NCBI GenBank assembly: GCA_965200315.1
Contig: OZ241362.1
Coordinates: 4,256,001 to 4,320,000, forward strand
Direction: 5' to 3'
Length of the DNA stretch: 64,000 nucleotides
Source: Candidatus Latescibacterota bacterium
Lineage (GTDB): Bacteria > Latescibacterota > UBA2968 > UBA8231
Shown here: piece by piece, positions 1 through 64,000 of the stretch
Position numbering within the stretch: the first letter of the stretch is position 1
How the letters are laid out: each line of letters begins with the position of its first letter
Notes under the pieces: generated by a model
Database searches by the model: none
What the model was told of the DNA's origin: nothing
What the model saw: only the letters and a program-made list of their open reading frames with translations
Translations under genes and position numbers: made by a program

Positions 1-19
1 ACCCTGCGTACCGCCCGCC

Positions 20-1966
20 TCAATACATGCGAATTACGTTGCCCGTCATTCCGGTGAAGCCATCCACGACCAGCCACGCCCCACCCGAAGCGAATTGCCC
101 GAGTATCACCCCCAAAAAGAACCAGCGCGTCGAGCGATAGCCGTTCGGCCCCATGTATTTCAAGACGACGGACTTAATCATCCAAGCGAGAAAGATACTG
201 AACCAGACGTTGCCGAGAATCCAAGTGCCGCTGGCCACGTAGCCGATGGGATGCAAAGGCCACCACAGCAAGTGGTGACGCGCCCACAGCAAGAGCGCCA
301 TGACTGCGGCCCCCACCCCGTTCCAGAGCCAGCCCAGCCAATAGGGGCCAGTCGGCGTCTCGATGAAGCGGGCAGCAAAGCGAAACGGCTCCCAAGCGAA
401 AAGCCCAGAGAAGTACTGGCGGTGCAGGTTGAGCGCCCCGTACTGGTAGCCCAAGTTCAAGGTCGCGTAGAGCGAACCCAAAAGGCCGATGGCCAGCGCC
501 GCCGTTAGCATTAATAGGATGCGCCGCCGCCCGACCTTGAGGCCGTGCAACATGCGGATGCTGTTGGCGCAGGGGGCCATCATAAAGACCAGCAGGTCGC
601 CCGCCCAAGCGAGGGTAAAGCCCAGCGCCATCATCCCGGTTGCCCCCAGTGCCGACGAGCCGACGCCCGAGACCACAAAGCCCGCGCCCGACAGCCCCTC
701 CACAGCCGACGAGAGACCCGCTTCGACGATCACGCGGGTGAGCGCGAAGAAGATGGCGAATGCCGCGCCGAGAAACAGCACCACCGCCCACCAAGGCAAC
801 CCCGTCTGACACAGCCACAAGCCCATGACGACCAAGCCCACGGCCAAGCCCACCAAGGCCGTCCGACAGGACAGCAACTCCCCGGCTGCGCTGCCGCCGA
901 CTTTGGCCTGTTGCCACACGGCCTTTAGATGCCCGCGGGCCGTCCACAGCCCCAAGACGACCAGTGCGATCATCGCGCCCATGCTCTGATGGCTCAACAT
1001 GCCCGTAGTGGGGCCGGCGTGACTGAAGGCGTCGAGCTGTTCGGTCGTGAAGATGCCGAGGGTCGAGCAGGCCCATTCTTGGGCTTTGGCCAACAGGTAG
1101 AAAAACCACAAGCTGCCGGAGATTCCCGTGTTGATAAAATAGGCCAGGCCCATCATCAAGAAGTTGAGCCGGACGCGCAAGACAACCGCGTCGTGCCCCA
1201 AGGCGAGCGGCAGGTTGAGATCGACGCGCGGCGCAAATTCGTAGTAGTGGCTAAAGGAGTTGATCGTGTTGAGAATCGCCGGCACCGCAAACCCGGCCCA
1301 CATGATTGGGTTGCGTAAAAAGGGCTTTATGCGCGCTGGCCGCGGGCCGTCTTCAATCATCCCCAACGGCACTTGGACCAGCGGATAGAGCAACCGCTCG
1401 TGGTCCATCCACTGCCGCCGCATAATCACCATCGCGCAGAGGAGCACGAGATAGAAGGCCGCCATAAAGAACAACCACCAAAAAAGCGGCTCGACCCAAG
1501 CACCCCAAGGGATGGATTCGCCGCGGGGGAGTCCTTCGTAAAACTGCTTGATCGCCACTTCGTCTTGGACGACCAGCCAAGTGGGGATGTGGGGTATTAG
1601 CAGCTCGGCCCAGTTGTTTTCTGGGGTCGCATAGTAGAGCACGCTAGAAATGGCGGGGATCGCGGCACCGGTAAAGCCCCGCGATGGGATCGCCGTTGCC
1701 AGCATCATCATCGCGGTAATCAGCAGCAATTCGGCGCGGTTGAAGGCCCAATTTCGTCGCACGAGCCCCAGCAGCGGTTGCACCAGCGCGAGCAAACAGA
1801 AGAGCAGGAAAAAGGCGGCTGGCGTCGAGGAGCTCAAACCCAGCCGGGTGCCCTTGATCACGAATTCCCCGTAGGGCAGCCCCACGGCGATCAGGGCGCA
1901 AAGCCCGAGGCCAGTCAGCATGGCCGGTAGGCCGATTGCAGGGGAGGGCTGGGGATCTAGGGACAT
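20..1966 (-). CDS. Polytopic membrane protein, DUF6785/DUF6784-like (putative transporter)
   Basis: Many TM helices with family-like motifs (QWMDHERLLYPL, WWPLHPIGY); start taken at MSLDP (ATG 1966). Confidence 0.7.
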   Translation of the reverse strand: MSLDPQPSPAIGLPAMLTGLGLCALIAVGLPYGEFVIKGTRLGLSSSTPAAFFLLFCLLALVQPLLGLVRRNWAFNRAELLLITAMMMLATAIPSRGFTGAAIPAISSVLYYATPENNWAELLIPHIPTWLVVQDEVAIKQFYEGLPRGESIPWGAWVEPLFWWLFFMAAFYLVLLCAMVIMRRQWMDHERLLYPLVQVPLGMIEDGPRPARIKPFLRNPIMWAGFAVPAILNTINSFSHYYEFAPRVDLNLPLALGHDAVVLRVRLNFLMMGLAYFINTGISGSLWFFYLLAKAQEWACSTLGIFTTEQLDAFSHAGPTTGMLSHQSMGAMIALVVLGLWTARGHLKAVWQQAKVGGSAAGELLSCRTALVGLAVGLVVMGLWLCQTGLPWWAVVLFLGAAFAIFFALTRVIVEAGLSSAVEGLSGAGFVVSGVGSSALGATGMMALGFTLAWAGDLLVFMMAPCANSIRMLHGLKVGRRRILLMLTAALAIGLLGSLYATLNLGYQYGALNLHRQYFSGLFAWEPFRFAARFIETPTGPYWLGWLWNGVGAAVMALLLWARHHLLWWPLHPIGYVASGTWILGNVWFSIFLAWMIKSVVLKYMGPNGYRSTRWFFLGVILGQFASGGAWLVVDGFTGMTGNVIRMY

Positions 1967-2151
1967 GGAGTGGTCTATGAGGAATGGAGTGGCAGGTGCG
2001 CAGTGAAGTGGCAAACGTAGCCAAATTCGCAGATACCCGTCAATAAATGGCCGGCCCCGCGACAAGGGATGGCGGCGATCTGGTTGCTGTCGGCGGGAAA
2101 AAGCCGCTAACTATCTGGGTATCTGGTGACCTTTTTCATAGACGAGGAGAT

Positions 2152-4125
2152 ATGGAGCGCAAAATCTACGCCTTTGGCATGGACGGCTTTATCGTCCCGA
2201 TGATGAAGCGATTCGCCGCCGAAGGGGCTTTGCCCCATTGCGAACGCCTGTTGCGCCAGGGCGCGGTCAATCAGACCCTGCCCTCTTTCCCGGTGTGGAC
2301 CCCGACTAACTGGGCCACCCTTTCGACCGGGGCGCACACGGGTACGCACGGGGTGACGCGCTGGCGGGTGGAAGTCGTGCCGGGCCAGCGGATCGACAGT
2401 TTCGACGGGCGGGCCAACAATGCCGAGCGCATCTGGAACGCCTTGGAACGGGCAGGCATGCAGAGCGTGGCCGTACACTATCCGGCCGCCCATCCTTCCG
2501 GGGTGAAGACGGGCTTTGTCGTCGATGGCTTTGGCCACCCTGGGCATCGCAGCACGGATTTTGAAGTGGCTATCTGCCAAGCCTATACCACGGAGGCCGC
2601 GCTAGAGGGAGCTATCGAAATGGACCACGATGGCACGGCCGTGCGGCAAAAACAGCGCAGCGTCGAGCCGATTCCGCCGCTAACATCGGCGCAGGCGTGG
2701 CGGAACCTGCCCGAGAGCAAAGCCCCGCCGCTGGAGAGCCGCATTGAGGTGGTGGCTCGGTTGGGCGGGGATGTCACCGCGTTCCACTTGCTGGCGGTGG
2801 ATAGTGAGGGGAGGGGCTACGACCGGGTGCTGGTGTGTCGGGAGCGCGACGGAGCCAGTTGCATAGCTGCTGCCGGAGTGGGGGAATGGAGCGAGTGGGC
2901 GGTGGAAGACTTTGCCATCAGCGGGAACAGACGTTCGGCATCGGTGCGCTTCAAGCTGATGGAACTGGCCGCGGATGGCAGCCGCCTGAAGCTCTACCGC
3001 ACTCAAGTGACTTACACCGATGGCTTCACGCTGCCCGACGAGTTGGCCGGGGAGCTGGTGGAACGCCTTGGCCCCTATCAGGAACACGCCTCCATGTTGC
3101 CCTATACCTCTGGGATGGCCGATTTTGACACGGCCTTGGAAGAATGCGAGTACCAAGGGATGTGGTTTGCCGAGGTCGCCCGCTACATGCTGCGCGAGCG
3201 GGGCTGTTCCTTTTTTATCTGCCACTGGCATCTGTACGACTATCTCAACCACATCCACCTCGGGGACGTGGACCCGGTGTGCCCAGGGTACGAAGCGGAG
3301 CGCACCGAACAGTACGTGGACTATTTTCGGCGGGCCTATCAGGTGGGGGACCGCATCTTGGGGCGGCTGTGGGAGGCCGCAGACGAGCATACATACGTGG
3401 GCGTGGTGTCCGACCACGGGTGTTCGCCCGATGTGCGGGTGGCTAATATCCGGCAGTTTTTGCACGAGCAGGGCTTTCTGGCGCTCAAGGGCGGCGGGGA
3501 AGAAGCGCTGGTGCGCGATCAGGTGCGCGAAGAGGACATCGATTGGGAGCACACCCGGGCCTATATGAAGGACGACAAGGGCTTCGACATTTTCATCAAC
3601 GCCGAGCCGGGGCCGGAATTCGACCGGATTGAGGCCGAGTTGCTGTTGTCCTTGCGCACTTGGGTTGACCAAGAAGTGGGGCGCAATCCGGTGGCCATAG
3701 CACTGCCGCGGCGAGACGCGTACATCTTGGGCCAGTGGGGAGACCAATGCGGCGATGTGGTCTTTGCTTGGGACCATGGGTACGTGAGCGGGTACTATGG
3801 GCAGTGGCGCGGCATTGCGGGCGGGGGCTGCGTAGGAGCGCCCAATGTGTTCGGAGCGCACCACGGGGGTTTTCTGCCGACCCAAAGCGAGGACTCGTCC
3901 AGCTTTGGCTCGTGGTTGTTGGCCGGGCCAAGCGTAAAGCAGGGCTACGAGCGGCCGGTGGACAAACTAGGGTACATCCACGCCGCCGACGTCGTGCCCA
4001 CCTTTTGCCAGATACTGGGAGCCGAGCCGCCGCGACAGGCGCAGGGGACGGTGGCGCGGGATCTGTTTGAGGGGTACGAAATGGTGCGGGAGCGGGCTCC
4101 AGTCTGCGATCAATCCTCCTCATAG
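2152..4125 (+). CDS. Alkaline phosphatase superfamily protein (type I phosphodiesterase/nucleotide pyrophosphatase)
   Basis: GMDG, PVWTPTNWATLSTG (Thr nucleophile), SDHG and ADVVPT motifs; GAGGAG RBS before ATG 2152. Confidence 0.8.
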   Translation: MERKIYAFGMDGFIVPMMKRFAAEGALPHCERLLRQGAVNQTLPSFPVWTPTNWATLSTGAHTGTHGVTRWRVEVVPGQRIDSFDGRANNAERIWNALERAGMQSVAVHYPAAHPSGVKTGFVVDGFGHPGHRSTDFEVAICQAYTTEAALEGAIEMDHDGTAVRQKQRSVEPIPPLTSAQAWRNLPESKAPPLESRIEVVARLGGDVTAFHLLAVDSEGRGYDRVLVCRERDGASCIAAAGVGEWSEWAVEDFAISGNRRSASVRFKLMELAADGSRLKLYRTQVTYTDGFTLPDELAGELVERLGPYQEHASMLPYTSGMADFDTALEECEYQGMWFAEVARYMLRERGCSFFICHWHLYDYLNHIHLGDVDPVCPGYEAERTEQYVDYFRRAYQVGDRILGRLWEAADEHTYVGVVSDHGCSPDVRVANIRQFLHEQGFLALKGGGEEALVRDQVREEDIDWEHTRAYMKDDKGFDIFINAEPGPEFDRIEAELLLSLRTWVDQEVGRNPVAIALPRRDAYILGQWGDQCGDVVFAWDHGYVSGYYGQWRGIAGGGCVGAPNVFGAHHGGFLPTQSEDSSSFGSWLLAGPSVKQGYERPVDKLGYIHAADVVPTFCQILGAEPPRQAQGTVARDLFEGYEMVRERAPVCDQSSS

Positions 4126-4343
4126 ACAGCCTCCCCACGGTGCAGCCGCTGGGCGATCTCGAGAGTTTGGAGCAGCTCGCGCTGAGTGGGTGCCTTGGCC
4201 GCCAGAAAGCGGGCTGCGGCCACCATCAGAATCCGTTGCTCACCGACGTCAGTGCGCTCTCCATACTGGCGGATGGCTGCCTCGAGCATCTGAAAGCTGT
4301 GGAACTCGGCGTCCTCTCTCACTAGGGAAGCGCTTTCAACCAC
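4110..4343 (-). pseudogene. C-terminal remnant of a Rieske(2Fe-2S)-associated protein
   Basis: REDAEFHSFQMLEA...AARFLAAKAPTQR...IAQRLHRGE resembles the C-terminus of long Rieske-domain proteins; no N-terminal part present. Confidence 0.5.
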
Positions 4344-4608
4344 TGCCCATCACCCTAGCGCACGCCTTGGCCGTGGTCTCCTTGCCCCCGATCCATCAGG
4401 ACCCCTTTGATCGCATCCAAGCGGCGCAGGCGAAATTGGAGAACTTAATTAGTGACGCGGGATGCCCGCCTCAAGCAGTGCGGCATCCCTTGTATCGACG
4501 CCTGAACCTCCTTGATGGGTACGGCGCGCTCTGTAGCGAGGGTGCTTGACAAGGCGACTTTTTGGTGGGTATCTAGGGCGCTGTCAATGACTTATTTGAG
4601 GAGGAACC

Positions 4609-5493
4609 ATGGACAATTTGAATAAACGCACCTTGGGTCGCACGGGGCTCGAAGTCACGCAACTCGGCTTTGGCGCGGCCGAGCGCGGCTTGCCGGATGA
4701 AGCCGAGTACGACGATCAGGCCGGCAGCGTCTTGAATGCGGCTCTCGATGCGGGGATTAATCTCGTTGACACGGCTCCAGATTACGGCGCGAGCGAGGAG
4801 CGGGTCGGCCAGTACCTCAGCCATCGCCGCGACGAGTTTTTCTTGGCTACCAAGTGTGGCTGCAACATCGACGTGGAGGGCAACAGGCTGGAGCCGGGCC
4901 ACCTGTGGACGGCCGAGCGCCTGCGCACCAACATTGACCAGAGCCTGCGCCGCCTGAAAACCGACTGCGTAGATCTGCTACAAATGCACAATCCCACCGT
5001 GGAAGATGTTGAGTTGGGGGGGCTGATCGAGGTGCTAGAGGCTATTCGACAGGCGGGAAAGACCCGTTTCATTGGCGTGTCTTCCACGCTGCCGCATTTG
5101 GCCGCGTTCGTGGAGTCGGGGGCGTTTGATGTGTTTCAGATTCCCTACTCAGCCCTTGAGCGCCAGCACGAAAGGATTATTCAGGAAGCGGCCGACGCCG
5201 GAGCCGGCATTCTCATTCGCGGCGGCATCAGTTTGGGCCACCGAGCCAATGAGGAGCGCCAGTCGAAGTGGGAGCGGTCCGGTTTGGACGAACTCACCGG
5301 CGAGATGAGTCGCCACGAGTTTATACTGCGTTTCACCCTCGCGCATCCAGCGTGTCACACGACGATTGTCGGCACGACGAACCTCGAACACATGAAGTCC
5401 AATGTCGCGGCGGCCTTGGCGGGGCCACTGCCTGCGGAGCGCTATGCGGAGGCGAGGGCCAAGCTGGCGAGTATTGGCGAGGAGCCAGCGTAG
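4609..5493 (+). CDS. Aldo/keto reductase
   Basis: LGRTGLEV, DTAPDYG, ATK and SLRRLKTDCVDLLQMH motifs; GAGGAGG RBS. Confidence 0.9.
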   Translation: MDNLNKRTLGRTGLEVTQLGFGAAERGLPDEAEYDDQAGSVLNAALDAGINLVDTAPDYGASEERVGQYLSHRRDEFFLATKCGCNIDVEGNRLEPGHLWTAERLRTNIDQSLRRLKTDCVDLLQMHNPTVEDVELGGLIEVLEAIRQAGKTRFIGVSSTLPHLAAFVESGAFDVFQIPYSALERQHERIIQEAADAGAGILIRGGISLGHRANEERQSKWERSGLDELTGEMSRHEFILRFTLAHPACHTTIVGTTNLEHMKSNVAAALAGPLPAERYAEARAKLASIGEEPA

Positions 5494-5541
5494 CTCTGCC
5501 GGCTTGGGAGCGACGACGCACCCTCGGAAAAGGGGTTGGGG

Positions 5542-6054
5542 CTAGTCTGAAACTTGAGGCCGCCTTGGCACGGTTTTTGTCCAAGTTGATCGGTCGATAA
5601 TATCCCTCACAACCATTCTCACGGCCTTGCCGATAGCTTGCTCGCGCTCGGCATCCACTTCATACGTCCCCCACCCTGTCGCCTCGTATTGCCTCAGCAG
5701 TACCGGCCCCTCAAAGGCTTTTATCTCGACGGAGACCACCACAGAGAATCGATATTGATCTACGGATTGAGCCGAGGGGTGGAAGTGATCTTCAACGGAG
5801 AGGATGTCGAGATAGAGGATCGCATCGGCTCCTTCCTCGTCCGCAATGCGCAATCGCCCTTCTTGGCTAAAGGCTCTTAGCGACATCTCGGTCAGGCTAT
5901 CGGCAACGGACTGTTCTGAGGTCTGGTTACTCGGCCGGGGTATCCCTATGCTGTTGATCCCGCCTAAGAAGCTGCTTGGAGTCGCGTAGTAGCAGCCGGT
6001 GGCGAGGAAAAGGGCGAGCAGAAGTTTTGCCAAAGGGGCCACTTCTTTAGTCAT
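5542..6054 (-). CDS. LptE-like lipoprotein
   Basis: Lipobox (LATG-C), INSIGIP...N and ADAIL motifs; about 170 aa. Confidence 0.55.
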   Translation of the reverse strand: MTKEVAPLAKLLLALFLATGCYYATPSSFLGGINSIGIPRPSNQTSEQSVADSLTEMSLRAFSQEGRLRIADEEGADAILYLDILSVEDHFHPSAQSVDQYRFSVVVSVEIKAFEGPVLLRQYEATGWGTYEVDAEREQAIGKAVRMVVRDIIDRSTWTKTVPRRPQVSD

Positions 6055-6102
6055 GGTTTGGGAGATCGGGGAGATTTGGACATGGCAATTGGGACGCGGC
6101 CC

Positions 6103-6873
6103 CTAACTGAGCATGGCGCGTTCTTCGTCGCTCATGTCGAGGATGTAATCGGGGACTTGCGTCTGATGATAGCCGGGCGCGTGGGCTTGGAAAGATGGAC
6201 TGTATTTGTAGATCAGGGAGCGGCGCTGGTGTTCGCCCTGCCATACTAGGGTGCCGTGAGTCAGTGCTTCGGTGAAGATGATGGCGTCGCCGGCTTGGCT
6301 GTGGACCTCTTTGACGTACTCGCGGTGTTCCTCGTACAGGGATAGCTTCTCGGGCAGGGGAAAATTGGCTTTGTGGGACCCGGGTATGACCGCTAGGCCG
6401 CCGTCGCCGGGGCCTTCGTCGGCTAGCTGGAATTCGACCGCGGTCAAGCCGCAGAACATCTGGCCGTATTTGAAAGTGTAGGTCTGCGAGAAGTCTTGGC
6501 GCTCAACGCCGCCGCCGTGCAAGAAGTGGCCGCCGTCGCCTTTGTCCATGGCAATGAGCAAGGGACCGTGATCTAAGCGGTAGCCGCCGCCGAGCAGTTC
6601 GTTGAGATAGGGCTGGATCACGGCGTGGACGAGTAGGTCGCGAAAAGGCTCGCAGTGCGGGCGTTCCCATTCCAACATGCCCTCCATCCACTTTTGCTTG
6701 TTCGTGCCGCCGAGGACCTTGGAGTCTCCTTCGAGGGTGCGCTCGGTCTGGAAAAAGTGCTCGGCGTGGGCGTCGATGGCGGCGTTGCAGCGGTCCACTT
6801 CCTCTTGGCTCAGCACCCCCTTGAGGTGGACGAAGCCTTTAAGATCGAAGAAGAATTTATCGTCGTCGTTCAT
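6103..6873 (-). CDS. Phytanoyl-CoA dioxygenase (PhyH) family Fe/2OG enzyme, HxG variant
   Basis: FFFDLKGF, LHGGG, VIPGSHK, AGDAIIFTEALTHG and RR motifs. Confidence 0.85.
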   Translation of the reverse strand: MNDDDKFFFDLKGFVHLKGVLSQEEVDRCNAAIDAHAEHFFQTERTLEGDSKVLGGTNKQKWMEGMLEWERPHCEPFRDLLVHAVIQPYLNELLGGGYRLDHGPLLIAMDKGDGGHFLHGGGVERQDFSQTYTFKYGQMFCGLTAVEFQLADEGPGDGGLAVIPGSHKANFPLPEKLSLYEEHREYVKEVHSQAGDAIIFTEALTHGTLVWQGEHQRRSLIYKYSPSFQAHAPGYHQTQVPDYILDMSDEERAMLS

Positions 6874-6878
6874 ACGTA

Positions 6879-7023
6879 GGGTCCCTAACCAGACTGGATG
6901 TTCCGCCTAAAAGCCTGCGCCCGTGAAACGGGTGCGCGGTGCAGCCTGCTTTCGCCGGAATGACCGGGGCGGGCGAGACGCCCGCGCTCCGAGCAATCGC
7001 CCGTCGGGTTTTGTTAGAGTCTG
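6879..7023. repeat. MITE-like intergenic repeat containing REP-like palindromes (copy 1)
   Basis: Shares ACTGGATG..CGCCTAAAAGCCTGCGCCCGTGAAA(A)CGGGTG(G)CGCGGTG with 26719-26769 (inverted) and GGAATGAC..GGGCGGGCGAGA with 36260-36285; degenerate CTAAC(A/C)A-type ends. Confidence 0.65.
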
Positions 7024-7800
7024 TTAGTGTGGTGGCTGGAGGACGGCTTGTTGCTCTGGCGTCATGGTTTGGACGTAGGGTGGATACGATACTTCGTAGA
7101 GGGCGGCGACGCGGGCTTGATAGCGCGGGCAGTAGGAGTAAAGCAGGGTGCGGCGCTGGTGGTCCGCCCGCCAGATTAGGGTGCCGTGAATGGTGGCTTC
7201 GGCGAAGATCACCACATCGCCAGCGCACACGTTGACCTCGACCACTTCGTCTTGGAACGCCTCGTAATGGCGCAGTGCTTCGGGGATTGGATAGTTGGCT
7301 TTATGGCCGCCGGGGATTACGGCCAAGCCGCCATCGCCGGGGCCTTCGTCGGCCAGCGGGACTTCCACCAAGGTCAGGCTGTTGTAGATTTTGCCGAATT
7401 TCCAGTGATAGGTCAGCGAATAGGACAGCCGATCGAGTTGGCCGCCGTGGAGGTAGTGACCGGCGCAGCCTTGGTCCATCACAATTAGTCGCGGCCGGGT
7501 GGCCATGTGATAGCCGCCGATTATTTCGCGCAAGTAGGGTTTGAGGCGAGGGTGTACCATCAATTGGCGGAAGGGCTCGCAATAGGGCCGCTCCCAAGCG
7601 ACCATCTCATCGCTCCAGCGCTGTCGGATGTCGCTGGTCAGGGCCTTGGACTCGCCTTCAAAGCGGCGCTCGTGGACCTCGATCTGGTCGTCGTAGCGAT
7701 CGATGGCCTCGTTGCAGCGGCGGATGGTGTCTGGATCGACGACATCTCTGAGGACGAGGTAGCCGTTGAGGTCGAAGAAGTACTTTTCGTCGTCTGTCAT
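7024..7800 (-). CDS. PhyH family Fe/2OG enzyme, HxG variant (tandem paralog of 6103-6873)
   Basis: MTDDEKYFFDLNGY, LHGGQ, DEGPGDGGLAVIPG (shared with neighbour), TIHGT. Confidence 0.85.
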   Translation of the reverse strand: MTDDEKYFFDLNGYLVLRDVVDPDTIRRCNEAIDRYDDQIEVHERRFEGESKALTSDIRQRWSDEMVAWERPYCEPFRQLMVHPRLKPYLREIIGGYHMATRPRLIVMDQGCAGHYLHGGQLDRLSYSLTYHWKFGKIYNSLTLVEVPLADEGPGDGGLAVIPGGHKANYPIPEALRHYEAFQDEVVEVNVCAGDVVIFAEATIHGTLIWRADHQRRTLLYSYCPRYQARVAALYEVSYPPYVQTMTPEQQAVLQPPH

Positions 7801-7870
7801 ACGCCAATTTCCCGTAAATAGTGGGACTAGGAAAGTGGGCGCTGACTCAGCGGTACGCAACTCCGGGACT

Positions 7871-8313
7871 TCACTCTGGCACTGGTTGCAAGCTGTCCAG
7901 TGCTTCTTGGAGAGCAGCGGTTAGGGCCTCGGGCTCATTCGTGCCGATGCGATAGGTCTTGCCGCTTTTCATTTTTAGCTCTACCGCTTCCTGTCCCGAG
8001 ACATTGTAGAGCCAGCCGTGGGGTGTCAGGCGGATGCCCCAGCCGTAGATCAAGGGGTTTCTCACCGGCCGGCCGGCGTCGATCTGATCGAGGGGGAAGC
8101 GCTTGCGGATTAGGCCGCTGCCAAAGCGGATGCGGAGGTGCCCGGCGTCGATTTCGACGGTCAGGTTGGCGAACAGGGCCAAGGCTACGGCGAGGACTAC
8201 CACTGCGCTGGTGGCCATTCCGCCCCCCCCGCGGGCAGGACAGTTAGCGGTATGGCGGCCGAGGCGATGGCGACGACGACCTTGCCGAACTGAGTGTGGC
8301 GATAGGTGTTCAC
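7871..8313 (-). pseudogene. Small membrane/PH-like protein frameshifted at a G8 tract
   Basis: GTG 8313 overlaps upstream TGA and reads MNTYRHTQFGK...; one extra G in the C8 run at 8223-8230 would join it to ORF 7871-8218 (YGWGIR, WLYNVSG, IGT). Confidence 0.6.
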
Positions 8314-9296
8314 TGCATCTGCTCCTGCCATGGTTTGATCCACAGGCCCACCAGTTTGCCGTCTTGATCGAGGACGACGCGCACTTCGGGTGATGCGGTA
8401 CTGTACCGACCTCTGAAGCGGTGGATCAGCAGGTTCGGCTGGCTTTCTATGGCGTGGGTCTCGACGAAGTCTAGGCCCTCAAAGGTGCCGAAGAGTTGCC
8501 GGAGTTGTTGGTAGCTGTGGCGCTGGACCTCTGAGGTGAAAGCCCTGCGAAAGCCCTCGGCGGCTTCTGGTCCCAAGGTTTCAAAGCGACCCTGTTCGTG
8601 GGCTTGGAGGATTTGGGTGGCCAGTTGTGCGGCCAGATGGCGTTGCTCGGACTGGACGGGTGCGCTGGCAACGGTCTGGGGGGTTGCGGTCCCCGGCAGC
8701 AGGCGTCCCGCCGCTCCGGTGGCGACCTCGCCTAGGGCGATGGCGGCGATGAATACGGTAATGGCCCGACCACCGGCGACATTGCACGAAACAGCAAAGG
8801 CGCGGTACATCAGGAACACCATCCAGACCATCAGGAGTATCAGCACTAGGCCCGCCGAAATGAGGAGGGCAAGCTGCGCGATGGAGAGATACGAGATGCC
8901 TTGGGCGATCAAAGCCGTGGTGAGGTCGAGAAAGGGAGGCGACACCGCGATCAGGGCGATGAGCAGTCCGGGAGCCCGGGCTAGGGCTTGGGTGCCGAAG
9001 ACGTCGATGGGGCGCACGCGGCTGCGACTGATCAGGCGACCGCCGACGTAGAGCAGGGCACTGGGGATGGCCCAGGCCATGAGGCCCTGCGCTATAGCGT
9101 ACCAGAGTGGGGCCGGGGCCGTGCGCTGGAAGGAAATCACGCCTGTGAAGCGTAAATCGAAGATGCCGCCAAGCCAAGTAGCCAAAGCGATACACGTCAG
9201 GCCATAGGCTAGGGCTTGGCCGCCGGCTAGGAAGTGAAAGGGATTGAACAGCCACAGGTGCCAAGCTGAGGTCGTGCGGGTGTGGGGAGCGTCCAT
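8310..9296 (-). CDS. Yip1-like membrane protein with C-terminal DUF3887-like domain
   Basis: LFNPF start, about 5-6 TM helices, C-terminal soluble domain ending VVLDQDGKLVGLWIKP. Confidence 0.55.
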   Translation of the reverse strand: MDAPHTRTTSAWHLWLFNPFHFLAGGQALAYGLTCIALATWLGGIFDLRFTGVISFQRTAPAPLWYAIAQGLMAWAIPSALLYVGGRLISRSRVRPIDVFGTQALARAPGLLIALIAVSPPFLDLTTALIAQGISYLSIAQLALLISAGLVLILLMVWMVFLMYRAFAVSCNVAGGRAITVFIAAIALGEVATGAAGRLLPGTATPQTVASAPVQSEQRHLAAQLATQILQAHEQGRFETLGPEAAEGFRRAFTSEVQRHSYQQLRQLFGTFEGLDFVETHAIESQPNLLIHRFRGRYSTASPEVRVVLDQDGKLVGLWIKPWQEQMQ

Positions 9297-9323
9297 GGCG
9301 AGCTGCTTTCTGTGAGATGAGCG

Positions 9324-9653
9324 TCACCCTTGCTCGACTAGAGGGTCCTTTGGTTTTGCCTCCTCTTCCAACGGCTGCAGTTGCTCGACGAGGGCATCGA
9401 GGCGGTTGCGCAGAGTGGGGTAGGAGACTCCGTAGAGTTTGGCCATGTGCTTGAGATTGCCGCCGGTCTGGAGGAAGCAGAGCACAAAGGTCTGATCCTC
9501 TGGGGCAAGGCGGGCCAACGGCGGCAGGGCAAAATCGCCTAGCACGGCCGTATCGCACTCGGTACAATCTAGGCGGGCGACCTGCAGGGATGCGGAACAA
9601 GCCGGGCAATGGGTAGGCAAGCGAGGGGTCTGTATTGGATCAGTGTGATTCAT
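9324..9653 (-). CDS. DUF2089 family Zn-ribbon/HTH regulator
   Basis: CPAC...CTEC and GNLKHMAKLYGVSYPTLRNRLD. Confidence 0.85.
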   Translation of the reverse strand: MNHTDPIQTPRLPTHCPACSASLQVARLDCTECDTAVLGDFALPPLARLAPEDQTFVLCFLQTGGNLKHMAKLYGVSYPTLRNRLDALVEQLQPLEEEAKPKDPLVEQG

Positions 9654-9894
9654 TTTTATTCAACAAATTTTTAAAAAAGTTAAAGTATAATTATCTTTTA
9701 CGCAATAATAATTTTTAAATATACAAGCGTTCGCGTCCGAAGTAGTAGCGATTCGACAAGGGGTCTGTCGCTACCGGGAAATCCTTGCCACGAGGGTAGG
9801 TTCATGGTATCTTGCCCGAACTGGTGAAGTAACGTCCTCTGTAACTGCTACCGCTCCACGCTAATAAATTCCTGTGAATCAAGGCTTTGTGCTC

Positions 9895-12561
9895 ATGAGG
9901 AAGCTGGCACTCGTTTTCGTTGCGGCGTCCATATACGTGCCTTCTCTCCAAACCCAAGATCAACGGCTCGAACTGCCAACCTATCACCTGACCGTCGATC
10001 CCGCCGACCTGAGTGCCCTCTACCAGTCCCCCCACAGCAATGTCCGCTATCCCGCCCAATTTTCCTTCGCGGGAGAGGTTGTCGAGTGCGAGGTGCGATT
10101 CCGGGGCGGGACATCGTCCCGCAAGTACCCCAAGAAAAGCTGGAAGGTTTGGTTTGAGGAGCCATCCAATCCGGTTGGAGTCAGCGAGCTCAACCTCAAA
10201 GCGGAATACTCGGATCGCTCGTTGATGCGCAACGCGCTGGCCATGAGGTTGTATGAGTTCATCGGTCATCCAGCGCCGAATACCGAGCACATCAGCCTGA
10301 TGGTCAACGATGACTTCATGGGCGTCTTCGTCGAGGTAGAGGAGCCTGATCAGGATCTTCTACGGAGGTACGACTACGAGTTCGGCAGTCTCTACAAATC
10401 CGAGGATCACGGTGGGAGTACCGCGCCGTTGCTGAACTACGACACCTACCTTTATTCGTGGAACAAGAAGGTGGGAGGTGAATCCGACTATATCGATGGG
10501 CAGCGGCTATTCAATCAGCTTCTCTATCTGACGTATGAGGATTTTGCAGAGCGGGTTCCCCTCCTGATGGATGTGGAGAATGTGCTTCAATACTTTGCGG
10601 TCGCCTATGCGATCTCCAGTACAGACGCCGTGACGAAGAATACGCTGCTCTATTTCGAGCCGAGCGGGCGCTTGCAGCAAATTTTACCTTGGGATCACGA
10701 TGCTTCCTTCGGCAATCACTGGACCGGAGAATACCGGCCCTACTTTGAAACGATCTCCGAACACCCCCATCTGAACCACCATCTTCTATTTCAGAGGTTG
10801 ATGGAATACGACGCTTGGCGCGAGTCGTTCTGGAGCAAGGTCCGCTTCGTCATCGAGCACGGATTCGCCGCCGTGGAGGTCGAGATCGATTCAACATACG
10901 AGTTGATCAAGTCGGACGTTTATCTGGACGGAGCCAAGCTTGGCACCAACGCCGAATTTGACGATGAAATCTCGCGTCTGAAAGGCTTTCTGGCGGCGAG
11001 GAGATCGTTCCTGACGGATTTCCCCGTTGTCGAAAAGAATCTTCTCTCGGACTTGTACTGCTCCGATCCGTTTCCCTCGCCCGATGCCGATGATCGCGGC
11101 GTGGTGTTTCGAGCCACTTCGCGCAGCCCCCAGGCCGTCGTGGTCGAATACATCACGGATTTGTCGTCCTACGAGACATGGGGAGAACAGATCACGGTCA
11201 AGCAACTCGCGCTGTTCGACGATGGTCGCCACGACGATCTGCAGGCGGGGGACCTCGTCTATGGCAATCGTCTCGTGCTGCCCAAAAACTACACGGGCCT
11301 CGTACCCTATTCTTTCAGGGCCGGAGGCTACAGCTATCCCTCCAACGGGCTATACTACATCAATTACAGGGCCACGAAGACGTTCGCTTTGAATGTGAAT
11401 CACGCCGGTATCGAGGGGTATCGACACTTGCAGATCGGAGACGTTCATCGGATACGCGATGAACATTTCATCGAGATCATCAATGCCGGTGAGTTGAATC
11501 TGAACCTTTCCTACTGCAGCTTTGAAGCCGGGGAGTATTTCAACCGCTTCATGTTCCCGCCCGGGACGAACATCGAGGCGGGCAACAGCCTGATCCTTTC
11601 CTCGAACAGAGATGCCGCCGGGGACTTGTTTCCAGACTCACCCGTCTTCGGCAACCTTTTTTTCGCTGTCTCGCTGGGCGACACGATGAAGCTTTTGACG
11701 CCCACCCTGACGGTGATCACGGCTCGCGTCAACGAGACCTACAGAGCTGTCGATCTTCCGATACCCTCCATTGTGATCAACGAAATCAACTATCATTCAG
11801 CGGATGATCTGGATACGGGAGATTGGGTCGAGTTGTACAATCCCAACGATGCTTCCATCGATCTTTCCGGTTGGTACTTTCAAGACGACGATGACGACCA
11901 TTCCTTTGTGCTGCCCGGTGGGACGCTCATCGGGCCGCGCGGATTTCTGGTGTTGTGCCGAGATGGTGCGGCTCTCGAATCCCTCCTCGGGGTCTCTTGT
12001 GTCGGAGACTTCGATTTCGGATTGCGGAACAGTGGAGAGCTGGTTCGCCTCTTCGACAGCGATGGATTACTGGTCGATTCTGTCACCTACCTAGACGACA
12101 GTCCGTGGCCGGTGGAGGCGGACGGCGACGGTCCTACTCTGGAGTTGCTTCACTATAGCCTAGACAATGCGGACCCCATGCACTGGCAGGCTTCCATCCC
12201 GGTGGGGGGCACTCCGGGTCGGGCCAACAGCGTGTTGGTGCCCCCTACATCTGTCGCGAGCGAGACGGACGCGGGCACACCGCGGTCGTTCAATCTCTTG
12301 CAGAACTATCCCAATCCCTTCAATAGCGAAACCCACATCGCCTTTCACCTACCGAGAACGGAGCATCTTTCTCTGGAAATCTTCAGCTTGACCGGCCAAT
12401 TGGTAGCCACCCTGATGGAGGGCGTTTATCGAGCGGGCAGACACCGGATAGCTTGGGACGGGCGGAACGATCGAGGAGAGTCCGCTGGTTCCGGGATATT
12501 CTTCTATCGGTTGACGACGGAAACCTTGCAGTCAACTCGAACCATGGTCCTCGTCAAGTGA
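9895..12561 (+). CDS. Secreted CotH kinase-family protein with lamin-tail domain(s) and C-terminal FlgD-Ig sorting domain
   Basis: RGGTSSRKYPKKSWK, PWDHD, INEINY...DWVELYN, LLQNYPNPFN...WDGRN. Confidence 0.85.
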   Translation: MRKLALVFVAASIYVPSLQTQDQRLELPTYHLTVDPADLSALYQSPHSNVRYPAQFSFAGEVVECEVRFRGGTSSRKYPKKSWKVWFEEPSNPVGVSELNLKAEYSDRSLMRNALAMRLYEFIGHPAPNTEHISLMVNDDFMGVFVEVEEPDQDLLRRYDYEFGSLYKSEDHGGSTAPLLNYDTYLYSWNKKVGGESDYIDGQRLFNQLLYLTYEDFAERVPLLMDVENVLQYFAVAYAISSTDAVTKNTLLYFEPSGRLQQILPWDHDASFGNHWTGEYRPYFETISEHPHLNHHLLFQRLMEYDAWRESFWSKVRFVIEHGFAAVEVEIDSTYELIKSDVYLDGAKLGTNAEFDDEISRLKGFLAARRSFLTDFPVVEKNLLSDLYCSDPFPSPDADDRGVVFRATSRSPQAVVVEYITDLSSYETWGEQITVKQLALFDDGRHDDLQAGDLVYGNRLVLPKNYTGLVPYSFRAGGYSYPSNGLYYINYRATKTFALNVNHAGIEGYRHLQIGDVHRIRDEHFIEIINAGELNLNLSYCSFEAGEYFNRFMFPPGTNIEAGNSLILSSNRDAAGDLFPDSPVFGNLFFAVSLGDTMKLLTPTLTVITARVNETYRAVDLPIPSIVINEINYHSADDLDTGDWVELYNPNDASIDLSGWYFQDDDDDHSFVLPGGTLIGPRGFLVLCRDGAALESLLGVSCVGDFDFGLRNSGELVRLFDSDGLLVDSVTYLDDSPWPVEADGDGPTLELLHYSLDNADPMHWQASIPVGGTPGRANSVLVPPTSVASETDAGTPRSFNLLQNYPNPFNSETHIAFHLPRTEHLSLEIFSLTGQLVATLMEGVYRAGRHRIAWDGRNDRGESAGSGIFFYRLTTETLQSTRTMVLVK

Positions 12562-12569
12562 CGCATGGC

Positions 12570-12745
12570 CCCTGTTTGATACATATGCGCGCGACGACCA
12601 GCAGCGCGGCCTTTTTCTTCTCCAGTCCCGCCTTCACGTACACGCCATCCGCCGAGGCGTAAACCACCTTCTGGTCGTCCAGACCGCCGCTGCCGCCAGC
12701 CCTCGAACTCCGCCTCCCACTTGGTCCGCAGACGCGAGAATGGCG
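12570..12745 (-). mobile_element. IS256-family transposase remnant (frameshifted fragment)
   Basis: SRLRTKWEAEFEGWRQR/LDDQKVVYASADGVYVKAGLEKKKAALLVV spans two frames and contains the first DDE Asp region. Confidence 0.65.
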
Positions 12746-12886
12746 AGCTATACATCGCTTGTATTCATTGACTGATTCCATTGGCTAATATTTGACGATA
12801 TACAGTGAATAAGTGAATGTAGCTCACCAGAGCTGAGTCTCGATGCTGGCTCGCTCACTAGGGCAACAGTCTGGAGAGGAACAATT

Positions 12887-13705
12887 ATGAACGAACTCGC
12901 ATTGGCGGAGGATTTCCAGTTCGACGCGCAGGGCTTTCTCATGCTGCGCAACGTCTTTGACGCCGAGCGCTGTCGGCGCTACCTCGAAGAGCTTGAGCGG
13001 CTATTCGAGATCAAATACGATGACCCTTGGCTGCGCGATGGGGTGCGCGGACAGACGACGGTCCAGCTCTCGGAAGGTCAGCGGCGGATCAACGGCCTGC
13101 CGCTGTGGACGGAAGCGTTTGACGAGGTCATCAGTTTTGCGCCGGCGGTGGAGCGCTTGCGGCGCTGGATGCAGCATCCCCAGCTCGTCAACACGTGGGC
13201 CATTGAGAAGACGGAGGGCACACCTTGGGGTGGGTGGCACCGAGGGTTAAATCCTGATGATTACACCGTGCGCCGAGGGCAGATCCGTACGCGCATGTTG
13301 AATTGCGTGTACTTCCTGACGGACAACGAGGAAGAAGACGGCTGCCTAACGGTGGTGCCTGGTGCTCACAAGTCGGAGATTGACCTGCCCATGGCCGAGT
13401 ACCGAGGCCGCGATTTGCCTGGGGCCGTGCGGGTCACCGGCAAGGCGGGGGATATGGTCATGTTCTCGGAGACGCTGCTCCACACGGGCGCAACCAAAAA
13501 CTCTTCTCGTCAGCGTACGAATCTCTATTTCAATTACATCGACGCCACCTACAACCCGGCGATGCGGGAACTGCTGGCCGGCAATCAAGGCAATGTGAAT
13601 CACTACGTGTTCCCACCGGCGGTGCGTTCTCGCTTCGACGAGACTCAGCGCGAGCTTACCGAGTGGATGGAGTGGCAGCGCACGGCGCCGGCGTCGAGTG
13701 GCTAA
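12887..13705 (+). CDS. PhyH family Fe/2OG enzyme, HxG variant
   Basis: FQFDAQGF, WHRG, VVPGAHKS, AGDMVMFSETLLHTG. Confidence 0.85.
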   Translation: MNELALAEDFQFDAQGFLMLRNVFDAERCRRYLEELERLFEIKYDDPWLRDGVRGQTTVQLSEGQRRINGLPLWTEAFDEVISFAPAVERLRRWMQHPQLVNTWAIEKTEGTPWGGWHRGLNPDDYTVRRGQIRTRMLNCVYFLTDNEEEDGCLTVVPGAHKSEIDLPMAEYRGRDLPGAVRVTGKAGDMVMFSETLLHTGATKNSSRQRTNLYFNYIDATYNPAMRELLAGNQGNVNHYVFPPAVRSRFDETQRELTEWMEWQRTAPASSG

Positions 13706-13945
13706 AGCAAGCGATTAACAGGCGATAAAGGAGAATCGTTTGTCGATCCTCCCTACACTGTGCGTCACAACATGAACGGTTTCGTTAAATACAACCAGAA
13801 CATCTTTGCTTGGGAGGACCAAATTAGGGCTGGAGACCGTTGTGTCGGAAGCGGACAATCATTCATAGAATGCAACCTGTCACTTCTCAGTTTGCCATTC
13901 TTCTTGGTGGACCAGAGATTTGTTCCTAGGAGGCCACGTCAACCG

Positions 13946-14107
13946 ATGAACGAAAATTCTACTGACAAAAAGCGCGACCGGACGAATCTGAAGAGGCTGG
14001 ATAGCCTCACCGACGAAGAGGTTGAACAGGCGGCTCGGTCCGATGCCGATACCTTGCTGTTGGAAGAGTGCGATATGGCGTCCCTAAGAGTAAACAAACC
14101 GCAGTGA
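13946..14107 (+). pseudogene. Truncated BrnA-like antitoxin N-terminus
   Basis: TNLKRLDSLTDEEVEQAARSDAD resembles BrnA-type N-termini; RHH C-terminus and cognate toxin are absent. Confidence 0.45.
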
Positions 14108-14787
14108 AACTAATCGTCACCAACGACGACGGCATCGAAGCAGAAGGCCTACAGACCCTAGTCCGCCTAGCGTCGCGGTGGGGTGAGGTCGTCGTTGTCG
14201 CGCCGGCTGAGCCGCAGTCCGGTATTGGACATCAGTTGACGACCGATAGGCCCATTCGCGTGGATAAACTGACGGAAGAACGCTACCGGATATGGGGCAC
14301 GCCGGCCGACTGTTCTCGTCTGGCGCTCAACTGCCTAGCGTCCGACGGGGACTGGGTGCTTTCCGGGATCAATCACGGCGGCAATCTCGGGGTGGATGTG
14401 TACGAATCCGGCACGGTAGCCGCCGCCAGAGAGGCTGCTATTCACGGTTGTAAGGCCGTTGCCCTGTCCCACTATACAGTAAAGGACCGGTCGGTTGATT
14501 GGCCACTGGCCGCCGAACGGCTGCGGCCGGTTTTGGATGACGTGCTGAACGGGACGCTAAAAGCCGGATATTTTTTGAACGTGAATCTGCCTCATCCTGA
14601 GCACAATCGGACATGCTTGGAAACGAAACACACCTCGGTGGACACGAGTCCCCACAGAACCACATTCTCGCAGACCAGTGACGGCTTTCTATACACTGGA
14701 ATCTATCAGGAGCGCTGGCGGCGAGCCGGTAGCGACGTGGACCTCTGTTTCAAGGGGCACATTTCGCTGTCGAAAATCGCCGTTTGA
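14104..14787 (+). CDS. surE: 5'/3'-nucleotidase SurE
   Basis: TNDDG, VAP..QSG, GTPADC, SGINHGGN and SGTVAAARE motifs. Confidence 0.9.
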   Translation: MKLIVTNDDGIEAEGLQTLVRLASRWGEVVVVAPAEPQSGIGHQLTTDRPIRVDKLTEERYRIWGTPADCSRLALNCLASDGDWVLSGINHGGNLGVDVYESGTVAAAREAAIHGCKAVALSHYTVKDRSVDWPLAAERLRPVLDDVLNGTLKAGYFLNVNLPHPEHNRTCLETKHTSVDTSPHRTTFSQTSDGFLYTGIYQERWRRAGSDVDLCFKGHISLSKIAV

Positions 14788-14943
14788 ATAGGTTGTACCT
14801 AAGTACATGACACCTAACCTGAGAGCGCGTCTTCGGATGTCGTCTTGGGAACGCGGGCCTCTGGCCCGCACTCCGAGATGAAACCCTACTGTCGCGTACT
14901 TAAGGGTTGCATTTTAATCGACAAAATACGACGGAGCAGATCG

Positions 14944-16101
14944 ATGAAGATAGCTGACGTTAGAGCATTCCCGTTGCGGATCAGTAAGGCGGAAGAGGCG
15001 TCGTGTGCGCCAAAGGTTGATGGCGGCGATTACCACGTGGACCACTCGCGGTCCATCACGATCTACTCGCCCCATCACGAGACCACCATTATCAGGATTG
15101 AGACGGACAACGGGATCGTCGGGTGGGGTGAGGCGCAGTCGCCGGTGTCGCCGAATACTACGGCGACGATCGTGCGCGAATTGGTGCGGCCGTTGGTGAT
15201 GGGGCGCGATCCGTTCGACATCGAGGCGATTTGGACGTGCAACTACGATGCGATGCGGGAGCGCGGACATCTGACGGGCTTCTACATCGATGCTCTCGCC
15301 GGGACGGACATCGCGTTGTGGGATATCGTGGGGAAGGCCATCGGGAAGCCGGTACACAAAATTGCGGGTGGGCGGTATCGAGATGAAATTTTGCTCTATG
15401 CAGGGATTGGGGGCACGGACCCGGCAAAGGTTGCGGATGCGGCCGAGGAGCACGTAGGCTATGGATACAAGGCACTGAAGCTGCACTTGCTACTGGATGC
15501 AGAGCGCGTCGCGGAAATTTGCCGCGCCGTGCGGCAGCGCGTCGGGCCGGACATCATGCTGATGGTCGATACCCACATGCGGCAGACGGTCGCAAGCTCG
15601 ATAATGCTGGGCCGCGAACTGGAGAAGCTACGTTTCACTTGGCTGGAGGCACCGATCATACCGGACGATATCCCGGGTCAGGCTGAGATCACCCGGGCGT
15701 TGGATATGGCGGTGGCGATAGGGGAGTGGACGCGCACTCGCTACGAGATGCGCGAGCAGTTTGAGCGCCGGGCGTACGACATCTTGATGCACGACATCGC
15801 GCGGACGGGGATTACCGAGGGGCATCGGATTGCGACGCTGGCCGACACCTACAACATTCCGGTCGCGCCGCACATCGGAGGGGGTGGGATTTTGGCGATT
15901 GCGGCAACCGTCGAGTGGTCGGCATCGTGTCCGAACTTCCTGATCATGGAGCACGCCCATCACGCCAACGCGATGAAGAGTCAGATACTCAAGGAGCCGT
16001 ACGAACCCGAAAACGGCTACTACAAGGTCGCGGATCGGCCGGGTTTGGGGGTTGAGGTGGATGAGGGGGCGTTGGAGAGGTACGCGTTTCTGGGGGGTTG
16101 A
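14944..16101 (+). CDS. Mandelate racemase/muconate lactonizing enzyme family (enolase superfamily)
   Basis: GIVGWGE, DIALWDIVGK, KxH, LMVD, WLE, GE and PGLG motifs. Confidence 0.9.
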   Translation: MKIADVRAFPLRISKAEEASCAPKVDGGDYHVDHSRSITIYSPHHETTIIRIETDNGIVGWGEAQSPVSPNTTATIVRELVRPLVMGRDPFDIEAIWTCNYDAMRERGHLTGFYIDALAGTDIALWDIVGKAIGKPVHKIAGGRYRDEILLYAGIGGTDPAKVADAAEEHVGYGYKALKLHLLLDAERVAEICRAVRQRVGPDIMLMVDTHMRQTVASSIMLGRELEKLRFTWLEAPIIPDDIPGQAEITRALDMAVAIGEWTRTRYEMREQFERRAYDILMHDIARTGITEGHRIATLADTYNIPVAPHIGGGGILAIAATVEWSASCPNFLIMEHAHHANAMKSQILKEPYEPENGYYKVADRPGLGVEVDEGALERYAFLGG

Positions 16102-16253
16102 TATGATCCGCAGATGGGCGCAGATAGACTCAGAATAGTAGAAACAAGATGATCCGCATCTCAAATCGTTCAATCATTCAGGATTGCCATATCATCGTCC
16201 GGTGCTGGCTGGCTGCGGGGCTGACGGTCGATTGAGCCAAGAGGAGCAATGCC

Positions 16254-17144
16254 ATGCGTTTGCAGGGCAAGGTGGCCCTGATTACGGGGGCCGGCAGCAA
16301 TATCGGACGGGCCATGGCCCGCTTGTTTGCCCGCGAGGGCGCGGCGGTGGTGGTCGGCGATACGGACGAAGTCGGCGGCGGCGAAACCGTGCGGCTCATT
16401 GAAGCGGCCGGAGGTCGGGCCTGTTCGGTCGCCGGCGATGTTAGCACTACGCAGGGCTTGCGTCAGAGTATTGACAAAGCGGTGGAGACGTATGGGCGGC
16501 TCGATATATTCTTGAGCAATGCCAATTCCGGGGCCTCAGGCACCATTGCCCAATTTGACCGGGCCGGGGCCGAAAAGCTGTTGCTGGTCAACCTCATGGC
16601 GCTAATGGAAGGGGCCCACTACGGCCTCCCCCACATGCAGCAGGCCGGCGGCGGGGCCATTGTCGCCACCTCCTCGGTGCAGGCCCTAGTGGGCGTACCC
16701 GGGCATCCGGCCTACGGGGCGGCTAAGGCCGGCATTTTGGGGGCGGTGCGCAGTATGGCGGTGGAATTGTGGCCCTACAAGGTGCGGGTCAACGCCGTGT
16801 GTCCGGGGGGTACTGCGGGCAATACTTGGACCGTGATCGACGAGTTGGGCGAAGAGTATCTGCCCGAGTTTGAGGCGCGCTTTGGCAAGCAGATGCGCCA
16901 TTTGCCTCTGCCCGTGCCCACGGACCCAATGGCCATTGCCCAGGCCGCGCTGTTTTTGGCCTCGGACGAAGCCAGTTATATCACCGGCCAGCACCTATCG
17001 GTCGACGCGGGCTTGGGCATGTTGCGCTACGATGGCTTCCACGGACCGGAGCCGCTCGACACGCCGCAGGCCAAAAGCCAGCGACGAAGCGAATTGCAAG
17101 CCGAATTTGAGGCGTGGTTGGCCGCGAAGAAAGAAGAGCGGTAA
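16254..17144 (+). CDS. SDR family oxidoreductase
   Basis: TGAGSNIG, YGAAK, RVNAVCPG, ITGQ. Confidence 0.9.
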   Translation: MRLQGKVALITGAGSNIGRAMARLFAREGAAVVVGDTDEVGGGETVRLIEAAGGRACSVAGDVSTTQGLRQSIDKAVETYGRLDIFLSNANSGASGTIAQFDRAGAEKLLLVNLMALMEGAHYGLPHMQQAGGGAIVATSSVQALVGVPGHPAYGAAKAGILGAVRSMAVELWPYKVRVNAVCPGGTAGNTWTVIDELGEEYLPEFEARFGKQMRHLPLPVPTDPMAIAQAALFLASDEASYITGQHLSVDAGLGMLRYDGFHGPEPLDTPQAKSQRRSELQAEFEAWLAAKKEER

Positions 17145-17301
17145 ATGGCAGAGCGTGCGCACCGCGTGGAAGCTCTGGCCCGCTTAGGCCGAACCGTGGC
17201 GGGGCCAGCAATTTTATGGTCGGCATCGGGTCCGAACTTCACCCCCATGGACTGATTGTTGCCAGCAGAAGGGCCTATTCGATCTTGCACTGATCAGCCA
17301 A

Positions 17302-17540
17302 ATGCGGGAGATCCGCAAGCCCCGGCGGTTCATCTCGGGCTTGGGGTTTCTGCCGATGAAGCTGCGCCGCAGGCTGATGAATCGCATTTGGATAGCATAC
17401 CAGAAACGGGATGTACTACAGGATGTGGTGATCTGGAAACGGAAGCGGTATCGAACCCCCCGCGGCTGTGTCGGGCGGACGGCCCCATAGGGACGTACCG
17501 CCGCTATTGCCGGCAGTTCTATCCCGATCTGACGATTGCG
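17302..17540 (+). pseudogene. C-terminal remnant of a KshA-like Rieske oxygenase
   Basis: QDVVIWKRKRYRTP / PRLCRADGPIGTYRRYCRQFY, split by a frameshift at the C6 run 17456-17461. Confidence 0.55.
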
Positions 17541-17742
17541 ACGGGAAGTGAGGACTCGGTCGCCGATGAGGCGGACGATGGTCGCAGGACAAGAGGCCAA
17601 AGCGACAACGTTCACGAGATTTTCCGCAGCGCGATCGTTCAAGTCATTCAGGACCGCTTTCTGACAGATTATCGCTTATGCCTATGCGTTGGCTTGATAG
17701 ACTGGAAAAGTGCTTCGCCTGTGCCGAGGCAGAGGGAAAATC

Positions 17743-18546
17743 ATGACCGATCTCACCTTGAGTGCTGAACAGATTCGCCAGTTTGAGGAGGACGGATACC
17801 TCATTCTCGAAAACCTCTTGGACCCGGAAGACGCCGAGCGGATTCTGCACATCGCCCGTTGCGACCCGCAGTTGGCGGCCGACGCCAAAGGCAACCAGAA
17901 TTACGAGAGCGAAGGGCTCGACACCCGCTTGGCCTACCGCGCCGGCCTTGCCGACGACGCGTACAGCGCCCTAGCCCGCAGCCGCCAGCTCGTTGAACCG
18001 CTCGAACAGTTGTTCGGCGACCGGGTGCGCTACTATTATCAATTGCAAATGCTGAAAGACCCTCAGACCGGCGGGTGGCAATATCACCAAGACTACGGCT
18101 ACCACTACGAGCAATTCTTCTATCCCGCGTTCGCCAGTGTCATGGTCGCCCTCGACCCGGCCACCCGCGCCAATGGCTGTCTGAAAGTGGTGCGCGGGTC
18201 CAACCGCCTAGGCCGGCTCGAACACCAGTCCTCCGGCTCCCAACTCATCGCCGATCCCGAGAGAGTCGCCATGGCGCTGAGGGAAATGGAGGAAGTGCAT
18301 TGCGAACTGACACCGGGATCGGTCCTGTACTTTCACGGCAACACGCTGCACGCTTCAGACCCCAACTTCAGCTCGCAGCCGCGCTGGTCGCTCATCTACG
18401 CGTACGTGGCTGCTTCCAATACGTACGTCCTACCCGACTGGCCCGACGACCAGTGCCCCCTCCTAGAAAAATGGGACGACTCTGAGGTCGAAGCTGCTGC
18501 TCAGCGGCACTGGGCGGCCGTGGCCGCAGCGAACAAAGGAAGATGA
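17743..18546 (+). CDS. PhyH family Fe/2OG dioxygenase (canonical HxD)
   Basis: QFEEDGY, YHQD, ANGCL, PGSVLYFHGNTLHAS. Confidence 0.9.
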   Translation: MTDLTLSAEQIRQFEEDGYLILENLLDPEDAERILHIARCDPQLAADAKGNQNYESEGLDTRLAYRAGLADDAYSALARSRQLVEPLEQLFGDRVRYYYQLQMLKDPQTGGWQYHQDYGYHYEQFFYPAFASVMVALDPATRANGCLKVVRGSNRLGRLEHQSSGSQLIADPERVAMALREMEEVHCELTPGSVLYFHGNTLHASDPNFSSQPRWSLIYAYVAASNTYVLPDWPDDQCPLLEKWDDSEVEAAAQRHWAAVAAANKGR

Positions 18547-19254
18547 GCATGGAGCATTCCAAAGTGAACGTTGCAGCCGTTGTGTCAGGCATCATGCACA
18601 CCGCGCTGAGCTGGCGCAGCCGGCCGGTTATAAAAGAAAGGGGTACGTCGGCCCCATGATGGCCGTCCCTTTTGCCCAAGACCGGCACCATAAGATCGGC
18701 CGGAATGCCTACGGGAACGGGTTTGAGTGCTGTGGATGGGGTCCGGGAATCGGAGAGCATATCCGCGGGGCCTCCCGTAAGTATCCATAGCCGTCCCTCG
18801 GCATCCGCCCGCAGTGCTTCTTTTTGCGGCAATTCGGCTTGGGCTTCGCGCAGGCTCCGCCGTGCCGCGTGGAGATCGCGCAAATCGGTCAACCCGCAAG
18901 CGATTCCCGCTACAATAAAATTTCCACTTCGCCTGCCAGCCTGAGTTGGTGGCGCAAACTGACGATCTCTAGATTAGGTACGCACGGTTGCGGCCAGCGG
19001 CTGTCAGGTAGTACGCTTCCGCAGCGAGTCGCTCGGCTCCGGCGGCGCATGCGTCGTTGCGATTGCGGCCCCGGCAATCGAGTTCATAGGCGAATTCCGC
19101 GCCGATGTTGTAGGTAGTCAGGCCGCGCCGGTCTGGGAGCGCGGTTCCGTCAACTAGTCAAGATGAGTATTTCAGGCCCCACAAAGTCTTGCGCACCATT
19201 TCAACATTTTGACAGATTATCGCCAAAAGGTGCCTTATCGTAGCGGATAGACCG

Positions 19255-19456
19255 CCTAAGTCGAAACCACTGCACGGCGGCACTGGGGGGCCGTGGCCGC
19301 AACCACCAAAGGAAGATGAGCGTGGAAAATTCGCGAGTAAGCCATGTAATCGTCTCAACAGTTATTTCAGCCTGCTGCTTTATCCGCGTCATCCCTCGGC
19401 TGGCACAGCCGGCCAATGATGAGAGAGGGGTATGGTGGCCGTCCCTTTTGCCCAAG
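19255..19456 (+). repeat. Diverged duplicate of the 3' end and downstream region of the PhyH gene (18483-18681)
   Basis: Shared GCGGCACTGGG.GGCCGTGGCCGCA....CAAAGGAAGATGAGC and TGGCCGTCCCTTTTGCCCAAGA blocks. Confidence 0.75.
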
Positions 19457-19613
19457 AGCTGCCCCATCAAGTTTCTGCTCAGGTTCCCGTCTTGGGGAAA
19501 ATTCTACAGAACGTACGTCGAAGGAAAAGACAATAATTCCCACGTGGCCGGCGGCATCTTGAAGTACGCGTTTTAAGTTGCCTTATATGCCTAATTGGTG
19601 ATAGGATTAGATA

Positions 19614-20645
19614 ATGAAAAAAAAGCAAGCTACCATCAAAGACATTGCACGGGAGTTGAAAATTTCGCATTCAACTGTCTCTCGGGCACTATCTGAGGAT
19701 CAAAAGGTCTCGGCATTAGTAGCTGAGAAGACCCGAAAACGGGTGCAACAAAAAGCCGCCGATTTGGACTACAGTCCCAATTTGATGGCGCAGGCGTTCG
19801 TAACGGGGAGGACGGGGACCTTGGGTTTGCTGACCTACGAGATTGCCCAGGAAACGATTGGCCGTCAGACTGATCGGATTTTGCGGGAGACTGACAAGCA
19901 AAGCTATCAGGTCCTGATAGGCATGGCCCCTAGCCGGCTTCAGGAGTTGCCGCTAGAGGACCAAACCTTGCAGATCGAACAGTTGCTTTCCCGGGGCATA
20001 GACGGGCTCTTGATTCATACGCGGGGAGACCAAAGAGAGTCCGAGCGCATTTCAAATGCCGTGCGGGGGCGAGTGCCGGTGGTGACTTTTACCCACCCGA
20101 TTCAAAACTTGAGTGGAGTTGTGGTGGAAGAGATAACGAGTTTTTTCGAGGCCACCGAGCATTTGATCCGGCTGGGGCACAAGCGGATCGGGTTTATCGG
20201 GATGGACTGGAATGAGAACTTCAGAGGTGCCGCCAAGGGCAAGGGATATCTGCTGGCGATGCAAAAGCACGGCTTGATCCCCAAACGCATACCTAGCAGA
20301 ACTTTTGCTAAAAAACCAACGCATTGCCTAGAGAAAAGGCTCGACGACCAGTTTACAGCTCTTGTGTGCCGAAACGATTATACGGCCATAATCGCTTGTC
20401 ACGGGCTAAGGGCAGCAGGCCTTCGCGTCCCCGAGGATGTGGCTGTGGTGGGAAATGGCGATCTGGGGTTAGCGGCGTATGTGACACCGGCACTGACTAC
20501 CTTGGCAACTCCCTATGAGGCGATTGCCCAAGCGGCGATGGAGTTGATGCTGGAACAGCTTGAAGGGCAGGATATGTCTCGGCAAGTAACCTTGAAATCG
20601 CCGCTGGTTGTGCGGGATTCCTGCGGGGCGAACGGCAGAGAATAA
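19614..20645 (+). CDS. LacI family transcriptional regulator
   Basis: TIKDIARELKISHSTVSRAL HTH, YSPN, VPEDVAVVG, PALTT. Confidence 0.92.
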   Translation: MKKKQATIKDIARELKISHSTVSRALSEDQKVSALVAEKTRKRVQQKAADLDYSPNLMAQAFVTGRTGTLGLLTYEIAQETIGRQTDRILRETDKQSYQVLIGMAPSRLQELPLEDQTLQIEQLLSRGIDGLLIHTRGDQRESERISNAVRGRVPVVTFTHPIQNLSGVVVEEITSFFEATEHLIRLGHKRIGFIGMDWNENFRGAAKGKGYLLAMQKHGLIPKRIPSRTFAKKPTHCLEKRLDDQFTALVCRNDYTAIIACHGLRAAGLRVPEDVAVVGNGDLGLAAYVTPALTTLATPYEAIAQAAMELMLEQLEGQDMSRQVTLKSPLVVRDSCGANGRE

Positions 20646-20662
20646 TCGGAACAGTGCTTGGC

Positions 20663-20690
20663 TTGACAGTGTAGCGATAGAGGGTACATT
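20663..20690 (+). promoter_or_regulatory. Putative sigma70 promoter
   Basis: TTGACA-N16-TACATT upstream of the HTH-less LacI paralog. Confidence 0.5.
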
Positions 20691-20711
20691 AATCGGTTTA
20701 AATGCAAACGT

Positions 20712-21596
20712 GTGAATATAAGCATGATTAAGGAGTATGTCAATTTGATAACGCAGGGGAATGTAACGGAGAAGACAGGTACTTTAGGACTGCTGACCTA
20801 CAAAATTTTCGGGGCTATGTTCGGCCGGCAGATCGATCACATTTTGAGGGTAGCTTACGAGCGGGAGTATCAGGTCGTGATGGGCCGGATGCCTCTGACC
20901 CGACTGAACGACCAAGCCATGCAGATCGAAGCGTTGCTTTCCCAAGGCATAGACGGATTCTTGATTTATACGCAGGGCGACGGAGGGGAATCCACGCACA
21001 TTTTGCAGACCATACAGGGACGCGTACCGGTGGTGACGTTTCACGACCCAACTCAAATGAGTGGGGTCGTGCTGGACAATACAACGGGTTTTCGCGAGGC
21101 CACCGAGCATTTGATCCTGTTGGGGCACGAGCGGATCGGGTTTATCGGCGCAGACTCGGCGCAGACTTGCCTAGGGTCGGCCAAGGGGTATCTGCTGGCA
21201 ATGCAAAAGCACGGACTGACTCCCAAACGCATACCCGGTAAAATCACTAGTACAGAATCGGGGTATCGCTTGGGCAAAAGGCTTGGCGACGGGCTTTTTA
21301 CGGCCCTTGTGTGCCGGAACGATTATACGGCGATAGGCGTTTGTCGCGGGCTACGGGAAGCAGGTCTTCGCGTGCCCGGGGATGTGGCTGTTTTGGGGAA
21401 CGGCGCTATCGACATGGGGGAATATATGACACCAGCGCTGACGACTTTGGCAACTCCTTATGAGGAGATTGCCGAGGCGGTGATGGAGTTGATGCTGGAA
21501 CAGCTTGAGGGGAGGCAGGATGAGCCTCGGCAAATAACTTTGAAATCGTCGCTGATCGTGCGGGAGTCGTGCGGGGCGGACATAAGTAAAAAGTGA
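20712..21596 (+). CDS. LacI-family ligand-binding domain lacking the HTH (tandem paralog)
   Basis: Aligns with 19614-20645 from TGTLGLLTY onward; N-terminal HTH absent. Confidence 0.75.
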   Translation: MNISMIKEYVNLITQGNVTEKTGTLGLLTYKIFGAMFGRQIDHILRVAYEREYQVVMGRMPLTRLNDQAMQIEALLSQGIDGFLIYTQGDGGESTHILQTIQGRVPVVTFHDPTQMSGVVLDNTTGFREATEHLILLGHERIGFIGADSAQTCLGSAKGYLLAMQKHGLTPKRIPGKITSTESGYRLGKRLGDGLFTALVCRNDYTAIGVCRGLREAGLRVPGDVAVLGNGAIDMGEYMTPALTTLATPYEEIAEAVMELMLEQLEGRQDEPRQITLKSSLIVRESCGADISKK

Positions 21597-21662
21597 TCGC
21601 ATGGGTGCGCATTGCCCCGAGTGAGGGTGTGCCCTACATTGTAGAGACATTGAGTATATAGC

Positions 21663-21746
21663 TTCCGTTGGGGGTGGCCCGGCAGCGGGCCTGAGATTGA
21701 GACCCTTCGAACCTGAACTGGATCGTGCCAGCGTAGGAAAACGGAT
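21663..21746 (+). ncRNA. TPP riboswitch
   Basis: GGGGTG...CTGAGA...ACCCTTCGAACCTGAACTGGATCGTGCCAGCGTAGGAA; P1 TCCGTT/AACGGA; upstream of TonB receptor and thiN. Confidence 0.93.
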
Positions 21747-21766
21747 GCCGTACGCACCGCGTACGC

Positions 21767-21800
21767 ACCGCTGGCCCATCTAGGGGCGAGCGGTTTTTTT
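21767..21800 (+). terminator. Intrinsic terminator (riboswitch expression platform)
   Basis: CCGCTGGCCC-ATCTA-GGGGCGAGCGG imperfect hairpin followed by T7. Confidence 0.7.
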
Positions 21801-21848
21801 GTGCCCCTCGACGGATTCTTCCGCAAATCGAGACGAGGGAGCAGATTT

Positions 21849-24197
21849 ATGAGAATTTCACTACTATCGGTCAGCTTGCTGGTCGGTTTATTGACGCTGT
21901 CGGCGGTGTCTGTGGCGCAGGCCGAGGAAGTGCTTGGCCAAGTGCTAGATGCGGCCACGGGTCGTCCTTTGGCAGGGGCCAACGTGCAGGCCGGGGATAG
22001 GGCTACCACTACGGATGCCCAAGGCCGCTTCAAGATGGAGGCAGCCCTAGGCGATTCGCTCGACATTTCCTTTATCGGCTACCAGCGCACGCGGGTGGCG
22101 GTCGTCTTGCCGCTAGTCGTGGCCTTGGAACGCGCGATTTTGCAAGCGCCGGAGGTGGTGGTGGAAGGCGGTTTGGTGCGTCAGCGGCTTGACCGCTTGG
22201 CCGCGAGCGTTACAGTGTTAGAGGGGGAGCACTCGCGGGCCAGCGGAGCCGGGCACTTGCAGGATGCGACCCATGCGGTGCCCAATTTGAATTGGGCCGG
22301 CGGCTCGTCCCGGCCGCGTTATTTCCAGATCCGGGGCATTGGCGAGCGCAGCCATTACGCCGGCGAAGGGCCGCCCAGTTTTTCGGTGGGATTCGTCATG
22401 GACGACGTTGACTTGAGCGGCATGGGCACGGCTGGGTTGCTCTTTGACGTCGATCAGGTCGAGGTCTTCAAAGGCCCTCAGTCAACCATTTTTGGTCCCA
22501 ATGCCTTGGCTGGCCTAATCAACCTGCGCTCGGCCGATCCCCAGCAGGAGTTTGCCGGAGCGGGCAGCGCTGAGATGGGCAGCTATGGTTTAGGGCGTTT
22601 TTCCGGGGCGGTAAATCTGCCGGTCGGGAGCGATCTGGCACTGCGCGTGGGGTACGAGAACGGTCGTTCCAACGGCTTCCGCAGCAATTCCTTTCTCGAT
22701 GCCGACGATACCAATAAGCGGCGCGAGCAGTTGTTGCGCACCAAGGTCGGCTGGACCCCGGCGGCTGGTCCCGAGGTGTTGGGGACCTTCTTTTGGGCCG
22801 ATATGGACAATGGGTACGACGCCTGGGTTCCCGACAACAACGAGGACTTGACCACCTATTCCGACAAGCCGGGCAAGGACCGCCAGCAAACGACCGGCGC
22901 CTCGCTCAAGAGCACTTGGGGGCTGGGCGCGAGCGGCGCGGAATTGGTCGCGATTACCGCGTTTTCGCGCAGCGAATTGGAGCACAGCTACGACGGCGAT
23001 TGGGGCAACGACGAGTACTGGCTAGCGGAGCATGGATTTGACCCAGACGCCGAGGGGTGGAGCTACGACTTTTTCGACCGCAATGTGCGCGACCGCACGG
23101 TTGTGAGCCAAGAGGCCCGGGTCTTGGTTGAGGAACTGGTGGTGGGAGCCTATTGGAAGCGTCTCGAAGAGGAAGACCATGCCGCGGGCTATTTGTTCGG
23201 CGGCGACGCCACTGATCTGAATGGGCGCTACGAGATCGACAACCTAGCTTTTTACGGCCAGTACGGGCTGACCTTGGGCGAAAAATTGCGCTTGGAAGTC
23301 AATGCGCGGCTCGACCGCAACGACACGGCCTACGAAGGGACGACGGCGAATTACGGGGCCGATAGCACGAGCACTGCGTTTGCCGTTGATCAATGGCTGG
23401 GCGGTGGCAAAGCGGCCCTCAGTTACGACTGGCGTCCGGGCCAAACCTTATATGCTTCGGCCTCGCGCGGTTACCGCTCCGGCGGGGTCAACCAGCACCC
23501 GTACTTGGCCGCGGAAAACCGCCCCTATAACCCCGAGTACATAGTCAATTTTGAACTCGGCTGGCGGGCCAGCGGACCGCGCTCTTCCACCGGATTGACC
23601 CTGTTCCACGCCCTGCGCTCGGACCAGCAGGTCGAGCTGTCGAGCCAGCAGGATCCGGGCGATCCCAACAGCTTTTTCTACTTCACGGCCAATGCCGTCA
23701 AAGGCCGCAACAGCGGCTTGGAATGGGAGCATACCGTCCGCCTCCTGCCCCAAGTCGAACTCTTCGGCTCGCTAGGTCTGCTTACTACCCACATCGATAC
23801 GTACACCTTCCCCACGGAAGATGGGGAAGTAACGCTGGGCGACCGGGCCGCAGCTTATGCCCCCAACTACACCTTCAGCTTAGGAGGCGAGTACCGCCAT
23901 CGGTCGGGTTTGGGGGCGCGGCTGGTCCTGATCGGCATGGACCAATTCTTCTACTCCGATGGCCACGACCAAGTCTCAGAGCCTTATCGATTGGTCAACG
24001 CCCACATTGCCTACCAGTCGGATGAGTGGTCCGTGCAACTATGGGGGCGCAACCTGCTCGACGAGCGCTACGCTGTGCGCGGCTTCTACTTTGGCCTAGA
24101 GCCGCCCGATTACGCCGACAAGCTGTACAAAAGCTACGGCGATCCGCGCCAAGTCGGCGTGCGGCTGACGACGCAGTTTTCTTCCTTGGGAAACTGA
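21849..24197 (+). CDS. TonB-dependent receptor, probably thiamine uptake
   Basis: Signal peptide, CarboxypepD-like N-domain, plug (FQIRG, VEVFKGPQST), GRNLLDE; TPP riboswitch upstream. Confidence 0.88.
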   Translation: MRISLLSVSLLVGLLTLSAVSVAQAEEVLGQVLDAATGRPLAGANVQAGDRATTTDAQGRFKMEAALGDSLDISFIGYQRTRVAVVLPLVVALERAILQAPEVVVEGGLVRQRLDRLAASVTVLEGEHSRASGAGHLQDATHAVPNLNWAGGSSRPRYFQIRGIGERSHYAGEGPPSFSVGFVMDDVDLSGMGTAGLLFDVDQVEVFKGPQSTIFGPNALAGLINLRSADPQQEFAGAGSAEMGSYGLGRFSGAVNLPVGSDLALRVGYENGRSNGFRSNSFLDADDTNKRREQLLRTKVGWTPAAGPEVLGTFFWADMDNGYDAWVPDNNEDLTTYSDKPGKDRQQTTGASLKSTWGLGASGAELVAITAFSRSELEHSYDGDWGNDEYWLAEHGFDPDAEGWSYDFFDRNVRDRTVVSQEARVLVEELVVGAYWKRLEEEDHAAGYLFGGDATDLNGRYEIDNLAFYGQYGLTLGEKLRLEVNARLDRNDTAYEGTTANYGADSTSTAFAVDQWLGGGKAALSYDWRPGQTLYASASRGYRSGGVNQHPYLAAENRPYNPEYIVNFELGWRASGPRSSTGLTLFHALRSDQQVELSSQQDPGDPNSFFYFTANAVKGRNSGLEWEHTVRLLPQVELFGSLGLLTTHIDTYTFPTEDGEVTLGDRAAAYAPNYTFSLGGEYRHRSGLGARLVLIGMDQFFYSDGHDQVSEPYRLVNAHIAYQSDEWSVQLWGRNLLDERYAVRGFYFGLEPPDYADKLYKSYGDPRQVGVRLTTQFSSLGN

Positions 24198-24201
24198 AGC
24201 C

Positions 24202-24867
24202 GTGAGCGGTCGATCTGCGCTGATCGTCGGTAATGGCGAGCCGCCCTCCCGAGAATTATTCGCCGCCTGCGCCCAAGAAGCCGAGCTGATCCTGTGTGCC
24301 GATGGCGGGGCTAATACCGCCTTGGAGTACGGGTACGCGCCCGATTACGTCGTCGGCGACCTCGACTCGGTTAGCCGCCAAAGCAAGGCCGCCCTCGCCG
24401 CCGACCGCGTCGTCCTCGTTGACCCCGAGGGCAATGTGGGCACAGATGGCCAGAAAGTCCTCAACCACGCGGTCGCCTTGGGCGTTACTAAGGCCGTCCT
24501 GCTCGGTTTTACGGGACGGCGCACCGATCACCTGCTGGGCAATTTGAGCCTGCTCAAGACTTTTGCCGACCGCCTCGCCTTGTGCATAGTGGACGACTAC
24601 TGCGGCATCCGCCTCATCGACCGCTGCATCCGCTTTCGCGCCGCTATTGGTCAAAAAATTTCCCTGTGCCCGCTCGACGGCGCGGCCGAAGGCATTACCA
24701 CCAAGGGGCTGAAATGGGCCTTGCGGTCCGAAAGCCTCATTCCGGGTGTGCGCGACGGCATCTCCAACGAGGTGGTGGATAACCCGGTCGAAATTCGGGT
24801 CGGGCGCGGCGATTTGTTGTTGTGTGTGCAGCGGGAGGGAGGTTGCGGCCAAATTATCTTGGAGTGA
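24202..24867 (+). CDS. thiN: Thiamine diphosphokinase
   Basis: CADGGA, VGDLDS, TD, GRRTDH, TKGLKW and GISNE motifs. Confidence 0.9.
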   Translation: MSGRSALIVGNGEPPSRELFAACAQEAELILCADGGANTALEYGYAPDYVVGDLDSVSRQSKAALAADRVVLVDPEGNVGTDGQKVLNHAVALGVTKAVLLGFTGRRTDHLLGNLSLLKTFADRLALCIVDDYCGIRLIDRCIRFRAAIGQKISLCPLDGAAEGITTKGLKWALRSESLIPGVRDGISNEVVDNPVEIRVGRGDLLLCVQREGGCGQIILE

Positions 24868-24912
24868 TTATATTCGTAAAAGCGTTGTAAAAGCCACTTA
24901 GGGCAAATAGCG

Positions 24913-25770
24913 ATGACCAATACATGCGAGAGCCGTAAAGCGACAGGAGGATGTAAACCGCTGCCAGAATTTGCAAGGCCGCCCGTCGTCGAAGTCGCTG
25001 TCTCGGTGCAGTTTGATGCGCCGGTCCTCGATGGTCCTCTAATCGCGCTTAGATGGGGTCAGGTTCGCGATCGGTTCCCACTACGTGAAGAGACCGCCCC
25101 GCTAACCCCAACAATCGAGACATTCGGGGAGCCGCAAGAGCCTCGGATCGAGATTCAGTTCAGCGGCGCTTCGCCTACCCGACGGCTTTTGATGCTGAGT
25201 GAGTTCAAAACGAAACTATTGCAAATCCAAAAAGATCTATTCGGGTACAGTTGGCGGAAGCTCCAACCACAACATGAATATCCGCGCTACGAGCAAATAC
25301 GAAACGACTTCGAGAGCGAACTTGTCGCCTTCCATACCTTTCTCTCCGCAGAAGGGCTCAACGATCTATCCCCCATCCAGTGCGAAGTAACCTACGTCAA
25401 CGTCATCTTGTCCGAAGAACATGTCCGGATCAGGCATTCGGACTTGGGAAGAGTAATCCCTTCGGCGACACCCCGCCTCACCGCAGGCTTTCTGCCACCG
25501 CCCGAGCAGACGAGATACGCCTCTCAATATGTCATTCCCGGCGAGGGAAATGTCCCTCAAGGCAGACTATATGTGAGTGTCGAACCAACGCATCACATGA
25601 CGGACAAGACGCCGATGTACCTGATGAAACTCACATTTCGAGGTGCCCCCCAGGGGGACGGTACGGATGGTATCATCAAGGCTATGGACCTTGGGCACGA
25701 GTGGATCGTCCAAGGATTTGCGACGCTAACTTCGAGTGAGATGCACCGCGTTTGGAGGAGGACGAATTGA
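24913..25770 (+). CDS. TIGR04255 family protein
   Basis: FARPPVVEVAVSVQF, LLQIQ...SWRK, YPRYE, EVTYVN and F..LT motifs. Confidence 0.8.
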   Translation: MTNTCESRKATGGCKPLPEFARPPVVEVAVSVQFDAPVLDGPLIALRWGQVRDRFPLREETAPLTPTIETFGEPQEPRIEIQFSGASPTRRLLMLSEFKTKLLQIQKDLFGYSWRKLQPQHEYPRYEQIRNDFESELVAFHTFLSAEGLNDLSPIQCEVTYVNVILSEEHVRIRHSDLGRVIPSATPRLTAGFLPPPEQTRYASQYVIPGEGNVPQGRLYVSVEPTHHMTDKTPMYLMKLTFRGAPQGDGTDGIIKAMDLGHEWIVQGFATLTSSEMHRVWRRTN

Positions 25771-26315
25771 CAACTATCGCACTTAGCCCGAGCCTGAATG
25801 TACAGGAGTGGCACTCTCCAGACAGTGCTACTTTCAATGATTTTCTACAGGTTCCCCCTTTAGTGCCTACGAGTGAAACAATCTCCTCGCCCGATACTGA
25901 AATCTATGTCCATGACAACAGGGTAATTGACATTGAGGTGCGGCCTATTAGGGGGCAAAATCTACACGCGATGGAATGGTTCTACCCCACGCTTCGTGCG
26001 ATGGCCGCTCTGCCGTGGCGGACGGACAATTGGAGTTCCGGTGCTACGCGTACTCAAGGTGCAGCGATTGCCTGTATGGTAGAGACATTGCTTGAGGTGC
26101 TCGACAGCCACACACCGCCTCCCGCTGTCGTGCCTACTTGGAATGGAGGAGTACAAGTTGAATGGCATCGCAACGGCATTGATCTTGAGATCGAAGTGGA
26201 TCCAGAGGGCGAGATAGAGTATTTCTTTAAGAGTCCTGACGAAGAGTACGAAGGGCGAATCAGCGGCGATTTTAGTCCATTGTCTGAGTATGCGCGGGCA
26301 GTGCTTGAAAGCTAG
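25752..26315 (+). CDS. Hypothetical protein of TIGR04255 cassette
   Basis: NW..GA and PAVVPTWNGGVQVEW...LEIEV motifs; overlaps upstream gene; start uncertain. Confidence 0.6.
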   Translation: MEEDELTTIALSPSLNVQEWHSPDSATFNDFLQVPPLVPTSETISSPDTEIYVHDNRVIDIEVRPIRGQNLHAMEWFYPTLRAMAALPWRTDNWSSGATRTQGAAIACMVETLLEVLDSHTPPPAVVPTWNGGVQVEWHRNGIDLEIEVDPEGEIEYFFKSPDEEYEGRISGDFSPLSEYARAVLES

Positions 26316-26336
26316 AAGTCACAGCCCGAGTAAACG

Positions 26337-26710
26337 ATGGAATGCGACGACGCCAGCATTAGCGACGATGAAATCGTACTCCGCCGCGTCGCTGAGAATT
26401 TCGTTACTGACGATCAAAACCTCCAAAAGCTTCGGCCTTCGACTCAAGCGTTCAAGCAGGGTGGCCCTGATGGACTCGTTTCCGTGTATCTGTTTTCGGA
26501 GACCAACCCGGCTGCGGTTGCGGATGAGGGACCCGAAAAATACCTAGCGTCTGTAAGAGTGGGAAGATTACGCGAGTTGGGGTTGGGAGTAGTTCGCGAT
26601 CCCTCGTCGGGTGTCCTGGGCACTGCGTTATCACGGGTAGGAAGACCAAGGGAAGGCTAAACCGGATCGTCTGCGAGGCCGAGTGGGTCAACGGGTACGC
26701 ACCCGTATAA
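26337..26710 (+). pseudogene. Small ART/RES-like protein with apparent frameshift near 26611
   Basis: VLRRV, RPS..AF, SVYL, LGLGVVRDP; adding one G gives GGPGHCVITGRKTKGRLNRIVCEAEWV...TAA 26710. Confidence 0.5.
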
Positions 26711-26783
26711 GAGACCTTCACCGCGCCACCCGTTTTCACGGGCGCAGGCTTTTAGGCGTGCCATCCAGTTTTGTTAGGGCCTC
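26711..26783. mobile_element. About 73-bp MITE-like element (copy 2)
   Basis: Ends TATAAGAGACCT and AGGGCCTCTTATA are inverted repeats; interior matches 6893-6941 inverted. Confidence 0.6.
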
Positions 26784-27020
26784 TTATAGCAATCCCACGT
26801 CCTTCATAAGATGAAAAGCATGACGGGGTGCGCGGGCGTCTCGCTTGCGGGCAGGGAACGCAGCGAAGACGGTGCCGCTGAACGTTCCATGCTTGTAAGT
26901 CATGTAGGATTGCTATAGTACATCCTCCTCGTCCCGTGTCGCCAAGCCGAACCATCGGCCACCCTCCGACACCCTAAACCCACCACCAACACACCGCGTT
27001 TTCCCGCTGCTCCAAGCCAG

Positions 27021-27162
27021 CGAAAGCCTCATTCCGGGTGTGCGCGACGGCATCTCCAACGAAGTGGTGGATAACCCGGTCGAAATTCAGGTCGGGCGCG
27101 GCGATTTGTTGTTGTGTGTGCAGCCGCAGAGCGCGTTAGGGCAGATCGAATTGTTGGATTAG
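27021..27162 (+). repeat. Duplicated 3' end of thiN with alternative C-terminus
   Basis: 27021-27124 matches 24729-24832 with 2 mismatches, then reads QPQSALGQIELLD* versus QREGGCGQIILE*. Confidence 0.9.
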
Positions 27163-28095
27163 TCAGGCCGAGCAGCTAGCGCCTCCGAGGACGCAAAATT
27201 GGGCGCAGTGCGGGTGGTTGAGCGCCACCGGACTCGAGGCTTCGGCCAAGGTCCGGCCCATCTCAAAGGCCGCGTCATAAGGCAGCAGGGTACAGGAGAG
27301 CACGACCGGAGAATCCGCGCCCTTGCGCTTGACGACCATGCGCGACGAGGCGCACATGATGTCGTCGGGCGACTGGCCGAGAATGTCCCAGCAGCCGGTG
27401 GTGATTTCGGGAACATCGACTGAGGAGTTCATTTCCGGGAAGATCACGAGCTGGCTGGGGTCGGCTGCGTCAATGCACACGCCGAGGTCGGCAAAAAGAC
27501 GGGCGAAGCCAGCGCGCAACGCGCTTTCTTCGCCGCCCCAGAGCATGCGGCTAGCGGCTGTTAGGTGGAAGCCGCATGCGGAAAGCCAGCGCAAGCCCTC
27601 GATCATCGGTGCCCAAGAGTGCTCGCCGCGCTCTACCTCGTGCAAAGCCGGCTCGTAGTGGTCGATGGAGACGCGGATCGCCAGCCGGTCGCCGTGCGCC
27701 TCGCGCAGCCGCAACAGGCCGTCGGCGCACTTCATCATCGGCCGCATGGCGTTGGTCAGCACCAAGCTCTCAAAGCCCCGTCCCAGCACATCCTCCAGCA
27801 TGTCGAGCATCTCGGGATTCATAAAAGGCTCGCCGCCAGTGAAGCCGATCTCGCACGTGCCCAGCCGGTCGCGCTCGATTTCGTCGAGATAGGCCGCCAC
27901 TTCTGCCGCCGTGAGGTACGCCAAGCGGTCGTTGCGCGGGCTCGATTCGATGTAGCAGTTGGCGCACTCTAAATTGCAGAGCGTGCCGGTGTTGAACCAC
28001 AGGGTCTCCAGCCGCGTCAACGCTACGCGAGCGCGTTCCTCTCCGTCGGCGGTGATGTCGGGGTCTTGGAATTTGCGTGGGTCTAGGTGGGGCAT
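27163..28095 (-). CDS. Radical SAM protein
   Basis: CNLECANC, FTGGEPF, LTN; C-terminal Cys cluster. Confidence 0.88.
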   Translation of the reverse strand: MPHLDPRKFQDPDITADGEERARVALTRLETLWFNTGTLCNLECANCYIESSPRNDRLAYLTAAEVAAYLDEIERDRLGTCEIGFTGGEPFMNPEMLDMLEDVLGRGFESLVLTNAMRPMMKCADGLLRLREAHGDRLAIRVSIDHYEPALHEVERGEHSWAPMIEGLRWLSACGFHLTAASRMLWGGEESALRAGFARLFADLGVCIDAADPSQLVIFPEMNSSVDVPEITTGCWDILGQSPDDIMCASSRMVVKRKGADSPVVLSCTLLPYDAAFEMGRTLAEASSPVALNHPHCAQFCVLGGASCSA

Positions 28096-28324
28096 GCTGT
28101 CTCCGGTTTGGCCCTCCGGGGATCGCTTGGGCGTCGTAGGCTGCAAAAGAGTCGATAGTTTAACAGGCTGTCAAGACGCCCGGTGCGTACAGCAGGGGGG
28201 AGGCTCTGGCGAAGTTTGGGTCGGATGAGTAGGTTGTCTGCGGCATAGAAAGGCGAACCACACGCGGTTTTCAAGGGCGAGACGCCCTCGTTCCCATCGG
28301 AGCTGCATAGAAAGGAGAATTACC

Positions 28325-29401
28325 ATGAAGAAGCACACAGTAGCTATCATCGGCCTCGGGCGCATGGGCAGCACCATTGATGACGAAGGGCACGGTCGCT
28401 TGCCTTATTCGGTTGCAGCCGCAACGAGGGCGAGCGAGCGGCTGGAGCTCGTGGCCGGAGCGGACCTACTGCCGGATAAGCGCGATGCGTTTCAAAGCCG
28501 CTGGGGCGTGGCCGTGTACGAGGACTTCCGCGACATGATCAGCCGCGAAGAGCCAGACATCGTAGCCATCTGCACGGCGGCCTGTTTGCCCAAGCCCGCC
28601 AGAGAGGCCCCGGACGCGAGTTTTCGCGGCGACTCGCACGCCGATCTAGCGGTAGCGGTGGCCGATCTGGGCGTGCCGATGATCTACCTCGAAAAGGCCA
28701 TGGCCAGCTCAATGGAGCGCGCCGACGAAATCCGCGATGCTGTAAAGCGCAACAACGCGCTCTTCAACACGGGCGTCCTGCGCCGCTTTGACAACCGCTA
28801 CGAGGTGGTCAAGGACGCGGTCGCCGCCGGTCAGGTCGGCGAGGTGCGGGCCGTGATTCACTACGCCAGTTCCAGCCTGATGCACGGGCACATCCATTCG
28901 ATCGACACGGTGTCCTATCTCATCGGCGACCCGGCGATTGAAGCTGTGCGCGGCGAGCTGTTGCCGCGCGGCTTGCAAGTCGAGGGCAATCACATTCCGT
29001 CTGATCCTTTGGCCACCTATCAACTGCGCTTTGCCAACGGCGTCGAGGCGTGGTCCATTCCAGCGGCCCCGTGGGAATTCGAGGTTATCGGCTCGGAGGG
29101 CGCGATTCGCTCGGGCAACAATGGGGCCAACGTTTTGCTGCGCCAGCCCGGCACCGTGCAAGGACGGAACGCCTTGTGGGAGGAGGTATCTGTCGATCCG
29201 GTGACGCCGCGCAGTACGACGCAGTGCTGCTTGGAGGATTTGGTTGAGGCGCACGAATCCGGCCAACCCACGCGCGGCCACATCGACGTGACGCACCACA
29301 TCACCGAAGCCACCATTGCCGTCGCCGAGAGCCATCGCCAAGGCGGTGCTTGGGTGGAGTTACCGCTGCCTTCGCGCGACTTGTACATTTTTCACGTCTA
29401 G
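28325..29401 (+). CDS. Gfo/Idh/MocA oxidoreductase
   Basis: IIGLGRMG, EPDIVAICT, LEKAM, RRF. Confidence 0.85.
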   Translation: MKKHTVAIIGLGRMGSTIDDEGHGRLPYSVAAATRASERLELVAGADLLPDKRDAFQSRWGVAVYEDFRDMISREEPDIVAICTAACLPKPAREAPDASFRGDSHADLAVAVADLGVPMIYLEKAMASSMERADEIRDAVKRNNALFNTGVLRRFDNRYEVVKDAVAAGQVGEVRAVIHYASSSLMHGHIHSIDTVSYLIGDPAIEAVRGELLPRGLQVEGNHIPSDPLATYQLRFANGVEAWSIPAAPWEFEVIGSEGAIRSGNNGANVLLRQPGTVQGRNALWEEVSVDPVTPRSTTQCCLEDLVEAHESGQPTRGHIDVTHHITEATIAVAESHRQGGAWVELPLPSRDLYIFHV

Positions 29402-29441
29402 GGGCCTCTACCTCTACCTACTTACTACTGAAAGGATACAC

Positions 29442-30227
29442 GTGCTAAAAGCAGGCATATTCCTCGATATGGAAAATCTCAACCGCTGCGGCGGCTATGC
29501 CATCCGCTTTCGCCGGATCAAGGCCCTCGTGGAGGCGCAGCAGGCGGTTGTGGTGCGGGCCAACGCCTATATGGCTGTTGACCGCGAACGCGAAAACATG
29601 GACGCAGAGTACCGCCAAAAAAGGGAAACGTATCGCAATCGAGCGCGGCGCGAGGGCTACCACCTAATACTTAAAGAAGTGCGGCGTTATCGCAGTTCGG
29701 ACGGCGAGACGATCGTCAAGGCCGACGCCGATCTAGAGCTGGCGATAGATGCCCTGTTGCAGTCGGCCAACTTGGACTACGTGCTGTTGGGCAGCGGCGA
29801 TGGCGATTTTGTGCGCTTGGTGCGCGCCCTGCAAAACCGGGGTAAGCGGGTTGATCTGCTGTCTTTTATGAACACCAGCACCGAGCTGCGCCAAGAGGTA
29901 GATTACCACTTTTCCGGGTATCTAGTGCCCGGCATTCTGTTCGCTGAACGCGGCCCAACCCAGCGCCTGCGCGGCATCTTACACGCAGTCAACGAGGAGA
30001 AGGGCTACGGGTTCTTGACCGCGCAGACTGGCTTGGGGATGGACACCATGCGCGAGGATATCTTTCTGCATATTACCGACCTGCGAACAGCGAGAGGCGA
30101 GGGGGTGTCCAACGCGGATTTTGCCTATCTGCGGGTGAGCGGTGCGATCATCGAGTTTGAGGTGGAGGACGATGGCGACCGGAAAAAGGCCGTCAATGCG
30201 GTGGAGTTCCGGCCGGAGTTGCTGTGA
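29442..30227 (+). CDS. NYN (LabA/DUF88) domain protein with C-terminal cold-shock-like OB fold
   Basis: FLDMEN, KADADLELAID, SGDGDF; KGYGFL...DIFLH. Confidence 0.85.
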   Translation: MLKAGIFLDMENLNRCGGYAIRFRRIKALVEAQQAVVVRANAYMAVDRERENMDAEYRQKRETYRNRARREGYHLILKEVRRYRSSDGETIVKADADLELAIDALLQSANLDYVLLGSGDGDFVRLVRALQNRGKRVDLLSFMNTSTELRQEVDYHFSGYLVPGILFAERGPTQRLRGILHAVNEEKGYGFLTAQTGLGMDTMREDIFLHITDLRTARGEGVSNADFAYLRVSGAIIEFEVEDDGDRKKAVNAVEFRPELL

Positions 30228-30961
30228 CGATGAAAAAGGACTGGTGCGCCGAGGAGTTTCGCTGTATGGTCGCCCTCGGCGAGAGTACCACTGCTGGCGG
30301 CTGGAGCACCGCTCCCGATCGCTGCTGGGTGCCTCTCCTCGGTGCGCTCATCAACGACTTCCAGACCGCGCCGATGCGGATCGTCAACGCTGGAATCGGC
30401 GCCAACCTCATCGCCCGGCGCAGCCCAGCATACGAGGAAAGCGGCAAGCCGGCTGCCGACGAGCGCCTCGACAAACACGTCCTCGCCCACGACCCCGACC
30501 TGCTCGCGATCTCCTACGGCCTCAACGACGCCCGGGGCGGTACGCCATTGGCTCAGTTCCGCGAAGACCTTGTCCTGCTCGTGGGGCGCATACGCCAACG
30601 CGGGAACCCGCTCATCCTGTTGCTCGGGCCTTACTTCATGACCGACTTCACCGTCGGGGGGAAGACTTGGAGCCGCGCTGGGCTGCCCCTGTTCAGGCAC
30701 TTCAATGCGGCCACGGCCGAGGTGGCGGCCGAACTCGACTGTCTGTACGTCGATCTGCTGGCCGCCAGCGGTGAAGCACCTTGGATGGTCCACTACGACG
30801 GCGTACACCAAAACGACCTCGGCCACCGGATCGTCGCCAATCGCATCTTCGAGGTACTCGCCCAGAATTGTTCCTGCTTGGCGAAGCGGACCCGGCAGGC
30901 CGAGCGGAGCAGTCCGAGGTGGCGGGACGAGTCGGTGCTGAAGTCCGATTACGGCTTCTGA
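30224..30961 (+). CDS. SGNH/GDSL hydrolase
   Basis: LGESTT, NAGIG, YGLND, DGVH. Confidence 0.85.
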   Translation: MTMKKDWCAEEFRCMVALGESTTAGGWSTAPDRCWVPLLGALINDFQTAPMRIVNAGIGANLIARRSPAYEESGKPAADERLDKHVLAHDPDLLAISYGLNDARGGTPLAQFREDLVLLVGRIRQRGNPLILLLGPYFMTDFTVGGKTWSRAGLPLFRHFNAATAEVAAELDCLYVDLLAASGEAPWMVHYDGVHQNDLGHRIVANRIFEVLAQNCSCLAKRTRQAERSSPRWRDESVLKSDYGF

Positions 30962-30973
30962 CCAAAAGGAGGT

Positions 30974-32008
30974 ATGAGCGCCATGATTCGCGTCGCTATC
31001 GCCGGCTGCCACCGCCAGATTCTGCGCAAGCCGACGAGCCACAATTTCGCCTCTGCTTTCTGTGCCCATCCCGACTCGGAAGTCGTCGGTGTCTTCGATT
31101 ACGGCGAACAGGAGCGCACAGCATTCGTCGAGTGCTGGCGGGATGTGTGGGGAGAGGTGCCGACCTTTGACGACTACGAGCAGCTTTTCAAAGAGGTCGG
31201 TCCCGACATTGTCTGCATCGCCACTCGACAGACGATGCACGCCGACCAGATCGAAAGGGCGGTGGCCGCTGGCGTCCGCTGGATTCTGAGTGACAAACCG
31301 CTGGTCACGCCCCTCGCCGAAATGGATCGCATCGTCGCGGCCTGTGAGGAGACCCCCCTTGCCTTCGCCTTGGACCGGCGCTGGGACTCGGCCTATCGGG
31401 CACTAAGCTCGGCCATCGCTGGCGGCCTAATCGGCGAGGTGACCAGTCTGGTGGTATATGGCATCCCGAATACAATCAATCACGGCTGTCACTGGTACGA
31501 CGCCATGCTTGCGCTGCTGGGCGATCCGGAGCCTGCATGGGTCAGCGGCTTTGTCGATCCGGGCGACCCCGCGGATGAGCGTCGCCGGATCGATCCGCCC
31601 TGCCGGGCGCAGATCGGGATGGACAACGGCGCTGTGGCCTATGTAACCGGCGACGGACCCAAAGGCCCCGCCTTTGAGGTGGGGGGCGATGGCGGCCGGC
31701 TCTCGGTATTCGCCGACGCGAGCGCAGCCCGCATTTGGAGGGACGACTCTGAAGAGTTATTTCCCTTGCCGCCAAAGGCGGAAGGCTGGCCGGCTGGCAT
31801 GAACATGGTGAATGACCTGATCCGCACGGTCAAAGAGGGTGGCCGCACTGCGTGCGACATCTCCGAGGCCCGACGCGCAACCGAAATCGGATTCGCCATC
31901 TGCTCTTCCTCGGAGCGGGAAGGGGTTAGGGTTGCGCTGCCCTCAGCAGATCGATCCCTCCGCGTCGAGTCGTATCCGTGGGGGAACGAAGCTCCGAATG
32001 CGCTGTAA
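30974..32008 (+). CDS. Gfo/Idh/MocA oxidoreductase
   Basis: DIVCIAT, H, SDKP, RRW, HGCHWYD. Confidence 0.85.
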   Translation: MSAMIRVAIAGCHRQILRKPTSHNFASAFCAHPDSEVVGVFDYGEQERTAFVECWRDVWGEVPTFDDYEQLFKEVGPDIVCIATRQTMHADQIERAVAAGVRWILSDKPLVTPLAEMDRIVAACEETPLAFALDRRWDSAYRALSSAIAGGLIGEVTSLVVYGIPNTINHGCHWYDAMLALLGDPEPAWVSGFVDPGDPADERRRIDPPCRAQIGMDNGAVAYVTGDGPKGPAFEVGGDGGRLSVFADASAARIWRDDSEELFPLPPKAEGWPAGMNMVNDLIRTVKEGGRTACDISEARRATEIGFAICSSSEREGVRVALPSADRSLRVESYPWGNEAPNAL

Positions 32009-32035
32009 CCCAATCCATGCGACAGGCCGGGTGTA

Positions 32036-32878
32036 TCACCCCCGCGACGGCTCGGCGTTTTCCCGCCGGTGGCGCTGATGCACCTCCGCCATCTTGAAGT
32101 CGTTGTCTATGACCTGCTGCAAATGCACCATGCGCTCTGGCCCGGCCGTGCGCAACATGGCCTCGCCGTGGATGCGGTCAATCCAGAACCGCCCCTCGTT
32201 GGCCAGCGCGTTCTGGAAGTCCTCTAGGCGCTCGTCGGGCACGTGTTCGTAGAAATTCATGGTGTACATGCGCCGCCGCTGCGAGCCGCCGAAAGCGGCG
32301 TGCTTGGTATTGTGCCAAAATACGACGATGTCGCCTGGCTGGGTCTCCACCACTTGGCACGGCACTTGGTTGGGCGCTACTCCCCATGCTGCGTCGCTGT
32401 CGGGCAGGGCTTCTTGCAGGCCGTCGGCATAGGCATCGCCGCAGTGATGACTGCCCGGAATGATGCGCACTGCGCCCGTGTCCCGGGTCAGGGGATCTAG
32501 GTAAAAAGCGATCTTAATGCTGGTGATGCGCTCGCCGCTGTACCCATCCGAATGCCAGCGCGTATCGCCGACGTAGAAATTGCCGTCGCCGCTGGTGTAG
32601 TTGAAATCATCGCCCAAGATGCTGGCGGCAATGTCGTGGATGCGCGGATCGTCGAGTAAGCTGCTCAAGTATTCACTCTGGTCGGGGAAGGGGACAATAC
32701 ACGAGCGCGCCTGCCCGGCGTGTTCTTTGCCTTGGTGCCCCCCGCCGTGCGCGGCCCACACCGCCTCGAATTCCTCGATGATGCGGTCGGTGCAGTCGGC
32801 CATTAGGCCGGGGAAATACAGGTAGCCAAAAGTATTGAAATAATTGAGCTGTTGTTCGCTCAGGCGCGTCTCGGACAT
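32036..32878 (-). CDS. PhyH family Fe/2OG dioxygenase (canonical HxD)
   Basis: FNTFGY, WHSD, IIPGSH, PGDIVVF...H. Confidence 0.88.
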   Translation of the reverse strand: MSETRLSEQQLNYFNTFGYLYFPGLMADCTDRIIEEFEAVWAAHGGGHQGKEHAGQARSCIVPFPDQSEYLSSLLDDPRIHDIAASILGDDFNYTSGDGNFYVGDTRWHSDGYSGERITSIKIAFYLDPLTRDTGAVRIIPGSHHCGDAYADGLQEALPDSDAAWGVAPNQVPCQVVETQPGDIVVFWHNTKHAAFGGSQRRRMYTMNFYEHVPDERLEDFQNALANEGRFWIDRIHGEAMLRTAGPERMVHLQQVIDNDFKMAEVHQRHRRENAEPSRG

Positions 32879-32893
32879 GCTATTTCCTTTAGG

Positions 32894-33313
32894 TTACTCA
32901 CAGTACACTCGGACCTTGTCGTCGCGGTCTTGGACGTTGATCTCGATCTCGCTGAGTGCATCTATTAGCTGCTCTAGGTCTTGGGTTCGCAGGTTGTCTA
33001 TGTCGACGTCAATGCCGTTGTCTTGCAGAGCCGCATTGATCCCGGTCGCGGCCTGCGCTGGAAGCAGGGTGTGCAGCTTGACGCCGGCCTTGATCAGTGC
33101 CAGCGGCACTCGGACGTCGACGTGCTCATCCTCGTCCGAGTCGACGGTAACTCTCAGATACCGGGCTGATCCCGTGCGTGGGGGCGCTAGCGACTGCACC
33201 ACTGCGGTCGCCTCTGGCCCCTCGTCGACGAGAGAGAGCAGGCACTCGGCCTCATCGACGGACACCTTGCCTTCGGATAGCATCTCCAGTACGCGTCTGC
33301 TGTTTTCGTTCAT
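32894..33313 (-). CDS. SHOCT-like domain protein (YvlB/LiaX N-terminal type)
   Basis: RRVLEMLSEGKVSVDEAECLL; YLRVTV...VDVRVPL. Confidence 0.7.
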   Translation of the reverse strand: MNENSRRVLEMLSEGKVSVDEAECLLSLVDEGPEATAVVQSLAPPRTGSARYLRVTVDSDEDEHVDVRVPLALIKAGVKLHTLLPAQAATGINAALQDNGIDVDIDNLRTQDLEQLIDALSEIEINVQDRDDKVRVYCE

Positions 33314-33340
33314 GGCAGTCCTCCTGTTTGTCTCGTTTGG

Positions 33341-34333
33341 CTAGTGAATGGCAATGGAGCCGTTTATGGTTTCGGCGGTCAATTCGGCCTCGCCGTTGCC
33401 CACCGTTCCCTTTAGCTTGTGGCGCTCGTTGACCGACGCGACAAAGCCCGGCACTTCGCAGCGGACTCGCCCGTTGAGCGTAGTCGCCGTTAGCTCGAGG
33501 CTCGGCTCGGCATCCAGAGCGATTTTAATGTTGCCGTTCATGGTGGATAGTCTGTTGCCGTTTCTGGGCTCAATGCTTCCCTGAAATTTTATCGGCCCAT
33601 TGGTCGTCCGCGCATTGAAGCGGCCGTGTGCGTCTTCAAGGGACACGCGGCTGTTCGCGGTAGAAAGCTCTGCCGAGCCAGAGAGCGTCTTGACCGTGAT
33701 GGGGGCGTTCTTGGTCGTTGCGTTCAGATCGCCCTTGAATTGTTCGACCCGTATAGGCCCGTTCTTGGTCTGCACCGTCCCGCTGCTTTCCGTTCCCCGG
33801 ATCTCCACCGGCCCGTTGCTAGTCGCCAAGTCGACGCTAGTTGGGACGGGCACAATCACTTCTATATTTGCTCCAGAGTGCTGGCGAGAGAATCTGTGCG
33901 GGGGGCCCTCGGATTGCCGGTTCGGCTTGGCCTCGACCGTGATGAGATCGCCTTCCTGCGCGGCGCGGTATTTGATTCCGCGAGGTTTTTTTAGCCTCGC
34001 CCGCACGCGAATCGAGCCGGATTCGCCGGCACGGACCCGGATGCGGCCGTTGAAGCCGCGCACCACGAGGCGCGGGCTGTCGCCCACGGCAAAAGTGTCG
34101 TCGCGCATGGAGGCCCTGTCGTCCTCGTCGCTCTCTGACCACTCGGATAGCCCTTCGATTTCTTCGCCAAGCCCTTCGAGGTTTGGCGCATTGATTTTGA
34201 GCCTCTTGGTAATGCGTCTCTTGCGGGTCTCGCGGTCGGGGTCTTGCAGGGCCTCTAGGAGACGCTCGGCCTCCTCTACGGAGACCTTTCCCGCCGAGAG
34301 CATATCGAGAACTCTGCGTCGCTCTTGAGTCAT
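33341..34333 (-). CDS. SHOCT-like + DUF4097 beta-repeat protein (LiaX/LiaG-like)
   Basis: ERRRVLDMLSAGKVSVEEA; repeated T(S/K/T/M)NGxI motifs. Confidence 0.8.
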   Translation of the reverse strand: MTQERRRVLDMLSAGKVSVEEAERLLEALQDPDRETRKRRITKRLKINAPNLEGLGEEIEGLSEWSESDEDDRASMRDDTFAVGDSPRLVVRGFNGRIRVRAGESGSIRVRARLKKPRGIKYRAAQEGDLITVEAKPNRQSEGPPHRFSRQHSGANIEVIVPVPTSVDLATSNGPVEIRGTESSGTVQTKNGPIRVEQFKGDLNATTKNAPITVKTLSGSAELSTANSRVSLEDAHGRFNARTTNGPIKFQGSIEPRNGNRLSTMNGNIKIALDAEPSLELTATTLNGRVRCEVPGFVASVNERHKLKGTVGNGEAELTAETINGSIAIH

Positions 34334-34342
34334 TGTATCCTC

Positions 34343-34618
34343 CTAGTCGATTGAAATGAACACGCGGCCTTCGCCAGAGGCCACGTTGCAGCGCAGGCCG
34401 CGCAGCGAGGCGAGCACGTATAGAAGCAAGGGGCCAGCCAGCAGGACGGAACGGCCCCGAGCGCGCCGCCCCGAGTGCGCCGCTACCAGCATGGCAACAG
34501 GCGTCCCCAGCATCACGACGACGATAACGAGCGGCCATAGCAGGATGAGCGGAATCCACAGCCGGATCCGGCGCTTGTCATCTTGGACTCGCACTCTCAG
34601 GAACATCGGTGGCAGCAT
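34343..34618 (-). CDS. Small membrane protein
   Basis: TGATG coupling with DUF2089 gene; IRLWIPL and LRGL motifs. Confidence 0.65.
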   Translation of the reverse strand: MLPPMFLRVRVQDDKRRIRLWIPLILLWPLVIVVVMLGTPVAMLVAAHSGRRARGRSVLLAGPLLLYVLASLRGLRCNVASGEGRVFISID

Positions 34619-34986
34619 CAGGAGAGCCTCCGCAGCGCCTCTTCGACATCGATCTCGCCGCATTCCAAGCTGTCGAGCACGGCCGCCGATTGGGGATTTG
34701 AGCGCGGGCGAGTCATGGTCTCGACCAGCGGTAGCTGCTCGGCAATGGCGTCCAGTCGGTTTTTGACCGTGGGGTAGCTGATGCCAAAGATGCGCTCCAT
34801 TTCCTTGATTGAGCCGTGAACTTGGACGAAGGCCATTACGAATACTTGGTCCTCGGCGGAAAGACGCGCCAGAACAGGCGGTTCAAATTGCCCCTCGATC
34901 GCGACGGCACTGTCCGGCAGGGAAACCCGCTCCACCACGATACGCGCCCCCTTCGTCAGATCAGTCAACTCCTTCCAGTCTTTGAT
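34618..34986 (-). CDS. DUF2089 family HTH regulator (no Zn-ribbon Cys; C-terminal SHOCT-like)
   Basis: GSIKEMERIFGISYPTVKNRLD; start uncertain (ATC 34986 after GGAGG, or TTG 34968). Confidence 0.8.
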   Translation of the reverse strand: MKDWKELTDLTKGARIVVERVSLPDSAVAIEGQFEPPVLARLSAEDQVFVMAFVQVHGSIKEMERIFGISYPTVKNRLDAIAEQLPLVETMTRPRSNPQSAAVLDSLECGEIDVEEALRRLS

Positions 34987-35097
34987 GGCAAAACCTCCAA
35001 AAAGTTAATTTCAGATGTAACTGTAGCGATATAATTTGAAAAAATCAATAATAAAATTTATAATTTTAATTTTTTGAAAATGGACAGGATTTAGACG

Positions 35098-36207
35098 CTA
35101 CTCTTCCACGGCCGCGGACACTGCGTTGGAAACCCGCCGCAGCAAGCTCCCGTTGGCGACCATTTGGTTGGTCAGCACCACGCAGCTTAGCTGGTGCTCT
35201 GCGTCCGCCCACGCCACCGTGCCGGTCGCTCCGGTGTGGCCGAAGGTGTGCGGCGACACCAGATCGCCCCAAAAGGCCCACACCCGCGCCCCGCACACGC
35301 CCCACCCAAGGCCCCACGGCGCGTTGAGCGTGCCGTTTTGGTCCCGCGTCATGGCCGCGACCGCGGCCCGGCTGAAGATGCGCTGGCTGCCGTATGCGCC
35401 GCGGTTGAGCATGGTTTGCAAGAGGATCGCCAGATCGCGTCCGGTGCTGTGCATCCCGCCCCACGGCGCCCCAAAGTCGCGCCAGTATGGGGAATTCCAC
35501 CCCCAACTCCGCAATTCGTCGTCCTCTTCGGTGTCTGTCCCGCACCACACGGTATCTTCAATCGCCCAGTCGCCCAGGCCTAACGCGCTGCGCTCCATGC
35601 CCAACGGCGCGAAAATTTCCTCGCGTTCAAAGTCGCGCAGACGCTGGCCGCTGACGCGCTCGACGATCGCGGCCGCCAGCAGGATGCCCTTGCTTTGGTA
35701 GCGGAAATCGGTCGCCGGTTTGTAGAGCAGAGGCGTCTTGAGCGACCGCTCGACAAAGACTTCTACCGGCTCGTGTGCCCGCCGCAGGCTGACGTTTTCC
35801 GGCAGCATGTCGGGCATACCCGATATGTGCGCCAGCAGGTGGCGGACCTTGATGTCGGGCCGGTCACCGCCGGTGAACTCGGGCAGGTAGTCGGCGGCTG
35901 GGTCTTCGAGCGAGATCAGCCCCCGGTCGACGAGGATCATCAGCGCACAAGCGGTGACCGGCTTGGTGATCGACGCGAGGAGAAAGATCGAATCCGCATC
36001 GACCGGCTGGCCGGTGTTGGGCTTGCGCTGGCCAGCGCCGCGTGCGAAAACCTCTTTGCCGTGCCGCGCTACCGTCAGCGAGGCCGCGCTGATCTGGCCC
36101 GCTTCGACAGCAGCCGTGAGCAGGCCAAAGGCCCGCTCGAGTTGTGCGGCCGACATGCCAACCGCCGCTGGGTCGCCCGTTTGCAAAACCGTTCCGTCCG
36201 TTGCCAT
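35098..36207 (-). CDS. Serine hydrolase (beta-lactamase class C-like)
   Basis: SITK, YQS, GHTG. Confidence 0.88.
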   Translation of the reverse strand: MATDGTVLQTGDPAAVGMSAAQLERAFGLLTAAVEAGQISAASLTVARHGKEVFARGAGQRKPNTGQPVDADSIFLLASITKPVTACALMILVDRGLISLEDPAADYLPEFTGGDRPDIKVRHLLAHISGMPDMLPENVSLRRAHEPVEVFVERSLKTPLLYKPATDFRYQSKGILLAAAIVERVSGQRLRDFEREEIFAPLGMERSALGLGDWAIEDTVWCGTDTEEDDELRSWGWNSPYWRDFGAPWGGMHSTGRDLAILLQTMLNRGAYGSQRIFSRAAVAAMTRDQNGTLNAPWGLGWGVCGARVWAFWGDLVSPHTFGHTGATGTVAWADAEHQLSCVVLTNQMVANGSLLRRVSNAVSAAVEE

Positions 36208-36225
36208 CGCGTTTTCCTTTCTGTA

Positions 36226-36290
36226 GAGGCTCTAACAAAACTGGATTCCCGCCTACGCGGGAATGACACCGGGCGGGCGAGAGGCCCCTC
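36226..36290. repeat. MITE/REP-like repeat (copy 3)
   Basis: GAGGCTCTAACAAAACTGGAT end, ATTCCCGC-CTAC-GCGGGAAT palindrome, GGGCGGGCGAGA. Confidence 0.65.
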
Positions 36291-36322
36291 GGCCGCCCTA
36301 TTTTCAGACCGCTGCTGTTTCC

Positions 36323-37033
36323 TCAGTCGACCAACCCAACCACTTCCCACAACCCGGTCACCACTCGCACTCCGTCCTCCGTCAAAGAGCCATCCGCGCC
36401 GAGCGACCGCCGAATCAACACCGGTCGCAGCCCGGCCGCCTTGGCCCCGGCTACGTCGTCTTCTGGTGAATCGCCGACGAAGAGCGCTTCGTCTGTGGCC
36501 AACCCGGTCTGCTTTAGGGCCGGGGCAAAGATCGCCGGGTCGGGCTTTTTGACGCCGACATCGCCGGAGACGACCACTGCGTCGAAAAAGGGGCGCAACG
36601 CCAGCTCGTCTAGCAGCCGATGGACGTGCGGCGGGTGGTCGAAGTTGGAAACCAGTGCCAGCTTGTAGCGGCCTTGCAGCTCGCCCAGTACGCTTTTGGC
36701 CTCCGGGTCGAGCGGCGTGTGTGCGTGCCACGCCGCCACGCTCGCCGCGCTGATGCGCCGCAATTCCTCCACTTCCAACGCCAAGCCCAACTTGCCCACC
36801 AACTCGCGGATGCGCCGCTCGTACACTGTCAGCCCGTCGTCCTGCACCGGCGGCTCGGGTTGGAGCAAGAACTCCTCGCACACCCGGATCAAGGTTTCGT
36901 CATCAAACGCCCGGCCATAAGCGATCAGTTCGCGGCGGATGGCACGGAACCAACTCTCTCCCGCAGCTTCCATATCGCCATAGCGCAACAACGTGCCGTA
37001 GAGATCGAAGAATACACCTCGTATTTGAGTCAT
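36323..37033 (-). CDS. HAD-superfamily hydrolase
   Basis: FDLYGTL, SN, KKPDP, GDSPEDD. Confidence 0.88.
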   Translation of the reverse strand: MTQIRGVFFDLYGTLLRYGDMEAAGESWFRAIRRELIAYGRAFDDETLIRVCEEFLLQPEPPVQDDGLTVYERRIRELVGKLGLALEVEELRRISAASVAAWHAHTPLDPEAKSVLGELQGRYKLALVSNFDHPPHVHRLLDELALRPFFDAVVVSGDVGVKKPDPAIFAPALKQTGLATDEALFVGDSPEDDVAGAKAAGLRPVLIRRSLGADGSLTEDGVRVVTGLWEVVGLVD

Positions 37034-37067
37034 TGAGTGTCTTATTGGACAGGATTGTATAGGCAGG

Positions 37068-38297
37068 CTACCAGCCGCGCACCATATAGGCCTGCAACAC
37101 GCCGCTTTCATCGGAATTGAAGAAGCCCGACCCTCCGTCCGGCGAGAGGAAAGGATGGATGTGGGTGTCCTTCTGCCAAGACGATCCGGGGTTTGCGATC
37201 TGCCGCGCATTCGCGAGCGCACCGTCCTCTTCTTTGGGAAGGTCGAACAGCCAGACCGCGCCGCCCCCGTCTTTCGGGCCGGCATCCGTGATTAAACGGG
37301 TACCGTCTCGGTCTGTTGCGAAATGCCAGAAGTCGGGTCCGTCAAAGGAGCGGGACAGGTCGTTGCGCCAGCCGCCCGGCGTGTTGATGCCTTCATCGCC
37401 GACGTGCGCTACCGCCCTGCCCGAGATGAGCTGTCTTTCGTCTGGCTCGCGCACCGAGGTGCTGGTGATGGCCATGTCGCTTTTCCCCTGCCAGCACTGA
37501 TGCCCCTGACAAAACTCGTTCCCATCCCGGCCCCAAGGGAAGTCGCGCAGATCAGTGCCGTCGTCCCGGATTAGGTGGATGTCCGCGCCCAGCCCGCTGG
37601 TGAGCTTTTTCACCCGGCCATCGGCACCAATGATATTCCCGTGGTTTTCTTGGATCATGATGTCGTGGGAAGCCACGGGGTCCGTCTGACGCGTGTACTG
37701 AGGGTGCATGTTGCACCAAGTGGGACCGCGAAGGACCAATCGCACGGAGGGCTCTTCGATCTCGAAGACGAGCAGACCCCAAGGCCCCCCTGCGCTGTTG
37801 CTGTCGCCGAGGAATCCCGAGATGGCGATGCGCCGGCCATCGGATGAAATCGTCGAAAGCGGATACGGTCGGCTCAGCCTGAAACTGGTCTCTGGAATCG
37901 CGTGATCGAGGACGTAGACGATCTCTCGTTCAGATCCATCTAGCCCGACCCGCTTTAGCGTCAGCCGTCCGCCTCTCCCAAACTCTGTTTCATTGACGAA
38001 GTAGTACAAGTAGTCGCCATCTGGTGAGATAGACGGCCCCGTCGTTCCAAGCTCGGTGGTGATCGGCGTCAGGCTGCAATGGTCTTCGAGGTTGCAAATC
38101 AGAAACTGGTGCTCGGGGTCCTTGGGATCGGAGCCGTGCGGGTGCGCTGAGCGGTGGAGGATCAGCCGCTGCGAATCGGGCGTGAAGATCTGCGCTTCCA
38201 TATAGACATGCGACGAGGAGAGCGACTCATCTGTGAGCTGAATGACTTCGAGATGGTCTCGCTCGGTCGCTGGGACGAGGTCAGGTCGGATTTTCAA
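37068..38297 (-). CDS. Beta-propeller protein, oligogalacturonate lyase/TolB-like
   Basis: FTPDS, SPDG repeats, C-terminal HIHPFLSPDG...FNSD. Confidence 0.65.
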   Translation of the reverse strand: MKIRPDLVPATERDHLEVIQLTDESLSSSHVYMEAQIFTPDSQRLILHRSAHPHGSDPKDPEHQFLICNLEDHCSLTPITTELGTTGPSISPDGDYLYYFVNETEFGRGGRLTLKRVGLDGSEREIVYVLDHAIPETSFRLSRPYPLSTISSDGRRIAISGFLGDSNSAGGPWGLLVFEIEEPSVRLVLRGPTWCNMHPQYTRQTDPVASHDIMIQENHGNIIGADGRVKKLTSGLGADIHLIRDDGTDLRDFPWGRDGNEFCQGHQCWQGKSDMAITSTSVREPDERQLISGRAVAHVGDEGINTPGGWRNDLSRSFDGPDFWHFATDRDGTRLITDAGPKDGGGAVWLFDLPKEEDGALANARQIANPGSSWQKDTHIHPFLSPDGGSGFFNSDESGVLQAYMVRGW

Positions 38298-38408
38298 TGG
38301 TTTTCCTCCTATTGATGGCGTGGCACTCCGAGGAAGAAAGGTAAAGGTCTGCCGGACCGCATCAAGATAAATGAGATGCCTCGCACTACAGCCAACCTGA
38401 TCGTCAAG

Positions 38409-39212
38409 TCAGCTTCCTGTAGAGCGGTAGTGCCGTACGCCCACTTGCCAGACGCGCAGACAGACTGCGAAAAAGAGCAAGCCCACGCCTGGGGCCAGCC
38501 ATTGAAACAACGGCCCTGAACCCAAGGGGTCGGGGCGTTCTAAAATTCCCAAGGCTGGGTAATAGCTGACGCAGGCGAGGGGGATGACGTACGTAAAAAA
38601 GCGGCGGAACCACTCGCGGTAAATTGCTAGCGGATACTGCGCTGTCTCCACGCCGCCGTAAGTTACGGTATTGACGATTTCCAAACTCTCAGTAGTCCAA
38701 AAGGCCAGCGTCGCCTGCAAGACGATGAGGCCGTAAAACAGGCAAGCACCGCCGAGAATGGTGAGCAAGGCGAGGAGCATCTTGTCCGGCGTCCAGGACA
38801 GCTCTAGAGCGTGTGCGGCCCACAACAGGACGACCAAACCTTGGGTGAGGCGGCCGATGCGCTTGAGGGTGAGTTCCTGTCCGACCAGTTGCAAGGCCGT
38901 GCTGCGGGGGCGCAGCAGCAGGCGGTCGAAGTCTCCGCTTTTGACGGTGGAGGCGAACAAGTCAAAGCCGCGTGAGAAGGCGTCGCACAGGGCAAAGGCG
39001 ATATTGATTAGGCCATAAAAAAAGGCCACTTCGGGCAGACTCCAGGTGCCGAGCGCGGCGAAGCGGTCGAAGAGCACCCAGATGCCCAAGAATTCCAAGC
39101 CGGTCATTGCGCCGTGGCCCACAGACAGCATGACAAAAGAGGCCCGGTACTGCATTTGGCTGCGGAAGGAAATGCCGATATAGCGGCCGTACAGGCGCAG
39201 CCCGTCGAGCAC
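38409..39212 (-). CDS. ABC-2 type permease (DUF990-like)
   Basis: MQYRASF, GDFDRLLLRP, YPLAIY, YRSTGS. Confidence 0.85.
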   Translation of the reverse strand: MLDGLRLYGRYIGISFRSQMQYRASFVMLSVGHGAMTGLEFLGIWVLFDRFAALGTWSLPEVAFFYGLINIAFALCDAFSRGFDLFASTVKSGDFDRLLLRPRSTALQLVGQELTLKRIGRLTQGLVVLLWAAHALELSWTPDKMLLALLTILGGACLFYGLIVLQATLAFWTTESLEIVNTVTYGGVETAQYPLAIYREWFRRFFTYVIPLACVSYYPALGILERPDPLGSGPLFQWLAPGVGLLFFAVCLRVWQVGVRHYRSTGS

Positions 39213-39216
39213 AGCT

Positions 39217-40008
39217 TCAGCCTCCTTGGACGACCAAGCGGCGAGTGCCGCGATAGAGGAGGAAGCGGCCCAAGCTCACCAGCACTAGCGTCCACGCGAG
39301 CTGATGCCCCACCACCGACCAGACTTGCGACGCGGGAATGTGCCCCATGTAGAGGCGGAACGGGGTGTCGGCCAAGCCGCGGAACGGCATGAAGTCGAGT
39401 ATGGGTTGGAACGCGTCGGGAAACAGCGGCAAGGGGACCACCATGCCCGAAAACACGTAGATGCACACCGCCAGTATTTGCATGGACCCCTCTCCGGCGA
39501 TGGTCCACAACAAGGAGATGTTGACCAAGTTGGACAGGGCGCCGCCCAGTAGGACTGCGCCTACCATGGCCAAAGCCCAAGCCCCGGCCGCAGCCGGAGA
39601 CGCGGGAGCTTGCAGGCCGAAGAAGAGGAAGGCGAGGCAGAACAACGGCCCCGAGCGCAGCAGGGTGGGAGCGATGCGGTTGGCTAGGGCGCGGCTATAC
39701 CAAAAGGCGTACAAATCGACCGGGCGCACCAACTCGTAGGCCACTGTGCCAGTGCGCACCATGGTGCGTATGTCGGCGTCGGGATTCCAAGGCAAGAGGG
39801 CGAACAGGGCCTGACCGAGCCAGACGTAATTGACCACTTCGGCGTAAGTCATGGGCTGCGCTTGGGTCGCAGTGCGGTAAAACGCTTCAAAGATCATCAC
39901 CCGAATGAGTCCCCAAAATAGCTGCGTACTCATGCCGGCTAGCGCGGCGGCCCGGTACTGCAGCAACATGCGGATGCGGGCGCTGAGGACGGACAGGTAG
40001 GGCCGCAT
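39217..40008 (-). CDS. ABC-2 type permease
   Basis: LQYR, GTVAYELVRP, SGMVVPL, VVQGG. Confidence 0.85.
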   Translation of the reverse strand: MRPYLSVLSARIRMLLQYRAAALAGMSTQLFWGLIRVMIFEAFYRTATQAQPMTYAEVVNYVWLGQALFALLPWNPDADIRTMVRTGTVAYELVRPVDLYAFWYSRALANRIAPTLLRSGPLFCLAFLFFGLQAPASPAAAGAWALAMVGAVLLGGALSNLVNISLLWTIAGEGSMQILAVCIYVFSGMVVPLPLFPDAFQPILDFMPFRGLADTPFRLYMGHIPASQVWSVVGHQLAWTLVLVSLGRFLLYRGTRRLVVQGG

Positions 40009-40988
40009 CAAGGGCGGTCCCGGTAGAGTTGGGCGATGACTTCCTCAATGGGCGGGTTTTCCACAAAGAGGTCGCGCACCTCGTGGCGGGCCGTGATGCG
40101 GCTGATGAGGGCTGCGGCTGAAATGCGTTCGGGCGCAAAGCTGAGATGCACTCGGGGGCCGTCGCGCTGCACCACGCGAGCCGCTTCGTCGTTGATGGTG
40201 GCTGTGGCATCGACCAAATCGACGATGAGGCGGCGCTCGGACGAGACGCGGGTGCGCAGATCGGCGAGGCTGCCGTCGGAGAGGATGGTGCCGTCGCCGA
40301 TGACCATGACCCGATTGCACAGGGCTTCGATATCGTCCATGTCGTGGGTGGTGAGGATGACGGTGGTGCCCTCTCGGCGGTTGAGTTCTTTGATAAAATC
40401 GCGCATCGCCAGTTTGGCAACCGCGTCGAGACCGATGGTCGGCTCGTCCAGAAAGAGCAAGCCCGGGCCGTGCAGCAGGGCCGCCACCAGATCGCAGCGC
40501 ATGCGCTGGCCCAAGCTGAGCTGGCGCACGGGCACGTCGAGGAAGGAAGAAAGTTCCAACATGGCGATGAGCGCGTCGCGGCGGCGGTGGTAGGCATCGG
40601 TGGGGACTTTGTAGATGGCGCGCAGCAGATCGAAGGATTCAATGGCCGGCAGATCCCACCACAATTGGGTGCGCTGGCCAAAGACCACGCCAATGCGGCG
40701 GACGTGGCCAATGCGGTCCTGCCACGGGACGCGGCCTTGGACCTCGCAGCGGCCCGAATCCGGGACGACGATGCCGGAGAGGATTTTGACTGTGGTGGAT
40801 TTGCCGGCACCATTGGGGCCAATGTAGCCGACTAGTTCGCCAGTCTTTAGCGAGAAAGAGATGCCGTCCAACGCCCGAATCGTGCGGTGCGAGCGCTGCA
40901 CAATGCCCCGGAAGGCTCCCCAAAGGCCGGGGCGACGCTCGGCAATGCGGTAGGTTTTGACTAGGTTTTCAACGACGATTTGGGGCAT
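40008..40988 (-). CDS. ABC transporter ATP-binding protein
   Basis: GPNGAGKST, LSLGQRMR, LFLDEPT. Confidence 0.92.
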   Translation of the reverse strand: MPQIVVENLVKTYRIAERRPGLWGAFRGIVQRSHRTIRALDGISFSLKTGELVGYIGPNGAGKSTTVKILSGIVVPDSGRCEVQGRVPWQDRIGHVRRIGVVFGQRTQLWWDLPAIESFDLLRAIYKVPTDAYHRRRDALIAMLELSSFLDVPVRQLSLGQRMRCDLVAALLHGPGLLFLDEPTIGLDAVAKLAMRDFIKELNRREGTTVILTTHDMDDIEALCNRVMVIGDGTILSDGSLADLRTRVSSERRLIVDLVDATATINDEAARVVQRDGPRVHLSFAPERISAAALISRITARHEVRDLFVENPPIEEVIAQLYRDRP

Positions 40989-41034
40989 GAATACCAAATA
41001 ACGAGTACTAGTTTAACCGAAGCCATTTTCTGCA

Positions 41035-41637
41035 CTAGTCGGGGGCGGTCGCGGATTTTTCCCAGGGGCGGATAAAGGATTCAGGTTCGACGCCCAAGGC
41101 CGCTGCCACGCGGTTGATGTAGTTGAAATAGCCGATGATCTGGACGGCGTCGTGGATGCCGCGGTCGTCAAAGCCGTGCTGGCGCAATGGGTCAATGTCC
41201 GCAGCGGTTGAGTCCTCGGGCCGCTGGGTCAGTTTTTCGGCCAAGGCGCACAGAGCGCGGTCGGCCGGGGGCAGATCAGCCCGACGCCAGTCCACAGCCA
41301 ACTGATGCACTAGCTGGTCGGCCGGAAGCCCTTCTTCAACGGCAAAATCGCGAGCGACCTCAGCCCGGAGGTCGTGGGCGTGGGCGCGTATTCAGTACGC
41401 GCAATGATTCGTGGCCGAAACGACCACGGCCAGCATTTCGCGTTGGCCGCGGCTCAGGGGCGAGGGGCCATACATAAGGGTCTTATAAAAATCCATAGAG
41501 ACCTTCAGGGCCCGGGGGTTGAGGCTCATGATGGAGACAATGCCCCATACTCGCCCGGCCCGAGCGAGGGCGGCTTCGTACTGCTTTTTGAGCAGGCCGG
41601 AGGCCCGCTTTAGGGGAATGATGTCTATGTAGGGCAT
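41035..41637 (-). CDS. AhpD/carboxymuconolactone decarboxylase-like peroxidase-related protein with in-frame TGA (probable selenocysteine, CxxU)
   Basis: ORFs 41392-41637 and 41035-41310 are in the same frame with no other stop; NHCAY-TGA-IRAH; 7-bp hairpin 17 nt downstream. Confidence 0.8.
41355..41374 (-). promoter_or_regulatory. Candidate bacterial SECIS hairpin
   Basis: CGACCTC-CGGGCT-GAGGTCG, 17 nt 3' of the TGA. Confidence 0.6.
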
Positions 41638-41771
41638 TTGCTAATCGCCTCTGCGGTTGGCTGCCAGCGGTAAATTTGTGACATTGTTGCGAGTTTTTTA
41701 GCTTGCAACTGGAGAATACCACCGCGTCGCCACCTAGCGCAACAGCGCACCGCATAGAAGGAGCCGTCTCC

Positions 41772-42665
41772 ATGCCCATCCGCTTCGCCTTCCTCACCGA
41801 CACCCACCACTACCCCGACGCCCCGGAAGACTACGGCGCACCCAAGATGCTCACTCGCAGCGCGGAGGTGCTCGGCGCGATACCCCCGGCCCTCAACGCG
41901 CCGGCATTCGACTTTGTCGTCCACGGCGGCGACTTCCTCTGCGGCGGGTCGTCCTTTGACCTGCCCACCGAGACCTATTTGCGTTCGATTGACGAGGCGG
42001 CTGCGGCCTTTGCGCGGCTTGAAGCTCCTTTCTACTCAATCCCTGGCAACCACGACTGCGATGCCCAGAGCGGGTCCTTCGACGGTTTTGCCGCTCGCTT
42101 CCCCTATCCCGACCCCCTGATCGTCGTCGATGCCGCCCCGCGCCTGCGCTTGGCACTGGCCAATGTCTTCCACGACTGCGATGTATTTGAGAAAGGGTCT
42201 GGCGTCTGGACCGACGCGCTCGACGAGGCTCTGCGCACGGCCGCTGCCCAAGCCCTAGCCGATGGCTGCGCTTTGCTGCTCGTTCTGCACACTTGGATTC
42301 TGCCGGATTTCGCTTGGGACCGCGGCGTGGTGGAAGGTGCGCCTCGCTTGGTCAAGACGCTCGACGAAAGCCCGGCTATCGTAGCCGCCTTCACCGGCCA
42401 CCGCCACATCAACCGCATCACCGCCTACCGCGACTATCTGGTGGTCGATACGGCCTGTTTGATCGGCTTCCCCTTGGGATATCGCAGCGTTGTGCTCTCG
42501 GACGATGGCTTTTTTAAGACGCGCTTCCACACCCTCGATCTGCCCGATCTGATGCGAGCTTCCTACGACCGCTCAACGCCCGAGGAGAATCGGGTTTGGG
42601 AAGGGCACATCTTCGACCGCGACGCGGAGATTCTGTTGCCTCGGCTGAGGGCGCTGTGGAGTTGA
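41772..42665 (+). CDS. Calcineurin-like metallophosphoesterase
   Basis: TDTH, GGD, GNHD, GHRH. Confidence 0.88.
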   Translation: MPIRFAFLTDTHHYPDAPEDYGAPKMLTRSAEVLGAIPPALNAPAFDFVVHGGDFLCGGSSFDLPTETYLRSIDEAAAAFARLEAPFYSIPGNHDCDAQSGSFDGFAARFPYPDPLIVVDAAPRLRLALANVFHDCDVFEKGSGVWTDALDEALRTAAAQALADGCALLLVLHTWILPDFAWDRGVVEGAPRLVKTLDESPAIVAAFTGHRHINRITAYRDYLVVDTACLIGFPLGYRSVVLSDDGFFKTRFHTLDLPDLMRASYDRSTPEENRVWEGHIFDRDAEILLPRLRALWS

Positions 42666-42698
42666 TTCCGTTCACATCTTTCTCTGAGGAGTAATCCC

Positions 42699-43505
42699 AT
42701 GAGCCGCGAGCTTCCCCGGACCATGTTAGGCCGCACCCATCTCGAGGTTACCCGATTTGGCATCGGCGGCACGTATTGCGAGTCGGTCGATGGCTACAAG
42801 GCGGCGCTCGATTGTGGCGTCAACTATGTCGATACGGCCCGCAGCTATCGCGGCGGTGAAGACGAAAAGGTGATCGGCCAAGCGATTGAGGGCCGGCGTC
42901 ACGATCTCATCGTAGCTAGCAAGTCCGTGCGGCGCGACGCCGAAGGGACGCGCCAAGAGCTGCAAACCTCTTTACGCACGCTCAAGACAGACTACCTCGA
43001 CATTTTCCAACTCCACCATTTGAACACCGAAGAAGAACGCAACCAAGCACTCGGCCCTGGCGGAGCATTAGAAGCCGCTCAACAAGCCCGCGAAGAAGGC
43101 TTGGTGCGCTTTATTGGCGTCACCGGACACGATTGGGTGCAAGTTGAACAGGCGGTCCGCACCGGGCATTTTGATACCGTCCTTTGCTGGTACAATTGTG
43201 CGATGAAGGAGCCGGAGGAAACGGTTTTTCCCGCCGCACAGGCCGCCAATACGGGTGTGGTGATCATGAACGCCTCGCGCAACGAGCGGTTGCTAACAGG
43301 CCCCGGCGCGCCCGCTCCTGAACAGTTCTATCGCTACGTGCTCAGTCACGACGCCGTGCATACCACGCTCATGGGTTTGCGGAGTGTCGATCTTTTCGCA
43401 CGAGTGGCCGCTGGCTTGTCGGAGCGCGAGATGATCACGCCACAAGAGCGGGCTGAGCTTGAAGCTTATGGAGCGCAGCAGCGGGCGGCTGGGGAGTTGG
43501 ATTGA
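42699..43505 (+). CDS. Aldo/keto reductase
   Basis: LGRT, DTARSY, SK, LKTDYLDIFQLH. Confidence 0.88.
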   Translation: MSRELPRTMLGRTHLEVTRFGIGGTYCESVDGYKAALDCGVNYVDTARSYRGGEDEKVIGQAIEGRRHDLIVASKSVRRDAEGTRQELQTSLRTLKTDYLDIFQLHHLNTEEERNQALGPGGALEAAQQAREEGLVRFIGVTGHDWVQVEQAVRTGHFDTVLCWYNCAMKEPEETVFPAAQAANTGVVIMNASRNERLLTGPGAPAPEQFYRYVLSHDAVHTTLMGLRSVDLFARVAAGLSEREMITPQERAELEAYGAQQRAAGELD

Positions 43506-43534
43506 GTGCCGACAGGAGGCTCGCCTGCGTCTTG

Positions 43535-44449
43535 TCAGCTTGTGCCGTCTAGAGGCTGGGCACATCGGAGTGCGGTCTCGGTTATCTCTTGTTTTATCAC
43601 CCGGTCGTCGAAGAAGTACGCCATCCAGTTGACGAATGCGAGCCATAGGTCGTTAGTGGAAAAATCGTCTCCGGAGATTGTCTCAAGATAAGAGTGGGCA
43701 TCGGAGCGGGTGAGTGTCGTGTCTTCGGTCGCGTCGAGAAGGGCTTCAGCGATTGGTATGGCCGCGATCAGGGAACGGACCGCAGTTCGGAATTCATCTT
43801 CCTTGAGACCCGGCTGGAGATTGGAACTCGCCAAGTCAGTCAGCAGAATGCGGTCGGCAGCTTTTACGTATTCGCTCGGGGGTTGTGTGTAGAACTGATA
43901 TGCGTATTCGGGTCGTCGACTGATCGGAAACCAAGGAGCCTCAAAATCAACCGTTGATGCCGTTGAGGTAGAAAGACTGTCAGCCAAGCGACGAGCGGCT
44001 TGCGCCATGAGCCTTGTTGCTGGGCGTTTCGCTTGAGAGATTTCCTTAAGCGTCGCAGCAATTCCAGGATCGTCGATGGTCGTCTCAACGAGAACCTCGA
44101 TATTCCTGCCGCCTCCTTCCCCTAGTCCGGCAAGAGTCACGTTGGCCGAGCCAGCGAGACATCGTTCGCCGGCGATATAGAGCTTAGCATGTAGCCTGTC
44201 AACGAGGGAAATGGTGAAGTTGCCGCGTTTCTCAAGCATGTCCAAGATTTCCGGATCGGATACGCCCGCTGCAACTTCTTGGGGGAGCCATCGCGTGACA
44301 CAATGCAGATGTGCGTCCGTGGGAATTACATCGAGCAATGACCGTAGTGCATCGACCTTAATGAACGGTGCGACGACTGAAACTTCACCTACGACACCCT
44401 CGAAAAGGGCACGAATCCGTCCGCCTTGGGTGTCATTAGCTGCCGCCAT
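43535..44449 (-). CDS. PLD-family (HKD-type) nuclease-like protein
   Basis: APF, LHAKLYIAGE...GSANVT...NIE. Confidence 0.75.
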   Translation of the reverse strand: MAAANDTQGGRIRALFEGVVGEVSVVAPFIKVDALRSLLDVIPTDAHLHCVTRWLPQEVAAGVSDPEILDMLEKRGNFTISLVDRLHAKLYIAGERCLAGSANVTLAGLGEGGGRNIEVLVETTIDDPGIAATLKEISQAKRPATRLMAQAARRLADSLSTSTASTVDFEAPWFPISRRPEYAYQFYTQPPSEYVKAADRILLTDLASSNLQPGLKEDEFRTAVRSLIAAIPIAEALLDATEDTTLTRSDAHSYLETISGDDFSTNDLWLAFVNWMAYFFDDRVIKQEITETALRCAQPLDGTS

Positions 44450-44455
44450 GATTCC

Positions 44456-46393
44456 CTACACCAGATCCGTGGGAGCGATTGAGCCATCGTCTTCATCGAA
44501 GAACTCCTCCGCGTACTTTCCCCATTCCACACGCGCATCGCGGACCTTGCGCCGAGCGAGGTCGGTCTGTTCTTCCTCATAACGAGCCCACGAGTAAATG
44601 AGAATACGGAAGGCCGCGGCGGCTTTCTCAAGACGTTCCCGAACTTCATCTTCGGTCAATTTATCAACATCGGGGTGCATGATGTCGTAAAGGTGTGAGT
44701 ACACGGGATGGTTCGTGTTGAGCGCGACTTGAATTACGTTGGGCAGTGATTCAACATAAAAGAATGCCGCACTTTCTTGCGCCGATTGGATCCAACGCAC
44801 TCGATTCCCCGCCTCGATTGTTTCGGCCACTCGTTGAAGCGCATCGCTCTGATCGAGACGATGCGTCTCGACTAGAGATTCGACTTGCGTCTCCTTGTGT
44901 TCCTCTTCGGTCCCTGATTCACCGGCTCGATCGGACTCTCCTTGATGCCCCTCCACAATACGACGTTTTATTGCGGCCGTTGCCTTTGCATCAGCTTTCT
45001 GGTCTTCGTTGGGAACATGACGCGGACCTCGGGGCTGGATCTTCTCCTTAACGCGAGACCGCATTGCAGTAATAACATTTCTGATCTGTTTGTGAAGTTC
45101 CAAAAGATCTACACGATGATCACCATCCTCCTTCATCCGACGGCGAACATCACCGCTCGACTCTTCACCGGGTAGTGCTTCACGTCTCCAGTCATACTGT
45201 GCAAGCCGCTGGAAAGTCACCGTGCCCTGTTTATTGTTGGTAACGCCGAATACTTCATCGAGTGCCGTCGGAAAGTCGACTTCTACCGTCCACCAACGTT
45301 CGGTCGGATCGTTACCATTTACCCATGATCGGTCGATCTCGATCTCGCGATGCGCTCGTACCAGCGAGACACCCATATTATGATCGGCATGCTTCCCCCA
45401 CGGTGCGTGCCCGGCATCTCTTCCAATAAACTCTTCAGGCCAATTGGCTTCAGGGTCGGAAGAGTCGCGGACATGGGCACGAGCGTAGCTCGCTCGGACG
45501 TAAACCTGATACTGCTGATCTTTATAGCTCACGGGCACTGGGAAAGGGCTTGCATCGAGTTCCTTGAACATTGGACCGACTCCGAATTGTTCAGGGCATG
45601 AAGTACCGGTCATAAGATAGAGGGGATCATTCGGCCTTACTTCGATGATACCATCCTTCTGTACCTCACTCGTACCTTCGTTTTCTTGAATGGGTATACA
45701 TGTGATGGTTCGCCGGGGTCCAATGTCTTCAGTTCTTGGATCATCCGGACACAGTCTCTCCGATGGCTTCGCGAGAAAACGCCGGTATATCCGTCCAAGG
45801 AGGGTCTCGGTGTGCTTGAAAGTCGTCGATGCCTGCTTCCATTCAACTCGGTCGAGCTCGCTCCATACTACTAAAGTGCCGGAATCGCCTAAAGTGCGGC
45901 TCGCCTCGAGGTAAACTTTTGGGATGGGTTGCAACTTGGGTTCACGGATTTCACGGGCACCGCGCTCCACATCGTCGATGGAAAGCTTCGCGTGGAAGGC
46001 ATTCGTGGCTCCTGATTGCCATGACCAGACATCTACCTGTCTTGCCTGCGACATCGATGAATTAGGAAGTCCAAGGCCAAAACGGCCGATTCCCCGTCTC
46101 TGTTGGCGAGTCCCATGACCGTAACGGAGGCTTCCTCGGAGCGTGTTTTGGTCCATGCCCTCGCCGTTGTCGAGGACAGCCAATTCCTTGAGGGTAAATC
46201 TTCCGGTGTGGCTATCTTGCCGACTTACTCCAAATATCTCGATTGTTGTCGCTCCACTCTCTATCGAATTGTCGATAAGCTCTGCAAGCGCATGTGTGGT
46301 GGACTTGTACCCGCTGTCGCGCATTGCCTCGACCGTCATTCTGGTATCAACGATTGAGAACTCCAGTTGTCCATCGAATTCAGTCACTGCCAT
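44456..46393 (-). CDS. MORC/HSP90-like GHKL ATPase
   Basis: ALAELIDNS, DNGEGM, GIGRFGLGL, GT; FGVTNNKQ. Confidence 0.85.
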   Translation of the reverse strand: MAVTEFDGQLEFSIVDTRMTVEAMRDSGYKSTTHALAELIDNSIESGATTIEIFGVSRQDSHTGRFTLKELAVLDNGEGMDQNTLRGSLRYGHGTRQQRRGIGRFGLGLPNSSMSQARQVDVWSWQSGATNAFHAKLSIDDVERGAREIREPKLQPIPKVYLEASRTLGDSGTLVVWSELDRVEWKQASTTFKHTETLLGRIYRRFLAKPSERLCPDDPRTEDIGPRRTITCIPIQENEGTSEVQKDGIIEVRPNDPLYLMTGTSCPEQFGVGPMFKELDASPFPVPVSYKDQQYQVYVRASYARAHVRDSSDPEANWPEEFIGRDAGHAPWGKHADHNMGVSLVRAHREIEIDRSWVNGNDPTERWWTVEVDFPTALDEVFGVTNNKQGTVTFQRLAQYDWRREALPGEESSGDVRRRMKEDGDHRVDLLELHKQIRNVITAMRSRVKEKIQPRGPRHVPNEDQKADAKATAAIKRRIVEGHQGESDRAGESGTEEEHKETQVESLVETHRLDQSDALQRVAETIEAGNRVRWIQSAQESAAFFYVESLPNVIQVALNTNHPVYSHLYDIMHPDVDKLTEDEVRERLEKAAAAFRILIYSWARYEEEQTDLARRKVRDARVEWGKYAEEFFDEDDGSIAPTDLV

Positions 46394-47997
46394 ACGTCCT
46401 CCCAATTCAGAAATGCTGCCGCGACGTCACCGAATCCCGGCAGGCTTGAATCAACGACGGTTACGATTTCGCAGGCGTCCGTGCCACCTGCCTTTGGACC
46501 GCGGATCGCACGCCCGACCATCTGGCTGTATAGCACTAGGGACTTTGTCGGACGAGCAATGACTACCGCACTTGCCTTGGGTGCATCAAAACCAGTAGTC
46601 AACACACCGAAATTGACGAGGACCATCGGGATCTCGTCATCCGACTTGAAGGTACGGATGGCGTGGTCCCTCTCGCGCCCCGGCGTCAAACCGGTCACCG
46701 CCTTGCTTCGGATGTCGCGAGCGACGAGAATCGCCGTCAGGACTCGCGCATGTGCGACTGTGGCGGCGAAGACGAGCACACGCTGATGACCTGCGCCAAG
46801 CAGTTCCTCAATCGCGCCAAGTACTGCCGTCACATACTGTTCACTCATCGACAAGGTGGATACGATCTCTTCAGGGATGTCCAAAGCCCCTGAGATGCGA
46901 TTCAACTCGCTATCATTGATACTGAGGCCCGGTTTGGAAAAAAGCGTTTGGAAGGTAGGTCGGGCAAGAAAGCCGTTGTCTGTGAGATACTCAATCGGGT
47001 TATCACCGGGGACCTCGAGTGTGATCTTGTTTCTGGAAAAGAAGTCGGCGAGCTCACCGTCTTTGTCAATATCATCCCATGTTCGCCCTGGTGTGGCAGT
47101 AAGTCCCAAAAGGGCGCATCGGAAATCGAGGGTGAGATCGTTTGTGATCTGCCTGTAGGTTCTAGCAATGCTCTGGTGAGCTTCATCAAAGACCACTAGC
47201 CGGACCCGTGGGGAGAGTCGCACCGCCCAATCCGGGTCAGTTCGTGAGATTACAGACCAGCCTTTTGCCAGCCCGACGGCGAGGAATCCGTCGGAGAAGC
47301 TATCGAGTTCCGGCATTCTGTTGCCCCACATGGTTCCAATCTGTAGCGGTCTTGTGCCTAGATGTTTCCAAGCCTCCTTAAACGCCACCACCGCTTGCTC
47401 AAGCAGTTCTTTTCCTGATGCAAGCCAGACAACGACCGAGGGCTCATGGGTACGTAACGAATCCGCCACCACGTGCATAGCCGTGCGAGTTTTGCCCACC
47501 CCAGTAGGTAAGTGAAGAACCGCTCGGCGTTCATCGCAGGACAATAACGGTGTCAACTTCCGAACAGCCTTCCTCTGATGCTCGAACAAGCTGTATGCAG
47601 GGGTGATCGTAGCCGTTGGTGGCCCCGCCGGTGGCACGATCCGTTCTTCTACTAGGCCGAAGAAATCACGCAGCAGTCGCACTTCCGCCTCGGTCCAATC
47701 GCCTGCGTCAGTGGGGTGAATGCTTCGCCCGACGCGGCTTTCCAACTCGGGTCGCTTCTGTTCGGGGACCAAGCTCAGGACAAGCCTCCGTCCCTTCGCC
47801 TCTCCGATCAATATGTCGAAATCGACAAGTGTTCGAGCGACCCGCCGCAGATCGTCACCGGCAATGCTTCCACCAAAGATCGCATCCAGGACCGAAAGGA
47901 CATTGGAGTCTAAGAACCGCCGGATGTCCTGATCCGACAGCAATTCTAGGAATCGAGCGAAAGTCAAACCGGGGCCATCAAACATCGTTGATCTCAA
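46384..47997 (-). CDS. SF2 DEAD/DEAH-box (ResIII-like) helicase
   Basis: LPTGVGKT, DEAH, TATP, TTGFDAP, QMVGRAIRG. Confidence 0.9.
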   Translation of the reverse strand: MRSTMFDGPGLTFARFLELLSDQDIRRFLDSNVLSVLDAIFGGSIAGDDLRRVARTLVDFDILIGEAKGRRLVLSLVPEQKRPELESRVGRSIHPTDAGDWTEAEVRLLRDFFGLVEERIVPPAGPPTATITPAYSLFEHQRKAVRKLTPLLSCDERRAVLHLPTGVGKTRTAMHVVADSLRTHEPSVVVWLASGKELLEQAVVAFKEAWKHLGTRPLQIGTMWGNRMPELDSFSDGFLAVGLAKGWSVISRTDPDWAVRLSPRVRLVVFDEAHQSIARTYRQITNDLTLDFRCALLGLTATPGRTWDDIDKDGELADFFSRNKITLEVPGDNPIEYLTDNGFLARPTFQTLFSKPGLSINDSELNRISGALDIPEEIVSTLSMSEQYVTAVLGAIEELLGAGHQRVLVFAATVAHARVLTAILVARDIRSKAVTGLTPGRERDHAIRTFKSDDEIPMVLVNFGVLTTGFDAPKASAVVIARPTKSLVLYSQMVGRAIRGPKAGGTDACEIVTVVDSSLPGFGDVAAAFLNWEDVWQ

Positions 47998-49307
47998 GGA
48001 TGATCATCATCCGACATGGGTTGAGTACTTGAATCCGCAAAGTAGTGGGGAAGACTGACATTCTGGAGTTCCCGATTCAGTAGTCCTGCTAGTTCTTTTC
48101 TTACATTTTTTCTGGATGTCTTGAATGGAGCCCGAGTTAGATCGCCTCCGAGTGCGTTGAAAAGTAATTGGCGAGCAACTTTCTGATTCTCCTTTGTCGT
48201 CAACATACGTTTGTTCGTATTATCCCAAAGCAACCCCATCCAAGGGGCCTCAGCAAGGTTGGTCGGAGTATGTCCAACCGCCTCGATCGCCTCCGCGAGA
48301 CTCATGTCCGCACTTGAACGCAAATCGGCGACGACGCGTCCAATTAACATCAGTCCGACAGGTCGAAACAGCAAATTTCCACCATTAGAACTCCTGTACT
48401 CACCAGCAACGTTGTCTGCCGGAGAACTGTCAAGAAGTTCCTTGAGCGGAATAAAATTGTTGCATAGAGCGTCCCAAAACTTGCTTGCCGTTTGATAAAA
48501 TATCTCGACCTTTGACTCCGGCGGTCGCCAACGTTTATAGTCTCTCCAGCCTCGCTGACCGTTGCTTAGCACTATGTCCACGACGTCATACACTGTGACG
48601 ATAGTCGTCAGATTCGTCCGATCAGTGGGACTTATAGATTTTGACATGCCCATATCCACTTTGTCCACGAGGAGAGGGTGTTCTTCCAATAGCCTTCGCG
48701 TAATGATTGCGATGATGTCGTCTTCATCAAGTGCAATAATGTCACGTTTACGAACGGGTTTAGCGTAGCGATTTAGGGTCGAAAAAAGACGCCTCGTGCG
48801 CTGAAAACCATCTGGATCATGGCCGCGCCTACTTGCGATAACTCCTTGGATGAAGATCGTACATACTTTTTCATTCTTTAGAGCATTGTTCTTACCGATA
48901 GCCCCCATGATGCCTTTCACACGATGTTGTCCATCAATTGCGAACAGAGTCTCATCGCCGCTAAGTTCTAGGAGACCTATAGTCCCTTCAATTTTCTCCG
49001 GTACCGCGGCAAAATTTCGCCCCTTCACGGATATCTCGTGCCAATTAGGATGACCTCCATAGGTTCCGACCACAATCGCGTTGAATAGTCTCTGTTCTTG
49101 GCCAAGTAAGTAATTAGTGATTTTCACGGAATTGTCTGTGAGGCCCCTCTGCAACCACTCCTTCAAAGATTCGCTTGAATGGATATCGTCAACAACGCTA
49201 ACACGAGTTGCAATATCCTCCATGCTCATGAAGGATATATAATACACCCAATCGCCCATTGTTGCCCGAAGGGCGGGTAGGAAAAGTCGCTCATGAATAT
49301 CAACCAT
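47994..49307 (-). CDS. DGQHR-domain (DndB-like) protein
   Basis: LQR, AIDGQHR, F..LN..AKP. Confidence 0.85.
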   Translation of the reverse strand: MVDIHERLFLPALRATMGDWVYYISFMSMEDIATRVSVVDDIHSSESLKEWLQRGLTDNSVKITNYLLGQEQRLFNAIVVGTYGGHPNWHEISVKGRNFAAVPEKIEGTIGLLELSGDETLFAIDGQHRVKGIMGAIGKNNALKNEKVCTIFIQGVIASRRGHDPDGFQRTRRLFSTLNRYAKPVRKRDIIALDEDDIIAIITRRLLEEHPLLVDKVDMGMSKSISPTDRTNLTTIVTVYDVVDIVLSNGQRGWRDYKRWRPPESKVEIFYQTASKFWDALCNNFIPLKELLDSSPADNVAGEYRSSNGGNLLFRPVGLMLIGRVVADLRSSADMSLAEAIEAVGHTPTNLAEAPWMGLLWDNTNKRMLTTKENQKVARQLLFNALGGDLTRAPFKTSRKNVRKELAGLLNRELQNVSLPHYFADSSTQPMSDDDHP

Positions 49308-49771
49308 CAGAACGCTCCTTGTGCACGTTGCACTTCTCCGGTGAATCTTGTATTACAAGGAGGAACGAAAGCATTGATCAATTCCTCCTCTATATTGTCA
49401 AGTATTTCTTTATCGACCTTAGAATAAAAAAACATTATGAAGCCACCATACATTTCGAGGAGCCGTACGACTTTGGGACGTCTGACCCGTTCTCTGGTCA
49501 AATAGTCACCAAAGCGCTTATGGAGGTTCTTCGCTTGGCCGACGTACATGAGATAAGAGCAACCTAAGTGCCCCGCAATCCTAGGTTGGATCACTAAGGA
49601 ATAAACTCCGGTAGTATGAGGCACCTTGGACTTGCTATTGTCATTTAGTACGACGTTGTGCCATTTTAAGCGTACGTTACAAGTTTTCCATTGTTTTGGC
49701 CAAAGGCAAATAGACCAAATGTGCTTTTTGTATTCGTCCTGAGATGCTACAATATCCGCAGGTGAGGCCAT
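49307..49771 (-). CDS. GIY-YIG-like nuclease
   Basis: GVY...YVGQAKNLHKRF..Y...E..LI...PPCN. Confidence 0.75.
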   Translation of the reverse strand: MASPADIVASQDEYKKHIWSICLWPKQWKTCNVRLKWHNVVLNDNSKSKVPHTTGVYSLVIQPRIAGHLGCSYLMYVGQAKNLHKRFGDYLTRERVRRPKVVRLLEMYGGFIMFFYSKVDKEILDNIEEELINAFVPPCNTRFTGEVQRAQGAF

Positions 49772-49834
49772 TAAGTCTTTTCCGGCGTTGAACTTATCAA
49801 TCTCTGGCGGTTCATTTCCTCGGGTCTTCCCGCA

Positions 49835-50683
49835 CTACAGAGCACACACCGTGCAGGGCGTGGTGTCGTCATCCTCGTCGAGGGCTTCGGAGAGTGCTTC
49901 GATCAGCGGGATGTTTGCCCGGGTCTTACTGGCGCGGGACACCGCTGCCTCGTGGCGTTTGAGAATCTCGTCTCGGCGGGACCGAAGCTCTGGGAGGGTT
50001 TCCCTTCCTGACCATGTGTACTGGCGACCACGCATAGCTTGATTTCCGAAATCGGCGTCACCGTCAATGCCAGCGTCCTGCAGCACCTTCCTTTCAATGG
50101 CGACCGCTCGCTCGAATAACTCAGGGTGGCGTTCGGCCAACCCGATCCATTCCGCCTTGCGTTGATAGAAGCAGAAGTAGCAGCCTGACCTTGTTCTCCA
50201 CTCATAGTACGCTGGGAGGCCTACGCCGGCATCCGCGAGAATCCTCATCACGCCATCGTGGTCAATTCCATCTTCGATGAACGGAAATCGGGTTTGGATA
50301 TTAGGCTTGGTGGAGATGTATCCCTTGCGGTTCGACTCATCAGCGCGAATCGCAACGTAGGAAAGTGCCGGAGCGTCACCGATCCATTCCTCGATCGGCT
50401 TAATCTTCATGTTCTTGGTGCACCATCGCATCTGAGGAGAGGGCAGCGTCCCACGGAACACCTCAAACCAGTGGTCAAAGCCACGTTGAGCGTTGAGACG
50501 GGCAATCGACTTGCCGAGGATCACTTCAAGACGGGTGAGGTACTCATAGGTTTCGGGAAGCTCGGCACCGGTGTCGCAGAAAAAGTACTCCATCTCGGGC
50601 ACCTTGTCCCGAAGGTAGATGGCGAGTGCACTGGAGTCTTTGCCGCCTGAGATGCCGCAGATGTGGCGGATGATTTCAGCCAT
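49835..50683 (-). CDS. sspD: PAPS reductase family protein, SspD/DndC-like
   Basis: SGGKDS PP-loop, RWCT, RSGCYFC, terminal CTVC; operon context. Confidence 0.75.
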   Translation of the reverse strand: MAEIIRHICGISGGKDSSALAIYLRDKVPEMEYFFCDTGAELPETYEYLTRLEVILGKSIARLNAQRGFDHWFEVFRGTLPSPQMRWCTKNMKIKPIEEWIGDAPALSYVAIRADESNRKGYISTKPNIQTRFPFIEDGIDHDGVMRILADAGVGLPAYYEWRTRSGCYFCFYQRKAEWIGLAERHPELFERAVAIERKVLQDAGIDGDADFGNQAMRGRQYTWSGRETLPELRSRRDEILKRHEAAVSRASKTRANIPLIEALSEALDEDDDTTPCTVCAL

Positions 50684-53600
50684 GCTGTGCTTTCCTTTCG
50701 ATTAAATTGACTCCCTCTCTATCGTCGCTACCGGTCAGTTCGGACAGCAGCCGTTCGCTGAGAAGGGCAAGCAATGCCTTATGAGCGCGATGCGGTGAGC
50801 CAATGCTCTGGGTCAGTTCTTTAAGGACGCTATCGAGGGCTTCGTCGGCATATTGGCGTTGATTCTGGTCAATATCGACCAAGCCGACATGTTCGTAGCC
50901 GTCTGGGCGGGTGATAGTCACGCGGAACGCGTTGAACGGGCCACCGCCATCAGCCCGGTGGTCCGCGTGGAGGGCGACGAGGCGCTGAAACGCGGCAATC
51001 TGCTGCGGAAGCTCATGGCGGAATCGTAGCAGATCGTCGTCTGTCCACTCCGCCGGTGCCTTCTTGGCCACCACTGTGGCGATGGCCTCGATCCAGTCAG
51101 TGTCGGTATCCACGCCGTTGTTGGCCAAGGTGAGGACGAACGCCCGAACCGTAGGATTAAGGACTTCGTTCTCAAGGGCAGCAGCTTGGCCAGTGATTGC
51201 TAGGCGATTAGTCTCTGCACTTGTCTCAAGGAGAAAGTCGAAGAGATCGTTGAGGAGTTGATCGTAACATCCGGCGAGTTCGTTTAGTACAGCACCGATT
51301 TTCCCTGCGTAAGCGTCGGCCTTCTCATAGGTTTTCTTGTCGGCAGGGATGGGCTGAAATCCGAGGGCCTTCGGCAGGCTATCGAAGAGCAGTTCGTCTG
51401 GTTCTACCGCAGCTATAAGGGTATCCCGCGCTTTCAGCGTGGTGGACGTGAGGTTGCTGGTAAGTAGAGTATAGTTGTCGAGAGTCCTCATCTGAGAAAC
51501 TAGATGACCGACAATGGATAGGACATTTGTGACCCGGTGCTTGCGGAACCCCGGCCTCACTCCGAGGTGTGCGGCAATAGCATCGATGACTTGCCGACGG
51601 GCACCAGTGGTGTTGGCGAAGTGCTTGATGTCGAAGTGACTAGGGTTGCGAACCATTCGTTCCGACAAGTCGGGAGTAAGAAGCGGCTTGAAGGTACCGT
51701 GCTCATAAATGGCAATCTCGTCTCTGAAAGCAAGCAGTGCCGCCGTGCCAAATACCGGGATGACTGCGGCCTTCATTCCGACCGGAGGTGAGAGCAGTGC
51801 GGCATAGACATCGCGGAGGTTGATGCGGCGGATTTTGGCTCGTTTGAATTCGTCGTTGAGGATTTCCCAAGCCGGCTGTAGAGAGTGATCGGTAGGCCTG
51901 CGAAAAACCATGGTGTCGTTTCGGACATCGCGGGCGTGGAGCCCGGTCCGTTCCAAGAACGCCCGATACATGGCCACTTCCGGCCCATAGCCATCAAACC
52001 CGAGTCCCGGACTGGTACCACGCTCGATCATGGCCTCGAGCAAGAGACGCCGGGCTTTGGAACCTTGGGTGGTGGGATTGGTACGGTTGAGCATTTCATT
52101 GCAAATCGTCGGCGTGGATGGGTACGCAAGATCGGCCGCCGCTGACAGCGCGGTGCTACCCCGACCGGTGGGCAGTGGGGTTTCACCGGAGGCGTCGAGC
52201 AAGATCCATCGACATGAGTCAGTGCTGAACGTGGTGCTAATGGCGTGTTCAAGTGCGACTCGCGCCTGCGCTAGCCGCTCTCCCAACTCACGGCGGGCTA
52301 CCCAATCAGTTTCGACGACCGGATGCTCCAGAACGGCGGTGACGGCCGCAACTTCCCGAGCGGCCCGGTCGAGTTCGGTCACTTCGTTCGGAATTGCGGC
52401 CACAACCGGTTTGACTGTAGCCGCTGACTGAACCAAGCTCGGTACTGTCCGGTCTGAGCTGATAACGAGCAGAACCTCGCCATCATACGGGGAGAATGCG
52501 TCGAGTGGTTCGACATGCTCACTACCGCCGGCATAGCGCCTAGCAAATACTCGGAGTACGTCGTGTTCTGCACTGTGTCGCGCCGCTACTACGGGTGGAG
52601 GCTGCTCCATGGCCGCTAGGATCTCGACGAGTGGTTGCCTTTGCCCTCGTTCATGGGCCGCGTCAAGGAGATGGCGGATGTCGACATCGGTTCCTTGCCA
52701 GACCCGGTACTCGTCGGCAAAGTCCCGATAGGTGATAACACCGGCTTTCTCAAGGTCAACCAGATCGTCATTCACGTCAGGATCGATGAGGGCGAGTATT
52801 TGACGCGATGCTCGAATCGTTCCAGTCGTCGCCACTAGATTGAGTAGGGCGATGGACTTGACTAGTCGCACCTGTCGTTTTGAGAGACCGTGAATGTCGC
52901 GGATTCGGGTGGCGATCTCAGTCCATCGACTCGACTGGCCGGCAGATAGGACTGCTAATGCACCTCTATCGACAAAATAGTCGAAGATAGCCTCAAGGCC
53001 CAAAGAAGGAAGGGAGCCGCGGCCCGGTAGCTTAGTGGTTGCAAGGAAGGACGCTGCGCTCGCCGGATCAGAGCTAGTTAGGAATGAGAACAACGTCCGT
53101 TCGTGCTGTCCATACCGGTTGCATAGCTCGGGTAATACCATCGCAGCTATGGGGTGCAGTGGGTAGCAAGCAGTTATGACCTCTGGGTCTGCAAGGTCCA
53201 CGATACCAAGTGAACGCATCGTCTTGGCGTGGCCTTGAGCCCAATGAGCAATCCGGTCCCGCAGTTTATCGTCGCCAACCTCAAACACAGTCCCAATTAG
53301 GGATCGTGCTTGGTTGGCCGATTCGACATAAGAGATGTTCTCAAAGCGGCCTTGCACCTTGGCCCATTCACGGTGCTGCGGACCGTCGGTCCCTGTTAGA
53401 TAGTCCTCAAATGACAGATGCTGCAAAGTCAGCATGAAGATGGGTAATCCTGAGCCTTGGCCCGCCTCCGCGATCTGTTGTAACAGATAGGGATCGGCGT
53501 CGTTGCCACCCCGGATCGCTTCGAGGTTCTTGCCAAACTCATCAATGACTAGTAGCAGCGGCGCATCCTCTGCCAAGCACCGAGCGATCTCGACTATCGC

Positions 53601-54146
53601 AGCCGGGGACGGCCCGGTGCGGCGGGGATCATCTGTCGCTGCATCTTCAAGAGCCCCTCTCAGTGTCTTGGCCGCTTGGAACCTGCTGGTGGGAGGAATT
53701 TTGCCGTAGCTACGGAGTACAGCCGCGTGGAGTGCCCGGAGTACGGTGTGGCTGAGTGGTTCACGGTTCGCGGTAACTAGACCACGATAGAATCCCATGT
53801 CTTGGGTCTGGTGGCGTTGGTGAGTCTGTCGGACCAACGCGCCCACCGTCGAAGAAACCTCGTCAATAAGATCCCAAGCGACCGCTCGTGTCGGCGTGGC
53901 TGGACCTAGGGCGGCGTCGAGCAACAAAGCGAGCGACGATTTACCCGAGCCGTAGGGTCCAATCAGTGACCATGCTCCTCCTGATGGTCCCGTCACAGCA
54001 GTCGCGGTTATGCGCTCCACCACATCAAGAGTGCGCATCGTAACGATGTATCCGTTGAGCGGCTCGAATCGATTGACGTCACGTTCGAGGTTTGCTGAGC
54101 GAGCGAAGCGGCCGCGGACGGAGAAATAGTCTGCAAGGACGGCCAT
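50676..54146 (-). CDS. sspC: Large P-loop ATPase, SspC-like (BrxC-related)
   Basis: RSANLERD, GPYGSGKS, IDEFGK, EWAKVQGRF, YPLHP, QHERTLFSFL. Confidence 0.72.
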   Translation of the reverse strand: MAVLADYFSVRGRFARSANLERDVNRFEPLNGYIVTMRTLDVVERITATAVTGPSGGAWSLIGPYGSGKSSLALLLDAALGPATPTRAVAWDLIDEVSSTVGALVRQTHQRHQTQDMGFYRGLVTANREPLSHTVLRALHAAVLRSYGKIPPTSRFQAAKTLRGALEDAATDDPRRTGPSPAAIVEIARCLAEDAPLLLVIDEFGKNLEAIRGGNDADPYLLQQIAEAGQGSGLPIFMLTLQHLSFEDYLTGTDGPQHREWAKVQGRFENISYVESANQARSLIGTVFEVGDDKLRDRIAHWAQGHAKTMRSLGIVDLADPEVITACYPLHPIAAMVLPELCNRYGQHERTLFSFLTSSDPASAASFLATTKLPGRGSLPSLGLEAIFDYFVDRGALAVLSAGQSSRWTEIATRIRDIHGLSKRQVRLVKSIALLNLVATTGTIRASRQILALIDPDVNDDLVDLEKAGVITYRDFADEYRVWQGTDVDIRHLLDAAHERGQRQPLVEILAAMEQPPPVVAARHSAEHDVLRVFARRYAGGSEHVEPLDAFSPYDGEVLLVISSDRTVPSLVQSAATVKPVVAAIPNEVTELDRAAREVAAVTAVLEHPVVETDWVARRELGERLAQARVALEHAISTTFSTDSCRWILLDASGETPLPTGRGSTALSAAADLAYPSTPTICNEMLNRTNPTTQGSKARRLLLEAMIERGTSPGLGFDGYGPEVAMYRAFLERTGLHARDVRNDTMVFRRPTDHSLQPAWEILNDEFKRAKIRRINLRDVYAALLSPPVGMKAAVIPVFGTAALLAFRDEIAIYEHGTFKPLLTPDLSERMVRNPSHFDIKHFANTTGARRQVIDAIAAHLGVRPGFRKHRVTNVLSIVGHLVSQMRTLDNYTLLTSNLTSTTLKARDTLIAAVEPDELLFDSLPKALGFQPIPADKKTYEKADAYAGKIGAVLNELAGCYDQLLNDLFDFLLETSAETNRLAITGQAAALENEVLNPTVRAFVLTLANNGVDTDTDWIEAIATVVAKKAPAEWTDDDLLRFRHELPQQIAAFQRLVALHADHRADGGGPFNAFRVTITRPDGYEHVGLVDIDQNQRQYADEALDSVLKELTQSIGSPHRAHKALLALLSERLLSELTGSDDREGVNLIERKAQHG

Positions 54147-55141
54147 CACTGACTCCCCACCAACGGTGCTGCTGTCGGCCTTTTACTCTTATGATCGACT
54201 CGAATGTCGGATGTCGGAAATCCGTAGTAATGGTTGAGGACTTCGGTGGCGACCTCGCTGGGATCTCTTGACCATGAAAGCTGGGATGCTCCTGTAGTGC
54301 TAACTAGCCTGAGCGCGTCTGTTTCATCAATGGTCGGTTCGATGGCTGCGAGAATTTCACCTTCGGTAAGTTTGAAAGCCTTTCCGGGGGCACCTAACTC
54401 ATAAGCAAGGCGACTGAGCATGATCGTGTTCCCCCCGGTGTTGGTACGGGTGATATAGTCTAATACAGAGTAGGTCAATATGGCCGATGGCAGAGTAGGC
54501 TTCGCCCCCAGTGTGAACCGGTATTGACCCGCTGCGGACGAGCGTCCAATCAGATTCAGTTCCCGGAGAGGACAATCCAAGAGGTCGTCAATCCCACTAC
54601 TCCCCGACCTTTCCGCCGGTGCATAGGTGCGCAACAGAACGCTGATGTCCTTCCTGACGGAGGACGGATGAGGCTTAGGCCACTCGGCAATGGCTTCGAG
54701 TTGCGTGGTGATCACCATCTCGAGGTCGTCGTCAGTGAACTCAACGGCGTGAAATTCGTTGAAGGCGAGCCACCACACCGGCAGCCGGGAGGGAGGCGCC
54801 AACAACAACCAATGCAGCAGCCATAGAGTCCCCGGGTCCTCCATATACCGATCCCATCCAGAGTCTCCGAAGAGGGTCTCGCCCAAGATAGTCGGGACCA
54901 GATCGGGAGTCCGGCGGTTGGGAAACTGTGGATCCACTTCGATCAGCTTGGACGCGAGTCCCCAAAAGCGAATCGCTCGGACCATATTCTTGCCAACCCC
55001 AATCTGTACCGGGGCGTCCTCTTGGATGAAGATGCGAGGGGCTTCGGCTACGAAGGTATATGCCTTCCGAAACCATCCGTATCGGGGGTGGAACGTCTCA
55101 TGCCGAGCAAAGATCGGCTCGGCCGCTTCGACTATGCGCAT
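54146..55141 (-). CDS. sspB: DUF4007 family protein, SspB-like
   Basis: FARHETFHPRYGW, GVGKNMVRAIRFW, DRYMEDPGTLWLLHW. Confidence 0.78.
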   Translation of the reverse strand: MRIVEAAEPIFARHETFHPRYGWFRKAYTFVAEAPRIFIQEDAPVQIGVGKNMVRAIRFWGLASKLIEVDPQFPNRRTPDLVPTILGETLFGDSGWDRYMEDPGTLWLLHWLLLAPPSRLPVWWLAFNEFHAVEFTDDDLEMVITTQLEAIAEWPKPHPSSVRKDISVLLRTYAPAERSGSSGIDDLLDCPLRELNLIGRSSAAGQYRFTLGAKPTLPSAILTYSVLDYITRTNTGGNTIMLSRLAYELGAPGKAFKLTEGEILAAIEPTIDETDALRLVSTTGASQLSWSRDPSEVATEVLNHYYGFPTSDIRVDHKSKRPTAAPLVGSQ

Positions 55142-56308
55142 CTATACCCCTTCCTTTTCCTTGGTCATAGCTCGAACGTACTCAACGGCTGCTATAGTTC
55201 TCTCTACAGCGAGCTCAATGTCCTCCTGTGTGGTGAAACGGCCCAAGCTGAACCTAATCGACTCGAACGCTGCATCACGTGGGATACCCATGGCGAGGAG
55301 AACCTCAGAGGGTTCGATCGAGCCGAAGTTGCAAGCGCTACCCATCGACACCGCAACAGGGTCCATGTTGGTTATGACCGCCTCCGCATCGGCACTCTCG
55401 AAGCGAACATTGGCCGTATTCGGGAGTCTTCGGGTGGTGTCTCCGATGTCGTAAACGCCGGAGAGTCCCGATTTCAAGGCAGAGATCAGGTGCTCGCGGA
55501 GCGTCGCGACCCGTGCTGACTCAAGGATGCGTTCCTTAGTAGCGATGTCGGCGGCAGCCCCGAACCCGAGGATGCCAGCGACATTCAACGAACCCGACCG
55601 CAGCCCTCGTTCGTGCCCGCCGCCGTGGATGATCGGGCGCAATCGTTTCAGGCTATGGCGGGTTCCGACGAGAGCCCCGACACCGGTCGGGCCACAGATC
55701 TTGTGGCTACTTATCGACACGAAATCGGCCCCAACCTGATCGATGTCGAATAGCAGCCGGCCCACCAACTGCGTGGCGTCACAGTGGAACAATGCGCCGG
55801 CTGCATGCACCTGCTCGGAAATCTCCTCTAACGGGTTCAGCACACCGGTCTCGCTGTTTGCCGCCATTACTGACACTAGCAGCATGTCAGTGCCGACAAG
55901 AGCTTCCATTGCATGAGGATCGACGAATCCTCCGTTAGTCACGGGTATAATATCCAGATTTGCCAATTTCTGATCTCTGAGCCACCGTGCGGTCTGACAG
56001 ACTGAAGCATGCTCGACTGCGGAGATCGCGATTCTCGACCGGTCGGTTGGCGCGTCTTCCACCGCCCCTCGTAGTGCCAGATTGTTAGCTTCGGTTGCAC
56101 CCGACGTGAACACCACATTCGATGGGTGGCCGCCGACCATGGCCGCGATGTGCTCACGTGCTTCATCAACTGCGGCGGCTTGGCGGCGGCCAAAGCGGTG
56201 CATAGAGGCTGCATTCCCGACTCTCTCAGTAAGGGCTGGTACCATGACCTCAGCGACACGAGGGTCAAGTGGGGTTGAGCCGTTGTAGTCGAGGTAAACC
56301 TCTCTCAC
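55142..56308 (-). CDS. Cysteine desulfurase (IscS/DndA/SspA-like)
   Basis: YLDYNGSTP, FTSGATE, SSHK (PLP Lys), GSAC; GTG 56308 after AAGGAAGG. Confidence 0.9.
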   Translation of the reverse strand: MREVYLDYNGSTPLDPRVAEVMVPALTERVGNAASMHRFGRRQAAAVDEAREHIAAMVGGHPSNVVFTSGATEANNLALRGAVEDAPTDRSRIAISAVEHASVCQTARWLRDQKLANLDIIPVTNGGFVDPHAMEALVGTDMLLVSVMAANSETGVLNPLEEISEQVHAAGALFHCDATQLVGRLLFDIDQVGADFVSISSHKICGPTGVGALVGTRHSLKRLRPIIHGGGHERGLRSGSLNVAGILGFGAAADIATKERILESARVATLREHLISALKSGLSGVYDIGDTTRRLPNTANVRFESADAEAVITNMDPVAVSMGSACNFGSIEPSEVLLAMGIPRDAAFESIRFSLGRFTTQEDIELAVERTIAAVEYVRAMTKEKEGV

Positions 56309-56385
56309 GACGCCTTCCTTTCCGTTTTGTGCTTGGAACGCGAGCCAACTCCCCTTGGCTACCGCCAAAGTATCAAGACCCAGCT

Positions 56386-56694
56386 TTATAATGTAAAGCT
56401 AATATACAGACTACTGATAATGCGCCGCCCTATCTCCGACGGTGCATTTCGAGCCAAAGGGTCATGGCTAGCGGCTAAAGGCGACCACACATAGCGGTTG
56501 AGTACCCGGTGATAGGTCTGAAAGGTCGGCTGCTGACTCAAGCCCAACACCGCCAACACCGCACGGACCGTGCGTTTACCCGGTTCTAACAGGGGCCCAA
56601 CCAACAGTAGCTGATCCTGTGGCCAAACGCGGCGAGAAAAAACAGGGGCAAACGGCGACAAAATCTTTATTATCTTGTTGGGCAGAGGGCGCAT
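56386..56694 (-). mobile_element. IS701-family transposase N-terminal remnant
   Basis: FAPVFSRRVW...PGKRTV...YHRVLNRYVWS; truncated. Confidence 0.65.
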
Positions 56695-56780
56695 CGGTTC
56701 CTTCTAGGCGGTCGATGCTTGGATACCATCAACAGTACGGACCATACCGGCCTCCTGCTACATCTTTGGATAAAGTCGGG

Positions 56781-56808
56781 CTCAGAGTCAAGGTCGGGAT
56801 GCTCGGCC
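56781..56808 (+). repeat. 28-bp direct repeat (27/28) of DUF433 gene internal sequence at 58457-58484
   Basis: CTCAGA(G/T)TCAAGGTCGGGATGCTCGGCC on both sides of the DUF445 gene. Confidence 0.8.
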
Positions 56809-56827
56809 TTTAGGACGCAGCAGCCGA

Positions 56828-58363
56828 TCAATGTAAGCTGGCGATAAAGGCATTGAGAAACGGCAAGAGCACACCAACCAATCCCCCCAGTACCGCCCCC
56901 AGCAAATTGATATAGCGCAGTTGGTCGCTGATGATACTTTTGATCAGTTGCTCCACTCGCAACAGATCGAACTTCATAATGTTGGCGTACACCATGCTTT
57001 GAATGTCGAATCGTTCAATCAGTGCGGGTACTTGCGTCTCCATGATTTTTGTCGCTTTGTCCTGCGCCCACTGCACTAGTGCTTTCTCGTCATCGCGTCT
57101 CAGGCCGGTCCACTCCCGCAACGGTGTGCGACTGTGCTGTAGGCGTTCCCGCAAGAAAGTGCTCAACTGTACACTCCAAGGTTCAATTTTGTCGCTGGGC
57201 AGTTGCAAAGCCTTTGACAGGCGCTGGCGCATGGTGCGCTTCACCTTCTTTGGGAGCATCTCGTCGAGTTGACGCTTGTGGTGCTGGTGGTACTGATGGC
57301 GCAAAAAGCTCCCTAGTGCGTCTTGGGCCTCGGTGCTCGAAATCCAAGTCGCGGCAATAGAGCCGACGCGCTGGGCCAAAACATGGCGATGCTCTCCCAC
57401 CACTTCTGCCACCGGCTTGCGCAACAAGTCGTTGACGCTGTCGATTAGCTGGTTAGCGAACTTCTCGCGCACTTCCTCGCTGTGCAAAAACTCTCGGGCC
57501 AACTGGGGAATGCGCTGGCGCAATGCTTGGGTAATCTCTTCCCGAAAAAAGTGTAATCCCAAGCTGGCAATCAGGCTCTTGAGCCAATTCGCTTGGCCGG
57601 AGTACGCTTCAAGAGCTTTCAAAATTCGCTCGACTAGAGACTCTACATTTTCCGGGTCTCTCAGCCAGCGGGCTATGCGCACGAGGATTTCCGGGATTTC
57701 GCGCTGCAAACGGTCATGTAATACGTCGCGCAATTCCGCCGGGACGATTTTCTCTAGCGGCGTATCCGATCCGAGATAGCCCTCCAACCGCTCCTGCAGG
57801 ATGCGAGTCAAGTGCTCTCGCGTTTCCCGCTTGGCCAGTACGCCGCTGGCCATGTCGATGAATTCGTCGAGCTGCTTTGCCGATAGCACCTGTCCGACTT
57901 GCAGTGCGCCCAAGCGCGCTTCGAGGGCGTCTAAAAGCCACCGCTTCGACTCCAGTCCGGCCTTGCTTTCGCTCCAGTCGGCGATCCATTCGAGCAGCCG
58001 GCGCGTTGCTTTGTCTAGGCCAGCGCCGCGCCAGTCCGGTGGCAGTTGGGCAAAGCCAGAGGCCAAGCTGGTACTTAACAACCGATTTATCTGAGCGGCA
58101 ACCCAGCAATGCAAACTCTTCTGAAGAGTCGCGTTCTGTAGCTGCTCTAACAAGTAGTCTCTGGCCAACAAATCGGTCCCCACAACCTTGGAGATATTGC
58201 TGGCTAGTTTCTCCTTATTGCGCGGAATAACCCCTTGCCAGCCTAGGCTGTACCAGCGCGGTCGCAGCGGACGGAACAGGGACTTGATGGCCATCCAATT
58301 GGTGCCAAAACCGATGAGTGCCCCCAGCGCAGCACTGGCGACGATTTGGATTATAGTGATCAA
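56828..58363 (-). CDS. DUF445 family membrane-anchored protein
   Basis: IGFGTNWMAIKSLFRP, GVIP; C-terminal LRYINLLGAVLGGLVG. Confidence 0.85.
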   Translation of the reverse strand: MITIIQIVASAALGALIGFGTNWMAIKSLFRPLRPRWYSLGWQGVIPRNKEKLASNISKVVGTDLLARDYLLEQLQNATLQKSLHCWVAAQINRLLSTSLASGFAQLPPDWRGAGLDKATRRLLEWIADWSESKAGLESKRWLLDALEARLGALQVGQVLSAKQLDEFIDMASGVLAKRETREHLTRILQERLEGYLGSDTPLEKIVPAELRDVLHDRLQREIPEILVRIARWLRDPENVESLVERILKALEAYSGQANWLKSLIASLGLHFFREEITQALRQRIPQLAREFLHSEEVREKFANQLIDSVNDLLRKPVAEVVGEHRHVLAQRVGSIAATWISSTEAQDALGSFLRHQYHQHHKRQLDEMLPKKVKRTMRQRLSKALQLPSDKIEPWSVQLSTFLRERLQHSRTPLREWTGLRRDDEKALVQWAQDKATKIMETQVPALIERFDIQSMVYANIMKFDLLRVEQLIKSIISDQLRYINLLGAVLGGLVGVLLPFLNAFIASLH

Positions 58364-58393
58364 TGGTGGAGATAGGAGCGTCGAGCCAAAGGA

Positions 58394-58618
58394 TCATGCA
58401 GCGAGAACTGGATGATTCAGCCGTTCACTGGCAAAGCGCAGACAGGCGCGAATATCCTCAGATTCAAGGTCGGGATGCTCGGCCAAAATCTGTTTAGTAG
58501 TCAAGTCGGCGGCGAGCAAATCCAGTACATCCGTGACGCGAATCCGCATCCCCCGAATACAAGGACGTCCCCCACATTGCTTGGGATTTACCGTGATGCG
58601 ATCGGCTAGAATAGCCAT
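58394..58618 (-). CDS. DUF433 family protein (orphan antitoxin-like)
   Basis: RITVNP..CGGRPCIRGMRIRV...EDIRACL. Confidence 0.88.
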   Translation of the reverse strand: MAILADRITVNPKQCGGRPCIRGMRIRVTDVLDLLAADLTTKQILAEHPDLESEDIRACLRFASERLNHPVLAA

Positions 58619-58651
58619 AGCGGTCCTTTCTTACACAGTTCTATTTCAAGT

Positions 58652-60847
58652 TCAAAACCGCCAAGGAATAGTGGCGAAAAAATTTTTGATCTCCTCGTAG
58701 CGTTCCACTCTCTTTTTAAGTACCTGGAGGTCTTCTTGGCTGCCTTCAAAAGCATCTTTAAGCTCCTTGATATACTTCTTGTGCTGCTTATCAAGGTTAT
58801 CTGCGCCATTATTGAAAGCAGTCAGAGTTTCCTTCCAGAAGGATTCGGAACTCTTCTCAATACTTGAAAGTACGTTCTTCTCATCAAACAAGCCTTTGAT
58901 TTTTTTGGCCAAACGTAGTTGCCAACTGTCTCCAAAAAGCATTTTAATAAACACTCCCACCGCAACGGCTACCCCGAGTGCCAAGATAATTGGTCCTCCC
59001 AGTGCCGAGACAAGTGCAGCGGCACTAGCCGTACCGCCCGTAGAGATTCCTATAGCAGATAGAGCACCAACTCCCTTTGCGACGATCACATATCCACCAA
59101 GGTTGCCCAAGGTAGCCGCCCAAACACCAAGGGCACCAAGGGTACTAAGCCCCGCTAATCCCCCGATAAATGCCCCCTTTGTATCAAATGGTGTGGAAAA
59201 TTCTTCTTCTATATTCGCATTGTCGAACTTTCTCATTTGCTCATCGTAGCTTTCTACAAATTTCTTAATGATATCGCTAGTCTCATTTACTAATTTCTCC
59301 CGACGACCCGCCGTCTTATATTGAATTTCTTCAAGGACATAAGCAGAGGCATACTTCTGAGCGTCTTTCTTATTTTGATAGCGTCGTTTTATCATCGCCT
59401 CCAGTTCTTCGACCTTCGTTTCTTGTTGAAAAACTGCTCGTATATTTTTCAGATCTTCTTCCTTGAATGCGGTAATTTTCTTTTTTATTCGCGTCACCTC
59501 TTTATTATGGTTCTTCTTTCTTTTAGGTTCCCCCATTTCCAGTCGTTTATAGTAGCTTCTTGCTTCTTGCTTATCTCTCAGAATTTTCTCATATCCGCTG
59601 ATTGCCTGCGCGTAAATGGCTGTTCCCTCCTCCTTAAATTTGAGGATTTCTTTTTCTGCAAGAATCCTCTTAATAGACGGCATTTTTTGCTTCAGCAAGT
59701 CTTTTAGTTCCTTTTCCAGCTTTTTTCGCCTTATGGGATTTTCTTGGTAAAAGCTGAAAAAACGAGCGTCAACATCCTTACTCGATATTAGCCGTCCGTG
59801 ACTGCTTAATTTTTTAAAGAGATTGCCTTCAAGGTGGTTATAGAGTGCCTCACTTCCCCCCTTTAATATCTCATCCTCAAGCTGGGATGTTTTTATACCT
59901 GAATGGGCGTGCGAAGCGATGATGAAAAGATTGCCGAGAATGGGAAAGTTCTCATCAATTGCTCCATAAGGTGGGATGCTGCGTAATAAATAGCTAAGAC
60001 GTGCGAGGTCTCCACCATCGATAAATCCTTGAGCAGGACAAAGATACAATAAAACATCTGCACGACGGCTTAGCCGATCAATAACAGAGGCATTTGTCAT
60101 CGCGTCGTCGTATCCAGGCAAATCTACTAAGACGCACGAGTGGAGCAATGGAGCTTTGATAAAAGCCAAGACGACTCCTTCCTCACTGTTATCCTTTTCA
60201 CCTCTTAGGTGGCCTTTTGTGCGTAGCGTATCCCAACTCCCGGCCAAGACGCGATTATCGGTACAGTACTCTTCCTCGTTCCATCTCTCAGGATCAAAAT
60301 CAGGTCCCATGAGCCACAGATCTTCCTTAAACCATTTGGGCTGGTCAGAGGTATGACGAACAAATGTTGGGTACCTTGTTACTGGACGGTAACCAGTGGG
60401 AAGTTGATCCACTTCTAGGTAGAAATTGCAGAGATGGGACTTCCCCGCATCAAAGTGCCCGGTGAGTACTACCCATGGCTTTTCTTTTAGAGCAATAACA
60501 CGGTCGCGGAACTGCTCAACAGTTGGGCTAACTGATTCATCCGACAGCCCTTCAAGGTGGGGAAATTGGTCAATGTACTGCACCAGTAGATTTAGGTCTT
60601 CTGTGAGAGACCCATATAGACTGCTATCGAAGTCAAAGATCGTTTCTTCTGACTCTGACGGGGGTGGAACAAGCTCGTCAATTGTGCATCCTATGGCTCT
60701 CGCCCACGCTCTCAACAGATTACTAGGAATTTCTCCGTCGGCCTCGTATTTGGATATTTGGGCCTGGGTACTATTAATGCTTTGAGCTAGATCAGCTTGG
60801 GTCAATTTTGCTTCTTTTCTAAGTGCCGCTAAGTCCTTGGCAGACAT
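58652..60847 (-). CDS. XRE-HTH fused dynamin-like GTPase with C-terminal hydrophobic hairpin
   Basis: LTQADLA...TQAQISKYE HTH; GHFDAGKS, PT...PVT, LVDLPG; coiled coil; Gly-rich TM region. Confidence 0.72.
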   Translation of the reverse strand: MSAKDLAALRKEAKLTQADLAQSINSTQAQISKYEADGEIPSNLLRAWARAIGCTIDELVPPPSESEETIFDFDSSLYGSLTEDLNLLVQYIDQFPHLEGLSDESVSPTVEQFRDRVIALKEKPWVVLTGHFDAGKSHLCNFYLEVDQLPTGYRPVTRYPTFVRHTSDQPKWFKEDLWLMGPDFDPERWNEEEYCTDNRVLAGSWDTLRTKGHLRGEKDNSEEGVVLAFIKAPLLHSCVLVDLPGYDDAMTNASVIDRLSRRADVLLYLCPAQGFIDGGDLARLSYLLRSIPPYGAIDENFPILGNLFIIASHAHSGIKTSQLEDEILKGGSEALYNHLEGNLFKKLSSHGRLISSKDVDARFFSFYQENPIRRKKLEKELKDLLKQKMPSIKRILAEKEILKFKEEGTAIYAQAISGYEKILRDKQEARSYYKRLEMGEPKRKKNHNKEVTRIKKKITAFKEEDLKNIRAVFQQETKVEELEAMIKRRYQNKKDAQKYASAYVLEEIQYKTAGRREKLVNETSDIIKKFVESYDEQMRKFDNANIEEEFSTPFDTKGAFIGGLAGLSTLGALGVWAATLGNLGGYVIVAKGVGALSAIGISTGGTASAAALVSALGGPIILALGVAVAVGVFIKMLFGDSWQLRLAKKIKGLFDEKNVLSSIEKSSESFWKETLTAFNNGADNLDKQHKKYIKELKDAFEGSQEDLQVLKKRVERYEEIKNFFATIPWRF

Positions 60848-60904
60848 CAGAAACCTCCTTTATGATTCCTGTGATGTTTTCCGCGATCGAGTTGTTAAGT
60901 TAAG

Positions 60905-61210
60905 TTATCGTTTCGCCAACCCCTTCTGCCGTCCGAGGCGTAGTGTGCGTTTCTGATCCGCCAGCCGTGAGGGATAGGCGGTGATGATGTGCTCGCCGCG
61001 CACCACGACCTTGTGGTTCGCAAGGCGTTCCAGCACTTGTATCTCCCGCTTGCGGATAGCGATCTCGCGGGCGACATCCCGGTTGAGCATAAACCAAGTC
61101 TCGTCGTCGACCTGCATTCCCAACGCGATAATGAGTGAAATATCCCTTTCGCGAATGCCCCGCTGCTGCAGGCGTGTCTCGGCATGGCGGGAATAAGTGA
61201 TATCCGTCAT
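60905..61210 (-). CDS. DUF4258-like small protein
   Basis: SRHAETRLQQRGI...VVV...IITAY. Confidence 0.6.
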   Translation of the reverse strand: MTDITYSRHAETRLQQRGIRERDISLIIALGMQVDDETWFMLNRDVAREIAIRKREIQVLERLANHKVVVRGEHIITAYPSRLADQKRTLRLGRQKGLAKR

Positions 61211-61294
61211 TGAGCATCTTCTCCTTTTTTCATTTAGGAGTTAGTCGTTTGGGATTCAGCCTCTCACTTACTACTCGTTCCTCAAACGCTACGT

Positions 61295-61322
61295 AATATA
61301 CGATCCTAGATATTCGTATCAA
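61295..61322 (-). promoter_or_regulatory. Putative sigma70 promoter with overlapping inverted repeat (operator)
   Basis: Minus strand TTGATA-N16-TATATT; ATACGA-N10-TCGTAT at 61298-61319. Confidence 0.5.
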
Positions 61323-61445
61323 GACTTATTTTATAAATTTTATTCAAAATAAGAATATTTCAAGTTGTAGACAAGCGAATCCAGCATATTTCCCAAAAAA
61401 TTTACTAGACCCGCGATGCAGGCGGTGCTTATGGGTAAATACCTT

Positions 61446-61994
61446 ATGAGCGATACCGATCTTTCATCTCTCGTCATCCGCGCCCAGACCGGCGACCGCG
61501 TAGCCTACGACGGCATAGTCCGCCGCTTCCAAGACATGGCGGTGGGCTACGCGTCTGCATCGTTGGGCGATTTCCACTTGGCTGAAGACGCGGCGCAGGA
61601 GGCCTTTGTCGGGGCCTGGACTGAATTGCCGCGCTTGCGGGAACCGGCGGCCTTTCCGGGGTGGTTCAAGCGGATTGTCTTTATGCGCTGTAGCCGCTTT
61701 TTGCGCCGACGGCATCCGGTGGTGGGACGCGAGATAGAGGAGGTATGGCCGATGGCGACCAGTGATCCGGGGGAGGAACTTGAGTCGCACGACGAGAAGG
61801 CCAAGGTCTTGGGTGCGATTGGGCGGCTGCCCGACCAAGAGCGGATGGCGACGATGCTGTTTTACATTTCGGCCTATTCGCACCAAGAAATCGCCTCGTT
61901 TTTGGGCTTGTCCGCGGCGACGGTCAACAACCGGCTGCGCTCAGCTCGCAAACACCTACGCAAGGAGATGGTGAAGCTTGAATATCATCGCTGA
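61446..61994 (+). CDS. ECF RNA polymerase sigma-70 factor
   Basis: AEDAAQEAF, FPGWF, YSHQEIA...TVNNRL. Confidence 0.88.
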   Translation: MSDTDLSSLVIRAQTGDRVAYDGIVRRFQDMAVGYASASLGDFHLAEDAAQEAFVGAWTELPRLREPAAFPGWFKRIVFMRCSRFLRRRHPVVGREIEEVWPMATSDPGEELESHDEKAKVLGAIGRLPDQERMATMLFYISAYSHQEIASFLGLSAATVNNRLRSARKHLRKEMVKLEYHR

Positions 61995-62039
61995 TAGCGA
62001 ATATATTGACACTTTGTTATCTGATGGATATGTTTGTCC

Positions 62040-62297
62040 ATGTTCACGGTGATGATTGCCAAGGAGGCAAGGCGGCGGCTCCGTGCGATGCCAAACAATG
62101 TGGAGAGAACAATTATCAGCAAGATTGAGCAACTGGCCGCCGATCCCTTCGCCGCGAACAACAACGTTACCGCGCTGAAGGGAAGCGCGGGATTTCGGCT
62201 CCGAGTCGGCGATTGGCGGGTGCTATACGTCCTAGATTTGGAAGCTGAAACCATTACCATCGCTGCCATCCTGCCACGTGGAGAAGCCTACCGATGA
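62040..62297 (+). CDS. RelE/ParE family toxin
   Basis: LKG...FRLRVGDWRVLY...RGEAYR. Confidence 0.88.
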   Translation: MFTVMIAKEARRRLRAMPNNVERTIISKIEQLAADPFAANNNVTALKGSAGFRLRVGDWRVLYVLDLEAETITIAAILPRGEAYR

Positions 62298-62662
62298 CCA
62301 GTGCCCCTCAGATCGTCGTCTTGGCCGGCGAGGAATATGCTATCGTCCCTCGCGCCGAATACGATGCACTGCGCACCGCCGTTGACGAAGACGCTATGGA
62401 TGCCGCTATCATCCAGCACGTTCTCGATGACCCGGATCAGGAACTCGTGCCTCTCGAACTCGCCAAGCGCATCGCCGACGGAGAACATCCGGTCCGGGCG
62501 TGGCGCGAGTATCGCGGCATGAAGGCCAGTGAACTGGCCGCTGCCGCCAATATCGCGGCCTCTTATTTGTCCGATATTGAGCACGGGAAGAAGCCCGGAT
62601 CGATCAAAGCAATGAAGCGCATCGCGACGACGCTCAACCTCACAGTGGACGATTTGATTTAG
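62294..62662 (+). CDS. XRE-HTH antitoxin (HigA-like)
   Basis: ATGA overlap with toxin; VRAWREYRG...YLSDIEHGKK. Confidence 0.85.
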   Translation: MTSAPQIVVLAGEEYAIVPRAEYDALRTAVDEDAMDAAIIQHVLDDPDQELVPLELAKRIADGEHPVRAWREYRGMKASELAAAANIAASYLSDIEHGKKPGSIKAMKRIATTLNLTVDDLI

Positions 62663-62698
62663 TTTCGATCCGCTCCCCTGCCGAAACGAGGAATAAAT

Positions 62699-62950
62699 AT
62701 GGAAGAGCAGACTGGTGTAATCATCGAGCAGGGGCCGGCGGATTGGCAGATTGTGCAGCAGGACGGGTGCGGGAACTGGCAGGCTGTGCCGACCGAGGAA
62801 AATGGTACTTGGAAGGGTGCTTTGGAACACATACCGGCGGGCGGGCTTTATCGGCTGGAGACGCGGTTGCGGACCGCGGACAACCCGGCTGGAGAGTGGT
62901 CGCCGCGAGGAGATATGCGGCACTTTTTGGGCGTAGGCGGCTGGTCTTAA
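62699..62950 (+). pseudogene. Truncated N-terminal fragment, probably of a sialate O-acetylesterase-like protein
   Basis: WQIVQQD...IPAGGLYRLE...HFLGVG, ending just where a DLW..AGQSN motif would be expected. Confidence 0.45.
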
Positions 62951-63094
62951 AGCGGCCCTTGCAAGGGGCGGCTACGGCAAGGCCCCGGCGACCGTGCCGG
63001 CCGATATGGAACGCTTTTTGCCGATGTTGGGCTTCTGGGGTGTGGAGATCGTCTGATCTAAAAACACCACATGCTGCCGCGCCTGCTAGTGCAA

Positions 63095-64000
63095 CTATCC
63101 CTGTACCGGCTGCAGATTGAGCAACACCAACAGCCACACCCGGTGCCAATAGGCGCTGTTGATGTACGGGCTGTGTTCCGAGGGCCAGTTGCGCCAGTAG
63201 GTTTGGTTGTGGGGGATGCGGTGATACCACTGCAAGATCGGAATCGACGGCAACTCGGCGAGCCAGATTTCCATGGCTTGGCGATACAATTGCACTAGCT
63301 GTGGATCGCGCGGCGAGATGGCCGCCATTTGATCGACGATCCGATCATATTCCTCGTTCTGCCAGCGCCAGAAGTACTCGGCGGGCGTGCCGGTTGGCTG
63401 CACGAAGCGGCTGTGGTAGAGGCGCAGCGTAAAATACGGATCGCGCACGCTGCCGCCGTGCCCGTTGATAAAGGAGCGGGCCGTGCCGTGCGCCATGCGG
63501 GTATAGGTGTCTGGGGTGTTGCGGAAGTCCGCGTCAAAACCCGCTTGCTCTAGCTGGGCGACTAAGACCGGCGTGATGTCTTGGAAAATCGGCGAGATGT
63601 CGATGACCATCTTAAACGGCTCGCCATCCTTAGTCCAATAGCCGCCTTCGGGCCGCTGCCAACCCATTTTCTTCATCAGCGCGGTGCTCTTGGCTAGGTC
63701 AAAGACCCCGATCTCGTATTGCTCTAGCAGATCTTCGACCTCGCTGAAGTACGGTCGGAGCGCCGGATACGCGGGAAAGGGCAGGAGCGTCGAGGTGCCC
63801 GCGCCTTGCCAGCCGATCTCCACGAGCTGATCGCGGTTGATGGCGTAGTTGATAGCGCGGCGCACGTTCACGTCTGAGAAGGGAGCCTCTAGGTTGTTAA
63901 AGCCCAGCGAAATGGGCCAAAAATCCACGTAGCCATACGGCGTTGCCCGCCCGGTCCACGTCGTCACTTGGGGGTTGCGGTCGAGTACGGTCTGGATGTT
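63095..64000 (-). CDS. ABC transporter peptide/oligosaccharide substrate-binding protein (family 5), 5' partial
   Basis: PFSDVNVRRAINYAINR, ELPSIP; frame open to window edge. Confidence 0.85.
   Translation of the reverse strand, partial: NIQTVLDRNPQVTTWTGRATPYGYVDFWPISLGFNNLEAPFSDVNVRRAINYAINRDQLVEIGWQGAGTSTLLPFPAYPALRPYFSEVEDLLEQYEIGVFDLAKSTALMKKMGWQRPEGGYWTKDGEPFKMVIDISPIFQDITPVLVAQLEQAGFDADFRNTPDTYTRMAHGTARSFINGHGGSVRDPYFTLRLYHSRFVQPTGTPAEYFWRWQNEEYDRIVDQMAAISPRDPQLVQLYRQAMEIWLAELPSIPILQWYHRIPHNQTYWRNWPSEHSPYINSAYWHRVWLLVLLNLQPVQG

Follow-up and report, generated by a model that had tools for sequence, protein, structure and literature searches.

A putative phosphorothioation operon of Candidatus Latescibacterota with a helicase-MORC-PLD module as candidate restriction arm

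Introduction

SauUSI is an ATP-dependent type IV restriction enzyme, a single polypeptide that cuts modified DNA and is not known to have a GHKL partner. Prokaryotic MORC proteins found with SF2 helicases and nucleases have also been predicted to form restriction systems (Iyer, Abhiman and Aravind 2008, PMC2292703); in the operons described in that paper, a MORC-type GHKL ATPase stands by a Rad25-like SF2 helicase and a nuclease, an HKD enzyme being mentioned as an option, together with DNA methylases. Other restriction arms are linked to DNA phosphorothioation (PT). Those known for Ssp systems are SspE and SspFGH, the latter including SspF, with its Walker A motif, and the FtsK-like SspH (PMC8092258); the same source reports that 83.9% of sspBCD clusters have neither sspE nor sspFGH, and anticipates further restriction partners. 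In the Dnd-linked PbeABCD or CxC-ABC system, PbeA is described as a fusion of HKD nuclease and SF2 helicase (PMC10853773), and the Dpd 7-deazaguanine system combines a DNA-modification module with a ParB-fold ATPase (DpdB), helicases and a small PLD protein, DpdK (PMC10164549). According to the latter source, DndB, SspE and DpdB are ParB-fold NTPases. Here we compare with these systems an operon found in a stretch of 64,000 nucleotides of a Candidatus Latescibacterota genome (contig OZ241362.1), hereafter the window.

Results

The operon and its SspABCD module

The window has an operon of nine co-oriented, mostly overlapping minus-strand genes at 43535-56368. The features, in the 5' to 3' order of the operon, are:

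56369..56397, minus strand: promoter-like site TTTACA-17-GATACT upstream of sspA (consensus scan)
55142..56308, minus strand: sspA, PLP-dependent cysteine desulfurase (Aminotran_5 4e-72; PADLOC SspA 3.2e-127)
54146..55141, minus strand: sspB, DUF4007 DNA-binding subunit (DUF4007 4.3e-86, full profile; PADLOC SspB 1.8e-104)
50676..54149, minus strand: sspC, 1157-aa BrxC-like P-loop ATPase (PADLOC SspC 1024.7 bits, full length; BrxC 1.6e-93)
49835..50683, minus strand: sspD, PAPS-reductase-family ATP pyrophosphatase (PAPS_reduct 4.6e-10; PADLOC SspD 2.2e-109)
49307..49771, minus strand: GIY-YIG nuclease, 154 aa, stand-alone, first gene of the pair (profile search and fold)
47994..49307, minus strand: DGQHR protein, 437 aa, DndB-like, ParB/Srx superfamily, second gene of the pair (Pfam DndB 2.1e-26)
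46384..47997, minus strand: SF2 (RadD/Rad25-like) DEAH helicase, first gene of the trio (ResIII 1.3e-18; Helicase_C 1.2e-14)
44456..46393, minus strand: MORC-like GHKL ATPase, second gene of the trio (HATPase_c_3 8e-21)
43535..44449, minus strand: Nuc-like single-HKD PLD nuclease, third gene of the trio (fold and conserved residues)
43538..56465, no strand: transferable block common with locus L001 (blastn, 90.7% identity over 12,932 bp)

The ORFs have the extents of these genes except for two, whose longest forms open at TTG codons: sspA (55142-56368) and the MORC-like ATPase (44456-46405). For sspA the initial annotation had chosen GTG 56308, which is preceded by the Shine-Dalgarno-like GGAAAGGAAGG and appears the more plausible start than TTG 56368; for the MORC-like ATPase, most close homologues (75-94% identity) have 644-646 residues, consistent with ATG 46393. 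Promoter-like sites number 6 in the region against a shuffled expectation of 7.8, and are thus not above it, so that the position of the candidate upstream of sspA is all that speaks for it. The sspA and sspB genes abut (55142/55141), sspB and sspC overlap at 54146-54149, sspC and sspD overlap by 8 bp (50676-50683), and a spacing of 63 bp between sspD and the GIY-YIG gene is the sole sizeable gap of the operon. Further downstream, GIY-YIG and DGQHR have one base in common (49307), DGQHR and helicase overlap by 4 bp (47994-47997), the helicase ends at 46384, past the start of the MORC-like gene at either codon, and 6 bp (44450-44455) separate the latter from the PLD gene.

Motif inspection found the catalytic motifs intact across the operon, including SSHK of SspA (residues 220-223 of the 408-aa ORF), the Walker A motif GPYGSGKS of SspC (64-71) and the PP-loop SGGKDS of SspD (12-17). 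All nine ORFs and their junctions agree with those of the initial annotation, and its view that the first four genes are SspABCD is borne out by strong PADLOC matches to each member of the complete set. The domains that it had named also held, at or above curated cut-offs for Aminotran_5, DUF4007, PAPS_reduct, DndB/DGQHR, ResIII with Helicase_C, and HATPase_c_3, and through profile searches and predicted folds for GIY-YIG and PLD, which stay below the Pfam cut-offs.

In L001, which belongs to another genome, the common block lies in a different flanking context; similarity picks up again at 58381-58633 of the window, so that, compared with L001, the window carries an insertion at 56466-58380. 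The operon is likewise colinear with L003 (72.4% nucleotide identity, 12,774 bp) and L005 (70.2%, 12,863 bp), and from the colinearity with these three loci the nine-gene arrangement exceeds chance. GC content is 0.48-0.58 across the block versus 0.59-0.63 on its low-coordinate side (37-43 kb). A LeoBC-like, defence-like gene (6e-9) is found elsewhere in the window, near the operon.

The GIY-YIG and DGQHR pair

Pfam matches of the GIY-YIG protein fall under the cut-off, and the profile of its family retrieved the GIY-YIG domain of UvrC from the PDB at E 9.5e-4. Its AlphaFold2 model (pLDDT 89.7) matched the N-terminal domain of UvrC in Foldseek (E 8.6e-5, TM 0.70), as well as T4 EndoII and I-TevI; across 43 sequences, G55, Y57, Y76, R86, Y90 and R98 are invariant and G78 and E128 are conserved in at least 90%. 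The DGQHR protein scores 101.9 bits against the TIGR03187 DGQHR domain (cut-off 58.85) but 52 bits against the DndB equivalog TIGR03233 (cut-off 328), and in its motif at residues 125-129, D125, G126, Q127 and R129 are invariant and H128 is conserved in at least 90% of 31 sequences. Profile comparison of this family with SspE by hhalign, in which just 3 aligned sequences represented SspE, gave no homology (probability 0.6%). A single fused GIY-DGQHR protein, P0271, was found; the end of its GIY-YIG domain is missing, and the fusion may be a frameshift.

The helicase, MORC and PLD trio

The helicase matches RadD (2.6e-24), SauUSI, Hef and Rad25/XPB among PDB sequences and bears the motifs PTGVGKT (164-170), DEAH (271-274), TATP (300-303) and QMVGRAIR (492-499). 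Human MORC2 is the top PDB sequence match of the MORC-like ATPase (1.2e-6), which also matches MzaB weakly and carries ELIDNSI (42-48), DNGEG (79-83) and GRFGLG (107-112). The PLD protein, in which a nuclease domain at about residues 20-150 precedes a helical C-terminal domain, has no Pfam match and weak PADLOC matches to ZacB, DrmC and DpdK; H87, K89, S101, N103, N116 and E118 are invariant in 11 sequences, and Foldseek matched its AlphaFold2 model (pLDDT 82.3) to SauUSI (E 3e-6), NgoAVII R, BfiI, NucT and Zucchini. No PT-reading domain was identified in any of the three proteins, and neither the N-terminus of the helicase nor the C-terminal domain of the PLD protein received an assignment.

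Distribution of the modules in related loci

The genome survey took in the 80 closest among 433 DGQHR relatives; the plasmid survey covered 11 loci, a separate MORC-anchored search having given 12 plasmid records at a coverage of at least 80%, 11 of which were examined. Among the 80 DGQHR-anchored loci, 72 have the GIY-YIG gene, with sspD directly upstream of it in 27, and 60 carry sspB, C or D; the subfamily is therefore mainly Ssp-linked, and the earlier assignment of DGQHR proteins to Dnd systems does not suit it. The effectors alongside the pair are SspFGH (6 loci), SspE (3), Pbe (11), an 817-aa GHKL protein (14) and the trio (12), and the pair accompanies sspBCD regardless of the effector present. 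In 19 of the 60 loci with ssp genes, 12 of these 19 having full flanks, the pair stands without any of the six recognised effector modules that were counted.

Of the 12 DGQHR-anchored loci with a complete trio, ten have both sspC and sspD; outside these ten stand L004, a truncated 7.8-kb contig, and L071, where dndC, a dndD-like gene, a second DGQHR gene and a cysteine desulfurase take the place of sspC and sspD. Helicase and MORC genes are adjacent in all 11 MORC-anchored plasmid loci, with sspD at most 10 kb away in nine, sspABCD just past adjacent SspFGH genes in the tenth, and a cysteine desulfurase as the only such gene found in the eleventh. A tblastn search at a query coverage of at least 50% found neither pair gene in 10 of the 11, two of which have a long gene annotated DndB adjoining the trio. 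Trio and sspABCD occur without the pair on plasmids of Pannonibacter, Pleomorphomonas, Mesorhizobium and Aminobacter, and on a Hymenobacter plasmid, where tblastn gave neither pair gene, a 176-aa ORF has a weak GIY-YIG match. No methylase or other modification gene was associated with the trio.

The order sspB-C-D-GIY-DGQHR-helicase-MORC-PLD is shared by 7 loci, and the placement of the trio is otherwise variable, before the pair, after it or on the opposite strand: L029, L046 and L047 have it between sspD and the pair, and in pROLI83 it is convergent with the pair. The cyanobacterial L038 extends the shared order by a final sspA, whose ATG has a 4-bp overlap with the stop codon of PLD; on a Trichormus plasmid PLD is followed after 33 bp by a cysteine desulfurase gene, and on the Geminocystis and Cyanobacterium HL-69 plasmids such a gene comes past inserted toxin-antitoxin genes. 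A different endonuclease-like protein stands where PLD would be in L083 and L088, and from this replacement the third position of the trio is a nuclease slot. Rank correlations of pairwise identity are 0.84 for SspB-SspC, 0.74 for GIY-DGQHR and 0.55 for helicase-MORC within modules, versus 0.21 for SspC-MORC and 0.15 for GIY-MORC between them.

Discussion

The downstream genes recur beside sspBCD in many unrelated genomes and plasmids, the co-occurrence for which the initial annotation had proposed a survey, and its report of no SspE was confirmed, since none of the PADLOC models of SspE, SspF, SspG and SspH matches these genes at E<=0.01; that PADLOC includes such models is evident because they match other loci. 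Neither module was found as a partner of Ssp in the literature or among the PADLOC and NCBIfam families. This recurrence without prior description leaves intact the proposal of a PT system with a different, possibly undescribed restriction arm, as do the presence of SspABCD and the lack of a known effector; the view of the five genes as one effector block is not supported, as pair and trio are separable and the trio is present in only 12 of 80 loci.

The locus shares with SspABCD-SspE the modification module, its four Ssp proteins matching the PADLOC models, and its DGQHR protein belongs to the same ParB-fold superfamily as the N-terminal NTPase domain of SspE (PMC10164549, PMC10853773), but the locus has no DUF262/DUF1524 protein and no SspE match at the above threshold; were the pair SspE-like, NTPase and nuclease would be separate and the nuclease GIY-YIG rather than HNH-like. 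Like SspFGH, which takes the same slot in 6 of 80 loci and adjoins the trio on an Agrobacterium plasmid, the trio is a multi-protein, ATP-using candidate arm 3' of sspBCD, but the window has no match to SspF, SspG or SspH, and the trio comprises an SF2 helicase, a GHKL ATPase and a PLD nuclease. It resembles the operons of PMC2292703 in its enzyme classes, but its HKD nuclease is a separate protein and its partner is phosphorothioation machinery; ssp, a name coined later, is absent from that paper. SauUSI (PDB 7clg), also a machine of PLD nuclease and SF2 helicase, is the top structural match of the PLD protein and matches the C-terminal half of the helicase in sequence (5.1e-9), but the locus has three separate proteins and a link to a host modification system. 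The helicase matches a PbeA model (1.7e-19), and in 11 of the 80 loci the slot is taken by Pbe, but equivalents of PbeB, PbeC and PbeD are absent from the locus. The likeness to Dpd, in which a ParB-fold protein, helicase activity and a PLD protein likewise go with a modification module, extends to weak matches scoring far under the cut-offs (DpdK 15.7 vs 100, DpdF 17.9 vs 550), but the locus has no DpdA/TGT and the chemistry is unlike. Finally, the DGQHR protein passes the curated DGQHR domain cut-off and matches Pfam DndB, but differs from DndB in its low equivalog score, its GIY-YIG partner and its ssp rather than dnd neighbours in most loci.

We infer that the locus is probably a horizontally mobile PT-based restriction-modification operon of three modules, with the trio as a new restriction arm. 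Counted against this reading are the failure to identify a PT-reading domain in the trio, the free shuffling of modules, expected of defence-island neighbours as much as of partners, and the dnd rather than ssp neighbours of the trio in L071. The same neighbours favour a rather unlikely alternative, in which the trio is an autonomous defence system, modification-dependent or -independent, that shares an island with Ssp and for whose targeting PT is irrelevant. Since SauUSI, the nearest structural analogue of PLD and helicase together, is modification-dependent, the trio could attack modified phage DNA independently of PT, and the low between-module correlations, the varying place and strand relative to sspBCD and the nearby LeoBC-like gene point the same way; however, ssp-type genes lie near the trio in 11 of 11 plasmid loci (in one a cysteine desulfurase only) and 10 of 12 genome loci, sspA is translationally coupled to PLD in L038, a cysteine desulfurase follows PLD on three plasmids, and no modification gene of another kind accompanies the trio. 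Possible, if tentative, is that the pair constitutes the true restriction or sensor partner, an SspE-like NTPase and nickase in two proteins, with the trio as an optional added layer. The 19 ssp-bearing loci with the pair and no recognised effector suggest that the pair may be what SspABCD really works with and the trio an extra, and the presence of GIY-YIG in 72 of 80 loci, directly after sspD in 27, the conserved GIY-YIG catalytic residues and the P0271 fusion agree with this, as do the dependence of the SspE NTPase, in the same superfamily, on a DGQQR motif (PMC10164549) and the additive effects of SspE and SspFGH (PMC8092258), a precedent for a layered trio. Against it stand the plasmids of four genera with trio and sspABCD but no pair, the Hymenobacter plasmid (with the reservation of its 176-aa ORF), the negative hhalign comparison, the doubtful integrity of the lone fusion, and the fact that the named relative, DndB, is a regulator and not an effector.

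A purely epigenetic role of the PT mark, in gene regulation or redox protection and with downstream genes that serve repair or regulation, would be compatible with the many sspBCD clusters that have no known restriction partners (PMC8092258) and with the regulation of PT level by DndB (cited in PMC10164549 and PMC12839542). This is highly improbable, given three restriction-typical nuclease and ATPase classes with intact active sites, the occupation of the same slot by SspE, SspFGH or Pbe elsewhere, and a mobile block of atypical GC content. Least credible of all is a single obligate complex of the five downstream proteins: the genes form a contiguous, overlapping run in the window, L001, L003 and L005, and the shared order recurs in 7 loci, but the trio's rarity in DGQHR-anchored loci, the 10 plasmids without the pair by tblastn (two with the DndB-annotated gene), the intervening trio of L029, L046 and L047, the convergent one of pROLI83 and the unlike correlations within and between modules all speak against it.

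Judged from sequence, the trio appears to be an as yet undescribed partner in restriction for the Ssp anti-phage system, and the locus is predicted to act in both phosphorothioation and defence. By homology, SspABCD would put PT marks on host DNA, the cysteine desulfurase SspA serving as sulfur source, the PP-loop ATP pyrophosphatase SspD providing the activation chemistry, SspB reading the target site through DUF4007 and the BrxC-like ATPase SspC powering the process. The pair is most likely a separate Ssp companion, a ParB-fold NTPase with a small nickase, which might either sense PT and nick DNA, dividing an SspE-like activity between two proteins, or control the amount of PT as DndB or DpdB would. 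Its anatomy and gene linkage suggest that the trio would form the restriction arm as an ATP-dependent complex, in which the helicase would translocate along DNA, the MORC-like ATPase would clamp or loop DNA and gate the nuclease, and the PLD protein, presumably a dimer, would nick or cleave DNA devoid of host PT marks. Such an arm would parallel SauUSI and the MORC-helicase-nuclease operons predicted in 2008, with PT instead of methylation as the mark of self.

Operon layout and the SspABCD module

The nine minus-strand genes proposed by the initial annotation were recovered as open reading frames in the order sspA, sspB, sspC, sspD, GIY-YIG, DGQHR, helicase, MORC and PLD, and the junctions described there agree with the ORF coordinates. 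The sspA and sspB genes are abutting, overlaps of 1 to 10 bases or more join sspB/sspC, sspC/sspD, GIY-YIG/DGQHR, DGQHR/helicase and helicase/MORC, the spacing between MORC and PLD is 6 bp, and the 63 bp separating sspD from the GIY-YIG gene are the sole real gap. The GTG at 56308 assigned as the start of sspA is preceded by a ribosome-binding-like run, GGAAAGGAAGG. A promoter-like site lies just upstream of sspA, in a region where the consensus scan returned no more such sites than expected from shuffled sequence, and no terminator was evident after PLD in a promoter and terminator scan of the region, the counts again not exceeding those of shuffles. The GC content is 0.48-0.58 in the operon versus 0.59-0.63 on its low-coordinate side (37-43 kb), and no tRNA was found across the whole window by a tRNA scan, nor any Rfam family in 42-62 kb.

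Features at the sspA side of the operon
56397-56369, just upstream of sspA: promoter-like TTTACA-17-GATACT (consensus scan)
56386-58363, minus strand: DDE_5 transposase fragment (102 aa) and DUF445 protein (511 aa), mostly inside a 1.9-kb insertion
58652-60847, minus strand: 731-aa protein of the dynamin-family GTPases with an N-terminal HTH_3 domain

The last of these genes sits where the GC content of the window is lowest (0.46). Its product weakly matches the PADLOC model LeoBC of the Eleos system (6.2e-9), and the gene may be another member of the same island with a role in defence.

SspABCD is described in PMC8092258 as the writer of single-strand phosphorothioate (PT). The SspABCD layout claimed for the first four genes is borne out by four strong full-length PADLOC matches, with Pfam in agreement. 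SspA matches Aminotran_5 (4e-72) and the PADLOC SspA model (3.2e-127) and carries the SSHK PLP-lysine motif, while SspB aligns with the whole DUF4007 profile at 289 bits for a cut-off of 27 (PADLOC SspB, 1.8e-104). SspC, a large BrxC-like ATPase with the Walker A motif GPYGSGKS, scores 1024.7 bits over positions 2-1104 of the 1104 of its PADLOC model, and SspD combines a PAPS_reduct match (40.2 bits versus 22.5), a PADLOC SspD match (2.2e-109) and the PP-loop SGGKDS. The nine-gene locus is thus predicted, from these matches, to carry a module that writes single-strand PT.

Comparison with known effectors and systems

The locus shares SspABCD with both the SspABCD-SspE and the SspABCD-SspFGH systems, but lacks SspE (DUF262/GmrSD_N plus DUF1524/GmrSD_C) and SspF, SspG and SspH. 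In fact, the absence of SspE, DndFGH, PglZ and BrxL, noted earlier from the sequence, was upheld by PADLOC, in which none of the nine proteins matched these models at E<=0.01; the same holds for SspF, SspG and SspH, and neither Pfam nor PADLOC detected the GmrSD domains (DUF262/GmrSD_N, DUF1524/GmrSD_C) in the nine proteins. The models themselves perform well, as the SspE of L015, one of the related loci fetched below, scores 3.7e-246, and the SspF, SspG and SspH proteins of two others (L045 and L018) score 1e-207, 6e-204 and 0. A different likeness is found in the operons predicted by Iyer et al. (2008), which combine a MORC-type GHKL ATPase with an adjoining SF2 helicase and nuclease. There the modification partner is a DNA methylase, whereas in the window, where Pfam detects no methylase domain in the nine proteins, sspABCD fills that role.

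Membership of a Dnd system was considered and rejected: the DGQHR domain is itself present, but the TIGR03233 DndB equivalog model gives 52.4 bits versus 328, DndD and DndE models match none of the nine proteins, and the DndC models match SspD only, weakly (best 2.4e-06, PADLOC). PbeABCD, a restriction set otherwise linked to Dnd, was also discarded, the helicase alone matching PbeA (1.7e-19, profile positions 248-435 of 672, PbeA being an HKD nuclease fused to SF2) and none of the nine proteins matching PbeB, PbeC or PbeD in PADLOC. The remaining candidates gave weak single-domain matches, namely Dpd (DpdK 15.7 versus a cut-off of 100, DpdF 17.9 versus 550), Mza (MzaB 67 versus 850), Azaca (ZacB 8e-10) and DISARM (DrmC 5.7e-6), and no other component of these four systems is present. 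Neither PADLOC-DB 2.0.0 nor NCBIfam 20.0 has a model dedicated to the helicase-MORC-PLD trio or to the GIY-YIG/DGQHR pair.

PT-based restriction-modification is an already known kind of system, and MORC-helicase-nuclease operons were predicted in 2008. In the openly readable main texts, including those of PMC8092258, PMC10853773, PMC12839542 and PMC12914056, we could not find a description of the trio coupled to sspABCD, nor of an Ssp-linked GIY-YIG/DGQHR pair.

Proteins of the GIY-YIG/DGQHR pair

The 154-aa product of the fifth gene falls just under both Pfam cut-offs (19.5 versus 22.6 and 21.5 versus 22.4). An alignment of 43 family members shows no variation at G55, Y57, Y76 and R86 and at least 90% conservation of G78 and E128. 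The family profile retrieves UvrC's GIY-YIG domain from the PDB (E 9.5e-4), and the predicted model (pLDDT 89.7) superposes on the N-terminal domain of UvrC (E 8.6e-5, TM 0.70), with T4 EndoII and I-TevI also retrieved. Based on the motifs, the catalytic Arg and Glu and the alpha/beta fold, this protein belongs to the GIY-YIG nuclease superfamily. Its 437-aa neighbour scores 101.9 bits against the curated DGQHR-domain model, for a cut-off of 58.85, and its profile has no match among PDB sequences. The link of DGQHR to the ParB superfamily is taken here from published work, since hhalign detected no homology between the DGQHR family and SspE, the latter represented by an alignment of 3 sequences only. 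The predicted complex of the two proteins scored 0.15 against a mark of 0.32, a value that counts neither for nor against an interaction.

The search for fused forms met a single GIY-YIG-DGQHR fusion, P0271. In this 598-aa protein from one metagenome contig, a GIY-YIG-like N-terminus (26% identity to that of the window) precedes a DGQHR domain (35%). The PPxN end that members of the GIY-YIG family conserve is missing, so the protein may be a frameshift across a 1-base gene overlap and not a natural fusion.

Proteins of the helicase-MORC-PLD trio

The helicase, an SF2 enzyme of the DEAH type in which motifs I, II, III and VI are all intact, is nearest to RadD, SauUSI, Hef and Rad25/XPB. The MORC protein, whose gene is flanked by those of the helicase and of the PLD protein, matches HATPase_c_3 (8e-21, 74.9 bits versus 25), finds human MORC2 as its top PDB sequence match and presents the N, G1 and G2 motifs of the Bergerat fold, features that place it by sequence among the GHKL ATPases, closest to MORC. 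Relatives 75-94% identical to it are spread over more than 100 clusters of proteins grouped at 90% identity.

In the classical HKD motif an Asp occupies position K+5. The PLD protein of the window, which has no Pfam match, presents a Gly at that position, and across 11 relatives H87, K89, S101, N103, N116 and E118 are invariant. Its predicted model (pLDDT 82.3) resembles the nuclease domains of SauUSI, NgoAVII, BfiI, NucT and Zucchini (Foldseek E 3e-6 to 7e-4), and with its HxK...GSxN motif and PLD fold the last protein of the operon belongs to the Nuc-like PLD/HKD nuclease superfamily. For the helical C-terminal half of this protein and the N-terminal 132 residues of the helicase, the best ESM Atlas scores (0.79 and 0.77) were within the chance range. 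Counted as clusters at 50% identity, the PLD family comprises 4,725, 2,399 and 888 representatives at E<=1e-3, 1e-10 and 1e-30, respectively. Nearly all of the best 150 relatives listed measure 295-340 residues, and no MORC-PLD fusion was found among the six longest of them. Two single relatives are of unusual build: P0126 (396 aa), in which the first 80 positions of DUF4007 precede the PLD domain and which may be a gene-call chimera, and P0258 (886 aa), with a Prim-Pol domain at its N-terminus.

Loci anchored on the DGQHR protein

Close relatives, at 49-100% identity to the DGQHR protein, number at least 120. An alignment of 31 of these sequences retrieved 433 relatives among the species-representative genomes scanned (a collection of 185,579 species), and the best 80 were taken together with flanks of up to 10 kb; as these are the closest relatives, the counts describe this DGQHR subfamily only. 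A gene was scored as present when one of several query variants matched in tblastn with coverage >=50% and E<1e-8. The GIY-YIG gene was found in 72 of the 80 loci, in 65 directly upstream of the best DGQHR hit, and at least one of sspB, sspC and sspD in 60, while 9 of the other 20 loci are shorter than 13 kb and may be truncated. In 27/80 loci sspD lies directly upstream of the GIY-YIG gene.

Genes accompanying the pair in the 80 loci
Complete helicase-MORC-PLD trio: 12
Divergent MORC without helicase: 6
817-aa protein without PADLOC match, adjoining the pair: 14
PbeA and PbeC, with a small protein and a DndE-sized protein: 11
SspF, SspG and SspH: 6
SspE: 3
HerA/BrxC-like set: 3

None of six counted effector modules was present in 19 ssp-bearing loci, 12 of them with full flanks. 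The trio follows the pair in seven loci (L001, L003, L005, L006, L038, L066 and L076) and is placed between sspD and the pair in three (L029, L046 and L047); L004, also among the trio loci, is a truncated contig. In L071, a Pyrinomonadaceae MAG, trio and pair stand beside dndC, a dndD-like gene, a second and shorter DGQHR (DndB-like) gene and a cysteine desulfurase gene, without ssp, and these dnd neighbours suggest that the accessory modules may also serve double-strand Dnd-type PT.

The 817-aa protein (for instance L002:11793-14246) has a sub-threshold HATPase_c_3 match (1.7e-4), and its family consensus (alignment A5) keeps the motifs E..NSIDA, DDGEGQ and GKYNMGGSG; judged by these motifs, it is apparently another GHKL ATPase associated with Ssp, in this case a stand-alone one. 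A five-gene set adjoins the pair in L009, L010 and L012 and may be another effector cassette; its products measure 281, 178, about 1350, 362 and 393 aa, the one of about 1350 aa weakly matching BrxC_BrxD and the one of 393 aa being a mad8-like HerA/DUF87 protein. Tandem PhyH-like dioxygenases, an ankyrin-repeat protein and an aminoglycoside 3-N-acetyltransferase-family gene lie 3' of the pair in four Poribacteria MAGs (L026, L028, L030 and L032), and are probably unrelated neighbours typical of sponge symbionts.

Plasmid loci anchored on MORC

In order to avoid the circularity of DGQHR anchoring, a plasmid search was started from the MORC protein. Matches were obtained in 58 plasmid records, 12 of them at >=80% query coverage and 33-38% identity, and annotation was fetched for 11 of the 12, one record (H7) being left out as the same species as another (H6). 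The helicase gene precedes the MORC gene in 11/11 loci, PLD is the third gene in nine, and sspD lies inside the fetched 10 kb in 9/11. In the other arrangement, found in Agrobacterium (L083:9028-10107) and Aminobacter (L088:11798-12877), the third gene encodes a 359-aa non-PLD protein matching the PADLOC 'Effector endonuclease' model at about 1e-10. The different endonuclease-like protein in these two loci indicates that the third position is a nuclease slot, with the nuclease swapped in a helicase-MORC cassette that is conserved in other respects.

All nine genes are present on pROLI83 of Roseobacter litoralis, where the trio is convergent with the others. The Pannonibacter, Pleomorphomonas, Mesorhizobium and Aminobacter plasmids carry sspABCD and the trio without the pair, and on the Agrobacterium plasmid SspF-, SspG- and SspH-like genes come after the trio, with sspABCD just beyond. 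On the Cyanobacterium HL-69 plasmid a cysteine desulfurase gene was the only ssp-type gene found, in an incomplete gene table. Two cyanobacterial plasmids (L082:4848-7154 and L086:6007-8343) encode, between a small hypothetical gene and the helicase, a 768-778-aa protein annotated as DndB, which Pfam DndB matches on the N-terminal third only (1.8e-7).

The neighbourhood survey proposed by the initial annotation found the trio recurring beside ssp genes in other genomes and plasmids. Its reading of the five genes as a single effector block is not supported: the genes of both trio and pair do recur with ssp, but the pair also occurs with other effectors and the trio also occurs without the pair.

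Coupling and exchange of the modules

L038, from a cyanobacterial MAG, has its genes arranged as sspB, sspC, sspD, GIY-YIG, DGQHR, helicase, MORC, PLD and sspA, the ATG of sspA lying on the PLD stop in a 4-bp overlap. Likewise, a cysteine desulfurase gene starts 33 bp after PLD on the Trichormus variabilis plasmid, and one is found downstream of PLD, with toxin-antitoxin genes in between, on those of Geminocystis and Cyanobacterium HL-69. That a modification gene should follow the nuclease within one transcription unit is not easily explained by a chance neighbourhood.

Rank correlations of pairwise identity over 19 trio-bearing loci, which are descriptive as the pairs are non-independent, were higher within modules (SspB-SspC 0.84, SspC-SspD 0.64, GIY-YIG-DGQHR 0.74, helicase-MORC 0.55, MORC-PLD 0.47) than between them (SspC-MORC 0.21, GIY-YIG-MORC 0.15), values that fit three putative cassettes, each exchanged on its own. 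The first identities had pointed to co-inheritance of the trio with the SspCD lineage, a reading not upheld by the SspC-MORC value of 0.21 over the wider set, in which the modules shuffle.

The window block 43538-56465 is 90.7% identical to L001 over 12,932 bp of DNA. The identity ends at the PLD stop codon on one side and, on the other, resumes at 58381-58633 (253 bp), which indicates a 1.9-kb insertion in the window (56466-58380); this stretch, between the upstream region of sspA and the 253 bp that are shared again, is absent from L001. The same nine-gene order is found in L003 and L005, of other phylum labels, at 72% and 70% identity.

Discussion

To our knowledge, few restriction partners of PT-based defence are known, namely DndFGH, PbeABCD, DndI, SspE and SspFGH. 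The window locus and its relatives offer two candidate Ssp restriction partners, the trio and the pair, both widespread (888 PLD representatives at E<=1e-30 and 433 DGQHR relatives, respectively). According to PMC8092258, no known partner accompanies 83.9% of 2,678 sspBCD clusters, and this 2021 paper on SspFGH asks whether there are others.

Prokaryotic MORCs have been predicted to act in restriction together with SF2 helicases and nucleases and to loop the DNA that separates recognition from cleavage sites (PMC2292703), and PMC10853773 describes PbeA as an HKD nuclease and SF2 helicase in one chain. We hypothesize that the trio would be an ATP-driven restriction machine, in which the helicase would translocate, a MORC dimer would clamp or loop the DNA and license the reaction, and the PLD protein would nick or cut, with PT on the host DNA guarding against self-attack.

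Regarding the pair, PMC10164549 reports a ParB fold common to DndB, SspE and DpdB, and describes DpdB as a DNA-stimulated ATPase needed for modification; according to PMC8092258 and PMC9646914, SspE is a PT-stimulated NTPase and nickase and SspFGH harms non-PT DNA. The pair probably combines a ParB-fold NTPase with a nickase, and could act either as a split SspE-like sensor-effector or as a governor of the PT level, two roles to which we give about the same credence. A broader proposal, which we regard as rather unlikely, is that the pair is a common PT-sensing hub served by interchangeable cassettes (SspE, SspFGH, Pbe, the 817-aa GHKL protein or the trio), the trio being a new PT-guided, MORC-gated restriction machine that would explain part of the approximately 84% of orphan sspBCD clusters.

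The modules are found on plasmids of cultured bacteria that are non-pathogenic, including Trichormus variabilis ATCC 29413, Roseobacter litoralis (pROLI83) and Pannonibacter, Mesorhizobium and Aminobacter strains, and since this applies to both of them the question of the partner is directly testable. If the proposed coupling is true, bacterial MORC ATPases would gain a defined epigenetic mark to read, and the finding would have a bearing on the link that GHKL/MORC proteins make between marks on DNA and DNA transactions.
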